From Perna viridis (lineage: Eukaryota): a DNA stretch of 64,000 nucleotides. The stretch is from contig CM074517.1 of NCBI GenBank assembly GCA_037379345.1, positions 5,580,001 to 5,644,000 of the forward strand. Direction: 5' to 3'. Shown one piece after another: positions 1-64,000 of this stretch (the stretch's first letter is position 1; every line of letters starts with the position of its first letter). The translations under genes were made by a program, and so were the position numbers. The notes under the pieces are model-generated. The model had not been told where the DNA came from and made no database searches. It was given only the letters and a program-made list of their open reading frames with translations.

Positions 1-691
1 AGAAAAAAAGTGTCAAAAAATGGACTAAATTCTACCCTGAAAATACATTATGAATATCGGAGCTAAGTTTGCTTTCAAGACTAATTGCTCAATGAAATAT
101 TGTAGAATAATATCCATATTCCCTTGATTGATTCGAATTTGCCACTTAAGTTTCTACCATTCACTTCAAAAAGTTTTCTTCCTTCATCTGTCAAGTGACG
201 AACGACCTTGATTGACGATTGGTAATGTTGAATGGTGAAGAACGTCAAGTTTGATCTCATGCAAGTTTTTTTTACTTTAATAATACAACAAACAAAGTCA
301 TCTTAAGCGTTATTTACCTCATGGAAGGGTACAAAACTGAAATTACAAAGATTAACATTCATAAGCACACAAAACCTGCCTTCAAAATGACATTCGAATT
401 TAAAATGATCATAGCAGAAATGCTTAGCCATACTCATTAGCATGTGAACGATCTAAAAAAAAAAGCAATGACTGCAAATGTTATAGAGTGACAGTACAAC
501 TCAGTATATTTGATAAAACATATTGCCCCCACATCGCTTAGTATTTTTTGAGTTTATGAGTGTGTATTTTTGTTTTTATTAATAAGTAAATGCTATTTTT
601 TTCCAATGCGTTTTTGGCCTTTCTTTTTGTCGTAATTTTTATCTCATTTTAGACTGTGTTTTTCATTGATTTCACTTTCTTTTATTTGTAG

Positions 692-1734
692 GCAAAAGAG
701 ACTTATCCCCTGATGAATTGCAAGCAATATTACTGCAAGGGATTTTATCAGGAAAGGCTACAAAAGAAGTGTATATAAATCCAAGAGATTTTTATCCCCA
801 ACGGTTACTGATATTTATTGTTTATGTACAACCATTCATCAGCATTTTTTCCTTTATGTTGTTATGCTTATTGCATTATCTCCTCTGGGGAAAGAACTTT
901 TATCATAGATATGGTTTCATGTCGTTGTATTCAACTTTTGAGGTGACACTTCTTTTTTCAGAAAGCCTAATCAATGCAGTGATTTTTTTTGGCGGTAAAG
1001 ACTATATAGAGTTTCACTGGTGTTACCCTTACCTTGCTTTCACATTCACTGTGCCATCTGCTTTGTACTTCTGTTGTCAATGGTTACGAGTTGCCCAGGC
1101 AACGCAAAGAGTTTTAGTTGTGTACTTACCAATGACATATCAGCGGTATTTTAACAGGCAAAACGTTGTAATTGGGATTATATTTGTATTAATCGTTGCT
1201 TTCTCGGTGTCAACAGTCAGTATTTGGATTCTAAATCCCAAAGAGAGACTTATTATTGATACATTAAACAAAAAGATGGTTTCAGTTTGTATAGCAGACA
1301 TTGTACAAACGAATAACGATACGAATGTGATAAATGTGGCAATTTCCATTTTCATTATGATATCAAGTGATGCAATACCAATTGTATCAATGTCTGTTTT
1401 GTGTTTATTGTTGTCGAGAAAAATCAAAAAACAAAACCTGTTTAGACGACAATTCCAGACGAACAGAGAAAACCTTATTGAAAGAGACAGAATGATAATA
1501 GTCGTAACTATAACAACTTTTCTCGCGGTTATCGCCTCTATTCCCAGAATTATAGAACCTTTATTAGGAATCAATAGTGATGTATACTTTACGTCTGTTG
1601 ATTCACTGGAAGTTTTAGCTATTGTCGATAAAGCTATCAGAGTTGTATCTGTACCAACAACTTTTATTCTATTCGGGTCTTTGTCGGCAGAGTTTAGAAA
1701 TACTTGCAAGAAATTTATAGTATGTAATAAATAA
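692..1734 (+). CDS. Terminal coding exon of a divergent class A (rhodopsin-like) 7TM GPCR, sex-peptide/MIP-receptor-like (paralog A)
   Basis: Intact 338-aa ORF with seven hydrophobic segments, ECL1/TM3 'DYIEFHWCYPY', TM3 end 'QWLRVAQATQRVLVVYLP' (QR in place of DRY), ECL2 Cys, TM5 Pro, TM6 'ASIPR' and helix-8 'SAEFRNT'. The ORF track start is TTG. A polypyrimidine tract plus AG at 690-691 gives an in-frame phase-1 acceptor (GKRDLSPDELQ...), so the start codon is probably in an upstream exon. AATAAA motifs lie at and after the stop. Confidence 0.88.
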
Positions 1735-2563
1735 TAATAATAAAAAATTGCAGCGTAGGACAATATTTGTGCAAAAAACTTCTATATGAATGAACTTACA
1801 AAGGCCTTTGCAGATCATCTACGAAAAAATGAACACATATTTATGAGTCTGATTCGGCGACGATACGATCGATCCAATAATCGTCCGAACTAGACGTGAA
1901 AACGCCTCTAAGGCAGTTTAGAATTTTTATACGAATAAACATTTTTTACTTTTAATTTCAAATTTAAATTTAACTGATGACAACCATATTAAGAAGAAAC
2001 TCATTGTAGTAAATCGACAGCAACTCAATATAACACATTTCGTTATGCTGTTCACATCTATCATTTACCTACTATGTTCATGATCATCAGACATAATCCA
2101 GCACTGATAAGTTGTATTCAGCATGTCAAAAGAGCAACGCTACCTTGTTTAATATAAATAATGAAGTCTAAGTAAGTGTAACTGCAACTTTGGTAAATGT
2201 AATATGGTATACAATTCGAGTCAGACAAGTCCTACTGGCGGATAAGTCGTTATAAAACCTCATGAGACCTTATAATATGAAACACGACTATAAATACTAA
2301 TTACTTTTTACTTACGAAGCGATTCACACATGACATGGGCATTTGATTTAAGAATTGGACAGGAAAGAAAATTATCCGAAATACATTGTAGTAAAATCAA
2401 ATGTTCATATCAAAATTTACTGCAGTACATAGGACAAATTTTCACAAACTACTTGATATCATGAAATAAACATATCATAACAATAAATCATGCAAAAATC
2501 ATCTGACGTAGCATCACGACCTTACTTTAAGATTTCAAGGATAATGAGTAGTATCTCACTGTA

Positions 2564-2845
2564 TCATAGTTTTTCCTTCTTTCATCTTCCGTACACATTG
2601 GACGTGGCATTTTGTGAGTATTCCGGAGAGTGTTTCTGGAATAAAAAGCAGAAGGCGCTTTAACTAGGTCCAAGATTACAGTTTTTGTGGAATCCGGGTG
2701 ATGTTGTCTCGTTTACTTACTTTCGTTTGTATATACGTGCTATTTTGGCTATTTCATATCGTTTGTTTAGTCTCATTCTGATTAATCGTTAATTCCGGTT
2801 TATGTTCTTTTTGATTACCGATCGAATCCTGGTTCCTTTAATTTA
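2564..2845 (+). mobile_element. Old, diverged Naiad-type PLE 3' terminal repeat
   Basis: Colinear with 10030-10317: tcatagtttttcc...gtgtttctggaa..aagcagaaggcgctt..cagtttttgtggaatccg...ttcttttt gattaccg..cctggttcc. Confidence 0.7.
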
Positions 2846-2959
2846 TTTATATGACAGTCACTATACGATTAGGTATACCAATAAGAACAAACTGTACTCC
2901 TTTACTCACAGATCTGCTTCTCAAATGTTGTGAGGTGTAAGTCATAGCAGATTTAGTTA

Positions 2960-3040
2960 ACGAGTAATCAAGGGAACCAAGATTCTAGCCGAAATCAAAA
3001 GAATGTAATCCAGAGACAAAGACCAGACATGGAAAACATG
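2960..3040 (-). mobile_element. Naiad-type PLE extreme 3' end fragment
   Basis: gagtaatcaagggaaccaag...aaaagaatgtaatccagagacaaagaccagacatggaaaaca is the reverse complement of about 10239-10316. Confidence 0.85.
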
Positions 3041-3044
3041 GAGA

Positions 3045-3133
3045 ACTGCCAAATTTGCGAATTAAATTGTTGGTCATTCCCTCCGTAGGACTCGAACGCG
3101 TACCCCTGTGACATCTATGGCAACACCGCCCTT
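3045..3133 (-). repeat. Fragment of the tRNA-derived repeat also seen at 38911-39699
   Basis: actgccaaatttgcga...ttccctccgtaggactcgaac...tgtgacatctatggcaacaccgcc matches 39021-39100. B-box GTTCGAGTCC is on the minus strand. Confidence 0.8.
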
Positions 3134-3214
3134 TGACAGTAGATATATAATGAGCAACATTTTCAGTCAACAAATGACCTTCTTCAGTGCCTTAAATAAA
3201 CTGAGTGTGTATGA

Positions 3215-4722
3215 AACCTAACTGAAGATGAAACATTATTATTAGCTAAGGGTCTCAATTTCTGCCCAGTTCCCGGTCCTGTACACGAAACCATCCTGAC
3301 CGAGGAACTTGACAACTTCGCCAGGTGTTTGAGGATATAAGAGTACTTTAGCTCAAAAGAGAGTGAGGGACAAAATGAGAGTGATTCAGTAGATGAAAAT
3401 AACTATCGGTTTATAAAGAAAAGTGAGTGGGTCCCTAAAAAGAGCAAAAATTTAACTTTGGAATCATTTATTGATAATGTTAAATCTGACATAATAAGAA
3501 ATGTAAGGGTCAACATAGAGAGTCACGATAATTTAACAATAGGGGAACGTGCTGCAATTCAAGGTCTAAGGACCAATGACAATATCATAATAAAACCTGC
3601 AGACAAAGGCAGCGCTGTAGTGAGCATGAACAAATCCGCCTACATTAATGAGTCCAAGCGTCAACTTAAAGATGACCGGTTTTATATCAAATTAACAACA
3701 GACCCCACTCAATCCATTGCGGAAGAAATAAAAACTGAGTTAAACAGAATGTACGAAAATAACCACATTGGCGTTCAAACTCTTGAATATCTCAAACCTG
3801 AAAATTCTAAACCTCTGCTAATGGCCATCCAACAGAGAAAATTTCGGAATTTTTGGACTTTCATCTATGTTGAAAAGCTTCCATTATTTATAAAAGATAC
3901 GACTAATTACTAACAGAAGATTCAGGCTCTGAATCCCCTTCCACCAAACACCACTCTGGTCACTATGGACGTCACATCTCTCTATACCAACATTCCTCAC
4001 TCTGATGGTATCGAGGCTTGTAGAGAAGTATGGGACTCTCGGTAGGTCAAAGTTCCACCTACTGACTGCCTAGTCACTTTACTCATAATGGTTTTAAAAA
4101 AAGAACAATTTTACTTTTAATGGAGACCATTATTTACAAATAAATGGCTATGGGTACCAAAATGGCTCCGTCTTATGCCAATATTTTCATGGGAAAATTT
4201 GAAAAAGAACTACTTGAATCCTCCATAGAAAAGCCTCTGTCCTGGTATAGATTTGTTGACGACGTGGATATGAAGTTAACATATGACAAAGAAGAACTAA
4301 ACAATTTTATCGCACGTGCCAACAATCAACATCTTTCAATTAAGTTCAATCACGAAACATCTGCTACTAACATCTGATTTCTCGATACCTCCAGCACCTT
4401 ATGGGGGAGAGCTATCCACGGACCTATACTCCAAACCAACTGACACACATCAATATCTTATGCCTAAGAGCTGTCATCCATCGCACCTGACTAAGAGTAT
4501 ACTATTCAGTCAAGCTCTTAGGCTAAGGCGCATTTGTTCAAATGACGAATCCTTAAAAAAACGTTTAGGTCAACTGAAGAACAATTTAAGAAGAAGGGGA
4601 TATAGATACAAGACCATAAAAGAAGGTTTTAAAAAAATCATAATATCCCAAGAAGTAGTCTGTTACAGTACAAGGCAAAGAAAAAAGAACCCCTTGTGTT
4701 CTAACATACCACCCTGCGTTAT
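3215..4722 (+). mobile_element. Penelope-like retroelement (Neptune-type RT), frameshifted and 3'-truncated before the GIY-YIG domain
   Basis: Motifs across frames: [92 protein letters not shown]. Multiple stops and frameshifts. Confidence 0.9.
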
Positions 4723-4724
4723 AA

Positions 4725-4830
4725 AAAACGACAAACTAATGTCTCACCCCTATGTTCCATTTTTAGTAACGGCGGCCATGGTTTTCGAAGAATCATAAAT
4801 CCCTATTGATATATGCAGGATATCCCAACG
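4725..4830 (+). repeat. Helentron/HINE-like internal repeat unit, copy 1
   Basis: Similar to 5852-5960 (gtct.ac.cctatg.tc.atttttagtaa.ggcggccatg.ttttcga.gaatcataa.tcccta). Confidence 0.55.
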
Positions 4831-4845
4831 TATGTACCGAATGTA

Positions 4846-5851
4846 GTACTCTCTGTCAAAATAAAATTAATTTGACTCTATCGATATGAAAGGTTAGGGT
4901 ACCTGGTGAGGTTATAGGTCTTGGTCGTCTCAGGTTTAAAGATATCCGAAACACAAGATGAACAGATAAAAACATAAATTCCTTCTGACTAAATATAAAA
5001 AAGAGAGGTAACTGCTGCCTCGTATGAGTACATTGAACATTACAGAGGGAATTACATTATAAATGAACTCGTGAGCAAAATCATAATAATAATAATAAAT
5101 ACAGACAATTAATTCGTAAAACTGATTGGAAATATGCAGCAAATAGCTTACTGGAAACTTTGTTTAACTCAACAACTGAAAATAAATATTATGAAACAAT
5201 ACAATCAAGAAAATAAAAATAAACGTAAATATTTGCTGTTCCATGCTTAATCGGAGGGATAAGACAGATATTTATCGAAATAAACAAATGCAACTCATTT
5301 CGAAAGGTACCCATATTGAGTTTTGCTGGGATAGGAATATGAACACAATTATTCTTACATTGTACTCTCTGTAAAAACTAAACATAATTGACTCTATATA
5401 TATGGAAGGCTAGAGTACCTGATGAGGATGTACAGCCTTGGTCGTCTTGACCTAAATGATATCCGAAACACAAGATGAACAGATAAAAAGATAAGTCCCT
5501 ACTGACTAAATATAAAAATAGAGGTAACTGCTACCTCGTATGAGTACACTGAACATTACAAGAGAATAACATTATCAAAGAACTCGTGTGTAGAGAATAT
5601 TAATAATTACAAACAAACGATCAAACATTAAAACTGATTGGAAATATGCAGCAAATAGCTATCAGAAACTGAAAATAAATATAATGAAACGATATAATCA
5701 AGAAAATAAAAATAAACGTAAATATTTGCAGTTCCATGCTTAATCGGAGGGATAAGACAGGTATTTATCTAATTAAACAAATGCAACTCATTTCGAAAGG
5801 CATTGGTATTGAGTTTTGCTCGGAAAGGAATATGAACACGTTTATTCTTAC
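4846..5851 (+). repeat. Two-unit tandem repeat (period 516 bp), each unit starting with a hammerhead-ribozyme-like motif
   Basis: Units start at gtactctctgt (4846 and 5362) and end at tattcttaca. Similarity is high throughout. Each unit has CTG(A/G)TGA...GAAAC with flanking stems. Confidence 0.85.
5362..5474 (+). ncRNA. Candidate hammerhead ribozyme (second copy at 4842-4957)
   Basis: Stem I gtactct(5362-68)/agagtac(5412-18), core CTGATGA 5419-25, stem II ggatgt(5426-31)/atatcc(5459-64), GAAA 5465-68. Stem III is weak in this copy. Confidence 0.45.
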
Positions 5852-6030
5852 AACGAAAAACTACTGTCTGACACCTATGCTCTATTTTTAGTAATGGCGG
5901 CCATGTTTTTCGACGAATCATAACTCCCTAAATTACTTCTATACAGAATACCCCAAGGAACATTCAAACCAAGTTTCGTTTCAGTTGGTCAAGTAGTGTC
6001 AGAGGAGAAGAGTTTTGAAAAATTGTTTTT
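5852..6030 (+). repeat. Helentron/HINE-like internal repeat unit, copy 2
   Basis: ggcggccatgttttt...accaagtttc...cagaggagaagagtttt motif set, typical of molluscan non-autonomous Helitron-related repeats. Paralogous to 4725-4830. Confidence 0.55.
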
Positions 6031-8934
6031 TCGATATTTTGATAGTTATTTACAATAAATTCATGACCTGATATTTTTATTATTGTTTTGGGTCTAAATT
6101 TTGTGTTGAGAACTTAAAATAGGGAATTTCATTATGATGATGACTTATCAATACATATGATATTTTAATGTGCATAATTTACTAGTTTCAACAGATGGAC
6201 TCGAAACAAAATTTACTAATTGGGAGATATTGAATGTAGTTCTTGAATCTAGTTTGCGTTTAAGACTTTCTGAGATTTTCGGTATCCATTGCAGATGCTT
6301 TTGATTACAATATGGTGATTACGAAGCATGATCTGCTTAACAACGAAAAGATTTTAGTTTGAGGAATCTTTTTTTTTGAAAATTTATAAAAATAAAAAAA
6401 AAATGCCAATTTGATGAGGAATTCCATAAAAACCGAAAAATGTCAAGAACGTTATTTTAAATTTTTATACAGCTATAATGAAATATGCTGAAACCTTTAG
6501 TCAATGGATTGGGTAACATTGGCATGTAAGAAATAAATGTTGTGTCGGAAACCTAATATTTTTTATTTATAATTCCATGTTCATTGTAGAAGTTTCTGGA
6601 TTCTATGTTATCTGGTGGAGTACCTTAGTCTAGAACACATATCTTATAAAAGAGATATTCGTACAATCGCTTTATGCAATTTGAGAAAGACACCGGTATT
6701 GTAAAATTAGTGCTATTGTCTGGTTAACACGTTTTGGAATGTGTTTATTTTTTTAATTAGCGATCTGTAAGTCCTTTTCTTGCAAGATATCTTTTTGTGT
6801 TACAAAAGAGACAGGTGTGCAAGAAAGAATCGTTTATTTTAGACCTAACGACTGCGAAATAGAACTTCGTTATATTTATATATATTACAAACAACGGACA
6901 CTAAGAATTATATGCATAACAAAAACCGCATGTTCGACTTAATTAGAAGATCCACATAATATAAGCACGCAATTATTTTATAATTGAAAATGTTTTGTTA
7001 CAAAATGGGTTTGTCAGATGTCAGACAATTTCGTTCTGGTACAAGTGTAGGCAGCAGTGTCGGAATTTTATTTTCTGATAAACATCAGCAAGTTATCCTC
7101 GAAACTCGTTCTAGACACTGGTGGCACCCCTCTAAGAATATGCATGATTCTTGAAAGTCAGAGAAAAAGTGAATGATTTTATTCGAGATTATCCGATTGT
7201 CAAATGATGTATCTGGCCAGTACACCCCTTCTCTATGACATTATGTTTGCTTTACTCTGCTTCTTATCAATTGAATTTGAAATTCCTTTGTTGATCAGAT
7301 TTGCTAGGGTTTTGCTTGGTGTTGAGAGTGCTGTAATGCTTCTCCAATTGTTACAATTACCTACGTCTCCCCCTGTTGGTTGTCTGGTTATCTTTCGTTT
7401 ATTCCATTTGTTTTGTGTTTTGAGATATATGAGCTATATATTTTTAAAGATGTGTTGAAGGATACTTTATCATAATGGAGGGTCTGTTTTTAAATATCCC
7501 AATGCAGAAATGGTTTCATCAATATCTGGAGAGTTTTTATTAATGTCTTATTTAGTCCCTGGTCCTTGTAAGGCTTGTTTATTTGCAGGAGGAGGTCGCT
7601 CAATACCTCTTTAAACTGTTGTGTCCATCTTAATTCTTGTTCGTTTTACTTTTCTTCTTTCTTCATCAGACCGACAGAAGCATCAATGAAGACAGTGGAT
7701 GGAGATATAGTAGATCATAAAAAGGTTATAACTGATCAATAACGGATAAGAAATTACGGATTAAGTATACTCAAAATACAAAACAGTCAAAGATAGTAAG
7801 AGGTTCGCACTGATAAAAGCTATAAACGAGCGAAGAAGGACTTCGAACAGAAAACAACATCCTCAAATGAACATAGTTCTGATGTTCAGTAGCAAAATAG
7901 GTTGCCATTTGATGGAAAAGGAGATTAGTGCATCTAAATATTGCAATTTACTACCACTGCCGATACGTGTAAATGGTCAAACAAATACCGCCTAGATGGG
8001 AAGAATGTTAAGAAGAAAGGCGCTGTCATATTTTAATACCAGATCAGAGTCAATCGATTCAGATTAAGGTCTTTAATGTAATAAGTTAAATAATAAATAT
8101 GGGTGGTAGGATACTCTGTTTAGATTTTCAGTAGATGGTTACCTGGAGTCACCCGACAAATTCGTTGGAATAGTGGTGGCTGGTGCATGCTGACAAAAGA
8201 GCTACCAACATTCAAAATGAAGATGCTGTTCAGTATATACGTTGGACAATTAGCAATCAAAAGGTTATAAAGGGGATAAGAAAATTAGATATCAAAAGAC
8301 TGACATTTGAGGAAACAAAAACTCCATTTATCCATTTAGAAATGTTAATGTCAGAGCAGTGGGTAAAGAGAATGATAAACGGAGTTGATTATAGAAAGAT
8401 GATTTAAAAAGTACAAGGGGAAATAGGCTGAGACCAATATAATAGCAAATAAAATATCAGTTTTTTTTTAAATAAGTGTTAACAAGGAAAAATGGTGGCA
8501 ATTTCTTCTTTCAGAGACATGGCCTATAGCCCTGAAAGGTCTACTTTCTGTTGTAACAGAGATGGACATTTTGCAAGGAGTTTTAACAATGCTTTGTAAA
8601 CTCAGTAGTTACGAATATGAGTTGATCTCCAAGTCCTTTAAACTCTATGTGGTCTTGACTTATTCAGCAAAATTTGGAAAACACTTGGAAAATTCACGCA
8701 GTAGAAAACCAACCGAACAAACTGTCTACATATGCTATTTTAACCTGAAAACAGACCAGACACACTGTTGGCTAGTAATGCTGTTTTATCCTTAGTTGGG
8801 AATCTTAATAAGCTCACATCTGGTATGGATTGTTCCCCGACAATTCCAACAGGGTGTACCCAATTGCATGTTCAGTCTGCTGACCATATATTCCATTAAC
8901 CATGTTCCATCACTTTAAATGATATATTCAATAT

Positions 8935-10317
8935 ACGATGATTGTGATTTACCGTCTATGTACTGGATTTCTAAACTCCACAAGAATCTATACAAAGAAC
9001 GTTTCATAGCTGGATCTGCAAAATGTACCGCCAAACCTCTTTCAAAAATTTTAACTGCTATACTCACAACTGTCAAAGAGGGTCTGCAGTCCTACCACAA
9101 CACTTGTTACTCCCGTAGTGGTATCAATTCAATGTGGATTCTGAAAAAGATCTTTTGGAGACAATCAGTTTAAGACTATTATCTAAATATAATAGCATTA
9201 AAACTTATGATTTTTCAAAACTGTATACTTCCATTCCCCATACTCAGTTAAAATCCCGACTTAAAAACATTATACATCGTTGTTTTTCCAAAAAGATGGT
9301 ACGCCTAGATACAAATATATAGTTCTTGGTAGAGATTCCTCATACTTTGTAAGAAATAATTCCAAATAATCTTCCAAATATACAGAAGATGTTTACAAAA
9401 TGCTGGAATTTTTAATCGACAACATATTTGTCCAGTGTGGTGGACGTGTTTTTCAACAAACGGTCTGCATTCCAATGGGAACAAATTGTGCTCCTTTACT
9501 TGCGACCTATTCCTTCACTCTTATGAGACTGACTTTATAGTTGATCTGATGAGAAAGAAAGAATATCGTTTGGCTAGATCTTTCAATCTCAGTTTTTGCT
9601 ATATAGATGACGTATTATCTTTAAACAATCTTAATTTCGGGGATTTGATACATCGCATCTACCCAAAAGAACTTGAGATAAAAGATACTACAGACACTGT
9701 GAAGTCAGCCTCATATCTTGACCTACACTTAGAAATCGATGGTAAAGGAAAATTATTGACCAAACTTTACGAAAAACGTGATGACTTTTCATTCAGAATT
9801 GTCAACTTTCCTTTCATCTGTGGCAACATCTCTTCGGCACCTGCGTATGGAGTGTTCATATCACAACTCATACGTTATGCCAGAGCTTGCCGAAACTACG
9901 CAGATTTTTTGTATCGCGCTAGAACTGTAACAAATCGGCTTCTGGAACAGGATTATGTTGCTACAAGACTGAAGTCATCACTACAGAAGTTTCATAGTCG
10001 TCATCATGAACTTGTGGATCGTTATGGGTCATAGTTTTCCTTTCTTCCTCGTTTGTCTACCCCGGACTTGACTTTTTATGAGCAACTCGACCGGTGTTTC
10101 TAGAAAAGCAGAGGACGCTTATCCTACCGATGCACCTGGTCCATGCTCCCAGTTTTTAGTGGAGTCCGAGTTGCTCATTTGCTTTTGTTACTTTGTATGT
10201 ATGATTTTAGTTACTTTATGTTCTTTGTTGTGTATGTCTGTTTTCCATGTTTGGTCTTTGTCCCTGGATTACATTCTTTTGATTACCGCTATAACCTTGG
10301 TTCCCTTGATTACTCTT
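8935..10317 (+). mobile_element. Naiad-type PLE: RT domain plus 3' terminal repeat (pseudo-LTR), degenerate
   Basis: LPSMYWISKLHKN..ERFIAGSAKCTAKPLS, KTYDFSKLYTSIPH, IPMGTNCAP, YIDDVLSLNN, IYPKELEIKDTT, ASYLDLHL, IVNFPF..NISSAPAYGVFISQLIRYARAC. The RT ends the protein with no C-terminal endonuclease. The terminal repeat spans 10030-10317. Confidence 0.9.
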
Positions 10318-10329
10318 TGACGACAACGA

Positions 10330-11450
10330 TGACGAACCACATTGTACATATCAAAATATGGAATTAAAATTTGCAAAATATGCAACATTCCAATAACCGA
10401 CTTCTTTTCCACTTGTACCCTTACGAACAAAAGCTTTAAAACAAGAAGTCACGATGACTTAAGTTGTAAATCGACGAACTTAATTTACCCATTAGAATGG
10501 AACTTATGCGGTTATGCGAATGTGCGGTTATTGTTCGTACGGAAAGAGAGGAAAGCTGGATACGCAAAATAAGTACTGCATTAACTGACGGGTGCAGTGA
10601 AAACATCAAAAGTATAAGAAACCTTTCAAGCCAATATTACACTAACATAAATGTAATGAATTTATTTGACAAAAATCCAAGACGGATAAGGAGTCATGGC
10701 CATTGCCACTATACGTCACCTAAGATGCATGATGTCTCCATAGATGGTCTTCTTTTCATACACTCTTGAACTTAACTATATTCTATACCTCCCACTTTAC
10801 TACACTACCTTTAAAAACAAGTCTTGACACTCCTGTTTCAGAACCTACCTTATTATTATACGGATGTCTTGAAATCATTTTGAAATTGGTTTCCACAGAT
10901 GACTCTTTAAACTAGTTTGAGCAAAAGGTCAAGCTGAAGAAAAACGATCATTTCTTCAACTACCGTTTGTCAACAAAGGTATAGATGCAATTAATTTGGT
11001 TAACATCCTCCTTCAAAAAAACTAAACCAACAAAATTCCCCATATTTTAAGGACAAATCAATACCAATTATTTCATATTCATATACTTCACATTTGCATC
11101 CAAAGAATTTCAATTAGCTTAAGGTTATTGTTGAACCTCGATATTGAGTTTTGCAAGGCTAAACCACCTGACTGTTCTTTCCGGTCACATCGTTTTAGGA
11201 GTTTTACGCATCATCGAAAAGGAACTTCTCCGTAAATTCCTTTCTAAAGGTCCAAAATACCGTAAACCACGCTTCAATTGGAATTATAACTTTGAAGCTC
11301 TGACGAATACTGTGGAGGACTACGCAAGAAATTGGATAAAACGAAAACAAGATTCTCTGTCAGACTGGGTAAAGACGTACGGTCTTTAATTTTGAAACGT
11401 ATGAAAATTTTAAGTAGGTCAATGTGCGTGAATGCTACATCAGTTTTCAA
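10330..11450 (+). mobile_element. Naiad-type PLE 5' part: N-terminal GIY-YIG endonuclease and linker, degenerate
   Basis: CKIC...LSCKSTNLIY.LE.NLCG (GIY-YIG start with Cys motifs), RTEREESWIRKISTA..DGCSE (GIY-YIG C-terminal E/W/G motif) and LSKGPKYRKPR. Positions 10950-11450 match 13560-13015 on the minus strand. Confidence 0.8.
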
Positions 11451-11451
11451 A

Positions 11452-13565
11452 GAAAAACAAAGAAAATAAAATAACTAAAATAACACATACAAAGAACCAA
11501 AAGTAAATGAGCAACTCGGACGCCACTATAACCTGGGGGCAGGGACCATGTTCACCGGTAGGATAAGCGTCCTCTGTTTTGCAAGAAACATCCATCGAGT
11601 AGCTCATAAAAAGACAAGTCCGGGCTAAACGAAAGGAAAAAGGAAAACAATTACACATTGAACAAACCAATTTTCATGGTGCAGATGGATACACCACAAT
11701 GATCCACGAGTTCATGATGACGACTAATGAACATTTGTACTGATGACTTCAATCTTGTAGCAACATAACTCTGTTGCAGACCCCTAATTGTAAGAAGTCT
11801 AGCGTGGTACAAAAAGTCTGTGTGCTTGCGGCAAGCCTTGTCATAACGTATACTTTGTGATATAAAAATTCCATACGCAAGTGCTGAAGGGACAAATGGA
11901 GATGAAAGAAAAGTTGACAGTACGGAATAAAAAAATCATCACGTGTGTCGTATAGTTTGGCCAATAAATTTTCTTTACGATCAATCTCTAAGTGTAGGTC
12001 AAGATATGAGGCTGACTTTACAGTGTCTGCAGTATCCTTTATCTCAAGTTCTTTGGGGGTAGATGCGATGTATCAAATCCCAGAAATTAGGATTGTTTAA
12101 AGATAATACGTCATCTATATAGCGAAAACTGAGATTGAAGGACCTAGCTAAACGATGTTCTTTCTTTCGGATTAGATCAGCTATAAAATCAGCCTCATAA
12201 GAGTGAAAGAATAGGTCAGCAAGTAGAGGAGCTCAATTTGTTCCCATTGGAATGCAGACCGTATGTTGAAAAACGCGTCCACCACACTGGACAAATATGT
12301 TGTCGATTAAAACTCCAGCATTTTGTAAACATCTTCTGTATATTTGGAAGATGATTTGGAATTATTTCTCACAAAGTATGAGGAATCTCTACCAAGAACT
12401 ATATATTTGTATCTAGGCGTACCATCGTTTTGGAAAAACAACGATGTATAATGTTTTTTAACTCGGGATTTTAACTGAGCATGGGGAATAGAAGTATACA
12501 GTGTTGAAAAAGCATAGGTTTTGATGCTACTATATTCTGATAATAGTCTTGAACTGATTGTCTCCAAAAGATCTATTGAATTTCTTTAGGATCCACATTG
12601 AATTAATACCACTACGGGAGTAACAAGTGTTATGGTAGGACTGCAGACCCTCTTTGACAGTCGTGAGTATAGAAGTTAAGAAGTTTTGAAAGAGGTTTTG
12701 TGGTACATTTTGCAGATCCAGCTATGTAACGTTGTATGTATGAATTCTTGTGGAGTTTAGGAACCCAGTACATAGACGGTAAATCACAATCATCGTCTTT
12801 GGTAGAGAGACCAATAGAGGTTAGCACCATTTCTTCTTTGGAGAGTGTGGTAGCAGTATTGGTTTTATCACTGCTATTACTTTCTACGTCTACCTCTGAT
12901 AATAGATATTGTATGCAAAACGTTGTGCGAACGAAAGAATGTTTTTTGGGCTTTGTCTGCTGGTACGACAGCATATTATCATGTATAGTAGACTATGTTT
13001 TTGCTACATTGGGGTCTTTGAAAACTGATGTAGCATTGGCACTCATTGACGTACTTAAAACTTTCATTCGTTTCAGAATTAAAGACCTCACGGCCTTTAA
13101 CCACTCTGACAGAGAATCAATGTCTTCTTGTTCTCGTTTTATCCATTTTCTTCGGTATTCCTCCACGGCATCCATAAGAACTTTAAAGTTATAATTCCAA
13201 TTTATGGAGCGTGGTTCACGGTACTTGGGACCTTTAGAAAGGATATTATGCAGAGATTCGTTTTTGATGATGGACAAATCTCCCGTAACGACGTGACAGG
13301 AAGGACCATATTTGAATTGAGAGTTTTTGCAAGAACAGTCATGTGGTTTAGCCTTGAAGTCCTCAATTTCGAGGTTCTGCAATGGCCTTTTTTAATTGAA
13401 AATGTTGGATGCAATGGGTGAAGTATAGGAATATGAAATAATTGGTATGGATTTGTCTTTGAAATATGGGCGAATGTTGTTGGTAACGTTTTTGTGATGG
13501 AGGGTGTTTTTATTAATTAATCGTATCTATACCTTTGTTGACAAACGGTAGTGGAAGAAGGTCTT
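11452..13565 (-). mobile_element. Inverted Naiad-type PLE copy: CxC linker, RT and terminal repeat
   Basis: KPHDCSCKNS..CHVVTGDL (CxC linker), LSKGPKYREPRSINW, LPSMYWVPKLHKN..QRYIAGSAKCTTKPLS, KTYAFSTLYTSIPH. Terminal repeat at about 11452-11660. Reverse complement of 8935-10240 and 10950-11450. Confidence 0.9.
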
Positions 13566-13597
13566 TTGTATATTTCGCGCGTAATAAAACATGGTTA

Positions 13598-14261
13598 GGT
13601 TCTACTATATGGATAGGTAACTGCAGCTAACTTTATGACAATTTGTTGAAATAAAGCTATATTGAGACACTTAAACAAGCAAATCCAACATTTTTTTCAT
13701 GTAAAAACTATATTTTTCAAAACCTTACATTATGGAGATTCATATAAAAAATGATATATATTCTTTTCTATTCTGTTTTGAAGATTTGTAGCCATGGTGA
13801 CATAATAAAAATACATATCACTTTTCATAACAAATTTTGGGTGCTTTCCCAAAATTAATTGTAAAAAATTAGAATTAAAATTAAAATATTAGGCACTTCA
13901 AAACTAGTAGAAAAAGTAAGTAAAAAAGACGAATATAAAGTGTACCTTTTTCCGTTCATTTGTTCATGATTTTAATTCTTAAAGTTCGTGCGAAATTTTG
14001 CATTTTTGAAAAAAACAGCTTGTTGTTTCAGGGAAGAGAATCCAATCTGGTCAGGACCTGAATCTTTCCGGACAGCTTAAAGCATGCATTTTACACCTCT
14101 ATATTTTCCCAAGTGTTGCATCTATTTATGTACGATTTCTCTACTACCCACATTCAATATTTCCACCAAGATGCACCTTTTATTTTTAAGTTTTACAAAA
14201 TTAGATCGGGTCAGTTTTGTGTACGAAACAGTGCACCTAAATCCCATTGTATAGTACAACC
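13598..14261. mobile_element. Non-autonomous TIR DNA transposon, Kolobok-like
   Basis: Left end ggttctactata and right end tatagtacaacc are imperfect TIRs starting with GG. TTAA lies immediately to the right (14262-65) and (g)tta to the left. Confidence 0.55.
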
Positions 14262-15306
14262 TTAAGCCCCAGCAATCAGAACCATTGTTCCTAAATTTCC
14301 GGTTTTTTACCTTGGTACTTTCATTTCTGATATGACTTTTCTTTTATATTATTCCGTTTGACCATTGCCTAGAATATATCAGTATGGTAATTTTGTTAGA
14401 ATGAAATAATTCAATTGTTACTTGTTCACTGTTTCAGATGTAGAGGTGAGAGTAAATAAATGGATTTTTAAAAACTATTCAATTAAAATATTCATTTTCT
14501 TTCATTAGTTACAAAACCCTCTCCTGTTACTAAAATCTGCGTTCTTGAAAAACAATATTATTATGTAACGAAAACCACACTTTTAACAGCGAAACAAAAT
14601 TCAAGAAACAATCAACTTTTGATGATCATATCAAAATAGATCAAAACATTCTACTGGGAGCAATGAGTAAATTTCCCGGTTACATTTCCTTTTGCTAACA
14701 AACGTGAAGATAATGAATTATAATGATGCACGCCTTTTGATATGAAACATACGTTTACTTATTTCAGGCTTTTTACCCATCCAAGATTTATTTCTATCAT
14801 CCATTTTGGTAATATTATTGTTATAGATGTACCTTATAGTTATTTTATTGGCAATATTGTAGCGTAAGAATGTCATCTGATCATCCACGTAGATGAATAC
14901 CTTCTCCGTCAGTAAATATTACAAGGACATTTTTCCGCCTGTTTCTTTTGACCAAAATACGCATGTATTTGTGATTGTACAGAGTTTATTTCGTACATTT
15001 TGTAAGCAATAGAAGCCCTTCTTGTTTGTTTGTAAGATGACTGCATTCATAGTGTGCAACAATACTTTACCATACGAAAATGCAAATATATATAATCTTG
15101 AGTTTAATGAGTCCTTAAAGTATGAAACAGCTGAAACATGACCAATTTCAAAAGTTTCTTTGTTAGTACCCTAACTAGTATCGAAGCTATTTGGTCCGAT
15201 TGAATCTTGCTCCCAATTTGAAATGTTAGGTTGTGAATATAAAATAGGATATGTAACGAGCAACGAACAATTAAACAGAGGGCATGATATCGTGGTAGAT
15301 GAAGAA

Positions 15307-15469
15307 ACCGGTGCACCTGGTCCATGCTCCCAGTTTTTAGTGGAGTCCGAGTTGCTCATTTACTTTTGTTACTTTATATGTATGATTTTAGTTACTGTAT
15401 TTTCTTTGTTGTATATGTCTGTATTACATTCTTTTGATTACCGCTATAACCTTGGTTCCCTTGATTACT
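15307..15469 (+). mobile_element. Naiad-type terminal repeat, 5'-truncated
   Basis: accggtgcacctggtccatgctcccagtttttagtggagtccgagttgctcat...ccttggttcccttgattact, near-identical to 10126-10314 apart from an internal deletion. Confidence 0.9.
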
Positions 15470-15489
15470 TTTTTCTATATGCTAAGTAT

Positions 15490-15750
15490 ATTTGATGGTG
15501 ATAGAACTCTTCGTCCAAGATGTTAATGCTCAGTTTGGAGGGCAAACGTTCCAGCAGACCACTGAAATACCAATGGTATCACACTTTTAATCGGTATCTT
15601 TCTGTATACGTAGGAAGCTTTGTTTTTAAAAGGGTTTCTATAGAAACACATAAATGATAAATCCAGTCCTTCAATTTCAGTTCCTGTAATATTTATGACG
15701 CATTATCTCTGGATAATTAGACCTTCGAGAATCATCAACAATAATCTTCC
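15490..15750 (+). mobile_element. Highly decayed Naiad-like RT fragment
   Basis: Translates to QFGGQTFQQTTEIPM and NFS..NIYDALSLDN, colinear with the RT at 9420-9640. Confidence 0.6.
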
Positions 15751-17982
15751 CAAAATGTGAAAAAAATAACCGAATTGTGAATATGAAATAAATATCACAC
15801 GTGTTCACAGCTGTGTGATCAAAATATTAATATCGACTGAAATTAAATCCTCATTCATATGTGTACTTCTCTTCAGTTTCACACTTCTGAGCTTAAGTAT
15901 GCCGTTATAGATATATTTATGCCATATGTGTGCATTAGTTTTACGCCCTAGGAGAGTGTATGATGGCTGGTAAGTATATTTTAATTCCATTCAGTGACAA
16001 AATTGTATATCTAATGGCAAATTATATGACAATAATAACTATTATATTGTTATTACATGTGTTTTATTTGACACTATTTTACATGAAATAATAAACATAA
16101 TCATTTATTTTAAAGGAACGTCTAAACCAAACTTATTTTCATGGGAAATTTTCATTCGTTCACTTGTCTAATTTCTGTATTCTAATTAATAAAACTGACA
16201 TTTGTTTTCATTCATAATTGATTTTTTGAATATTTTCCCGACTTGTTCTTCAACTGTTAAGGTCTTTTTTAAATACATAAATTTATTAGCAACCCCTGCA
16301 ATACGTCGAAATCCCTGATCTTATGCAATAAATTAGAAAGTATCATTGATTGGCCGTTATCTGGGACACACGGACACTTAATTTCGCGCATCACTGAGTT
16401 TGAAAGGGTAAGTGAGAGCACGTGGCTGATACTTTTAAAATTGTGGATATATTATTTCAAAATATTACGTAAATTTTATAATGATGATGACATACACCAA
16501 GATTTCTAAAAATGCACAATGGTTAAAACAGCATTCCTATTAGAATAAACTATTGAAAGTAACATATACATTTAGGGAGTATTGATAACATCGGACCGGG
16601 CAAGCTACAATTAAAATTTCTTTATATATGCGTAAAATCTCTACAAATTACATGAAGAATTTCATCGCTTATTTTGTTCTTGACGATATCTGAGAAAAAT
16701 AATTTCATTTATCATTCTACTCTGAATTATTAACATGGTTACAACCTTCTTTTGATACTTAGTAATATTCTTGTGTTTCCAAATTACCCACTTGACTGTT
16801 ACCAGAATTGAGCGAATCGGTAGCATGCTCTTATTAACGGTTTGAGTACCCAGAACTATTAGTATGACCCTTTTCTTATCTGGCCGAACCTGATTATTCT
16901 ATCTAATATGTTTATCATCCCAAATATTCCCTCCCGATTTTTTAAACTAATTTACAATTTGCAATGCATAAGTAAATGGAGCAGCCTTTCGTTTTCTTTA
17001 CAAACTTGACACTCCTCCATTGAATTTTTAATTTCTGAAGCATTTCTTCAGTGTATATAATATTTTCCATTTTTGTTAGCAAAATTGTCATGTAAACTTG
17101 CCCATATTTCCCCACTCAATATTTGTTTGAAAGTGGATCTCTCATTTAAGTTCATACAGCGATGAGAGGGAAGTCATAGGTTAACTTTATCATTATTTCA
17201 GCTTGATGGTTTTCAGTCATCTGTTCCTCTCGTACGAACAGCGTTTTATTTATCTCAATAGGTAGCCTCTCTTCTGAATCTTAGTTAATGTTAATATTAT
17301 GTCTTCAGTATATTAAAATATCGGCTGTAAAAGCTGCTTTCATTTGGCTGAATTGTGCTATTCCATTCTGTGAATTTTTTTGTTGATTATTTTGTGTATT
17401 CCATACATCTTTGACCCTTTTTCTTCCGCTTTAAGAAAAAATGTCAAAAAGCAAGGCTTTCCCTCTGAACTTGAATCTTGAGTTATCCATAATACTCTCT
17501 TCAAGAAGATCTAGAAGGCCCTGTTAGCATTGTGTCGTTTCTGGAGTTCCTGAGGTTGACAATACCCATCACTTCTTTTTCTTTGGGAAAGGAATATGCA
17601 GCCCTTGCGATCTTGTTAGGTTTCCCATCCCATATAAAATCCCACATGATAGTATTTATTTCTTTTTATATACGTTTTATTTCACTTTCATATCCGAAAA
17701 CTGAAAGATTATATTTGATGATAAGCATTTTGCCAGAAAAAGTTAAATCTATTGATTTTCACACCTCAATACAACTCTTTATCTTATTTACTTTTTTGCA
17801 GACCCTGTCTAAATTTACACCATACCAAAGGTAAAACCTAAGAGCTATTGTTGGTTGTTTAGACCATTTTATGTGATTATATCTTGTTTTTATTCCTACA
17901 TCTGCCTAAGTACATACCAATGGTTTTGTCCAAATTCATGCGCGCACCGAAAGCTTTTTAATTGATCTTAAAGATATCTTGA

Positions 17983-18205
17983 AAGAGTAATAAAGTGAAC
18001 CAATATTCTTGTGGAAATCAAAACGAATTTAATTCAGGGACAAAGACCAAACACGGAAAACAGATACACACAACAAAGAATATAAAATAACTAAAATAAT
18101 ACCTAAATGTACACAGTAACAAAAGTAAATGAGGAACTCTGACTCCACTAAAAACTGGGAGTATGAACCTGGTTCACTGGTAGGGTAAGCGTCCCCGATT
18201 TTCTA
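17983..18205 (-). mobile_element. Naiad-type terminal repeat inserted in the L1 RT
   Basis: Reverse complement of about 10097-10317. It interrupts L1 ORF2 just after FADDTQLINK. Confidence 0.85.
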
Positions 18206-19924
18206 TTCTCTGAAGTCTTTCCGGTTTATTAATGAGTTGAGTATCGTCCGCGAACATGTTTAATTTGGCTTCAATGCCATACCCCGCCCTCGACCGAAGG
18301 TGTATTCCCTGAACATTAGGATTCCCCTTAATTACTGCCGCAAATGGTCCAGCTTGTAAGATGTATAACATCTGTCTGATAGGGCACTCTGATGTATAGA
18401 ACGGGATATCCCTATTTATTTCGAAACAGGCCATTAATCTGAATGCACGTCTTCTCATTTTCGAATAGCATAGAAACCCATCACCTAAATTTTTGCCCAA
18501 TTTTGTTTTGCATACATAATTCTATCCACTCCCATTCAACTCTATTGAAAGTTTTTTTGTTGATGTAGAAATATAATCTCTTAATCACCCATCTCTGCAT
18601 AATCTATAATATCTTGAAGCAGTATATTACCATGAGAGATATTATACACCTTACCGAACTCCTCTTGATAAGTATCTATGATCCTAGGTAATACATGTTT
18701 AACCTTCTGCCATCCACTTCAAAATAATTAATAATTTTATAGTCTCTACTTTAAAGTGTAATTGGACGGCCAGTTTGTAATATCCTCAATTTCCCCTAGG
18801 TTTGAACATAAGTGTAATTACTCTTTTATATTGTATGTCACACAATGAATTTGTATCTAGAATCTCATTAACCACACTACAAAAATCTTCTCCTCTAAGA
18901 TACCAATAAAGTTTATAAAACTCTCTTACTGTCCCATCCTCTTCTCTGGTTTATTTAAAAAAAACAATAAATTAAAATGGCGTCTATACTCTCTCTGTAA
19001 TCCCCATTTGCTGTCTGTACATTGTTCAGAGTTTTTCGCATTCCCTCCTTTTTTTCTAAATTAAAACAAAATATTTAGTGGGTTTCTCCCCATTCTAATA
19101 CAATATACCGAGGATATTGTAATAGCTGCATCCGATTTTTTCTTCTATTTTTGAAGTATTTATCTTATCATTGTAGTCAGGTTTATTTTCGTCCTTTTTT
19201 AATCTCTGTTCCATTGTTTAACTACTTTTTTTTTTTAGATATGTTCAATTTTTTAGAGACTTCAATAGAAAGATGTCGTCGATTTTAGGCATATATATTC
19301 GATCTAGTTCTTCATTGAACGTATAGTTAAAATCGCCAAGTAAAGCGTTTTTCCCCAACATTTACTCGGATTTCGTCAATAACAAATATCTGTAGTGTAC
19401 ATATATGTTAGGAGCATCTATGTTAAAAATATATAGACATGGTTCATTAACCGTTTTAACTCGACATGAAACAATCCTTCCAAGAGTGTCACACATATTT
19501 GTTCGATGTCATGGTTAAATTTATCAGAAAAAATACCCAAACCGTTAGATTTACTAGTTTCATGACACCACAAACTGTCCATGTACTTTTTACCTCATTT
19601 GAACTACGCGTTTCTTGACTGCATATATTCTCGGTTATGTTCTGTTTACACTAATTGAAAATTGCATCGTGCTGTTTATACCATACCATTCAGATTTAAT
19701 GTTATAAAGGAGATCGTGATATAAGTACAATCATTACAATAAATAGGCACATGTTAACCATTCAGACAACAACAATATACCATAATTTAATAGGGGAACA
19801 TTTGTCGTATTTTTTTCTATGACAAACAGTCTATGACAGGCAGGTGCTCGCGTCTGTTACGCGTACAATAGCCAATCGCAACATGCAAAGTAAAAGTAGT
19901 CCAGTAACATTCAGCTATTCCTAA

Positions 19925-20348
19925 TACTTTGTGAAAAATAAATCCAAATAATCATCTAAATATACCGATGAAGTTTTCCTAATGCTAGAAATTTGATGGA
20001 CAACATATTTGTCCGGTGTAGTGGACGCGTTTTTCAACAAACTGTCAACATTCCAGTGGAACAAATTGTACTCCGCTACTTGCTTGCTGACATATTCCTT
20101 CACTCTTAAGATGCTGACTTTATGGCTGATCTGATCCCAAAAGAAAGAACATCGTTTTATCTAGATCCTTTAATCCAAGTTTCCGTTACATAGATGACGC
20201 ATTTTCTTTTAACAATCGTAGTTTCGGGGATTTGATACATCGCATTTTAGGTCAATAATAACGGAAAACTATTGACAAAAGAATACGACAAGCGTGAACA
20301 CTTTCCATTCAGTATTGTCAACTTTCTTCTCATCTGTGACAACATCCC
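19925..20348 (+). mobile_element. Naiad RT fragment nested in the L1 element
   Basis: Colinear with 9343-9830 (atactttgtgaaaaataaatccaaataatc...gacaacatatttgtcc.gtgt.gtggacg...tcatctgtgacaacatc) with deletions. Confidence 0.85.
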
Positions 20349-20532
20349 TGCGATTCTCATATGGTACTTTTGGCTTAAAAACATATGACAATCATATGTT
20401 TGTGAAAAACATATGATTATCATATGATAATCATGCGATAATTATATGTATACCGAAACATATGATTATCATATGGTGATCGATTTATATGATAATCATA
20501 TGATGCAAACCATTTGATTCTCATGTGTGGCA
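20345..20532. repeat. Palindromic CATATG/GATTATC array, possibly a subterminal-repeat fragment of an EnSpm/CACTA-like MITE
   Basis: Repeated catatgattatcatatgataatcat in both orientations, beginning near ccctg. Confidence 0.5.
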
Positions 20533-22229
20533 CATTTGTCTGTGTTACGGTATTTTCTCCGTGATTACTGATGACCGCTCGTAGTTTATCGGTGCCCAGT
20601 AATACGACAAATATTTTATCCAAATTACTCATTAACTTTATTGTAAAATATACAGAATTTGGCCGTAAAACGGAAGAAATACGTTTTTACATTCTCATCT
20701 ATAATTCTAACATTTGCAATTTGAGACACCTAAACTGTTCGGGATTGGGGATTGACTCATTTTCATTTTTCAGCACGGATTCAGTAGTTTTATTGAGTAT
20801 TTGTTTGTCTACATGGATGTCCGCTGTAGTTTTATCATTCATAGGACTGTCGGTCCGTCCTTCCCGAATACTTTGTGTCAGACTGTTAATCTATTGCATT
20901 TACGTCCTGGTGGAGTTCTATGTGCTGGCTGTTGGATGCATTTGTAGAAGGAATGGTCGTTTTGTTTTAGCAATAAAGACATTTGGTACTGTTATTGTCA
21001 GCGAATAGTCGCACATTTGGTAGTATTGGGAATAACAGGGACATGATTCATAAGTTGAACATAATATGTTCCAGTTTCTATGTTTGTTTCTTTTATTATA
21101 CCCCTTTTCATAGATCATTGGACTACTTTTTAATATCCATACTTCGATATATAACCACATAATTTCATATCGCTCTTTTCACAAGGAGTGTCTTTCATTG
21201 TCATGTTTGTAAGTTACTTTTGAACATCGACCATTTTTATGTATCTGGTTTTTAAGCTGATTCCTCTCGTAAGAAGGATATGCTTTTGTTTAAAGGTCAT
21301 TAACTGTGATTATACATTCTCTTTCAGTGATTTGTATAGATTAAAACGCCTTTTCGTCAACCAACTAAAATGTTTAGTTGTTTCTACAGAATGAGTTGTA
21401 CCTTAGATGAACTGACATGTGTCTCTAGATTTGGGCGTTGGGTGCATTTTCGACTGCCATTGTGAATGTAAACAATATTCAACAACTCATTCACCGGGTT
21501 ACAGAATCCTTAGATAAAGGTCCAATATTGCCCAAAACGCAGCGTTTACCCTAGAAAGATAGCAAAAGGTGTTTTAGATTGCTTATCGATTCACAATTAC
21601 GCTTCTGGGACGAGTAAAACAAGAAATTACACATTTTTACCCGGAGCTTCACAAACCTGATTTGATCAAGGGCGTATTACTCACCCTCCAAATATGTATA
21701 AGATTCATTTTGTTTAGTTCTTTTATGTTATGAACAGACAACCACTGTACAAGTTAAGGAGTAGAAGGTCTTTTTTGAATAATACGGTTTTAAGTATTTC
21801 TTCCTGACATTGTTAGATTTTTTACAATTTAAATGAAATATTACTCATCTCCAATAACATTTTTGTCACGCATATTACAGATGCACATATTTCTATCTAT
21901 TTTATAAAATCTTCCAATCTTAATATACAAATTGTGCGAGAAAACACGATATTTTCAAAACATTGTTTACAGTACGATCTAAATAATATTGTAAACAATG
22001 TGGGTCATACACAAATTTATACAATTTATATTTCGATGACTCACCATAATATGCCACCACATCACATAAATCTAGCTTTTTACTCTTTTTTGAATTCACT
22101 TATGACAAAATCAACATAAGTAGCACCTTGGCTTACCGAACCAAACACCTTGAAAACTATACAAATATAAAACATATCTTACTTGACATACCCAATTATG
22201 TTTATCATAAGGCTTTAAACAGCATCTAT

Positions 22230-22429
22230 CAGGCCTGCACTGAATTTTGCCAATTTTTTTTTAGATAAAATACATCCAGGAGAGGCATAAATGATGCTAT
22301 AAAACGCCATCTCCGTGGAGCTTCGGGGGGGAGGCTTCGCCCCCCTGGACCTGCTGGGGGCCTTAAGCGGCCCCAGACCCCCTGCCGTAATTTTGCCTAC
22401 ACTTCAATTTGGCCTCATCTACGCGCCTG
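22230..22429. mobile_element. 200-bp GC-rich MITE with 5-bp target-site duplication
   Basis: TCTAT|CAGGC...GCCTG|TCTAT, with TSDs at 22225-29 and 22430-34. Internal hairpins gggggg..cttcg..ccccc and ggggcc..ggcccc. Confidence 0.8.
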
Positions 22430-23409
22430 TCTATCATACATATCATAATAACAAGTCTTCACAATGCAATTGTCTGTATTCATCGGCTTAAACCAATAGT
22501 TAATTATTTATTAATATTTCTTTATAAACATTGGAAAGCTTCCAGGCTCTCAGTAAACTATATAATTAACTGTTGATGTCCTGACTTTCAAGATTCGTTT
22601 CATAAAGTTAAAATGTACCTTTACAATATCATCTGACTTTTGATGTCCCCACACTTCATGTGCACAGTATGTAATAATGACAATAAAGTTTCATGATTAA
22701 ACCAATCATCATGAATTTTGTTATTCAAACTAATCAAAGCTTTTCTATCCCGATTGGCTAATATCTTTTTAGCATGGGCTAAATAACCGTTACAATATAC
22801 AAATGTAAACAATTTTATCGTACGTTTCATTAGGATTATCATTTATAAACCACTTTTCGTCAGTCTTCACTACTCCTCTATTTCTAAAAGCAACATATTT
22901 TTTTGGCAAATGTATGTTCAAACCATATTCCACAATCAATCCTATTTTGTAACTCAGTAATACTCTCACTAAACAAAAGAGAGTCGTCGGCATACATAAT
23001 AAGAAACAGATCTAACATTTTAGTTCATATGGTTGACATCCTTGTCTTATCAGTTTAACTTCCATATCATTAACATATAATAAATGTGTGATAAAGTTTC
23101 CCCTTGCATGAGGCGAATACTGCAATTGAACTATACTTACACCTGCAAAATACTTGCGTTAGTTTTTTCTTGCAAATTTTTATATTTTTTATCTTGAAAA
23201 TTTTGTAATTTAACCTTATTCATTTGTGTGTCAAAAAATCTTTTTAATAATTAAAAAAAAATTGTACATCACTTCAAACACTATTTGCTCATTGAAAATA
23301 ATTATTTCTGTAGAAAATAACCCCCTAAAATGAATTTCAATAAAAGCTTATAAAATGATACATGAAACGTCATTTTATTTATTAACACATTGTTGATTCT
23401 TATTACCAG

Positions 23410-24488
23410 GACCTGGACTAGATGATTCACTAACTGTTGAATTGAGTAAGATGCTATTTGATTTGATGGCAAAAAAGAAGAACGAACGTGCATTGCTTGT
23501 CAACCCTCGTAATGTGTTCTCTCCAGAGTATTTGTCATTTATCATATATGGTCAAACCGTTTTAAGCGTGGTTTCCATTATTATATTAGTGTTTTTGCAT
23601 TACTTGCTCTGGGAGCCAAATTTTTTTAAAGTGTATGGCCTAATGTCATTGTATACATCAATGGACCTGATTAATCTTACCATAGAAAGCTGTCTTAATG
23701 CTGCAATATACTTCCGCGGGAAGGAATATATAGAATTTGATTGGTGTTACCCTTATTTAACCGTTCAAATTGCAGTTCCTTTGTGTTTGTGTTTCTGTAG
23801 CCAATGGTTAAAGGTTGCACATGCGGCGCAAAGGATGGTGATTGTTTACTTCCCTATGACATATACGCGTTATTTTGACAAAAGGAACATAGTCATTCTG
23901 ATGTGTTGTGTTATAATGCTAGCACTGACGATAGCTGGTGTACATATTTGGAAATTGTCTATACAAAAAGTCACTATTCCAGACAAGGAAGAACTGGAAT
24001 TTGTTGACGTTTGTATATTTGGACATAAAAGGATGAAAGATAGACGTCTTCGTGGGGATACCGATGTTCTTGCAACAACTGTTATTGCTCTTATACTAAG
24101 CGAAGTATTGCCACTGTTTATTATGTCAGTTTTGTGTGTAATGATGATCAAAAAGATCCGAAAACAGAATTTGTTTAGACGCCAATTCTTGAAATCTGGA
24201 GAAGCCCTTGACAATACAGACAAGTTGCTTGTTATATTAACTTTAACCACATTATTCACTGTTGTTTCCTCAGTTCCAAGAACTGTAGATTACATGATTT
24301 CAATCGCCACCGAATTGGGCGTTACTACAGCAGATAAGCGTAGTATCATTCAGATGATTGACAGAGTTTTACGTAACTTTTCTTCATTTGTTATATTCAT
24401 ACTGTATGGAAAACTATCAGGAAAAGTCCTGCAGACTTTAAGACAAATATTTAATTGGGGGAAAGCTAGCAGTTTTGGTACCAATTAA
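23410..24488 (+). CDS. Terminal coding exon of a divergent class A 7TM GPCR, sex-peptide/MIP-receptor-like (paralog B)
   Basis: Intact 348-aa ORF, colinear with paralog A (NPR, LHYLLW, MSLY, GKEYIEFDWCYPYL, QWLKVAHAAQRM, PMTY.RYF, KIRKQNLFRRQF, SSVPR). In-frame phase-1 acceptor ttcttattaccAG at 23408-09. An internal ATG at 23451 is an alternative start. Confidence 0.88.
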
Positions 24489-24574
24489 ATGCACTGTTTA
24501 CGTTAACGCACAACTTAAGCAATTGTGTTATTTTTATTATACACTTGTTAATATAGATTATTTAGTACAATGTT

Positions 24575-25080
24575 ATATCAAATCAAACAAGCTTTATTTT
24601 AAGTCGACAAGTTCATTACAACAATACAACATAAGTTCTTAGGAGCTTTTATAACCAATATAAAGTACGTAAGTTGCTATAAAGTGCATGTATACATGTC
24701 AAATACATTGACAAAGCAAAACAGTTATAATAAGACAGACACATACAGCACACAAACATAAATAGCAATCAAGGGCAAATCAAACAAAAGAACTTAAAAC
24801 CTGCAGAAACAAAAAAGAGGCAAACAAGCATTCTGAGAATATTGCAAATCAATATATAGTCCCCTACCCGTTTTTATATCATTGACACAGACACTACCTT
24901 GAATCATTAAGTATGAATGACAAACTGAGGAAATGACCTCGATTTTGAATAGAAGAAAGGATATGGACAAAAAAGATGTTCAAATCCATTTAACAGATGC
25001 AGATTTGTAAGGTTTTATTCACGGACAATTGGACAGATTAGATTTCAGATTCCATACCAATCTTTTGTTGTATTAACATA
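24575..25080 (-). mobile_element. Decayed LINE 3' end (RTE-X-like)
   Basis: On the minus strand, a Cys/His-like coding remnant (EHLFCP) is followed by a T-rich UTR, AATAAA and a (TTGAT)n-like tail near 24580. Confidence 0.4.
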
Positions 25081-25204
25081 TTGTTACATGTGATAATGTT
25101 AACAGGTTTTCATAAAACAAAAATACACATTAAACTAAAATTTTGGTATAGCACGTAAAACTGAAAGTTGGTAACTTTGGAAAAAATCAGCAAAGCGGAA
25201 TAAA

Positions 25205-25379
25205 ATGTAACTCGTCAACGTCGACTCACATACCAAATATCAGTTCAATATCTGCAAGCTTTGAGAAAAAAGTGCGGAAAACTTTTTCTCCGGACTGACA
25301 GAAAAACAGACGAACGGACGAACGAGCGGAGTGCGAATTTAAAGTTCCCCTTAGCTAAAGCCGGTAGGGGACCAATAAA
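25205..25379 (+). mobile_element. Non-autonomous Helentron/HINE-like element, 3' part
   Basis: taccaaatatca motif, (GACG/GAAC) microsatellite, then terminal hairpin tcccct...agggga followed by caataa. Confidence 0.65.
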
Positions 25380-25849
25380 ATAAACAAAAATATGGTATCG
25401 GGGACTCTACTCCTGGCATGGATTAATAGTCGTACAAGCAACACAAGAACATTCGTTCCCTCCCAGCTTGACATCATGGCTATGAACTGATTGAATTTTG
25501 AGCACTGCCTATTTTTGGGCATAGGAATACCAGAGGGCTGATGCAGCGTATCTGAATGATTGATTCCCATACCTAATTGTTTTTAACATGTGGTATCTGT
25601 AATATGTTGCTGTATCTGAAATTGTACGAATGATTTTGTTTACATATTAAAACAGTTTATACAGGTGGAGCCTGATCATATTATATTTTAAAAGTTTCTA
25701 ATGCCATTACTCTAATACCTCCTATATGTAATTTAGGCAGCTTAGCCTTTGCTGAAATATATTCAAAAGAGGAGTTATAATCAAAATAGACGTACCTTAA
25801 AGTTCTTTCTTGTATTTTTCTATTTTCTCTGTATTAGCCATTGAACAAA

Positions 25850-26880
25850 AGTGCCAAGAAAGGGGGCAAAATTTGAAATCTTTACGATATAAATGTGTGA
25901 AAAATAGTTAATCTACCTAATTTACATCGGTATTTTCAATTCAATTTCTTTTCTTGCAGACAGATTTAATATGGCTGTCAAAATGTACCATAAAATCAAT
26001 ATATACACATAAAAGTTTAACAGTATCTTCACAATACATATTAATATCACCAATATTAAAAGTTGGTGCTCTATCTGTTGTCTTTCTTTCCACAGCAAGT
26101 TCAAAACTTTTCTGGGTTTGCTTACATACAATTAAAATGGGACCAATCTTTTAACATTTTGCTCTTTGATACTATAGTGATACTATAATATTCTTGATAG
26201 ATACATTAAAAGCAACGGTCTCAATATTGATCCTTAGGGTACGCCTTTATTGATATCTGCCAAATGGCTTACAATACCACTTATCTGTTTTTGCTGTTTT
26301 CTACTAGAAAGGTGTGACAACATTGAATTACAGGTTTGGCTTGATGGTTTTCCATTTTGTTTTGCAGCCACCAGTACATCTTTCTAAAATATACTTGTTT
26401 CCTGATTTTTGTTTCAATTTGTTTACATGAATTCTCCTAATTCTGTATTGTTCCCATGCTTTGGAGTTTTCTTATTAAAAAAATTTGTATAAATCATTTT
26501 CTTTTCTTATATTGCTTTCTGCAATTCCCTGTTCATGTAAGGTGCTTGATTTTATACATAGTTTTCACTGGTACATGTTTTTCAAAAGTTATAGAGAATT
26601 CATTTTCAAAGTTCTGATAATAACCATTTATTCACTTATTTTGGTATATTGGTATATGTATATTTGCCATATCTTTGTTTAAAGCATATAGCTGCTTATT
26701 TTTTTTAAAATCTATTGTTTTTCTTGATTAGGAATACACTTATTTATTACTGTACTAATAATACCATGGCAGTCACTAATTCCAGTAGAAAAAAAATAGT
26801 GATCTCGTACATAATTGTTTGTTGTTTGTCAATATAACATCTAACAAAGATATTGCACAGTTCATCATGTGACATTGGTT
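25850..26880 (-). mobile_element. Internally deleted CR1/L2-like LINE ORF2 remnant
   Basis: Minus-strand translations TGISDCH (APE end), INKGVP*GSILRPLL (RT) and W..FNCM*ANPEKF. Confidence 0.6.
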
Positions 26881-26924
26881 CCTTAACTAGATTTGTCACG
26901 TCACCAAAGTTCTATTGAGTCCAA

Positions 26925-27197
26925 AGAGTGGTCAATGAACCAAAATTCTAGCGAAAATCAAAAGAATGTAATCCAGAGACAAAGACCAGACACGGGAAAT
27001 ATACAAACACAAGAAAGAACATAAAGTAACTATTATAATACATACAAAGTACAAAAGTAAATGAGCAACTCCACTAAAAACTAGGAGCATGGACCAGGTG
27101 CACCGTCAGGATAACGCCCTTTGCTTTTCTAGAAACAGCCGCCGAGTAGCTCATTAATATATCAAGTCCGGTGTAGAAGAAAGAAGAAAGGAAAATG
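26925..27197 (-). mobile_element. Solo Naiad-type terminal repeat
   Basis: Reverse complement of 10034-10317, including atgagcaac...ggaccaggtgcacc...ttttctagaaac...gagtagctcat. Confidence 0.85.
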
Positions 27198-30100
27198 TAC
27201 CTTTTATTCGTTTGGACATAGTTGATCATAGTTTATGTCACCAATTATTAGATAGTTATCATACTGCTTTAAACATTTGTTTTGATAATGTTTTCACTGA
27301 CGATCTGATATTCGGAGGTCTACAGATAATACACCATTTACATTTATTCAGGATTACCTAATATATTATGTTTTCAAGCGTTTTGCATTCTACGCCTGGC
27401 CGTCGTCTGGTGGTATGTTGGATCTGATGAAAGTCGCAAAACCACCGCCATGCACGTCTCTATCGGTACGTTCAATTTTGTAGCCGGATACTTTCAACAA
27501 GCTGTTTCTGCACGATGCATCTATTTATGTTTTTGCTATAATACGGGAATCAACAATTTCGTCAACAATCAATTTTTAAGTTTCTTTATTTTTTTAGACT
27601 ATTTATATTCAAATGCAATATGACAAATTTACTCGAATGGCGTTGTCAAATTTTGATCAATTCCTTGAAAACTTACCGCAATTGTAAACATCCTCTGTAG
27701 AAATAAAATGAAGAAAAACCGTGTCTTTCCTGAAATAGAAATCAAATATCAGGTAGAAAATCATAGCACAACCCAGGAATTAAACAGTGAATGTTTATGC
27801 GTCTATGTGGTTATGTATTATCATGTCTTCTATTATCGGATCGTTTAGTTTTAATAAGACAGTCAACACTAAATTGTGATTCTATGCGATTTGTATTTCT
27901 GTTTTAATTTGGGTCTATTCACTTCAGAGTTATGGCTCTTTAAGTGTTGTGAATGAATAATAACATTAATCTTGTTAATTTCAAAGTTTAATGTTCACCT
28001 CCTTTTTTATTTCTATTAAGTAATTTTGAAATTAAATTTATAAATCGATTACTTATGCGTTTTTGATCTCTGATTGATATAAAGGTATACATCTCGTCAC
28101 TCGTAAGACTCCTCACTTAAGAAAGGTCAAATTTCAATTGATACGATTGGAGCAAAAACAACAAAAGAAAAGAAAAATTGAAGTGCCAGTGCCAAAAGTA
28201 ATGGGTTAACAAAGGGGAGAATTTATCAGATAAAATACGTTTGCAAACTGCGACGAATAAGAAAGAAAAGAAAACCAAATTCAAATACACACAGACATGT
28301 AGCACAATGATAAAAAAGGTAACAAAAATGAAAACAAAGCCATTAAACTAATAAACAAATGAAGCATCTACCATCTACCATTGTTTCTGACATAGGCTTA
28401 AGTGTGTAAAGACGTGAGTTATCGTCTGATAATAAACTCAAATGATTGAGTAAAACAACAACCTAAAAAGGTGAAATATGCAAAACAAATTAAAATAATA
28501 AAAACGAAAAGAAAACAAATAGTTAAAGCATAGTTATATGTTTTTAAAACAATATAATTGTGGAACGTTGTTGATAAACATGACGTGTTTCAAAGCTCTT
28601 TAGACCACGGTCATGTTACAAAAGTGATAAACACATGACCAACATTTCGTGCAAAAAATAGGCAGAGTCTATTCAAAAATATGAACAAACTTATCATATT
28701 ATAATACATTACGGAAACTCTTTATCTTTATTTAACAACGGGATGGCCAGCCTGTGGTAAAAAAAAATAATAAAATGGAGTTTCCGTGATTTATTTTTTA
28801 AATAAACTTTGAACAGGTTATACTTGTTTTAATGATTATAGTTATTTTTCATAAATCTAAAACATTAAGTGACTTGTAGGTGAATTATTACAGGCATCTC
28901 AGGGATATTTTTCATACTTTCACGTAGTGTATACTTATTGCGGGGGAGATGTAGTGTGTGAAACCTCTTGAAAAACGTCTAGAAAATCTTTTTAACAGTA
29001 CAAAATCGATTTTAAATTTATCAAATACACGTGTCTATAATAAAGGATAAGACATACCATATTCATGAACGATGAATAACGTGACGAATGTCTGACAAGT
29101 TTTAAAACTTAACCTTCCTATATCAGTAAAAAACAAGTGCTGTCAGAACATGTCAGTCTGTACCTACATCCTAGTTTTTGAAGATGACATACTGTTACTG
29201 ACGGGTAATTACAGTTTATTAAAACGGGTCTATCCAACATTTTACATTGTATGTGAATGTCAATCAAGATAAACGACATGAAAAGTCCTGACTAAGTATG
29301 AATGATTTTCAGGTCATTTATTAAAAGACATTAGCAAATCCATCATCGTTATCGTCGTCATTCTTTAATAACCATCAAGTGGATTGCCGAAATAATTATC
29401 GTTTCATCCTTTTTTTAAAGGCTCAACAAATGTATTAGTTAACAATTCAAGAAGACATTTTAAAAGCACTAATATTGGAAGGCAATTTGTAGTGGATACG
29501 GCGACAAAACTAAATGCCAGGCTCATCAACAATATTAGGGACAATGTCAAGCACATGCCACACAAAACAATTAGACCGAACAACTAAAGACATAAAAAAA
29601 GCTGGATAACTCGGTTATGCATGCCTAATGTGCAGTTCTTGCTTCTAAGACAACGTTATGCTGTTTGCTGAAATTCAAAATTAGATAATGAGGAAGGATA
29701 TCTAGGTAAACGGCAGCATCATATCAGCATATCAGGATCTGGTGACAGTCATAGTGATCTCAATCTTTGGGTAATCAATCGTTTACCCAATAGCTTTAGG
29801 GTAAACTGTTTAGCGCTACCTAGAAAACATATGTACAGTTTAGTCAAGTGTATGGGAAAAAAATGATTCCATACACAACAGCAGTTCGAATGCTATTCCA
29901 TAAGAGATAGCTGTCGTTGAAGAGGACATGTTTATGATACAATGTAAGTCAAAACAAGAACAACATTTCATTCCGTAAGTAGTGTTCTTTATCTAAAGTT
30001 CTTCGAGATACGTAAGATAAAGGTTTTTACTAAATATGTTAGTAATTAGTATTGGTACATTAAATATATAGCACAAGCTTTTGGTTGCTTTGGATGTGCA

Positions 30101-33045
30101 ATCCATATGTATAAAGAAAAGAATCGGTAATTAAAATTCTACAGTTTGGTCCTTTTCAATTGAAACACATTAAGAGGACATCCATGTAAACACCAGGCAG
30201 TGCGTGGCACATGGCGCAAATTTTGTTTTTAAAAATCATCTGTTTCATATCGCAAATGCATCTTTTCTCATAGTTGAAAGTTGTTTTTTTTTATTAACTA
30301 CAACGGTTAAAGAGAAATAGATTAAATAGAAAACATTGAAATTCGTTGAAAAATGGAGATAATTCTTTCATTTTGTGCAAAATTTTCTTAAGGTACTTAT
30401 AAATAATTTTCTGAGCCATCCATTGTCGATTAAATACATCTTTGTACTACTGGACATACATATGATATAAACATTATATTGGAACAAAACATTCCGTGGG
30501 AAATAATTGTCCATGTTCCATCCATATCATAGGAACTGCTTGGTTTCTAAATGGACTTTCTGTTAAATTTATCGAACTTGAAATATCCAAACATTGTAAT
30601 AATTTCATTACCTTTATATTTGATTTAGAATTTAATTTGGAATCATCTTTATAAGGAGTAACAATTTTATCGACGTGTATAAAGTTTTATGTGTTCTAGT
30701 AAGAAAGTGCGTGAGAATTCAAGTGCTTAATATTTCCTTAACAACTTCAATTATATTTATTTTTTCAAATACCACAATATCTTGTTTATTGTCAATACCT
30801 TTGAAATTATTATGTAGTAATTGACTATTTTTGTTTTGTTGTGTTTGTTTATTTGCTTTTATCCAATATCTCATTGTTTTTGTTTGTTTTCGTATGACCA
30901 GTGAACCACAATCAACGCTTAAGATTTTACCAAGTACATATATGAACAGAATAAAAACAGTTTTGAAGACGAGACAGGTGATATTCTGTCAAGAGTGCAA
31001 GACTGATGTTATTAAGTTCATTTGCGACTTCATAGTTGATATTTTGTATCGTTGTCTTCAGATATTGCCGAGAATTGTTAATATCACTGTAGTAGCCTGA
31101 GATAAAAAATTACCAGGCAGTAAGAATAATAGACGGCATTTTGTGTTTAACAGTGATTGATAAAATAGAATAAACATGTATTCGTACTTTATATACGATA
31201 CTAAGAAAATTCAATTAGAATAACGACTTATCAAGAAGAATTCAAGAATGGACGTTCATATGAGGTCAGTATACCTGGTCCAGCAACAAACATCATTTAC
31301 AATGTTGTCTCAGCAGAGTTCTACTCAAATGACAGCTACATTAGACAATTACGTTTTAGTAGAAACGTGATGAAAATCAATTCTTCTATCACTTCCTATA
31401 TACAGGATTCTTCTATCACTTCCTATATACAGAATTCTTCGTGGCAATTTTTTGTTAAGTAGTTCAATTGCATTGCTATCTATACGAAACTAAAATTGCA
31501 CGAATATGTCAGAATTATATGCGGAAATCAGATTAGTTTAGATACAGTGTAATTAAAGGAAATCATGCTTTAGGTAGATTGTACATATCATATGGCTCAA
31601 ACTAACTACATGAAAGTGAAATATAATGAATGTGTATCATTTTGTTTTGTCAAAGATCATATGAAACACACGAGTTAAGAAGACAAATGAAAAATAATAT
31701 ACCAATTTCAAGTTTTTCTTTATGCGTAATAAGTTTTATTTCCAGAAAAGCACTTAATGTCTTACAACACAAAATTTGTAATAAGGAAACAGACAAAGCT
31801 ATCCGTAAAGCAATCAGAAAAGTAATGTTAAATGCCATAAAACATGTTTAAGCGTATTATTTTTTTCAGAATGTCTTTCATGCAGCTTAAAAGATCTCTC
31901 TGTTAAAAACTTTTTCATAAAAGGACATTTCCTTGTCGGAAGAATCTATACTAAAATTAACATAGATATGGCTCTTGTTGTATAAATGTGATAGTCTAAG
32001 TACGTTTTCACTCACATATTACCCAAATGAATATTTGTCAAAAATACCGTCAATATATCAATATGTAAGTTACAGATTACTGCATATGATTCTTTGAGAT
32101 TTTAAATGTATAATGGGAAGAGAAACTTTCAGTCCACATAATTGTACTATAGAATTCAACAAGGCGGCTATAAGATTTTTAATAAGAATTTCCTATTCTA
32201 TTTTTTTTTCTTTTCGTTCATTTCAATTATTTTTGTTTAATTTCATATTCTTAAAAACACATTTATATGCAAGTTAGTCAATGACTGTAATAAAAAAAAA
32301 TCATAAAAGAGTAGCGTTAAAACACCCACGCTGATATTGTTGATATTGTGGAATATTTTTATGCAATTCGAGGATAATTCACCTTCCATTGTTGGATTCA
32401 GAATGCCTTGGGGCTGTTTAATAACGTTTAATTTTCAGGAACAGTTGTTGTTCAAAATGAAAACATATTGGAAACACCAAAAAGATAGTAAGTTTTGAAA
32501 GCATCCGAGACCTAAAATTAGCAGCAGTTTCCGTTTGAAATTTGCGAGGAGGAAAACTTCGAACTTTCGAAAAAAAAAGGAATAAGCAGAAAAGTAATAT
32601 TTGATGCGGTAGAACATGTCCAATCTATCTAATTGGTTTTCCTAAAAAAAAACGTTGTTTCGAGACGGTTCCAGTTTATCTTGTACAAGGATGAAATGTT
32701 CAACAAATAATTTGCTTCTGTTTGAAATCTGTTTTTCCTGTTAGAAAAATAAATTCATACTTTTCGTACAAATTATTTTTTTCAATCTCTGTATTTTCTA
32801 AGTCGAAGCAATATATAAGTAATCATTTTTTTTTTCAATAAACTTCAAATACAATTTCATTTAAACCAAATGAAGTTTGTTGTTATATAACTGTACACCA
32901 AGGACATATAACAAGGACATATGAACATACCTAACCTACAAGCAATAAATTATTATATATATCTTCTCCAAATCCTTTAATTCTAGTTTCTGTTCTATTG
33001 ATAATGTATCATCTCTCAATATCTCGTTTGATCTACCCATCTGTG

Positions 33046-34560
33046 TTCTCACTAACCACTTCCAGGTCAAATGGCCACCCCCTATGTAGTACCAAAAACA
33101 CACTGAACCTAGACATATGCATTGTAAGTGCATTATTTGTGTGTACATGTATTATGATTAAAAGTAGTCAAAATAAAGCTGAGAATGTGTACTTTAAAAT
33201 CATATATGAAATTAACTACAAAAGTGTATAAATATTGTTTACATGTGTGAGTAATTTGCCTTCATGCTGTCAGTTAGGAGAAAAGGTAAAAATGTGGATT
33301 TTCAGTATTATTTATTCAAGTAAATTTTGTGACGAATTTCTACAATCATCGTACCATTAGCATAATTATTTTGAAAGCCTTATTTTCCAAGCTTCGCAAC
33401 GGTATGCAACTTAAAGATATCATTTGTCCTGGCAATTCACGGTCAAACTTTGAAAATTACTTTTTCAACATGTAAAGTAATGGAAACGTTAGAAGTGGTT
33501 AGTGAGACCATAAGCTAAATTTTGGCATATTTCAGAGAAATGCATAATTTGAGGAAAATTGCCTTTCCTGGTCATTATTTCCATTTTCCCATAAAATCAA
33601 TATAGTGATATTGGTAATCTGGCTCTATTTTAAGAGGTGCATTGTGCAAGGTATTTTAAAGTAACAACATAGCAACAAGATTTTTATGAGTAAAAGTGAC
33701 TCATAACTTGACGTCATGCATGAAATGCACAACGTCACTGCTTGGGATATTCAAAGTACTCAAATAGTCACACAGCACAGACTTAGAATTACACGTTAAT
33801 GAAATAGGTATGATATAAATTGTTGAAATCTGTCATTTTTTCAGAATGATAAATGATATTTACTATTACAACTTCTTGAATTATCATAGGTATCAATGTG
33901 GTGTGACAAGTTAGTTAAAATCGTCATTTTTTAGTACTTTAGGGAAAATGTCACTGAGGGTCATGATATAAAAATGACCATTTCTTTGTAGTCCTATGTC
34001 TGATTTTGATAGTTTTGGTCTTATTAGACTCACAATACCACAAGCTTTCATAAAATGTAAAAAAAAGAAAAACATAAAAACTCATGAAATGTTTTTAAGG
34101 TCTCACTAACCACTTCCAGGTCAAATGGCCACACCCTATGTAGTACCAAAACACACTGAACCTAGACATATGTATTGTAAATGCATTATTTGTGTGTATT
34201 ATGATTAAAAGTAGTCAAAATAAAGCTGAGAATGTGTACTTTAAAATTATATATGTAATTAACTACAAAAGTGTATGAAAATTGTTTACATGTGAGAGTA
34301 ATATGCCTCCATGCTGTCAGTTAGGAGAAAAGGTAAAAATGTGGATTTTCAGTATTATTTATTCAAGCAAATTTTGTGACGAATTTCTACAATCATCGTA
34401 CCATTAGCATAATGATTTTGGAAGCCTTATTTTCCAAGCTTCGCAACGGTATGCAACTTAAAGATGTCATTTGTCCTGGCAATTCACAGTGAAACTTTGA
34501 AAATTACTTTTTTAACATGTAAAGTAATGGAAACATTAGAAGTGGTTAGTGAGACCTGTA
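33046..34560. mobile_element. Non-autonomous TIR element (Tc1/mariner-like) with two ~460-bp direct repeats, each bounded by inverted motifs
   Basis: 33046-33509 and 34099-34556 are near-identical. Each runs from (gg)tctcactaaccactt to aagtggttagtgagacc. The spacer is about 590 bp. The right end reads gagacCTG|TA. Confidence 0.75.
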
Positions 34561-34865
34561 CGTCAATTAAAAAGGCAACTGATACACTATCATCTAACCA
34601 AATCTAGAATCTGAATTTTACATTGTTCATATAGTACATTTAAAATCGAAAGTTTATAATAACCATGGTGAATCGTGCTGTTAACCTCCCCTTTCTCACT
34701 GACAATAAACTAAAAACGTTGTCAGTGTATTGGGAATACATATCATAGCTGTCGTGCATGCGATTTGTACACTGACTTTCTTAGTAAAGCGAGGATAATG
34801 TGGAAAAAAAACATTATAAGACACGGGCATATCTAGGCTTGATTGATACCATTACAGCATAAATT

Positions 34866-35531
34866 ACTACAGACACTGTGAAGTCATCCTCATATCTTGA
34901 CTTGCACTTAGAAATCGATGGTAAAGAGAAACTATTGACCAAATTTTACGACAAACGTGATGAGTATTCATTTAAAATTGTCATTTTCCTTTCATCTGTG
35001 GCAACATCCCTTCAGCACCTGCGTATGGAGTGTTCATATCACAACTCATACGTTATGCCAAAGGTTGCCGAGACTACAGCAGACTTTTTGTATCGCGCTA
35101 GAATTCTAACAAATAGGCTTCTGGAGCAGTGTTATGTTGCTACAAGATTGAAATCATCACTACAAAAGTTTCATGGTCATCATCATGATCTCATGGATCG
35201 TTATGGTATATCCATCTGCGCCATGAAAACTGATTGGTTCAACGTGTCATAGTTTTCCTTTCCTCTTTCGTCTACCCTGGACTTGACTTTTTATGAGCAA
35301 CCCGGCGGGTGTTTCTAGAAAAGCAGAGGACGCTTACCCTACCGGTGCACCTGGTCCATGCTCCCAGTTTTTAGTGGAGTCCGAGTTGCTCATTTGCTTT
35401 TGTTACTTTGTATGTATGATTATAGTTACTCTATGTTCTTTGTTGTGTATGTCTGTTTTCCATATCTGGTCTTTGTCCCTGGATTACATTCTTTTGATTA
35501 CCGCTATAACCTTGGTTCCCATGATTACTCT
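34866..35531 (+). mobile_element. 5'-truncated Naiad-type PLE (RT C-terminus plus complete terminal repeat)
   Basis: SSYLDLHLEIDGKEKLLTKFYDKRD...KFHGHHHDLMDRYGISICAMKTDWFNVS*. Terminal repeat near-identical to 10030-10317. Confidence 0.92.
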
Positions 35532-37504
35532 TTCATCATATTGTCCATGTTGTATTTGCATGAATCGTTTCTTTATTCCGCAAACACTTTTTAACAATGG
35601 CGTTGGGTTCTGATGTCTCTTTATTGCCCTGTTGTTTTGATGCTTGTAAATGTTTCTTTTTCTTCATTAAAGTTTCTTTTTCGACGACGAATGAATTATG
35701 TTCATGTTTTGGAAATAATTTTGCAATGGTCAGTTATAACACCTTAATTGACGTATTGCCGACATGAAATGTTTTTGTTATCGATTTGCATCTTCGTCCA
35801 TGAAGGGATAATTGGTAAGTATTTATTTAAAAGGTCAAATGTTTTCTGAGTGATTTTCAGACTTTTAATGTAAAGCTGGGAAAACGTACTTTTTAAGAAC
35901 ATATGATTGTAAAAATTTGAGGTCAACTTAAACATCAGGCTATGTGATAGTACGTACATCAATACGAATAACTCGTACGAAAAAAAAAGAAAATGTGTGA
36001 ATAATAAATGCGCTTAATTTTGTACAATAAAACTTGATTTTTTGACTTGATTCACGTATAAATGCTTGATAAATGCATTCAAGTCATCAGAAGTGTGTAC
36101 AAGTAGTATTTTAACCCTGTATAGATTAGACTGGTTATAAAGTAAGCTATGTTTCTGTTTTACATTGTTTACATTGACTATTTATTGATTTGTTTCCCTT
36201 GTGTTAATTTTACTTTTGCAGTATGTTCTTCTCATTCAGCAAGAGTTTTACCTCACTTAATTGGCTATCTTATATAATTTCGGGCTCTTTAAATTTGAAC
36301 TTTATTTTCATGCTCCCTTGATTGTAACTATGTATAGAAGTGATTTTGCGTGCTCATAATGTATAGATAGTGTATGACATGTACTTTATGAAGTACATTA
36401 TATAAGTTAAACGTGATGATTTTCAATTTTCTTGATTACATATCGTGCACAAAATGTAATTTTCTTTAGAATTCTAAATTTAGTAGCATTTTTTATATAA
36501 CTGTGTGGGTGTTCAAAGATATTCGAATATGTAGTTTTACCTTTGGGAAAGATTGAACGGAACTACTAGCTTTTGTTTGCCACTAATTGTCGCAAGTAAA
36601 ACAGGATCTAGAGCAGATTTTTTTCAAAGCAGAAAGAACCGCTTATAAATCATTTTTATGAAACAGCAAAAATATATATATATAGTAATAAACAGGAAAG
36701 GAAAGAAAACGATTGGAAATTTAATATTCTCATACAAATTGACTCTTCTCAAAACCATGTTTTTTTTTCAGTCGCCCCTTTTTTCTGACCAGGAAGCGAA
36801 ACAGTAAACCATCTCCATCATTAATCTAACCGATATGAAAAGGGAAATTATATAATATTTGTTTGTAATTCTCCCCATAGAACAATATTCAAAGGTACAA
36901 TTAATGAAATGCACGAATGTGCGTAAGTTTGATGCATTAAAAAGTGTTAAAGCAATGAAATAAGGAAATGCCATATTAACAACATGAGATTATTTCTCTT
37001 TTTATTACATACAATGGGCAATTTAGATTTAATAAATACTAGTAATTAAGACCCATTCGCCTAGTTTATGGTTCTATTAGAGTCGAATTGGAACATTTCA
37101 AAGAAAATATTGATAGTAATAGTATCGAATTCACATTAATCTAAAACTTAATTGTCGTGAATGTATTTCTAAATCCAAGTAATATCTGAAAATGAATTTA
37201 ATTTATTTGAAAGCTGTCTCTGCCTTTTTTACTAATTTTATTTGTTTTGCTCGGTCGATGTTGTCAGTTGAATCAGGCACAAATTATTTTTGATTCTCAT
37301 TGATCTGATCAGCTGTTATTTCAAAATAAACAGAAATAAGGCCTAAAAGGCCACTACATGTACATGTAGATTCAACTGGATTTAAATTCGTTCGGTATGT
37401 AAATATAAGAAGAACTGAATTAATTTACAAGTGAGAAAAAACTTTAACCCTAATCTTTTAAATAGATTCAAATAAAGGATCTATAAATGAGTAGATTTTC
37501 ACCA

Positions 37505-37700
37505 TTTTTATCACACTTGTATTTTCTTATTGTGATTTTATCATACTTGTATCTTCTTATTGTGATTTTATCATACTTGTATCTTCTTATTGTGATTTTA
37601 TCATACTTGTATCATCTGATTGCGATTTTCTTCTGATTGTGATTTTATCATACTTGTATCTTCTGATTGTGATTTTATCATACTTGTATCTTCTGATTGC
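37505..37700. repeat. Minisatellite, 30-bp unit
   Basis: ttgtgattttatcatacttgtatcttct(t/g)a repeated about 6 times, with one truncated unit. Confidence 0.95.
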
Positions 37701-38910
37701 GAATGGTTTGTTTATCCTATGAGTATTTTTGGTATTGCATTGGGAATTTTTACACGGTTATGGAAGTGCAAGAGTAGCATGAAATCCAACCTCAATTGGT
37801 TTGTCCCATTCATCAAATCAGATAATTGTGTTTCATAACAGATGCTTCTACCAAACCTGTTATTATCCAAATGAACAGCACAATCGCCATTCATCATAGT
37901 GAGCTCTATTACCTTTATGATAAATCTAGTGCAAAAAGGTACGCAAAGGTTTATAAAAATAATCAATTTTAAATCTTCTTTGGTTAAAAGTGCACTTAGC
38001 CAACAATGCCTTACACTCTATATATTAAATGTCCTATCTCATTGTGGCCAGTTAAGTAAATGTTCTTGCATATTTTTGGCTTGTACGAATGAACGAAACC
38101 TGGGTGTTTTAATTGTTAAATCTGTAAAAGGAAAAGCCAAGCAGTTGAAAAGACTGCTGAGAATTAGATAACTTTTTTGCAATGCAAATGGTTTCCGTTA
38201 CATGTCTGCTGTTTTTGTATGACCTCTTCGACCTTATCTATGAAAAATCTGATAATTGATCTACTTACTACTGGTCATGGTTAATATCCGGTGTCGCTGC
38301 AACTCAGCCAATTACATGCCGGAAATGAAAAGTTTTGCGACAGTCGAATCAAATACCGGCATATGATGATAGGAAAATAGAAAACGTGGATATATAACAA
38401 AGAAACGGAAATTAGTGTTAACTGACTGAAGTCGGACGATCAACAAAACATGAGGTCCAATCAACGATGATTTCCGCTTCAGTGTAGAATGGTCTGCTGC
38501 TTGAACATACGACAAACACTTTATACAAAAGAAAGGGAAATTTGGTCATGTGTACGTATTTTGCTAGAATACCTGTCATGTAAAAATGAATTTATATATC
38601 ATTATTTAGATGTAGCTGATCTAACTGGCCCAATATCAATTATATAGCCTATAGGCTTTACACGATTTTTTTTCTGATGTTATTCGAAACTCACTTTAGA
38701 CAGCTGTCTTCGATATTGCAAATTATATTTTGCGATATTACAGAGGAGGTGACTGACTGGTCTATTTGTAACGGTAAGAAATGGAGGACACGAACGTATG
38801 TGAAGCTTTACCGTTAACAAATCAAATATACTTTTTATTGTGTAATCATGATATTGTATTTCTATTACAAGTGTAGATCTCATACATATATATATAAATA
38901 TATATACAAG

Positions 38911-39699
38911 CGTCTCAGAATGTAACGACTATTCGCTACACTGCTCCATGGGATCAAATTTATACAGGGAAGATAACGTAAACTTATAGAAGAGTCTGAA
39001 AAATTCCCAACGATGTTAGAACTGTCAAATTTGCGATGCAAATTTTTTGTCGTTCCCTCCGCGGGACTCGAACCGTTGTGACATCTATGGCAAAACCGCC
39101 TGCACTATGTCCAGCGCCCTAGACCACTCGACCAGCTAGGCTATGTAAAAATATAGCTTTCGCTGACCGGGTCATTCCTCCTCGTAGGATTAATCTAGGG
39201 CTCTAACTCAGTACACGATGTAAGGTAGTATGGGACAGTTTATCTAGATGTTATTATGTAGGATAGAGGATCAAATTAATGATGCATGTCACAACAAATC
39301 AATATTATAAAACGTCTCAGAATGTGACGACTCTATTCGCTACACTGCTCCATCGGATCAAATTTATACAGGGAAGATAACGTAAACTTATAGAAGAGTC
39401 TGAAAAATTCCCAACGATGTTAGAACTGTCAAATTTGCGATGCAAATTTTTTGTCGTTCCCTCCGCGGGACTCGAACCGTTGTGACATCTATGGCAAAAC
39501 CGCCTGCACTATGTCCAGCGCCCTAGACCACTCGACCAGCTAGGCTATGTAAAAATATAGCTTTCGCTGACCGGGTCATTCCTCCTCGTAGGATTAATCT
39601 AGGGCTCTAACTTAGTACACGATGTATGGTAGTACGGGACAGTTTATCTAGGTGTTATTATGTAGGATAGAGGATCAAATTAAAGATGCATGTCACAAC
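38911..39699 (-). mobile_element. Tandem dimer (period 402-404 bp) of a tRNA-derived element next to a (TA)n tract
   Basis: 38911-39295 and 39313-39699 are nearly identical. (TA)n tracts at about 38886-38906 and 39907-39921. Confidence 0.85.
39054..39142 (-). pseudogene. tRNA-Leu-like Pol III head (second copy 39458-39546); not a canonical tRNA
   Basis: Minus strand shows A-box/D-arm TGGTCGAGTGGTCTAGGGCGCTGGA and B-box GGTTCGAGTCC. The acceptor and anticodon stems do not pair. Confidence 0.7.
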
Positions 39700-42629
39700 T
39701 GCAACTGAATATGACAACCTCTGATGGTATCGAGTAAGAAAATAGAGGATCTGTAACAATATACAAATACAGCCACACCAAGTATATAATACATATAAGA
39801 AGTCTAATGGGATGAGGCAACAGTACCATCTTACTTGCTAGTACATTAATATGTAGATACATAGCATGCACGGCGAGGATCAACATAGAATGTTAATACA
39901 GGGATGTATACATATATATAATCAAGTCTAAAGTAGACCCCAACTCTAGAATCGATGCAAAGTTGTAAATTGACATATAAAAGATAAAAATTGATTGATA
40001 TTTTGTGCATTTATAATATCAGCGTTTTATTTTTATTTTACTTATTGTCATTGAATGAAAATCTATTTCCTGTTTTTTTTTATGGGGGTGGAGGTTATTC
40101 ACATGAAAAGTACGATTTTGTTTAGATACGTCAGCAATTAGGAATTTACAAATTGTAAAGGTTATATGCTATTGGAACGTCTTAGATATAATAATCAGCT
40201 GTTTCTAGTAGAACGATTTGTTGTCTGTGATTCAGAATGTACAGAGTTTGGAAGACCAAAAGATTTATGAACAAACTCTTATAAGATAAAGATGAAAAGA
40301 TGTTCTTGAATTCAAACAAGCTCTGCTCCCAATTTAACATGTACGCTTACGAATTGCAAGCATAAAATGTGTAAAAAGTTATCTATGAAATATAAAAAAG
40401 GTCAAGGTAAATTCTTTTTTTCATTATTTCCATTCAATGAATCATTGTTTGTAACATCTCAACAAATAAAAACAATTGTGCTCTACTTAAACATAATCTT
40501 TAAAAATGCATTAGCTGTCATTTTCCGTAAATTTTTGTTTCTGTTGAAATATGCCTTAACTTTGAATTATATCTACTAAATTGTACTTTTACTATATAAT
40601 TTCATTCGATACCCACAAATAAAATGTGTTAACTACATGAAATAGGTGTCTATATTTTTATTGTCTTGTTAGACAAAAAATCGACCTAAATAAATTCGGA
40701 TGCATGTGACTTCTGGCGACCTTAATCCACGCACGTGCTGTAACGGTCTCTTTTTTCAAAAACAAATCTGATTGCAAAGCGAAAGTGGTAATCAACGGCA
40801 AGGAAGACCGTCGGATTCAAGCCGTAAAAGTTCGAATATAATGCAAGGATCCTTTTAAAATTTACATATTGTGATATAATGTGGCACAAATATGGTCAGT
40901 AACTGTCATTATTTATTTGAAAACTAATCAAGAAATAGATGAAATGAAATGTAAACAAGAGACGTGCTTACCTGTGTATCCGTTATTGTTATTTTTTACC
41001 AGAGTTAAAGTATTTTTAACCCAGGTCAATGTCCTGTCGGCAATCTTCGGAAGTAATGGCGATAAATAATAAGATCTAAGCTATCGAACTTCTTTGATTA
41101 AAACAAAAACGGTGTTTTCGCAATATTCTGAAGGCATTACCGACATTAACTGCTTCAATTTCATTACTACAAACTTATTTCATTGAATCAGCAAAATATC
41201 AGTAGAATCAAAACTGAACAAATTTGGCAGCTAATGCAGCTTTAAGGTTTATTCAACCATGTCCGTTTAATACCAATAATAGATGTTTTATCAACATGAA
41301 ATAAGATTTTCAAGTAAGTAAACTAACAAAGATAATTCAAAACTAGAACATTTTTAAAATTTTAATGCAATTTGACAATGTCCATTTTGTAAATACTATA
41401 AAAGTGTAGAAATATCAAATTTTGTATTCATTATGACGTTTTACTGCATTAAATTCTAGCGAAAAAAGCTGGTCATACGTATTTTCATAAGAATCAGATT
41501 ACCGTTTCTAAATCGAATGAAGTCATCACGATGTGGTTTTGTGCCCATCATTTATGGAAGGAGACCCCTCTGGGGGGGGGAGAGTAGTTCCCCTTTTAAA
41601 TTTGTATACCACACGTATGCTGTTGGACCACGTTCATCAGATGTGTACATGCAAGAAACTTTTATATCCACATTTAGTTATAAGATCAGAATAAAAGATG
41701 GCTTGGCCGTTGTTGATGTCTAGTAAATGGCAAAACAGCATGTAATGCATTAATGAAATACAGATTTTGCAGCAATAATAACACTTGCAAACGCTTTTGT
41801 TCATAACGTCACGATAAAACAATAACTTTTTTACAAACCAGTTAGATACTCGATACCCACTTGCTAAATTGTTATCGAGTCACGTATTTCTTAGATTTGA
41901 TTTAATGATTAAATAAGCATAAGATGAAGAAGATAAGCAACATGTTAGAAACATAATATGTAGGTTAACGGTCTTTAAAAGGTATAATTCTGTATCGTGT
42001 CTAAAACACTAAAATTGCATTTCATGTTTTTTGGTGGTTTGTCTTTTTTGCTTTCTTTGTTTTGTTTATTAATTTGTTCATCGGGCAAAAACGAATTATG
42101 AAATGTATCTTTTATTTTGACTTTTCAGAAAACACCAGACACGAAAAAGCATTAAAAAATTGAACTAATTTCCAATCTCTAAGTTTTAGAGTTATCAAAT
42201 CAAATATATTAGCTCTTTAAGACAGCTTCAACCTATTTCCGATTTATATTTCTTCAATTTGTCGAAAGTACGATACCACGAACAATTTGAGGTAGTGTCC
42301 TTGTAAACTCAAAGTGAACTCCTCTTTATATCTCGCAAGTCCTGTTCACATCACAATGCTGCCAAAGAAGAAAATGCATTTTCTCCATCCGGTCTTAGTT
42401 TCTAAATCATGTTAAAAGTCTCTAAAGTCGGGAATTTTTGGCCTCTGTATGTATTGTTTCGTTTTCACTTTCTTTTTTACTCTTATGCTGCTGCAGTTTA
42501 TATTTTACTGTACCTGTGAATAATGTTGTTTTGGGGCCAGCTGCCCTATGGTGTGAGGGTTTCCTCAATGTTGAAGGCAGACCAAGGATTGGTCTTGAAC
42601 TGACTTTTCACATCCCGTTGGGGTTACAT

Positions 42630-42840
42630 GCCTCTAACATACGCGATGACCAACCAGTATTTTTTTCTCATTCTACCATACTGGGTGACCAGACAGTATT
42701 CACTCCTTCATGTAACAAGCCTCTAACATACGTGATGACCAGACATTATTCACTCCTTCTAACATACACGATGACCAGACGGTATTTACTTCTTTATACT
42801 ACAAGCATTTAACGTGCACATGACTAGAGAGTATGCACTC
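42630..42840. repeat. Degenerate minisatellite
   Basis: ctaacatac.cgatgaccagacagtattcactcctt repeated about 5 times with variable spacers. Confidence 0.75.
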
Positions 42841-43888
42841 TTTTGTTATCTTGCAAAATATAAAGCACGCTCTCTTTATTTCCAACTGTTATATAATATT
42901 ATTCCAATTATTATAAACTCAAAACAGGAAGAAGTAAAATTGACTTGTAATTTATGATTTATTCACTGCGCTGAGTAGATTACTTAAAATGCCAGTAGTT
43001 GACATGTTACCCTTGTGTTGCAAATTGAATAAACCTAGAATATTATTTTGCACTCAAGTAACAATAAACACGCTTGGTACATGTGACACGATTAGTCGAA
43101 TGTGAAATTTCACGTGTTACATCACTGTCAAAAGTATCCCTGAAGAGAACCATATTAACTACAGTGATAAATCAAGCGTGATTTGAAAGTTCTAGTATTT
43201 TTTTCTTTTATTTCGCTACAATTGTTAATTTTATAAAATGCACTAAACTCTTTAAACTTAAGTCATTTTCCCTACTTTAGTGGATGCATTTAAACCTATA
43301 AAATTTGCGCTGCCTATTTTGTTAAAAACTGCTACCTGCTGATCTATGAATTATAAAATTTTTCTATATTTGCTATAATTGAGTTTTTAAACTACATTCG
43401 ACTTGACACTATTTAACAAGAAGAAAGTAAAAATGACATGGGAATGTCCTTATAAATATGCAGACTATATTTGATAACATTTTATTACAGTTTAAAACTT
43501 AGAAATCAAAGGAAGCCCCTTTCATTTTGTTCTAATTTCAATGCTCTTATTCCTTCAATATTAAATAGATTATATAAAAATGACCCGTTTAAAAATACAA
43601 TGTTGTACATTGCTTTGGTTTTCTCTTTTATTCTTTAGTACTGTAGTATGGTGTTTTTAAATAGTTGTAGACTATAACATATAACACTCATTCCTTACAA
43701 TTTAATTTTACGTTAAAATTCAACGAGAAAATCATTAAAAATGTTGATGACGTCATAGTCAAATTACAAAATTCGGTCTATGAGATGATGGACATGTTTT
43801 TCCAACATGCATGTTACTGCTGAAGTATTGTATATTACATGTTTTATTGGTAGTTACATAAATTGATTTGATTGACACCAATTACAGA

Positions 43889-44410
43889 GGAGCCCCGTGC
43901 AGGTCCCGGTGTTAAAGAATAGGTCTGCAGCAGCGCTGTCGTAAAAGGCGACTAAATAGTGCTCAGGAACCTAGCCAAGGGCTAGGCGCTCTGCCCACAG
44001 AGTAACTGGGATGTTTGCCCCAGGTGGTGGAATGAGATACCCCTGGCGTGTTACATGCTGGGGTTGTCAGGCTATAATACGGAAAACCTGACCGCAAACC
44101 ATAGTGGTGCACCGTGTTGGGAAAGATGCCACGTTCCTCGCACGTTAAAGAACCCTGCTGTGGTATTCGATAGGAGTAGGAACCTTTGCGCTCCACCACA
44201 GGAGGCTAAATTGCCCGACCTTACCCATCCTTCCCTTTTTATAGTGGCAATCAAAATATTTCGACCCTATAACCCTTGTGTCCCATCCTTTTTTTCATTT
44301 CATCATCATTCATGTTCATTTTATCATCCATTTCACGTTCATTGTCTGAAAATAGCTGAAATATTGCTGCTCGGACGTTAAACTCCAACAATCAATCAAT
44401 CAATCAATCA
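43889..44410 (+). mobile_element. SINE-like retroposon with (CAAT)n tail and structured non-tRNA 5' end
   Basis: GC-rich 520 bp. Body contains gcacgttaaagaaccc (Meta-domain-like, from memory). 3' end atagctgaaatattgct..cgttaaac..(caat)n. Imperfect 10-bp TSD caattacaga (43879-88) and caactacgga (44409-18). Confidence 0.8.
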
Positions 44411-44867
44411 ACTACGGATGATTAGAAATTGTTATATTCTGAGTATATCAACTGTTATAAAAGTTTTAAGAAACTGATAATACATCATCTCAACCAGAGC
44501 AGCAATTATTTTAAACACTCTTCATTTGGTTTATTTCTGTTTACATATGAAACGTAAGTCAACGTGCAACTGATACATCGTAGACTTCAGAAGATTGTAC
44601 TAAGATTTAAAACTGTATCACTTGTCAATCAGGTTCTCACTAAATACAGCATTTACTGACGCAAGTGTTTTAATGGTGTGAATTTATTTTTTCTTAATGT
44701 CCGAAAAACTTCCTTATTTCCCCTCGGTCTATTTTCAAGTATTTTAAAGTAATTTGTCTGAGACTATGTTTTATGGTTCCTTACGGAAGTAAATCTCGAA
44801 TTATGTAGAAGCAGTGAAAAGATTAAGTTTCTTTAGTTACCAATTTGAAAACTTTTTATGTGATTAA

Positions 44868-45144
44868 AAGAGTAATCAACGGAAGAAAGATTCGGGCGGC
44901 ATTCAAAAGAGTGTATTCCAGAAAAAGACACTACCCTGGAAAAATAGACAGAACAAAGAACATAAAATAAGCTAAATAACACGTACAAAGAAACTAAAGT
45001 AATTGAGCAACCAGAACTCCATAAAAACGTACCGCATGGACCAGTACCCCGGGAGGGTGTCACCTGTGTTTTCTAGAAAAAATCCGCCGAGTCATAAGAT
45101 ATAACGCCCAGTGAAGACAAAAGCGTAAAGAAAAACTTTGACAC
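44868..45144 (-). mobile_element. Diverged solo Naiad-type terminal repeat
   Basis: aagagtaatcaa...aaaagagtgtattccag...tgagcaacc..actcca.aaaaac..gcatggaccag...ttttctagaaa..ccgccgagt...gaaaaactttgacac. Confidence 0.75.
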
Positions 45145-46256
45145 AAAACGGTCTTTGTTGCTGTCTTATAGGACTTACAAATACAAAACCTGTAATTCTA
45201 GACAAGACAACTAGTAAGATTATTTAATGTTTTTGTTGACAGCGCATACAAGGATTGAAAAATACTATTGAACGAAATTGCAGCGGCGGAGGTTTAGCGC
45301 GCTATAAAACCTAGACTAAATCAACGTTTCCATCGAAACAAGTCCGGACTATTGCGGTGTTATAAACTTTTCGGATTTTACCTTGATATCACTATTTGTT
45401 TTACGGACTTTTCTTTTTGACGATTCCTTTCGACTACTGTATAGAGTTTATCGGTGATTATATTATCTTCATTAATATATGTATTTAGCCACTATGTTTT
45501 GAGTTTTAAAGTGATATATGAATCATGATTTATTGAATATACAATTTAGAATCATTATCAATACATTGATTTATTTAATACATACTTTGTCATGATCTAC
45601 TTGGCCTCCTACAAACCTCGTGCTGCTTGTTTTCAATTAGTAGAATTGAACTATCAATCTGAATCCTAATAAAGTCATTTTATTCTTTCTGTTCATTGTA
45701 CAAATGCATCCCGATATACTCGCACTGCACCACACACTTCAAGCGCACACCCACTCATTACTCAATTTAAATGGCAAGTTAATATTGAAGAATTTAACAA
45801 CAAGAGCAAGTTGACAATTTAATTAATTGAACTAAACGCACTTAGTATTCTGGAAATACTTCGAGAAAATTGTTTCCAATTTTAACTGATTTCTAATTTA
45901 AATGCAAATTAGTTCTTTGCGTTATTAAATTGCCGAAAGATAAAAATTCATCCACACCTAATATTTGCAAACGTTTCATATTCTCATAATCTTTTCAATT
46001 ATTTTTTTAAATAAAGAATAGTTGTTTTTGTTTCAATTAAATTGTTCAGTCGGTTGTATGTAGTATCGTTATTAATATCAGACAGAAGGTAACTCGCGCA
46101 TGTCAAAAACCTATAGAATTACCTTTTGTTTCTAATTCAAAAACAGTTACAGGTTGAATTACCAGTCTTATTTTATACTCAAATTGTTTCACTTTTGGGA
46201 TGCATATTATGCAAAAGATAGCATATAAAAACTGATGTGGGTGTTCCTGCAGCCTC

Positions 46257-46380
46257 CCTTTTCACAAAAAATCGTAAGAGTAAAATTAGTCGTAAGTGGT
46301 GAAGCCACAACTCTACTTAACTCTATTATGACATCATAACTAACGACTAATTTTACACTTAAGATTTTTTTGTGAAAAGG
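46257..46380. mobile_element. 124-bp foldback MITE
   Basis: About 41-bp inverted arms: ccttttcacaaaaaatcgtaagagtaaaattagtcgtaagt and actaacgactaattttacacttaagatttttttgtgaaaagg. Confidence 0.85.
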
Positions 46381-49300
46381 ACCGCCAGCTTTGTATCACC
46401 TCTATCATTAGCAGTGTCTGAATTATATTTGGATGGTTACTTGAACAATCGCAATGGGAAATTTGTAGTTATTTTTTAAGAACATTCATGTTTAAATCAG
46501 GACGACATCAAAAATTAAACGGACGAATGTATATTACCACCTGATGATTAAAAAAAGGGAATCACAGTCAACATGCAGCTGTGCAGTGAAAATAGATCAC
46601 GCTAATGTATAGAAAAAAATAACATTACTTTGCCAATCTGACATTCTACTAGCTTCTGGTTTCTTTGATGATATGGTCACATTATAACAAAATTAATGAT
46701 AATGTAGTGCATGATTTATTCAAAGTTCCCATGTACAATGTAGATCATCAAGATATTATTAGTTAGATATATACGTAGGGCATATTATTTACACTCTTAT
46801 TTAAAAAAACACATATACGTAATGAAATAGACATGTTTTTACATGGTTCTGACTGGTAAGTAAGGGTGACGCTTTAACATATGCATCTTTATATTTTAAT
46901 GGAAATGTCAATTAATGCTACAGTGCCACCTCCTTATTGTACACCAAGTAGGCAATATACATCATCAGTGTCTGGTGTAGAATATTCTTTCTCATATTGT
47001 GCCATAATATTTGTCTGAAAGCTGATTTAAAGCAACATAAAACTTATTAGTATACAAATTTACTACGCTAGTATATAAAACAAAACATCCAATTGAGTTA
47101 AAGGATTTAATTGCAGTGAGTTACATGCAAATAATGTCCCTGTTCACTGCTTAATGACTAGAATACTCTAATATCGTGTTTGATGAATTTAGGATTATTT
47201 TGCCCGAATTCCATGAAACGTCTCACGAGGGAATGACTGTAGACAAATTAAATTACTGAAGATATCAAAAGTCCATTCTGCCTTTATAGAGGAAAAGGTT
47301 TATACCGTAATGAAATTGTGAAGAAGTAAATGGAAAAAATATTACCATTAGCTTTACAGGAAAATACAAGAATAAGATATTATTTTGACGGGAGTGTTAA
47401 GCTGAATACAAATGAGTGATATTGAAAGGGACAAAGATATATATTTATATAAAACAAAGCGCAGATTCGTGTATTTTTTCCCATTCTATATATTTTAAAT
47501 TATCACCTTAGAATAAAATCCGTACTTTGGATAATATCTCCCCCTTTCTATCTCCCTTAGTTTCGACCATTATAAATTACGTTTAAAAATCTTTATGAAA
47601 AACCGATTGCTCTCATATTTGGTGAAATAATGTTCTGGTACCAATGGCAGAAAGGTAATAACAAATTTACCGAACTGATGAAATCAAGCTGTAATAAAAA
47701 GGAATTGTCAAATGGAAAGTCCGTATAATAAATGGCAATCCGGAAATAACTGCAATGGTCCTGGTGCAGGCATTTCAAATGAAAGGGGGATCAAACCAGG
47801 TTTTATAGACGGCTAAACTTTTAGTTTATTTCATACATTACATATTACTACCGTAAGTACCCCAACTTTCAGGGGGGGGATTGTTTTCAGGTTTCGACTA
47901 TATTGTTCGGTGAGTCGTACTAAAATTTATGAATATATATTATATTACTTATTCTCATCCGAATAAACAAGGGAGTTGTAGGTTCGGAGTTTTGAAGGGA
48001 AGGGGAACCCCATCTTCTATATCTTCATGTGCACATTCGTGAGTTAGCTTGTTTAAGGTTTGACTTGATGTATTTAACAAACCCCAACTAAAGCAATTTG
48101 TTTAGTTTCATCAAGACGTCAAAAAAAATACCCGAAGATTGATGTCAGAAACTTACTTATTAACCAATCGACATATTATATATAAAAACATAATGTACAC
48201 TTACGAGGAGATATTAAGAATTCAACATCGCCAGGAGTGTAATCTCAGACACATTGAAATCTTTCTGGAGGGTGTCTGAAATTTCCTACTTTATTTTCTG
48301 GTGTTGCTTGATTCTTTTTCTCACGCTTTCGTAACCGTGATGACGCGAATGTTTTTTTCAATCAAAACAACTGTTTACCAAGAAGCGCGGTATTGACTAG
48401 GAACCAGATTAGGAATCAGATTAAATAACTTGCATTGGCTATATATAGATATCAGGATTCTGATAATGCATATGACCTATATAGTCAATAGTAACGAGCC
48501 CCTGTGTCTGAATTGGAAATTGGGTAATGTTGGGTAATTGGGTAAACACGTCACCGATCAGCAGCTTAAAATGGGGTAGTAATATATATAATTATACAAA
48601 TCATATGCGAATGTAGAGTACTGAAAATACAAGTGCAAGAAGTCGCTAACAATATTAGTGATTTAAAAATGTACATAGAAAACCCCCTTAGGAACAGCCA
48701 TTGTTTGTATACTGTAATTTAATATGTTGGAAAAGACGATATACCCAGGTCTGTATACATTAATCCAATTCTGTATTGATTTTATCGTTCTATATCTATT
48801 TGCTTTTTGCAATCACATGAAGATACTTAAGTATGTGACAGAGGTTTTGTCTTGTCATGTTCTGCTGCTTGCTGAAAGAAAATCACATTTTTTATTGCAG
48901 GTTTTTCTGTTTTTTACTGTATCTTTTTTTTTTCATACAAAGATTATTTGTATGATTGATAGTTAATAAATAATTTCGACAACAGAGTTTAAAACATCTG
49001 CACGAAAAGAAATATTGCAATAAATATTTTTTTAATGAAGTGAATATATTGATATTATAGACGCTATTGTTTTAAGTGAAAGTTTTTGTTGTAGTTATTT
49101 TGTGTGTGTGTTTATTTCTTCTTACCTTAATTCTATCCTTCACATCTTTCGGATAAGATTTCTGGGAAATACTATGTTACAACAAGGTTGAGTTTATAGT
49201 AAAAATACCAACCATTCATCTCAACCATCGGGACACATTAGTTCATTAGTCGGTGAATGTTTTTAAGTAAAATGCCCATCCAACATCTGCACCGGACCTG

Positions 49301-49428
49301 TGGTATTATTCTTCCTCAAAGCTTACTTAAAGGTGTGTTAATACTTGATGAGGACCTTCTCTGAAAGTATTTACTTTTTTGTTGTTATGTTACACCATCA
49401 GTGAATTTGTGAAATTTCATCATATCCG

Positions 49429-49543
49429 TTTCTTCTTCTTCTTTTTCTTCTTTCTTTCTTTCTTTCTTTCTTTCTTTTCTTCCTACTTCTTTTTTACTTC
49501 TTATTCTTCGTCCTCTTCTTCATATTCTTTTCTTTATTATTAT
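49429..49543. repeat. Compound CTT/CTTT/TTA microsatellite
   Basis: Read directly from the sequence. Confidence 0.9.
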
Positions 49544-49561
49544 TGAAGAGCTTATGATGAC

Positions 49562-49977
49562 CAAGTCATAGTTTTCCCTCGTTTTTATCTGGTGTGTGTA
49601 AGTTGACAGTTTTCAAGTCATAGTTTTCCCTCGTTTTTATCTGGTGTGTGTAAGTTGACAGTTTTCAAATCATAGTTTTCCATCGTTTTTATCTGGTGTG
49701 TGTAAGTTGACAGTTTTCAAGTCATAGTTTTCCCTCGTTTTTATCTGGTGTGTGTAAGTTGACAGTTTTCAAATCATAGTTTTCCATCGTTTTCATCTGG
49801 TGTGTGTAAGTTGACAGTTTTCAAGTCATAGTTTTCCCTCGTTTTTATCTGGTGTGTGTAAGTTGACAGTTTTCAAGTCATAGTTTTCCCTCGTTTTTAT
49901 CTGGCGTGTGTAAGTTGACAGTTTTCAAGTCATAGTTTTCCATCGTTTTTATCTGGTGTGTGTAAGTTGACAGTTTT
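49562..49977. repeat. Homogeneous minisatellite, 52 bp x 8
   Basis: Unit caagtcatagttttccctcgtttttatctggtgtgtgtaagttgacagtttt, with starts at 49562, 49614 and so on. Confidence 0.97.
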
Positions 49978-52900
49978 CTCGTTTTCTTGGCAACATCTTT
50001 GATATCAGAGATGTTCGACAAACCTGAAGCGTACAAGTTATATGAAGTTCATCGTCCTAATAAACATCATTACGGATATTTTTACTTTAAATGTATTTTA
50101 TCTCTCCAATAAAAAGTATAAATGTTTTCACCTAATATAGATGCCAATGGTTGCGCCTTTTACCTTAGTTAATCGGGCCTTTTACCTTAGTCAAAACACA
50201 CAAGGGCAATGGTCTGTCCGAAAATTTTTAACCCTAATTGAATAGTGTTAACAACTAATTATAACATCAACACACACTCTGTAATGAAATATTCTAAAAA
50301 GTATTGTTCTTATATCTTAAACTTTTAAAATATTGCGATAACTTTGGTCTCGTATACAATTTACTTGAGAAACTTCCTTAATTCTTGGTTAAATAGCTGC
50401 TGATGAAAAACGTGTAAATCATACAAAAATTTACAATATGTTTAGGATTGGTATTTTTGTATTATGGCAGTCATCTGTCATTCAATGTTCTCGTTTCTCA
50501 TTAACATGAAGTAATTACCTGTAGACTAAGTTTCTAGTCAAATTTATCAAAATCGTATACGATTAGGATAATTTGACTTAAAAAAAATCCTATGGAGATT
50601 GCTTTCTATCGATTTTAATTCGAATATAAAATTTCTTTGGTCATGCTTTCGAAGGAATGGTAGTTACGCGATGTATTGATAGTGACATTTGTCTCTTTTA
50701 AAGAAAACACCCATCTTAGAATAATATTTAAAATAAAAATAAGTGGATTTTTATTAAGTGATTATGGTCACTTTTTTCTTAAGAGAAACTTGTGGTGTAT
50801 ACAGGACAGAAATGTATGATACAAAGAGACAATAAGTTACCATAATAACATTTTTTTCAAATCTATAAATAAGATATGTTATGTTGATATGACATAAATG
50901 TACCTTTTGATACGATAAGAAATTTTTTGTCATTTATTCACTATTCATGGTCGACTATTAATGTCCTTGATAAGACTAGATTTAAAACCACAAAAGAACT
51001 TTTAAACATAAACATATCTAATGCATTTGAGGTCTATTTATCTTAACGTTTCATGATGTTTCCATCACGCGTGCTTTTCATTGACTATCCCAATGTTTAT
51101 CTTTTTTATCATCTTCGTAATCAACTTTTCATAGCGAAATCGCAAAACGACACTTAAGGGAAATAACTTATTCAATTTTTAATACAAAAACCTAATACTG
51201 TTTCTTTTAGGATTGTTGGCTGCTTATTATGTGAGCGTATATATACTTTAAAGCATTACGAACAAATTCATATAAGCTTTAATTAAGGAACAAAGGAAAA
51301 TTCATATAAGAGTTATGATGGAATGAAACAAAAACCTTTTTTTTTTTGGTATCTTAATTTCTGTATTCCTTTCTGGTTAATTCAAAATTTAAAACTGTGT
51401 GAGACGAATAGATAACTTGGACGTTATAACCAGAGAATGATGCTTTTCACTATGAATGTACGCGATGGTTACACATCTAATGCAAGGACATAGTATTTAT
51501 CTCGTCCGATTATTTTTATGGCTGAAAACATCTGTATGACAAATCCTTAAAAAAATAACAGCCTTTTCAATGCATAATATCAGTGTGCCTCGTTTTCACA
51601 TCATTAAATCACCCAATAGAATAAAGTAAAAACAACATTAATGTTTCGTAAAGAAATTAAAGGTACAAAATACATTAGAATTTCTGTAATGTGTATCATT
51701 GTCTTATAGGCAGTTGAAGGACGCATCTCAAAGAGTTAATCCAGAATAAACGACAATAAAAGAGATAATATCAACAATATCAATTACTTAGCAATAATGG
51801 AATCACTCGTTAAAACATTCAGAGCCATTCAGAATTGCTTTCGTAATTACTAAAAGATGTAAAGGAATAGCATTAAAAAATGTCTTTCAACAGAATAATA
51901 ATTTCAGTTAAAGTCAGATTCAGATATGGTTTAGAACATAAATCTTAAAAGTGAATGTAATTATTTAACGCGAATCCCATTATATAGGCAGAACCTATAA
52001 TAATAGTGCAAACATTTAATTCAGCAGTGAGTGTTACATGCAGCAATGCCTTTCATTCTGACATATATAAAATAAAAACATTGTACAAAGAAAAAGTCAA
52101 CCTACAAATAACCGATTTTATATACTACCAATTTTCAAGTTCATCTTTTACGTAGTAACAGACTAGAACAATGGTTTGTTAGCTACTCTACTTTTCTGTT
52201 ATGATATAAATGAAACAAAATATCCCATAAATGTCTTTTTTTTTTCAATTCCAAAAACTCAAACAGTAAAAAATATAACACATGTACATAAATTTGAACT
52301 TCACTGTCAGAGATATTTCTGATGACACCATCTAAAATTTGCAAAAAAATCCTAACAACAAAAAAGGTTTGGCGTATAAAATGCAATAGCCTACATTGAA
52401 CAGTTAATGGTGGCATGGTCATACTTGAAGTAGCAAGCAAAATAAAAACTGGCAATATTTTTTACTTTTAAGCTAATAATGTGCTGAGAATATGTCGACC
52501 TACAGGCAAACCGATTTTGCTATTTTGCGCAACCTATTGTCTACCCAACTTAGGTGAATGTGTAAAAAGTATATTTCAAATTTGAATAGTATTCTCGATT
52601 CGTAATGTTACTTTATGCCAATTGTTTAAAAATATAGTATTCAACATACTGTAAGCTTCGAAATCGTATCGCGGACATTCTGATATTTTTACTTGTGTAA
52701 ATAATATATACATGTATGCAATCACACGTCTCTATATGTTATAGACTTCCACAGTTATGCACTTTAAATCATCATATGGAATTAATTTCATATTTTAAAA
52801 GATCAAACAGAATGGGATTTATCAAAGAAATAGAGAATTCCTCGTGGGTTTTGTAATTTAACCTTAAATACACTGTATGAACGTGGACATTTTAAGAATG

Positions 52901-53792
52901 ACAAAGCCGACATAAATATTGTAGAAGATTATACGAACTTGATTAAACTTTTTAAGACGCATTTCCGTCAATTGCGTTTGAAGTTAAACAATAGGGATAT
53001 TGACAACGGATCCTTGTTTCAGTCAAGCTTATCAATATAAAGCATATCTTTTGGGACCATGATCAAAACTTGATTCACTGTCATTGATACAAATTAATTA
53101 TGCTCTTACTTCATTAACTAAAACTTTTATTTTCCATTTTCTGTTGATCCCCACTATGAAATCCTTTTAGGACTTACACAATAATATTAAGAACAGTAAA
53201 TAGAAACGAAAAACAGAACATCGCCCGATTAAACAAAGTACTAGTATATAACAAAGGGAATGCATTTCACTTCATTCAATTTATCGTATTTAGGTTTTGT
53301 TGAGCTAAAATTTTCAATCTTATTGATGAAAATTGATGCTACTACAAATATTGTGTTAACAAGATTAAACATTTATAACATGATAAAAGTCCTCTAGGAA
53401 AGGATAAGTTACGGAAATTCCATAAATGATTTAGATAATTTATTTTTTTTTCTTTTATTTCAATTGTTTTACTTTTCTGTTGTTTCTTCGGATGAGCGAT
53501 AATAACAAAGGGATAAGGACGTTATGGGATCAAATTTGCCCTAATGATAATAATGGGGAAATGAGGATTTGTTTCAATCCAGTGGTAATTAATTATGACA
53601 GCCATCGTCGTTTTACTGAATTTTGCACAACATAGCTTTTCCATGGTAAAAATATGGTACCGTTGCTTAAACAAAAAAGCATCACGATCAGTGTCATAAA
53701 ATATAAAAATAACACTCATATACTCAGTATATTGCAAATTTCGATATGCTGTACACATGTGTCATTGAGAATCAAATATAATAATTTTATAC

Positions 53793-53933
53793 TGAATATT
53801 ACAGGTTAAAATCTGTATTACATGCGGTATCAATCCGAGACTCCTATATCACACCAAGGGTCACCCGCCTGCGGAATAATATAGATCGAGGGTTGATACC
53901 ACATGCGATGTAGATTTTGACATGTCATGTTCA
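53793..53933. repeat. Imperfect foldback (MITE-like palindrome)
   Basis: tgaatattacaggttaaaatctgtattacatgcggtatcaatcc pairs with gggttgataccacatgcgatgtagattttgacatgtcatgttca. Confidence 0.7.
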
Positions 53934-54094
53934 TTACATCATATATTTTAAACACATGTATACTTCAAGTATGGTCCATGAAGGGGTGCGATATAGGTCT
54001 AGAGTTGAGATAGAGGGTATGCGACGTAAGGGTTTAAACAAACACTTGCATATGCGGAAAATGTATATTTTAATCTAAACATTTTTAGAGTGCA

Positions 54095-54300
54095 GAAACC
54101 CTCTCGGACCCACCTGGGGTCTGGGAGTAGGCCAGAGCGTCAACAGAGTAGCCCAGCCGCTAGTAGGACATACTCTGACTGAGTTCTTTGGTCAGGTATC
54201 CCAAAGGCTGGGCTCCGCTACCTCCAACTCCTAACATACATCTACTAACACAATCCCCCAAGGGGCGGTAGGGGCGGTCGTGCGAGATCCGCAAGGAAAG
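54095..54300 (+). other. GC-rich foldable island of unknown nature (ncRNA, retroelement leader or promoter)
   Basis: Several nested stems with G-U wobbles on the + strand, plus two GGGGCGGT boxes. Confidence 0.4.
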
Positions 54301-56659
54301 TAAAGACAGTAAAAACCACCAATCGGAATTAATCAAAAAACATATAGGATTAAAATACAAGTACATGATAACGATCATCACATAGTTGGTAATGTCTACA
54401 GATAAAATATACTTTTATTTTCCCAAAACGCAGTAAAGGGTAAAAAAATCTATTGTTCATCTAATTTATCTAATTCATTTATCATAAAGTCTGTGATTTA
54501 ATTATAGTAGATGTATATATCATTCAACGCAACTATTTAACCAAATTTCACATAATATCCACTATAAATAATACATCTTTTTTGTCCGCTATCATTTTCT
54601 GTAATCGACGAAATTGAACAAGAATCAAGGAACATTGTTCAAATTTGAGTAAAATGTAGTTTGTCTTGATTATCTAAACCCGCTTTCAAATTTATTTCAT
54701 TTTGTTGTTTTTTTTGTTTTTTTTTGTGTTTTTTTTTTGTGCTGTTTTTTTTTTTTTAATTTCACATGGTGTTTATTGTTTGTTTTTTTTTAATTGTTAT
54801 TTACCACTTTTCACACTTTAATCATTAAAAGTGGAGACTTTGATATGAGTTATATAAAAAAATCGGCTCCTTAAGGCAATATTCGAGTAATATGATATAC
54901 TGTCAAATAAAATATTTTTGTGGTTTTAAATTCAATAGATTGTTAAAAAAACATGTGCAAGATATGAAACACTGACACGTTGTGTATTTTTCGAGAGAGA
55001 GAAATGATACTGGAAACAAATTGAATTATATATATAAGTAATGTTAATTGTATGCAATGACTTCCCTTAAACATATATTTTTCATGCAAAATTCATCTAT
55101 CATCGGGGTATCACTTCAAGAAAGAATCAATTACACGTAGCCCTAATTTTTGTAATAATCAAAATATTGTATGATTAAATACACGACTTCATTATTTCAG
55201 AGTAAGATTCTATAAACGGACTTAAATGGTTATGAAATGTAAAAAAGAACTTTAATGTTAATTATTTGCTTTTGGAGTGAAAAAAAAGATTAATCTATTC
55301 TTATATACGGCTATACGTGTCAAGCCGCAGTGTTACTAAAAAGCTAAACATTATTCTAACAAAATCCTTTACTGTTTACATTTTTTTCACATTGAAGCCT
55401 TTTCTTACAATGTCATGCCTGTAAGCCGAACACAATGTGTCATAGGCGTATATCTCTAGCATTGGTGTTGCCATAATCAGTATTGTTTTTTTTTAATTAA
55501 TTTTGTGACAGTTAATCATATACAGTAAAAGCACCTTAAGGTGTGAGTTGGCCATGAGAATTCCGACCACTAAAATATGTGTGTTACGCAATACGCCAAG
55601 GACATTCAGTGTCTCATCATCTGGTCTTTTTTTTAATCTAGCATATAGGTAGGTCTAATCGAAGGAAATTTCGGTTTGATGATCATACATTTTGATTTTG
55701 TAAATTATTTGCTAATATATCTGTTAGCTATGTTATTATTTTGCTTTTCGTGTTAGACACTTTCAACACTATGTTTTCAGACTAATTGAGATAATTCCCC
55801 ACTTCACTTTTAAAGATTTGTGATGTATAATAAGTCCCTGGCATTTGAGAATTCATCACTATCAGAACCGGAAATGACATGACAAAAACTGTCTTCTCAA
55901 ATCATCTTCCAGATTGCATAATTTCCTTCAATGATACAGTTACTTCTCATAAATCCTCAAGTGAGGATTCATACCAATACTCTGATAAAGGCTGAATAAC
56001 TTGATAACAATGAACTATTCGTCAATCTTGATTTTATAATGGTAGTTATACGTCAACGTTTTATAACACGAAAATGCAAGTCGCTCACAAATGTGTTTTA
56101 ACCTTATTGTTTATCCAGTAACAAATTAATTCTATCATAATTACACAATATTTGTGAAATTAAATACTTATGGAAAGCATTAGTAGATATCTATAGATAT
56201 CTACCTCATTAACAAATGATAGACCAAAAAAAAAAACACCAAAAATAAACAACTTACAGTGTTGTAAAGAGGGTTTCATGGCATTTATTAAAAATGTACA
56301 ATGCACACTGTTGTGTTTCTTTTCGGCAATAATGCAGAGTCAATAATTGCTCATCTTAAAACACCCTCGAATAACTATTTTGTTTTTATTTACATGTACA
56401 ATAATGAGCGTGTAAGTACCGTCTTAAATATTACGAGATGACAAAAACATGCTAACATGACAAGCGGTATTACAAAAAAAAGAAACTAAAGTTGGAATCA
56501 CTTCTGATGAAAATCTTGGAGTTGCTCTACTGACAAATTTACAAAACATGTATGATATATTTTATTAGACTGAGCTTAGAACGATTCACGGCGATAGATA
56601 TGCACTACATCAGATCGATTGATGACAGTTTCAGGGGGATTCTAGGTTAAAATCGTTCG

Positions 56660-56958
56660 TGGTGATTCTCGGGAAGAACGATTTCCGACAATTCTATTAA
56701 TATTCTCGGGCAGAATAGTTTCCGATTCTTCAAGGTCAGAACGATTTCTGATCATTGTAGGACAATTCTAGGTCACAATGATTTTTTGACAATTCTGGTG
56801 CAAAACGATTCCCAAAAATTCTAAGACAGTGCTAGGGTAGAACGATTCCCGTCAATTCAGGGACAAGTCTAAGGCAGAACGATCTAAACAATTCTATTAC
56901 AATTCCAGGGCAGTACGATTCCCGGCAATTTCAGGACAACTCTAGGCCAGAATGATTT
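56660..56958. repeat. Degenerate minisatellite
   Basis: Recurring gaacgattcccgacaattct/aggacaattctagg subunits. Confidence 0.8.
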
Positions 56959-57529
56959 AATCTTTGAAGAATTCCCTGTATACTAAATCTTCACAACTAT
57001 TTGTCGCTTATAAAATGTAGAAATGAAATGGCTTATGTTCCTCCAGACTGATTGGTTGTGACGTCATTTCAATATGATAATTCTTTGTCATAACGATTTC
57101 TAATAATGAAAATTTTAACCCTTGACAAAACCAAAAGTTTCCTGGCTGACAGAACGAAACATAGGTTAGAAATGATCGCTATTGTATATTCTGGAATGCA
57201 TTCAGTAAAGTTTCTTTAAAATCAGTTTTGGATGATCGTAGTATACTACGTCATTTCAGACAACCAGATTTTGCGAAACAATGTATCTATGCATACGATA
57301 CATTAATATGATAATTCAGTCGAACTTTTGTCGTCTGGGAAAACAAAATTTATTGCATGGACATGCAATAAAACCGTTCAATCCAAAATGAACCGCAAAA
57401 TTATAACATGTCTAAAGCAGAAAACGTCAATAGCAACGCTTGAAGAACATTGCATTGTAAACCACCAAAGTGACGAAATAAAAATTACTATACAATCTAT
57501 ATAAACTCGAACGTAATTTCGTTTATTTT

Positions 57530-59722
57530 TTCGACAGAGCAAACAGTCCTAAGAACTACTTTGCTTTGCAGACACAATTAAATGACACAAAAGCTATGTA
57601 ACCTGACATTACAATCGAGAATATAATTTAGAAATATCGTTTTAGGTAAAAGTGATGTCGAAGATGTACTTTCTATTTTGAATATTAAATCCTCTGGACC
57701 AGACTCCATAAATCTTCGACTTCTAAAGGAGGCCTAGTCTATTTAAAAATACCCCTTTTGTAAACTATTTAATGTGTCGTTATCTTTGTCTCACTTCCCG
57801 AATAGATGGAAGAGGTTGAATGTAATACCAGTGTTTAAGGATGGTTCTACAGGGGAAGTCAAAAACTATAGACCTATCTCATTACTTTGCGTTATTTCAA
57901 AATGTATGGAGAGATGGGTTTACAAACATGTACATAACTTTTTAATACAAAATGAAATAATTACACCCAGCCAATCGGGTTTTACCAGGGGTAGGACTCT
58001 GCCATTAACCAGTTAAAATATATGTCCGACGATATCGGGAGAGCTCTTTTGTGACATAAGCTAGGCATTCGACTGCAGTATTGCAAAGAGATCTCTCATT
58101 CAAATTCCAAAAATAACGGTATTTGTTGGGATCTGCTACACTGGTTCAAAAATTATCTTTCCGGGGGGAAACAAAGGGTGGTTCTTAGTGAAAGTTCTGA
58201 CTGAATATCCGTTGAAGCTGGTGTTCCCCAGAGCTCCATATTATGACCCTTGCTATTTTTATTATTTATCAATGAAATTATTGGAGATATTAATGCCTGT
58301 CTTAAAATATTTTGCTGATAACACGAGCATTTATATAACAGTAGACAATCCCCAATACCTGCTGACAGACCAAATAGAGATCTTGAAAAGGTTCATAACT
58401 TGTCAAACCAGTGGTTGGTTAAATTTAACCCACAAAAGACGGAAACAATAACCATATCCTGTAAAACCGTTAAGCCAGTACATCCGCCTATTCATACGGA
58501 TGGCCATAACATTCAAGAGGTTGCTTCTTATAAACACCTGAGCATTTATTTTTCAAGTAATGGTTCTTAGTATGTGCACATTGAATATATTGTGAAGGAA
58601 ATGTTTATGAGAGTAATTTGTTTGCGTAAGATGCGTTTTGTCCTTGAAAGGTATGTCTTGGAGAAAATGTACTTTTCTTATATCATACCTATTCATCTAA
58701 TATCTAATTAACAAGTTAGAGAGTGTTGATATAGAAATCATGCGCATTATCACGGAAGGGACAAAATTCAATTAAATTTCATTAGAAAAATTTTATCAAG
58801 ATACGGGTTGGGAGACATTTTCGTCCAGAAGGGAAATACATAGACTTATTTTGTTATATAACATTATAAACAAGGAATCCCAAAGTTATTTATGTGATCT
58901 TATTAGTAGTTCAGTTGGTTATCGACCAGTTGGTTATCGACACGGTAATTTTACTCGTCAAGTTCATAACATGGTTAATTTTCCAACACGCACAAACTTG
59001 AATACTTTCTGCCCTCGACTATCTGCATGTGGAATAGTTTGCCATGGAAACACGAATGTCTGGTTCATTAAGCATATTTAAAAGAAAACCAAGGACATAT
59101 AAAAATTCATGTCCAAAATATTGTTATAAAGGGACAAGGCAAGGATACATTCTTCATGCAGGGCTTCGCCACGCCATTAACGAGCATCTGTTCCTACGAA
59201 ATGTTACATAGACTCTTCAAATTGTTCATGTGGATGTGGTCATATGTAATCAACCTATCATTTTCTTTTCCAGTGTCATAAGTATGACAAGCTTCGTACT
59301 TTAACTTTAAATACACTTAGTTATCCTATCGATATAAACTTGTTATTGTATGGGTCAGATATTTTAACATTTGATGGAAATATTCACATATATAAAATTG
59401 TTCAAAAATATTGTTCAGAGCAAACGCTTATGTTGAACTGTATTTCATGACTCCTTTCATTCTTTCCAACACGATTACATTTTTATCATTATTTAATTTG
59501 TTTCGTTTTCAATATCTATATTATATTACATAGTAGTACAGGTACATGGTGTTTCTTGTTTCCTAAGCATGCTTGGTGTATGCTTAAATGTATAAATTGT
59601 CAGTAATGATACGGAGACGGTTTAATAAAAGCTTAGCGCTTGTTTCCGAATCCTGTTTGTCAAACTTTGTTTGATCTGTTTTGTACCTATGTTTGATATC
59701 TATACATAAATATGTTTAAACT
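57530..59722 (+). mobile_element. 5'-truncated CR1-group LINE (RT, C-terminal Cys/His motif, 3' UTR), decayed
   Basis: KSSGPDSI..RLLKE, FPNRWKRLNVIPVFK, NYRPISLLCVISKCMER, QSGF, AGVPQSSIL, FADNTSIY, CSCG..STYHFLFQC. The 3' end reads aaatatgtttaaactaa. Confidence 0.85.
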
Positions 59723-62269
59723 AATGACAAGTAGCCTACTGATGATCATTGCCCCTGTTTTTCGTGTAAATCGTTCTGAAACGTTTTATTACTTATTTGT
59801 TAAGAGCAAGGTTAACTTCTTTATTTTTTTTATTTTATATTTATTCACAGTTCATGTTATCTCGAAACGAGATTCCCTACTGTAGTTATTATATTTGTTT
59901 TGACGATATAAGTACTATGTCTTCTTCGTTAAAGAATCAGGCAAAATGTGAACCAAGTGTGGCACATGAAGGGAAAAATTCACACATTTTTATTGCATTA
60001 CTAAAGTATTTATATCTGATAACTACCAGAAATAACCATGAAAGTGTTTGTAAAATTTGCTTTTTTAAGTTAAGTGAGGTCAAATTTAGTTGAAATACAC
60101 TATACTAAGAAAAATGGGGAATATTTTTCCGTCACTATTCTCTTATATAAGCAGTGAAAAATATCTACGTCAAAGATGCTTCAGAATATATTTAAATACC
60201 TTGTTTGTTTTGTTTTCTAGATGTATTGAATATATTATAGGCAAAAAAAATTTAGAACAATGACTTGCCATCCATTGCCTGATTCTTATATAGAATTGTA
60301 CTTAGATGTGTAAAATAAAGTCTCACTAGTACGTAGGCTGTCTGTTAATATTTAATGATTCACTGTTTTGTAACATGACACTTAGATATATGATTTTTTT
60401 TAATCATTATTACATACATGTATGAATATAATCGTTGCCATCATGGTATAGTCATTTCGAAGTGTTTTATTCAATACATATTGGTTGAATTGTTTCGATA
60501 CACTTTTAATATTTTTCTAAGGCATGACTATTTTTTTTAATTCCTTTTACGTTTTTACTCAATGATAGTTAAAACAAAAAATAAAATTATAATTCCGTAA
60601 GGAAAATGATTCATGAAATTGTACTTCCCAAATTTGAAATAATATCAAAATTTAAATTCAAATTTATAAATTAGGGGGAAACGAAGAAATTCTATCTGCG
60701 AATTACAAAATAATGTTATAATCTACCTGAATCTAAATGTCATAGATTTTGAAAAAGACAACTCTTGACCTAGTAGGCTTCATCATTGTTATATGTTCAG
60801 AAACCTCCTTGATGGTAGACATTTATCATGATTAAAATCCGGAGACTACGTGACAGGAACGGACTTCTCCATTGGTCTTGTTGATGGAATAATTGTATTA
60901 ACGTAAGAACAATGTTACAACAAATAATCATAAATAATCCTTAATCAAGTTAACAAAGCAGTACAACTGTATATTTCTGTTCAAAGATCCAACAGATGAT
61001 ATCTCCATCAGAAGAGAACATATACAATGACCAATAGCATATAATTGACAAATGACTACTGATTGACGATGAACGGTGATTTGACTTCCGACTAATTTAA
61101 AAGCGGTTACCGATCAACGAAAACCTATTAGGAGACCATTATTGTATTTTAAGCGAATTTGATTTAATGATACTTAAAGTCACGAGGTGTTTAGTTTATC
61201 TTTTTGGTCACGGAGTTTCGTTTTGCAGTAAACTGGGTGTCAGTTGAAGCTTACCATATCGGTTCACTTTGTCATTCCTCTATGCTTAAGGACGGTGGCT
61301 TTCATGTTCTTCCGTATCCCTGTAATGACCTGTTTTTGTTTTTTGCTTTTTTTGTGTTACTCTTTTACTTTCTTGTTTCATCTTCCGTTTAACCTGTTGC
61401 CCCTTTGCTTCTTTTGAAATAGTTATATCGTTAACTGCATTTCATGTGTAAAAAAACAGGACGTTGTCAACACATAATATGTTCTTCTCTCTTTATCACA
61501 CGTTCGATGAACTCAACAATGTTCCAATAAATATTAGGAGATTATTGTGTTTAAGCACAATAAACACGTTTGTTTGAATAAAGTGTTAAGAGTTTGCAAT
61601 GACGACGGTTGACCTTCTCGTCTTTTTAGACAGAGAACGTAAAACACTTTCTCTTAAAGAATTATCTTCTCATATCAAACCTATGTAAGACTTATAATTC
61701 ATACAATATAGTAAACAGAATAAGAAAACTCACTAAGTTTTTACACTCATTTTCATATATCTGATAACAGCTGTATTGACGCCGAAAATATCAGTCATGG
61801 CCGATCAAAATCAAAAGTCAGAGGAAAAGTGTTATTTATTTCTGTAAGTGGATTAAAAAATGAATGTTTAGCACTGGGTTTTGTTGAAGATAACGGATAT
61901 ACTATGTTAAATTTAAACAAAATTAACAGTTGTCTTGGTAGAGTATAAACTGTTCTTGATGGAGAATTGAAAAACGAAAATAAAAAAAGATTTCGCAAGT
62001 TTTACAAAATTTGATTTTATTTATACTAAAGACACTGACATCAAACACAAATTTGCAAGATGCTATTTCTATTGTATATGGACGACACATAACAGCCTCA
62101 TATCACGAATTATGTGGTGTGTTTCTACATGTCATCAGTATATATCCAGTGTGCATGAAGGAGTTACGCAAGCAATTAAATATATTATTATATCTCAGCC
62201 TTGACAAGTATTTCAAACTTGAGAAATTGGTATTGTTAATACTTCCTCTACGGTTGTATCTGATAGAGA

Positions 62270-64000
62270 ATCATGGCACCTTCAGAGAGAAGACACAGAG
62301 AACGTTATCATACTGAAGAGCACACATAGCACCTTAAGTGAAGCCAATAACAGTGTCATCATACTAAGAATGAGACAAGGCACCTTCAGAGAGAAGCCAA
62401 AACGAACGTTATCACACTAAAGAGCACACATGGCGCCTTCAAAAAAGTCGGAAACAACATCGGCATTACCGAGGAGAATATGGAACGTTCATAGAAGCCA
62501 ATATCAACGTTAGCATTACTGAGTGGTAAATATGGTACATGTACCATCAAAGAAACTAAAACCAACGTCATCAATCTGAGGAGACGAAACCAACGTGATC
62601 GTATTGAGCAGTTCACACGGCATATTCAGAGAAACCAAGACTAATAACAGAATTAACAAGAACACAAGGCACATTCAGAAAAGCCAAATGCAACGTCCTA
62701 ATATTGACACCCTTAGGAAAACCTAAACCAGCGTCATCCGACTGAGAAGTACACATGCTCCACAGAAGCCAATACCAACGTCATCTCTACCGAGGTGTAA
62801 ACATAGCATATTCAGAGAAGCCGAAGCAAACGTCATTGTACCTGGGGAATACACATGGCATCTTCAGAGATTAAATATGCCAAAACTAACATCATGATAC
62901 TGAGGAATTGACATAGCACCTTCAGAAAAGTCTAAAACCAACATCACTATACTGAAAAATACTCATGGCACCTTCAGAAAAGCCGTTACAAAAATCAGCA
63001 TTATCGGGGAGTACACAAATACACAAAACACTTTCAGAAAAGCCTTAAACAACGACATCATACTGAGGAAAACACAAAACACTAAACTGGCGTCAGCTTT
63101 TCCGATAACAATTCACATTCAGAAAAGCCAAAACCAACGTATCGTACTGGGGAGTACACATGACTCCTTCAGGGAGCAGAAACAAATATCAGCATTTCCG
63201 ATGAGTACACATGGCACCTTCAGAGAAACCGAAACCAACGTCATCATACAGATGAGAACACAAGACTTTTCCAGATTAGCCGAAACCAACGTCGTCGTAC
63301 TGAGGAGTACACGCGATCCTTTCATAGTATTTGAAACAACGTCATTATATTGTGGAGAACACATGACACATTCATAAAACCCTTAACTGGCATTAGCATC
63401 TCCGAGTACACAATTCACATTTAAAAAAAACAAAAACCAACGTCATCGTACTGAGGAGTACACATGGTACATTAAGAAAATTCTAAACCAACGTAATCAT
63501 TACTGAGGATTACACATAACACCTTCAGAGAAGCCGAAACCAACGTCGTCATCTTTACTGGGGATTACAAATGACACCATCAGAGAAGCCGAAACTAACG
63601 TCATCATTACTTCGAGATGCACATGACACCCTCAAAGTAGCTTAAGTTAACACCATATTACTGAGGAGTACACATGACGCCTTCAGAGAAGCCGAAACCA
63701 ACGTCATCTTCACTGAGGAGTACACTTGACGCCTTCAGAGAAGCCTATGTCAACGTCATATTACATAGGAGTACACATGTAACCTATAGAGGAGACAAAA
63801 CAAACGTCACCAATACTGAGGAGTACACATGGAATATTCAGAGAAGTCAAAACCAACGTCGTCGTACTGAGTAGTATACATGATCCTTTCAGAGTATCTG
63901 GAAACAACGTCATCATACTGTATAACACATGGCACATTCAGAGAAGCCTAAACTAGAGACAGAATTTTCGAGTACACAATTCACATTCAGAAAACTAAAA
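62270..64000. repeat. Satellite array with ~51-bp monomer, running off the window end
   Basis: Consensus acacatggcaccttcagagaagccgaaaccaacgtcatcatactgaggagt, about 33 diverged copies. Confidence 0.92.

Follow-up and report, generated by a model that had tools for sequence, protein, structure and literature searches.

In the available text of the reports, the hammerheads of animal retrozymes and of Penelope repeats are type I or minimal motifs (PMC7229834, PMC4209133, bioRxiv 10.64898/2026.07.22.740005). Type III motifs are known in animals but are few: they are described, in the portions of these papers at hand, for mammalian Clec2 (PMC6155905) and for termite, Drosophila pseudoobscura and other dipteran genomes and the HDV-like circles of toad and termite (PMC7936874), as well as for a snail kolmiovirus (bioRxiv 10.64898/2026.09.02.748743). 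As far as these texts extend, the literature assigns type III to plant LTR retrozymes and type I to the retrozymes and Penelope repeats of animals. Since retrozyme screens used type I descriptors, according to the accessible part of one preprint (bioRxiv 10.64898/2026.07.22.740005), they would overlook a type III family. Within the literature covered, chiefly open-access main texts, no repeat family of this type was found for a mollusc genome.

The closest described systems are the metazoan non-LTR retrozymes (Cervera and de la Pena 2020, PMC7229834; Li, Clavereau and Pollet 2026 preprint), which include a 350-390 bp Mytilus repeat. As portrayed in the available portions of these sources they are, like the element described here, non-coding and low in G+C, and consist of units joined head to tail, every one bearing a hammerhead; the presence of Penelope elements in the genome that harbors them and possibly a long target duplication are further points of likeness. 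They carry a type I motif in every unit and have thousands of copies and abundant circles, whereas the present element has a type III motif, a stem III destroyed at the tandem joint, a representation of tens of contigs and a near absence of RNA. Ribozyme type and joint set it apart from the described animal retrozymes. Plant LTR retrozymes (as summarized in the accessible parts of PMC7229834 and the 2026 preprint) are also type III and non-coding, with two motifs some 500-700 nt apart. They possess LTRs, a PBS, a PPT, 4-bp duplications and a G+C content above 55%, in contrast to the repeated whole units and 31% G+C found here.

The two units were located at positions 4846-5361 and 5362-5852 on the forward strand of the 64-kb stretch of DNA that was analyzed (the window). 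Unit 1 extends from its predicted scissile bond to the unit 3' end plus two joint bases, and the first base of unit 2 again lies at the predicted scissile bond. The units are arranged head to tail and were aligned by BLAST base 1 to base 1 (4846 with 5362) with 82% likeness over 516 columns, in agreement with the first-pass annotation, which had placed the onset of similarity at the scissile bond. The unit length of 516 nt given there is correct for unit 1, while unit 2 comprises about 491 nt. G+C is 33% in the whole window and 31% in the units, in which no long open reading frame was identified, the longest stop-to-stop frame touching them being 75 aa. The element is thus recorded as non-coding, low in G+C and dimeric. 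A monomer made of the unit and the left flank (635 nt) was disfavored, since another copy departs from the alignment at 5855 with 331 nt remaining. A 6-bp hairpin was seen in the unit body at 5521-5537 in the unit 2 fold and, by eye and by way of a G-U pair, at 5005-5021 in unit 1.

The dimer is flanked by pieces of one very high-copy repeat. The left piece (4727-4830) is duplicated at 5852-5956 within the longer right piece (5852-6027), which was delimited by contig depth and loose ends. The pieces 4727-4828 and 5852-5956 begin at the same base and show a likeness of 87% in their first 79 nt, and both carry a T (4796 and 5921) where the majority of the repeat has an A. This duplication of about 105 bp may be a long target duplication; it lies inside a high-copy repeat, where other origins are possible. 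The flanking repeat shows enormous contig and RNA depth; a microsatellite in its loose ends, considered together with the literature (PMC7492417), suggests that it may be of Helentron type. Its RNA is strongly one-stranded (about 16-23 to 1), with a depth of up to about 6,000 summed over genomic copies.

Hammerhead motifs were identified at the start of both units, at 4846-4961 (copy 1) and 5362-5478 (copy 2) on the forward strand, and both are predicted to be inactive. Copy 2 consists of stem I (5362-5368 with 5412-5418), an exact CTGATGA core (5419-5425), stem II (5426-5431 with 5459-5464) and GAAA (5465-5468); the 3' strand of stem III is present and its 5' strand is missing, which leaves one base pair. 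In copy 1, stem I (4846-4852 with 4896-4902) includes one G-U pair, the core (4903-4909) reads CTGGTGA with A6 changed to G, and stem II (4910-4915 with 4942-4947) is followed by GAAA (4948-4951) and by a stem III 3' strand running to 4961 that forms a weak helix of 3 bp. The motif is preceded on the same strand by a leader (4834-4845), probably the decayed 5' strand of stem III, whose last bases are TGTA (4842-4845) and thus provide a GUA cleavage triplet. Stems, core boxes, GAAA and TGTA are all situated where the first-pass annotation had put them; as a correction, stem II of copy 1 contains a T-T mismatch, which leaves five of six pairs. No type I reading emerged from the 200 nt scanned after GAAA, the best being a 4-bp stem I with a 1-bp stem III, and type I and dimeric minimal hammerhead readings were rejected for lack of a partner strand. 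The type III topology with long loops was retained, as had been proposed, and a fuller stem III was found in another family copy (below). The suspicion that the copy 2 junction has no good stem III was likewise confirmed, and the further suggestion that both copies are dead appears probable, copy 1 being disabled by its core change and copy 2 by the missing stem III.

Based on the window sequence alone, the case for a hammerhead is suggestive, not strong. A descriptor of 7-bp stem I, core, stem II and GAAA, which was fitted after the matches had been seen and to two copies that are not independent, had the two known sites as its sole matches on both strands of the 64 kb. Shuffled sequences were matched in three of 60 cases with the exact core, in 20 of 60 with one core change, and in none of 60 with one change plus a 3-bp stem III. 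Neither copy is found by the plain CTGANGA..GAAA pattern, which has 18 matches in the window, five of them within one tandem array. Folding energy was without signal in four stretches (z = +1.29, -0.22, +1.29 and -0.95), and in the whole-unit ensemble the probabilities of stem I and stem II were at most 0.01 and 0.14, respectively. Typical type III motifs have much shorter loops. The Rfam hammerhead models, which the first-pass annotation had recommended as a check, gave no match at E values of up to 5 for positions 1-12000 or up to 10 for either motif, and the viral and prokaryote sequence collections gave none. A metagenome match to a 21-nt motif (two loci, both in one bacterial gene that looks, we presume, like a heavy-metal P-type ATPase) was discarded as due to chance.

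The family was investigated using contigs aligned to 5325-5515, of which 67, 48, 60 and 4 were obtained from four public runs belonging to four studies. Over half of them are less than 95% alike to this stretch, and from these contigs the family is judged to be small and old. Variants with a share of at least 8% were listed, giving 15 rows at 14 positions. Within 5391-5471 the core and stems vary at one of 33 positions and the loops at 12 of 48 (Fisher p = 0.012, position 5475 being excluded from the count); the excess conservation of the core over the flanking loops, another of the proposed checks, was accordingly observed. At every core position copy 2 carries the base of the family majority, from which it differs at six positions in 5391-5479, or about 7%.

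A second family copy, present as two contigs of one run (X4), shows the leader TCACCGGGTGTA before its stem I strand (30-letter consensus, agreement 0.92), a sequence that matches the leader of copy 1 at eight of 12 positions. With the core setting the register, eight of 11 positions of this leader pair with the copy 2 strand after GAAA, or nine of 11 given the majority G at 5475, which accounts for 53-58% of the depth in three runs and may sit on contigs other than those bearing the leader. The predicted stem III comprises four pairs, a 2x2 purine loop and five pairs, and is accompanied by a GUA triplet. Nine Watson-Crick pairs were reached by eight of the 63,988 12-mers of the window (about 1 in 8,000), and by 198 if G-U pairs were allowed. 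The pairing of leader and strand offers the strongest support for a true type III ribozyme, yet it is thin, coming from two contigs of one run. The family motif is very probably a true type III hammerhead. A candidate subfamily (runs X10 and X4, with loose ends before 5391) seems to have a loop I about 14 nt shorter, along with an intact stem I and predicted pseudoknot strand.

If the hammerhead look were accidental, the units would belong to the flanking, presumably Helentron-type, repeat, either as its central repeats or as DNA that it captured, and would have been duplicated at the DNA level. The pieces of one very high-copy repeat on both sides agree with such an origin, as do the lack of an Rfam match and of a folding signal and the 20 of 60 shuffles matched with one core change. 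Helentron-type elements of oyster, in the available part of one report, carry unrelated central tandem repeats (PMC7492417). Such an accident would have produced both core boxes and all of the three stems in their proper order, a leader in another copy that pairs at nine of 11 positions, a core that varies less than its loops, and, in two species, joints that coincide with the scissile bond; we regard it as quite improbable.

A pseudoknot of 6 bp between loop I and loop II is predicted in copy 2, with modest support, from 5406-5411 and 5434-5439 (within 5406-5439, forward strand). Its equivalent in copy 1 (4890-4895 with 4917-4922) is preserved by three G-U pairs, and this pairing is the sole one of 640 registers common to both copies; a loop-loop run of 6 bp is also produced by 15% of loop shuffles. 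The loop II strand holds four of the 14 variable positions of the family, of which three stay paired as G-U and one breaks the pair. Extended type III hammerheads (the available text of PMC7936874; snail kolmiovirus) resemble the present motif in being animal type III ribozymes with a 6-bp helix II, an enlarged loop I with an extra hairpin, and a Watson-Crick pairing of loop I with loop II on a GGC/GCC core, the pairing being predicted in our case. They have GCCR in loop I and YGGC in loop II, so the polarity is reversed here, and the present motif is set apart from them by a helix I of 7 bp and a loop II of 26-27 nt. The termite type III motifs are described in the accessible portion of that paper as isolated (PMC7936874), whereas the present one heads a repeat unit. 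HDV-like and kolmiovirus genomes are highly self-complementary and encode a delta antigen; here no rod fold (z = -0.07 for unit 2) and no frame above 75 aa was found. The resemblance to the type III ribozymes of invertebrate HDV-like circles is of interest as an origin from host transcriptomes has been proposed for those, in the same available text (PMC7936874). Loop II (5440-5452) may form a small hairpin, which is completed by the family-majority A at 5444. Loop I of copy 1 (4856-4877) may likewise form a 6-bp hairpin with GTCA/TGAC arms like those of the loop II hairpin, and cross-pairing is possible.

The joint between the units (5357-5368, forward strand) leads from the unit 3' end to the scissile site. 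It is crossed with no differences by a contig of another public run spanning 5325-5429, and an assembly error is therefore ruled out. A like joint was identified in a paralogous copy of a second species, in which one contig (depth 2.6) reads from the unit end through a run of A directly into the stem I strand. It has nine differences in 60 nt and five bases after TTCTT, as at the present locus, and different filler bases. The two joints could stem from one old event. Among the loose contig ends listed, the unit end of other family copies is followed in tandem by a second ~90-nt terminal block or by unlike sequence, and one contig of 786 nt holds two hammerhead pieces in tandem, with a joint of 5472 to 5363 and the intervening letters unread. 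Six of the 28 listed contig pieces begin at 5362-5364; these starts were discounted as a sign of cleavage, since any copy that does not have the unit-end joint must start there.

The 3' terminal block of ~90 nt (5764-5852, and 5271-5359 in unit 1, forward strand) is a tandem sub-repeat in other copies, based on joints of 5346/5359 to 5764 and on loose contig ends behind 5359, and its contig depth is above that of the unit body. The block ends in a small hairpin at 5826-5849 in unit 2 and 5332-5357 in unit 1 (folding z = -1.3 and -2.3, respectively), which is a candidate start signal for reverse transcriptase (RT). The idea that the two ends are brought together by base pairing between the 3' terminus of the unit and the stem III strand was rejected, as 9.5% of 9,141 window 17-mers bind equally.

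The feature is real, and would function like a retrozyme or like an R2-style parasite trimmed at its 5' end. In the former case, our main rival explanation, the family would be a tandem type III retrozyme with a leader-ended monomer reaching from cut site to cut site and with RNA circles, and the locus a deleted or recombined remnant. The tandem hammerhead pieces of the 786-nt contig are in keeping with this, tandem low-GC units with long target duplications are a described form of such elements (PMC7229834, available text), and described family consensus lengths reach 972 bp (bioRxiv 10.64898/2026.07.22.740005, available text). Two species, however, show the unit end joined to the scissile site with no leader, and other copies pass from the unit end into the 90-nt sub-repeat or unlike sequence. 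Unit 2, moreover, is not self-paired (z = -0.07). In two of three available raw RNA runs, of which 19% and 24% were scanned, the depth over the units was 0-7 and mostly at most 2, with thousands over the right flank; no back-joint and no pile-up of ends was detected over the units in these portions, in which library selection might have lost circles. The family is apparently silent. The classical retrozyme circle envisaged by the first-pass annotation is thus not sustained, given that no complete ribozyme is restored where one unit meets the next and that RNA cover is close to nil, and a tandem circular retrozyme is considered unlikely.

The reading that we favor, with somewhat more belief than doubt, is a non-autonomous retroelement whose RNA is cut at the 5' end by a type III hammerhead and which has become dimeric through a template jump. 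A precursor with the 12-nt leader would fold stems I to III, probably braced by the loop I/loop II pseudoknot, and would cut itself after GUA. RT would begin at the 3' hairpin end and copy up to the cut 5' end, add a few bases and jump to the 3' end of a second template, creating the joint 5361/5362 and a unit with no stem III. If the second template was uncut, copy 1 would have retained its leader; the core change in copy 1 fits with an uncut RNA and proves little at such an age. The dimer would then have been inserted into the high-copy repeat, perhaps with the ~105-bp duplication, and decayed by roughly 7% since. The joint of unit end to scissile site in the second species makes this a recurring joint and thereby supports the template-jump reading. 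The proposal does not account for the persistence of the leader through rounds of copying, which speaks against it. The element is probably inactive at present.

Each step has precedent in R2, for which a 5'-trimming ribozyme, untemplated additions and template jumps are known (PMC3774820, available text). In R2 and its non-autonomous derivatives an HDV-like ribozyme at the extreme 5' tip sets the RNA 5' end, and untemplated bases and template jumps occur at 5' joints, as the same portion describes. The present element differs in its ribozyme class, in having no rDNA target and no ORF, and in losing a stem III strand on cutting. A Penelope-type enzyme is the likely source of RT, because such elements fill the window and are tied to animal retrozymes; the accessible part of one preprint links the type I retrozymes of animals to them (bioRxiv 10.64898/2026.07.22.740005). 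For Penelope itself, hammerhead cleavage is dispensable in vitro, and no reads ending at the cut site are reported in the available portion of that study (PMC11167929). Tentatively, and with more reserve than for the reading itself, the family might represent an undescribed class of animal non-autonomous retroelements, in which a pseudoknotted type III hammerhead would trim the element's own 5' end in the manner of R2 and disarm itself, and tandem copies would arise by RT jumps at the cut end with no RNA circles. If so, the joints would be a genomic record of hammerhead-cut RNA serving as a retrotransposition template in vivo. Because the joints of several copies are anchored at the scissile bond, a role of cleavage in Penelope-driven copying becomes testable from the genome alone; the significance is limited by a family that is small, old and apparently silent.

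A degenerate Neptune-like Penelope RT (3131-4726, forward strand) lies upstream, cut before the endonuclease. Its thumb region is identical by eye at 26 of 45 positions to Neptune1_Ap, the only row with the KPTD motif in the available part of the supplement of PMC8557442. A search of Pfam with five fragments yielded a single weak RT match, and no endonuclease was identified after the RT stop at ~4726. The possibility that the units are a pseudo-LTR or UTR of this element was considered: it is on the same strand 120 bp away, hammerheads are known in Penelope pseudo-LTRs, Neptune included (PMC4209133, available text), and an RT jump from unit RNA onto Neptune RNA in a single insertion event is possible. 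Most of the ~120 bases in between, however, derive from an unrelated very high-copy repeat. Summed contig depth, a rough guide, is ~1,000-2,200 and ~44,000-59,000 on the RT in runs X1 and X2 and 21-200 and 143-5,232, respectively, in the bins from 4842 to 5753, the RT being covered about ten times deeper than the units. The pseudo-LTR hammerheads described in the accessible texts (PMC4209133, PMC11167929) resemble the present case in a likely RT source and in partial tandem insertions; they are type I or minimal and stand beside an ORF start, neither of which applies to the type III motif found here. As judged by its truncation, its depth and the foreign repeat in between, the Neptune-like RT is a truncated neighbor and the units are not its LTR, and we regard such a link as quite improbable. 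Of the neighborhood described in the first-pass annotation, the same-strand RT ~120 bp upstream was found again, and a structural link to Neptune was not upheld.

RT fragments of another Penelope-type family, which we take to be Naiad-like, were identified at 8935-12796, 19917-20352 and 34865-35533. The fragments 8935-10229 and 11456-12796 form an inverted pair, 85% alike, and many shorter end pieces occur across the window. A link to the "half core" motifs of Naiad was rejected, as the two Mytilus Naiads are not so flagged in the available part of the source (PMC8557442); two 12-nt motifs gave no match in the portion of its supplement at hand, the line breaks of which could hide one. Three further tandem repeats were observed: a 404-nt dimer at 38894-39699 (97%), an array of eight 52-nt copies at 49562-49978 (96%), and a long degenerate array of 51-53-nt units at 62269-63994, which hold five chance-like CTGAGGA..GAAA matches. 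A stop-to-stop frame of 354 aa at 670-1734 has by eye the look of a seven-helix membrane receptor, and a stretch 68% alike to it is located at 23572-23880.

Follow-up and report, generated by a model that had tools for sequence, protein, structure and literature searches.

The motif at positions 35293-35393 of the window (the whole 64,000-nt stretch of Perna viridis DNA analysed here) is a real, deeply conserved RNA family without an Rfam match, located in the 3' UTR of a Naiad Penelope-like element (PLE). Covariation across families confirms a conserved RNA structure and, as reasoned below, the motif most likely works as a dimer. Our preferred reading, to which we assign a probability of about 0.5 from sequence comparison, is that it is a dimer-activated self-cleaving ribozyme of a new class, which would replace the dimer-dependent hammerhead of other PLEs.

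The motif starts 41 nt 3' of the stop codon of a Naiad reverse transcriptase (RT) frame (34863-35252), and 227 nt separate its GGGUG from the 3' end of the element. A long copy of the same Naiad family (L210) has an uninterrupted 870-aa frame in the order GIY-YIG, CxC, DKA, RT that defines Naiad PLEs (PMC8557442). The GIY-YIG endonuclease was recognized by eye N-terminal to the RT in this frame and in the upstream sequence of full copies, a CxC motif is present, and DKA replaces DKG, as defined for Naiad in the same paper. A Pfam search of the host protein returned RVT_1 only, and weakly (E 0.0044). Full copies have a partial 3' copy immediately upstream (a partial tandem, or pLTR); we found 106 exact pLTR/body junctions in the genome and a head-to-tail array of ∼15 units with a period of 3,409 bp, a unit that falls in the 3.4-4.4 kb Naiad range. 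The host thus shares with the Naiad clade of PMC8557442 the N-terminal GIY-YIG, CxC, DKA, RT, the partial tandems and the 3.4 kb length, and the domain order and partial tandems bear out the Naiad identity proposed in an earlier sequence-only reading of this DNA. That reading had also stated that the canonical hammerhead is absent, and none of 30 junction regions contained a hammerhead core, nor did Rfam match one on the motif. SECIS and selenoprotein features of Naiads are absent as well, the 870-aa frame being open under the standard code and no SECIS Rfam match being found. The available portions of Craig et al. 2021 (PMC8557442) report no hammerhead for Naiad and mention no structure like the motif, and the accessible text of its supplement mentions no palindrome, pseudoknot or hairpin. 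The features of the host copy and of its motif, all on the + strand, are as follows.

34863..35252, +: C-terminal part of a 5'-truncated, decayed Naiad RT ORF (open frame; compare L210)
35293..35305, +: closing stem, 5' strand, pairs with 35381-35393 (12/13 pairs with double changes)
35306..35311, +: 5' strand (CGGGUG) of inner stem P1, partner of 35348-35353, invariant G-U included (18/18, invariant; columns fixed by the search patterns)
35312..35321, +: loop-less palindrome 1 of 10 nt, predicted to form an intermolecular helix (5/5 pairs with double changes)
35324..35326, +: CAG, unpaired and invariant, candidate core (alignment; 12/12 published consensi by eye)
35327..35331, +: 5' strand of the pseudoknot, partner of 35354-35357 and 35359 (5/5 double changes, 97.8% of cells paired)
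35332..35339, +: GCUYACYC strand, conserved and a candidate for the core (alignment)
35341..35346, +: loop-less palindrome 2 of 6 nt (other families: 6-8), predicted to form an intermolecular helix (2/3 double changes, 81.5% paired)
35348..35353, +: P1, 3' strand CACCUG (alignment)
35354..35359, +: pseudoknot, 3' strand, 35358 bulged in the 35 kb copy's family (alignment)
35360..35380, +: side hairpin; its loop varies in both length and sequence (4/5 pairs with double changes)
35381..35393, +: 3' strand of the closing stem (alignment)
35394..35533, +: U-rich remainder of the 3' UTR, as far as the 3' end of the element (loose ends at 35532-35535)

The last 38 nt of the element (35493-35530) are duplicated in many transcribed copies, which matches the 30-40 bp PLE tail, and the joint of this duplication is seen in RNA-seq reads. 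The head-to-tail array, at G000:C3:46030378-46081545 (L335-L339), consists of full-length Naiad units that are 99.9% alike over the 1.5 kb compared. The genome also holds several low-copy Naiad families with differing palindromes and pseudoknot sequences (L164-L189), among them one that is old and CpG-decayed and one that is young (L172, L182-L184, L189).

The strings quoted in the sequence-only reading lie at 35293-35393 and 10078-10179, as given, and the eight copies of different ages that it listed in the window (2.6, 10.1, 11.5, 15.3, 18.1, 27.1, 35.3 and 45.0 kb) are all real by BLAST. A covariance model built in the present analysis, of which the 35 kb copy is itself a part, recovers six of the eight at E < 1e-4, with the 45.0 kb (E 0.13) and 2.6 kb (E 0.24) copies weak; the 15.3 and 18.1 kb copies start within the motif. 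The seven further copies are the following.

2612..2720, +: heavily decayed old copy (BLAST; covariance model E 0.24)
10078..10179, +: complete second motif copy (89.1 bits, covariance model)
11493..11609, -: decayed copy, end of a longer Naiad with a CxC region at 12993-13391 (56.8 bits)
15307..15373, +: copy truncated at palindrome 2 (BLAST and covariance model)
18115..18224, -: copy truncated within the motif (BLAST and covariance model)
27044..27159, -: decayed copy (42.6 bits)
44989..45101, -: heavily decayed old copy (BLAST; covariance model E 0.13)

Over the 723-Mb Perna viridis genome the core pattern has 8,788 matches, and none when the pattern is read backwards. Rfam returned nothing relevant at gathering score for the whole window, and with E up to 10 nothing on the motif within the 601 nt around it, where four snoRNA noise matches (E 2-6) appeared; pistol, hatchet, hairpin, twister-sister, glmS and other Rfam families gave no covariance-model match on the motif. 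No description of it was found in the literature covered, with subscription papers, Dfam and Repbase notes and figures falling outside this coverage.

The alignment retains the long closing stem, the tttctagaaa palindrome and the ctcc/ggag side hairpin of the sequence-only reading, each with the double changes listed above; within the closing stem, the change at 35302 is private to the 35 kb copy. Its 7-bp cgggtgt/gcacctg stem exists only as the 6-bp P1, which never varies; the seventh pair is part of palindrome 1 and shows no double change across representatives. Two of its hairpins do not hold: aagc/gctt is pairable in 88.9% of cells but has a double change in 0/4 pairs, and acc/ggt has no loop and is the second palindrome, 35341-35346. 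The 5-bp pseudoknot between 35327-35331 and 35354-35359 was absent from that fold, and all five of its pairs covary. A pairing of CAG with CUG is 100% compatible but invariant and, by reasoning, would exclude a pseudoknot between the same strands; it was rejected. The YACYC of the GCUYACYC strand is able to pair alternatively with GGGUG. Since single-sequence folding is weak for the 35 kb copy (z = −1.82, compared with −4.33 for the 10 kb copy), the case for structure rests on covariation.

The sequence-only reading had made its fold depend on covariation across Naiad families, and this was found. From 119 loci of a metagenome scan and 26 more from a genome search for other families we aligned 18 hand-picked family representatives, in which 28 of 37 pairs show double changes and four helices and two palindromes hold. 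Paired cells amount to 87.1%, against 72.7% in shuffled alignments (0 of 500 shuffles reach the observed value) and 40-44% in slid controls. Because related sequences can exceed shuffle controls and the choice of representatives was not blind, two further tests were needed. When 154 matches were clustered by flanking sequence without picking, the resulting 40 medoids kept 174 of 200 palindrome-1 pairs and 177 of 200 pseudoknot pairs, many of the mismatches stemming from one old CpG-rich family; the corresponding counts in 13 chance prokaryotic core matches were 32/65 and 24/65. Those 13 lack the helices and come from a total of 14 prokaryotic matches, and viral contigs gave none. The remaining match, L153 (RAYO01000111.1, a 407-bp scaffold of a bacterial genome), is probably contamination, as its motif is nearly identical to that of a published bivalve Naiad. 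Among variable cells, G-U (43) outnumbers A-C (18), which points to the plus-strand RNA; a minus-strand fold was rejected on these counts.

These data make it very improbable that the motif is a chance folding of the repeat or a feature acting at the DNA level. The modest single-copy z-scores of decayed copies, and the fact that relatedness can beat shuffle controls, are what such an explanation could draw on; it leaves unaccounted for the compensatory changes in every variable helix over four phyla, their lack in chance core matches and the G-U excess on one strand.

At least 12 of the 54 published Naiad consensi (consensus file of PMC8557442) carry the motif. CGGGTG occurs at 15 places in the file, 11 of which are the motif; the twelfth instance, split by a line break, was found by reading. 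Two Clytia, five bivalve and four hemichordate consensi are represented, plus the last record of the file, a fish by file order; this record and the first Clytia record were assigned without a header check. The carriers are therefore cnidarians, bivalves and acorn worms, and likely a fish. By eye, 58/60 pseudoknot pairs are kept, 60/60 palindrome-1 pairs are kept in 10 different sequences, palindrome 2 is self-complementary in 12/12, and the CAG, GCUYAC and CACCYG core is present in 12/12, all of these features lying outside the selection term. One Clytia consensus combines a flagged hammerhead core with the motif, the latter by file order. Three Clytia Naiad records in the PMC8557442 supplement share another GC-rich conserved 3' UTR stretch, upstream of the motif in two of the three, which is possibly another structured RNA.

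In metagenome loci of divergent families, the motif lies downstream of RTs only 54-72% identical to that of the 35 kb copy's family. A same-strand RT match was found upstream in 30 of 106 loci, and an opposite-strand match in one. Where the RT match of a divergent family extends to the C-terminus, the motif follows at 81-207 nt. This sense-strand position in the 3' UTR is what an RT-recognition or priming element, like the 3' UTR of non-LTR elements, would occupy. We consider such a role, raised in the sequence-only reading, unlikely: mussel and clam Naiads, whose RTs are related, lack the motif in the 3' ends examined, and the distance from the motif to the 3' end varies among families. In addition, 43 or more of the 116 plain 5' ends fall on the 3' side of GGGUG+50, and short insertions hold little or no motif, which is compatible with any template role and supports none. 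The RNA that Poseidon needs, together with its priming stem-loop, is found directly beyond the pLTR junction (PMC11167929). Naiads have a strong hairpin at the pLTR/body junction, within the first 60 nt after it (−24.3 kcal/mol; L310-L339), conserved in five published records and in mussel records without the motif. This hairpin is the better RT-site candidate, since it is kept in mussel Naiads that lack the motif and is placed like the Poseidon site. It also appears to covary in bivalve and hemichordate records.

The invariant core, the pseudoknot and the place directly past the stop codon would also suit an element controlling stability, localisation or translation, which might bind a conserved host factor or block exonucleases. 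This is improbable in our view, as it leaves the obligatory palindromes unexplained and the motif has no Rfam similarity at E up to 10.

The palindromes bear most directly on function. Palindrome 1 forms 83 of 90 Watson-Crick pairs against a shuffle mean of 28.4, and its innermost positions are complementary in 18/18 representatives with four pair types, something a hairpin would not require. The 10-mers have predicted energies of 0 to −1.2 kcal/mol as hairpins and −7.1 to −23.1 as duplexes. Since neither palindrome has a loop, they would pair only between two RNAs, and the dimer is predicted to be favoured by 4.0-16.6 kcal/mol in 18/18 in a calculation without a pseudoknot or concentration term. 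The dimerisation suggested in the sequence-only reading on the basis of one palindrome is strongly supported as a prediction, by two instead.

Both palindromes adjoin the inner end of P1. In the geometry we propose, two intermolecular helices would hold together a strand-swapped dimer, in which the partner's strand passes P1 between the shared helices, carrying CAG, the pseudoknot strand and GCUYACYC. Each P1 would become a three-way junction closed by this strand of the partner, the pseudoknot would form between molecules and the core would be assembled in trans, so that the halves need each other. That the motif is an obligate strand-swapped dimer ribozyme, with an active site made of one molecule's P1 and the partner's core strand, is in this model a little short of an even chance. 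The alternative GGGUG/YACYC pairing, whose sole variation is C/U opposite G and which also appears in the predicted fold, may, speculatively, hold a lone copy in an inactive off state. Partial tandems and head-to-tail arrays would put at least two motifs in one transcript, and cleavage would for this reason be confined to multimeric RNA, releasing unit-length (3.4 kb) templates.

Perhaps the motif is instead a non-catalytic dimerisation signal, its palindromes linking a pair of Naiad RNAs and so supplying two templates to a dimeric RT-endonuclease; we regard this as the less probable of the two, though a serious rival. It would explain partial tandems and inverted insertions, with the invariant core as a protein-binding site or folding switch. 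Both palindromes are kept for self-complementarity and not for sequence, as such a signal would be, but invariant unpaired bases across four phyla are not needed for dimerising alone, and a sister motif of the same slot, described below, has a ribozyme-like core. PLEs are not known to package dimeric genomes. The Poseidon protein is a predicted dimer that extends both DNA strands (PMC11167929), and Ty1 RNA dimerises via PAL1 and PAL2 next to a pseudoknot (PMC6844567). Like Ty1, the motif has a pair of palindromes with a pseudoknot nearby in the RNA of a retroelement; it differs in residing in the 3' UTR of a capsid-less PLE, in palindromes that are self-paired and free to change between families, and in the invariant core between them.

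Insertion ends and RNA ends give no sign of a cleavage site. Of 180 loci anchored at the 3' end, we used 150 after dropping 4 duplicates, 22 with internal indels and 4 tandem rejoins. Their 5' ends fall in the motif at 32 per 10,659 nt at risk and beside it at 62 per 27,939 (3.0 versus 2.2 truncations per 1,000 nt at risk; p 0.17). No sharp site appears in the motif, and the largest 5-nt windows hold 5 ends at four different places. Among the 25 upstream pLTRs outside arrays, 15 contain the motif in full. In one raw RNA-seq run (21,029 reads in both orientations) there was no end pile-up at the motif; the reads are mostly host read-through (a fraction of 0.71 continue into unlike sequence), and because of this and of the two orientations they demonstrate presence in RNA and not independent expression. 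The lack of an RNA or insertion end pile-up favours the non-catalytic dimerisation signal. It lowers the odds of a ribozyme only a little, because the anole Poseidon hammerhead is equally invisible: according to PMC11167929 it gives no such reads in RNA-seq and requires protein, and insertion in vitro can do without it.

The ribozyme reading is supported by the slot itself: the pLTR of other PLEs contains hammerheads, and the palindromic helix III of these suggests that they act as dimers (PMC4209133). The minimal type I hammerheads of PLEs (Cervera and de la Pena 2014, PMC4209133) share with the motif the pLTR/3'-end location, palindromic stems without a usable loop and an activity that should arise only once a tandem transcript brings a pair of copies together. 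The motif lacks their CUGANGA/GAAA core, has two palindromes, a 5-bp pseudoknot and a closing stem, and is unrelated in sequence; the shared palindromic stem needing a second copy is a working principle and not membership. In the window itself, a canonical PLE with a DKG motif (3341-5930) has a hammerhead-like core in each of its two terminal repeats (5419-5468 and 4903-4951), recognized by eye and below the Rfam gathering score.

Against a ribozyme, the core of the motif matches no known catalytic motif. In HDV-like ribozymes the P1 5' strand, a linker, the pseudoknot strand and the P1 3' strand follow in this order, and P1 opens with an invariant G-U after C; their hallmark is a nested double pseudoknot with P3/L3, P1.1 and the J4/2 catalytic C. 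The motif has the same strand order and the P1 G-U after C. It lacks P3/L3, P1.1 and a J4/2 catalytic C and has no Rfam match, its pseudoknot 3' strand follows directly after P1, and in the alignment one G stands between P1 and the pseudoknot strand. The catalytic C75 of the HDV ribozyme is listed in Table 1 of PMC5408937. Compared with the twister features given in the same paper, the motif has one pseudoknot and lacks the U-A site in L1, P2, P4/L4, T1 and T2.

Published mussel and clam Naiads, in which the motif is absent from the 3' ends examined, carry a different conserved motif at this position, which likewise contains two self-complementary stretches. Its pattern has 180 matches in the Perna viridis genome (e.g. 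L460-L479, G000); 11 of 20 loci have a 39-57% identical same-strand RT upstream, and at one further locus an 80% RT match lies farther off and is probably another insertion's. We mapped its core by hand to the twister features in PMC5408937: U-A-A, P2, the T2 dinucleotide and P3, P4 with G-C and U-A, T1, and termini in P5, with the P1 of twister replaced by two palindromes. In 12 sister loci P4 is 100%, T1 91.7%, T2 95.8% and P2 50% paired, with little covariation, the core columns being fixed by the search pattern and the loci decayed. Rfam did not call it twister, and a twister-P5 model run over the genome gave no match, though its controls were silent too. The sister motif is possibly a dimer-dependent twister variant that Rfam misses, a strong lead rather than a result. 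It shares with our motif the slot, a closing stem, pseudoknots and the two self-complementary stretches; the cores are wholly different, our motif being without the U-A-A site, the GAGG strand and the P4/L4 loop. Literature searches found no printed description of it. Pistol, hatchet and twister-sister were found by same-slot logic (PMC10085705), and if the sister motif is a twister, the same argument applies here.

Around ten classes of self-cleaving ribozyme are on record (PMC10085705) and new ones are rare; the candidate here is spread over several animal phyla and reaches copy numbers in the thousands per genome. If the ribozyme reading is true, Naiads would have swapped at least two unrelated ribozymes, the motif and a palindromic twister variant, into the slot of the dimeric hammerhead, and the view that Naiads lack ribozymes would be overturned. 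If three unrelated folds in this slot all use palindromes, the function that is conserved would be shown to be the sensing of a second copy. Without catalysis, the motif would still be a signal for dimerisation in a retroelement that has no capsid, and the tandem and inverted insertions typical of PLEs could be explained by it. Why dimer-dependent RNA motifs occur in PLEs, and how Naiads succeed in the absence of hammerheads, becomes a question that a 100-nt transcript can test.

Elsewhere in the window, two paralogous intronless frames of ∼355 aa (670-1734 and 23397-24488) resemble seven-helix membrane receptors. A homogeneous 52-nt tandem array is found at 49458-50081, and a degenerate array with a ∼52-nt period at 62270-63994.

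Follow-up and report, generated by a model that had tools for sequence, protein, structure and literature searches.

A predicted double pseudoknot heads a tRNA-less SINE of Perna viridis, recurs near the 3′ ends of small viral genomes and may block 5′ exonucleases

For the RNA of SINEs that have no Pol III head, the 2016 paper describing such elements offered the idea of a promoter. A retroposon of this kind lies on the forward strand of the window analyzed here, i.e., the whole stretch of 64,000 nucleotides of AT-rich animal DNA (GC 29–39%) from contig CM074517.1 of Perna viridis. It spans 520 bp (43892–44411), is flanked by target-site duplications (TSDs), ends in a (CAAT)n tail and has no tRNA head. 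Its 13-bp left TSD (43879–43891) is identical at 10 of 13 positions to the right one (44409–44421), which overlaps the tail by CAA. The preliminary description had correctly noticed both an imperfect TSD and the tail, which we locate at 44389–44411 (5.8 copies); however, it gave the TSD as 10 bp and the start as 43889, whereas a 13-bp TSD ending at 43891 places the first base of the element at 43892. The body and LINE-type tail (43964–44388) show multi-copy depth across the whole stretch, and the coding potential of the element amounts to just one 131-amino-acid stop-to-stop frame. The element is abundant, with 46,881 and 30,196 contigs of two runs aligning to this stretch; in two runs, 6,672 out of 10.35 million RNA reads and 11,085 out of 12.86 million align to it. 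The 64-kb window contains no second copy.

As had been proposed, the start of the element carries neither an A nor a B box. In a search with the Pol III A- and B-box patterns, the sole A-box-like match, at 43972, fits one relaxed pattern only and depends on two bases that are GG in most family copies, while a B-box-like match with one mismatch lies deep within the element, at 44258. ARAGORN found no tRNA between 43000 and 45000. A head of about 70 bp, TSDs, short tandem 3′ repeats, the lack of a tRNA or Pol III start, multiple copies and a non-coding sequence together constitute the hallmarks of the LP-SINEs. These were named by Matetovici 2016 (PMC4758252), whose text and supplement describe a head of ~70 bp common to SINEs of scallop, oyster, abalone and periwinkle and to the LINEs Nimb-17_LMi, I-3_DR and RTE-9_CPB, which either precedes or substitutes for tRNA-derived heads and was suggested, though not assayed there, to be a promoter. 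By eye, the scallop heads in its Supplementary Figure S2 share with the window head a C-run, GCAGG, AGAA and CGTAAGAGGCGACTAA, and the homology to Nimb-17 was likewise judged by eye from the “Nimb-17 homology” rows of that figure; additionally, the body 11-mer CACGTTAAAGA is present in the snail SINE bodies of supplement 4 of the same paper. While sharing with the LP-SINEs of PMC4758252 the tRNA-less head, the TSDs and the short tandem tail, the window element is longer than the 255–256 bp given there. It is a new LP-SINE member, whose head sequence had already been described and whose fold is corrected here. The main text of PMC4758252 mentions neither the word “pseudoknot” nor a viral occurrence, and that of a 2024 bivalve SINE survey (PMC11481361) contains neither “ribozyme” nor “pseudoknot”. 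We did not find the fold or its occurrence in viruses in the literature searched, which excluded most subscription journals, Repbase and Dfam, such that an earlier description is possible.

The first 72 nt of the retroposon are predicted to fold into a double pseudoknot, namely an H-type pseudoknot and, after it, a hairpin with a loop that reaches past an invariant GUCG-UAARAGG-CGAC hairpin to pair, in the order S1, U, S2, S1′, a loop ending in AGAAUA, S2′, X, Y, X′, U, the P4 hairpin, UAA and Y′. The 5′ strand of S1 (GCCCCG, 43892–43897) supplies the first bases of the element: the TSD abuts it, contig joints enter at 43892 and 43893, and conservation in four other families begins at the same R as the window S1. 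A single U, loop L1 (43898), forms a nearly invariant column of the alignment and leads into the 5′ strand of S2 (43899–43905), the 3′ strand of which (43922–43928) is backed by both partner swap and alignment. Between the two lie the 3′ strand of S1 (43906–43909; CGGG in the family, with a C at 43907 here) and the conserved AGAAUA (43916–43921), which the alignment places at the end of loop L3. The 5′ strand of X (AGC, 43929–43931) was recognized from a loose-end consensus and the inserted letters of reads and contigs, and X covaries; its loop furnishes the 5′ strand of Y (43932–43937; AGCGCTA in the family), to which the partner-swap tests apply. P4, as U-GUCG-UAARAGG-CGAC-UAA, occupies 43937–43955, and the 3′ strand of Y (43957–43963), which pairs with 43932–43937 in the minimum-energy fold, ends the head.

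The evidence for this fold is comparative. In a structure-blind MAFFT alignment of 12 rows that were chosen to be diverse (6 from animals and 6 from viruses), 89.8% of the 215 cells in S1, S2, X and P4 are paired (Y was left out of this count), with 45 two-sided changes, and the covariation score is 0.557, as against 0.197 after shuffling (0 of 500) and no more than 0.134 after sliding. Two-sided changes are seen at 7/7 pairs of S2, 3/4 of X, 1/3 of S1 (which is 83.3% paired) and none of P4. The constancy of P4 is partly by construction since its stem was the search pattern; in a loop-free P4 search, the 8 true copies among 46 matches still had AAGAG, AAAAG or ATGAG as the loop. The remaining 38 of these matches, as well as L127/L132 and L188, have no upstream pseudoknot and were taken as chance. 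When partners were swapped among 22 rows in fixed windows, none of 5000 permutations equaled S2 or X and 135 of 5000 equaled Y; with weighted scores on 24 rows, the corresponding counts were 2/10000 for S1 and 0/10000 for both X and Y. The weighted-score test of S2 is partly circular, with the register being each row’s own best helix and several registers misplaced, and the unbiased test of this helix is the fixed-window swap. Among the seven viral rows alone, Y is not significant in fixed windows (1663/5000) and weak with weighted scores (340/10000), and S1 stands at 588/10000. Of 107 copies, 72 have T-A and 22 have A-T as the central pair of Y. Family F2, with 57–142 nt inside the loop preceding AGAAUA, keeps a mean of 5.3 of the 7 S2 pairs (15 of 29 copies scored). 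The 76-mer folded by itself is stable only at chance level (z −0.79), making single-sequence folding uninformative.

These results uphold the earlier idea of a pseudoknotted RNA in place of a tRNA head, and the letters quoted for it all lie where they had been placed; nevertheless, two of its four helices were wrong. The stem 43899–43905/43922–43928 and the gtcg/cgac hairpin are backed across families, and the proposed + strand agrees with one pair that reads U-G in 6 rows of the 12 and C-G in another 5. In contrast, an outer stem from the ends of the head is 46.7% paired versus 44.3% in shuffled rows, with 8706 of 10000 permutations as good, and a pseudoknot of cggtgtt with agcgctg is equaled by 3718 of 10000. 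The latter is built on two changes private to the window copy, C43907 and the junction of a 6-nt loss. About 97% of the family depth (reads and contigs) has G at 43907, and the six letters absent from the window directly before 43937 are carried by 450 and 1,109 RNA reads and by 112 and 105 contigs. With this deletion went GCT, the partner strand of X, and having lost that helix, the window copy is probably dead.

The motif had been linked to other invertebrate retroposons, and we indeed recover it widely: in one sixty-fourth of a metagenome collection, a 19-mer matches 122 loci, from which we estimate ~8,300 overall. We sorted 109 of the 122, partly by hand, into four families with varying bodies, none of which resembles that of the window element. 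As to a precise 5′ end, which the preliminary description had singled out for checking, conservation starts sharply at R-C-C-C-C-G, being 61–91% at R and 30–47% upstream of it (one column reaches 64%) in the 90 anchored of the 109 copies, and, in the 18 copies with TSDs, 7 of these end exactly at R and the other 11 within 3 nt. Given this sharp start and the TSDs at or near R, the head is no truncation; a truncated tRNA-headed SINE was rejected, as the upstream sequence is unconserved and the TSD adjoins the head. Moreover, the long loop inserts of F2 leave the 5′ end unmoved, indicating that DNA spacing does not set it. A lone extra G, as a copied cap would leave, is seen in only 1 of the 18 TSD-defined copies, which weakly favors the nuclease block proposed below.

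Several individual loci deserve mention. L035 (645–800) has two tandem heads, the first of which is devoid of the 3′ strand of X, and a scallop row of Supplementary Figure S2 of PMC4758252 likewise shows one head ending immediately ahead of a second. In L067, L059 and L080, the segment after the head looks tRNA-derived by eye, as in scallop MESC SINEs; ARAGORN found no tRNA in 5/5 loci. In L183 (1476–3045), the head is followed, after ~330 nt, by a 387-aa frame with a weak zf-CCHC match (E 0.0044), and an autonomous LINE probably begins here, in host DNA within a symbiont genome assembly. Altogether, seven prokaryote genome records (L178–L184) include animal-type SINE copies, some at contig ends fused to bacterial genes, which we read as animal DNA in the assemblies (contamination or chimeras). 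L026 (1255–1413) contains a long near-perfect inverted repeat unrelated to the head, with spurious microRNA matches.

Beyond animals, an 18-mer matches 10 viral contigs, in 8 of which the upstream pseudoknot is complete, with AGAATA and an S2 of complementary strands. Chance matches are without it: a shorter pattern yields 97 matches, and of the 87 that do not have the final TAA, none is preceded by an exact AGAATA. With a sequence model derived from 15 non-viral rows, the 8 viral motifs score 25–48 bits, to which the shared 18-mer contributes, since L127 obtains 23.9 bits from it alone. Seven of the eight contigs are small and represent six distinct genomes or segments, five with RNA-virus Pfam domains: a Peptidase_A21 capsid segment with a shared arrangement in two data sets (L124 and L130), an RdRP_4 virus (L126) and three RdRP_3 viruses (L128, L129 and L131), two of them with VNN or S-domain coats; L123 is a small unclassified viral contig. 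In these six, the motif is always sense to the last ORF, 5–204 nt past its stop codon, and in the small contigs it lies 14–119 nt before the contig end. The eighth occurrence (L125, 1450–1535) is between two genes of a 212-kb contig of an AT-rich DNA virus encoding an NAD-dependent DNA ligase, and the motif is not followed by a SINE body. A second copy in tandem is found in both L123 and L129, scoring only 9–10 bits, and the variant upstream copy in L129 (1375–1445) has P4 with one additional G-C pair and a different loop letter, showing that P4 can vary. At least two of the viral copies, L124 and L128, have no helix Y. Annotated phages gave 4 weak matches (E 0.8), and the contig L138 stays unclassified, its protein being without a Pfam or PDB match. 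The presence of the motif in viruses without a DNA stage implies that it acts as RNA and not only as a DNA promoter; any of the functional outcomes discussed below would make it a functional RNA module that passes from viruses to transposons or back.

What might such an RNA do at both the 5′ end of a retroposon and the 3′ end of a viral genome? As the head is put before tRNA heads or replaces them, it has to supply the RNA with its 5′ end, and a block to 5′ exonucleases would satisfy this demand along with that of being of use in a viral 3′ UTR. Hence, the reading we favor, if only tentatively, is that the head may stall Xrn1/Xrn2 and so cut SINE RNA out of host transcripts. A host read-through transcript containing the element would decay 5′-to-3′ until the two stacked pseudoknots and the invariant hairpin halted the nuclease at the first base of the element; the promoter-less SINE RNA would remain, ready for the reverse transcriptase of the partner LINE, and in viruses the same block would yield a small 3′ non-coding RNA. 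The analysis shows the motif with its covarying stems, a 5′ boundary that falls sharply on the first helix and a place behind the last viral stop codon; the nuclease resistance, the read-through origin of the RNA and the small viral RNA are inferred. P4 is probably a binding site for a host protein or a part that docks onto the fold, neither of which a purely mechanical block explains.

As reviewed in 2021 (PMC8374639), known viral xrRNAs (flavivirus 1a/1b/2, tombus-/luteovirus and benyvirus) require a pseudoknot, sit in the 3′ UTR and often come in tandem series, so that they share with the head a pseudoknot at the 5′ edge, the location and the tandem copies. The head differs from them in matching no Rfam family, having no three-way junction and tolerating long insertions in L3; the last of these fits badly with the tight ring of 15–16 nt that the review gives for xrRNAs, with L3 admitting up to 142 nt. 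The strict sequence conservation of P4, which is more typical of a binding or active site, also speaks against a block. An ordinary H-type pseudoknot is not known as a barrier to Xrn1. With just 14–119 nt after the viral motif, the protected RNA would barely exceed the motif itself, a placement that suits a 3′ functional element equally. The two RNA-seq runs show no read-start pile-up, i.e., no site where a fifth of the depth begins, a weak test since most reads are clipped at the deletion of the window copy and such libraries blur 5′ ends. If the nuclease block holds, it would open a new route to retroposon RNA. The review just cited notes that cellular xrRNAs were still to be found, and with a degree more reserve we suggest that the head could be a many-copy, genome-encoded cellular xrRNA of invertebrates, of a new exonuclease-blocking class mobile between RNA viruses and animal genomes, which replaces the retroposon promoter and derives SINEs from the decay of host transcripts.

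The canonical HDV ribozyme has the helix order P1-P2-P3-P3′-P1′-P1.1-P4-P2′, with a P3 stem after the 5′ strand of P2 and the L3 consensus CCNCG. The HDV-like ribozymes of R2, RTE and L1Tc (Pr77) resemble the head in size (~75 nt), in their double pseudoknot, in the start of the element at the first helix, and in a hairpin with UAA and then a closing strand after it. A new kind of self-cleaving ribozyme, cutting just 5′ of the first helix in the manner of these, is a serious though rather doubtful alternative, and one that would define a new catalytic class. In its favor, the element starts exactly at the first helix, some unpaired bases are invariant, a peripheral loop is free in length, and LINEs of two clades begin with these 70 bp as well (PMC4758252); 5′ ribozymes are reported from six LINE clades (PMC5786205), and RNA viruses are reported to have ribozymes in their UTRs, though only exceptionally in the 3′ UTR (PMC13725137). 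However, a cut there would, by inference, remove the last 80–270 nt of the six small viral sequences, the usual site of replication signals, the tandem heads persist in L035, and the invariant hairpin is ~45 nt away from the supposed cut. Nor does any Rfam family match: the window head gave nothing at E up to 10 (HDV, twister, pistol, hatchet, hammerhead and others), so that the ribozyme families suggested earlier are not recovered, and 11 animal and 9 viral loci gave no match to the head at E up to 5. The covarying order S1-S2-S1′-S2′-X-Y-X′-P4-Y′ bears out the preliminary view that it departs from HDV, with other nesting, no P3/L3 hairpin, no P1.1 and an occurrence in viral 3′ UTRs. P3 with L3 (CCNCG) is absent from the window copy and its pattern is present in 9 of 129 copies, of which 8 use unconserved flank bases as P3; thus, the likeness of RCCCCGU to HDV L3 was dismissed as chance, given that S1 and its partner vary together and a P3 is not formed. 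Self-processing, possible as it was when first raised, is not the best reading because the motif is also near the 3′ ends of RNA viruses.

That place suggests another precedent, the TSS of turnip crinkle virus, also 3′-proximal in a tombus-type genome, in which an H-type pseudoknot is stacked with a second one closing around a hairpin, the loop of a hairpin pairing past the next (PMC5336357). The head might comparably bind the ribosome or an initiation factor, serving as a viral 3′ translation enhancer, a translation entry site in LINEs and a ribosome tether in SINEs, in effect mimicking a tRNA in the place of the tRNA head; the 5′ end would then be set otherwise, for example by an overlapping promoter as in Pr77. 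The helix order, the invariant hairpin, the motif near the 3′ end of tombus-like (RdRP_3) genomes and the head before the zf-CCHC frame of L183 fit this proposal, which we nonetheless think unlikely: by itself it does not explain the exact 5′ boundary, Y is absent in L124 and L128, and the likeness is one of helix order only; P4 is a 4-bp hairpin where the TSS, in that account, has the long H5 of −21.8 kcal/mol (PMC5336357). Compared with the TSS described there, the head is also smaller (72 versus ~100 nt) with a short and invariant P4, has its A-rich stretch inside L3 rather than upstream, and is found in animal retroposons. The published proposal of an internal Pol II promoter acting as DNA, with incidental pairing, can cite the head at the 5′ ends of both LINEs and SINEs, the polyadenylation-like hexamers ahead of the tails (PMC4758252) and an excess of first-mate-minus reads, 2- to 4-fold over the others at 43932–43960, which are sense provided that the library preparation was the usual stranded one. 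Nevertheless, we deem it quite improbable in light of the covariation of the stems, the insertions of 57–142 nt within the head and the motif in viruses that have an RNA-dependent RNA polymerase and pass through no DNA stage. Finally, were the viral matches chimeric assemblies or an idle capture of host SINE RNA, the fold would serve the retroposon alone. Contamination does occur, with SINE tails in at least L178, L179, L180 and L184 of the seven prokaryote-genome matches; however, each viral copy has its own compensated stems, all are sense, behind the last stop codon and without a SINE body, and L124 and L130 show the same arrangement in two data sets, leaving this the least credible account. 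These readings can be combined with each other, and each functional outcome would account for an unannotated 3′ element of tombus-like, toti-like and tetra-like viruses.

Elsewhere in the window are two related intronless 7TM receptor frames with Srx/Srw-like Pfam matches (670–1734 and 23397–24488, both on the + strand). A dispersed repeat family, which by eye we take to be Penelope-like, occupies 8935–10318, 11456–13559 and 34865–35533, with shorter pieces at 15307, 17974, 19917, 26923 and 44867; its pieces have no Pfam match, and it includes broken reverse-transcriptase-like frames (9360–10034), with 3341–4798 having a similar look. Tandem arrays are present at 38897–39699 (404 bp, 2 copies), 49562–49978 (52 bp, 8 copies, 96%) and 62272–63953, the last consisting of diverged units of 51–53 bp.
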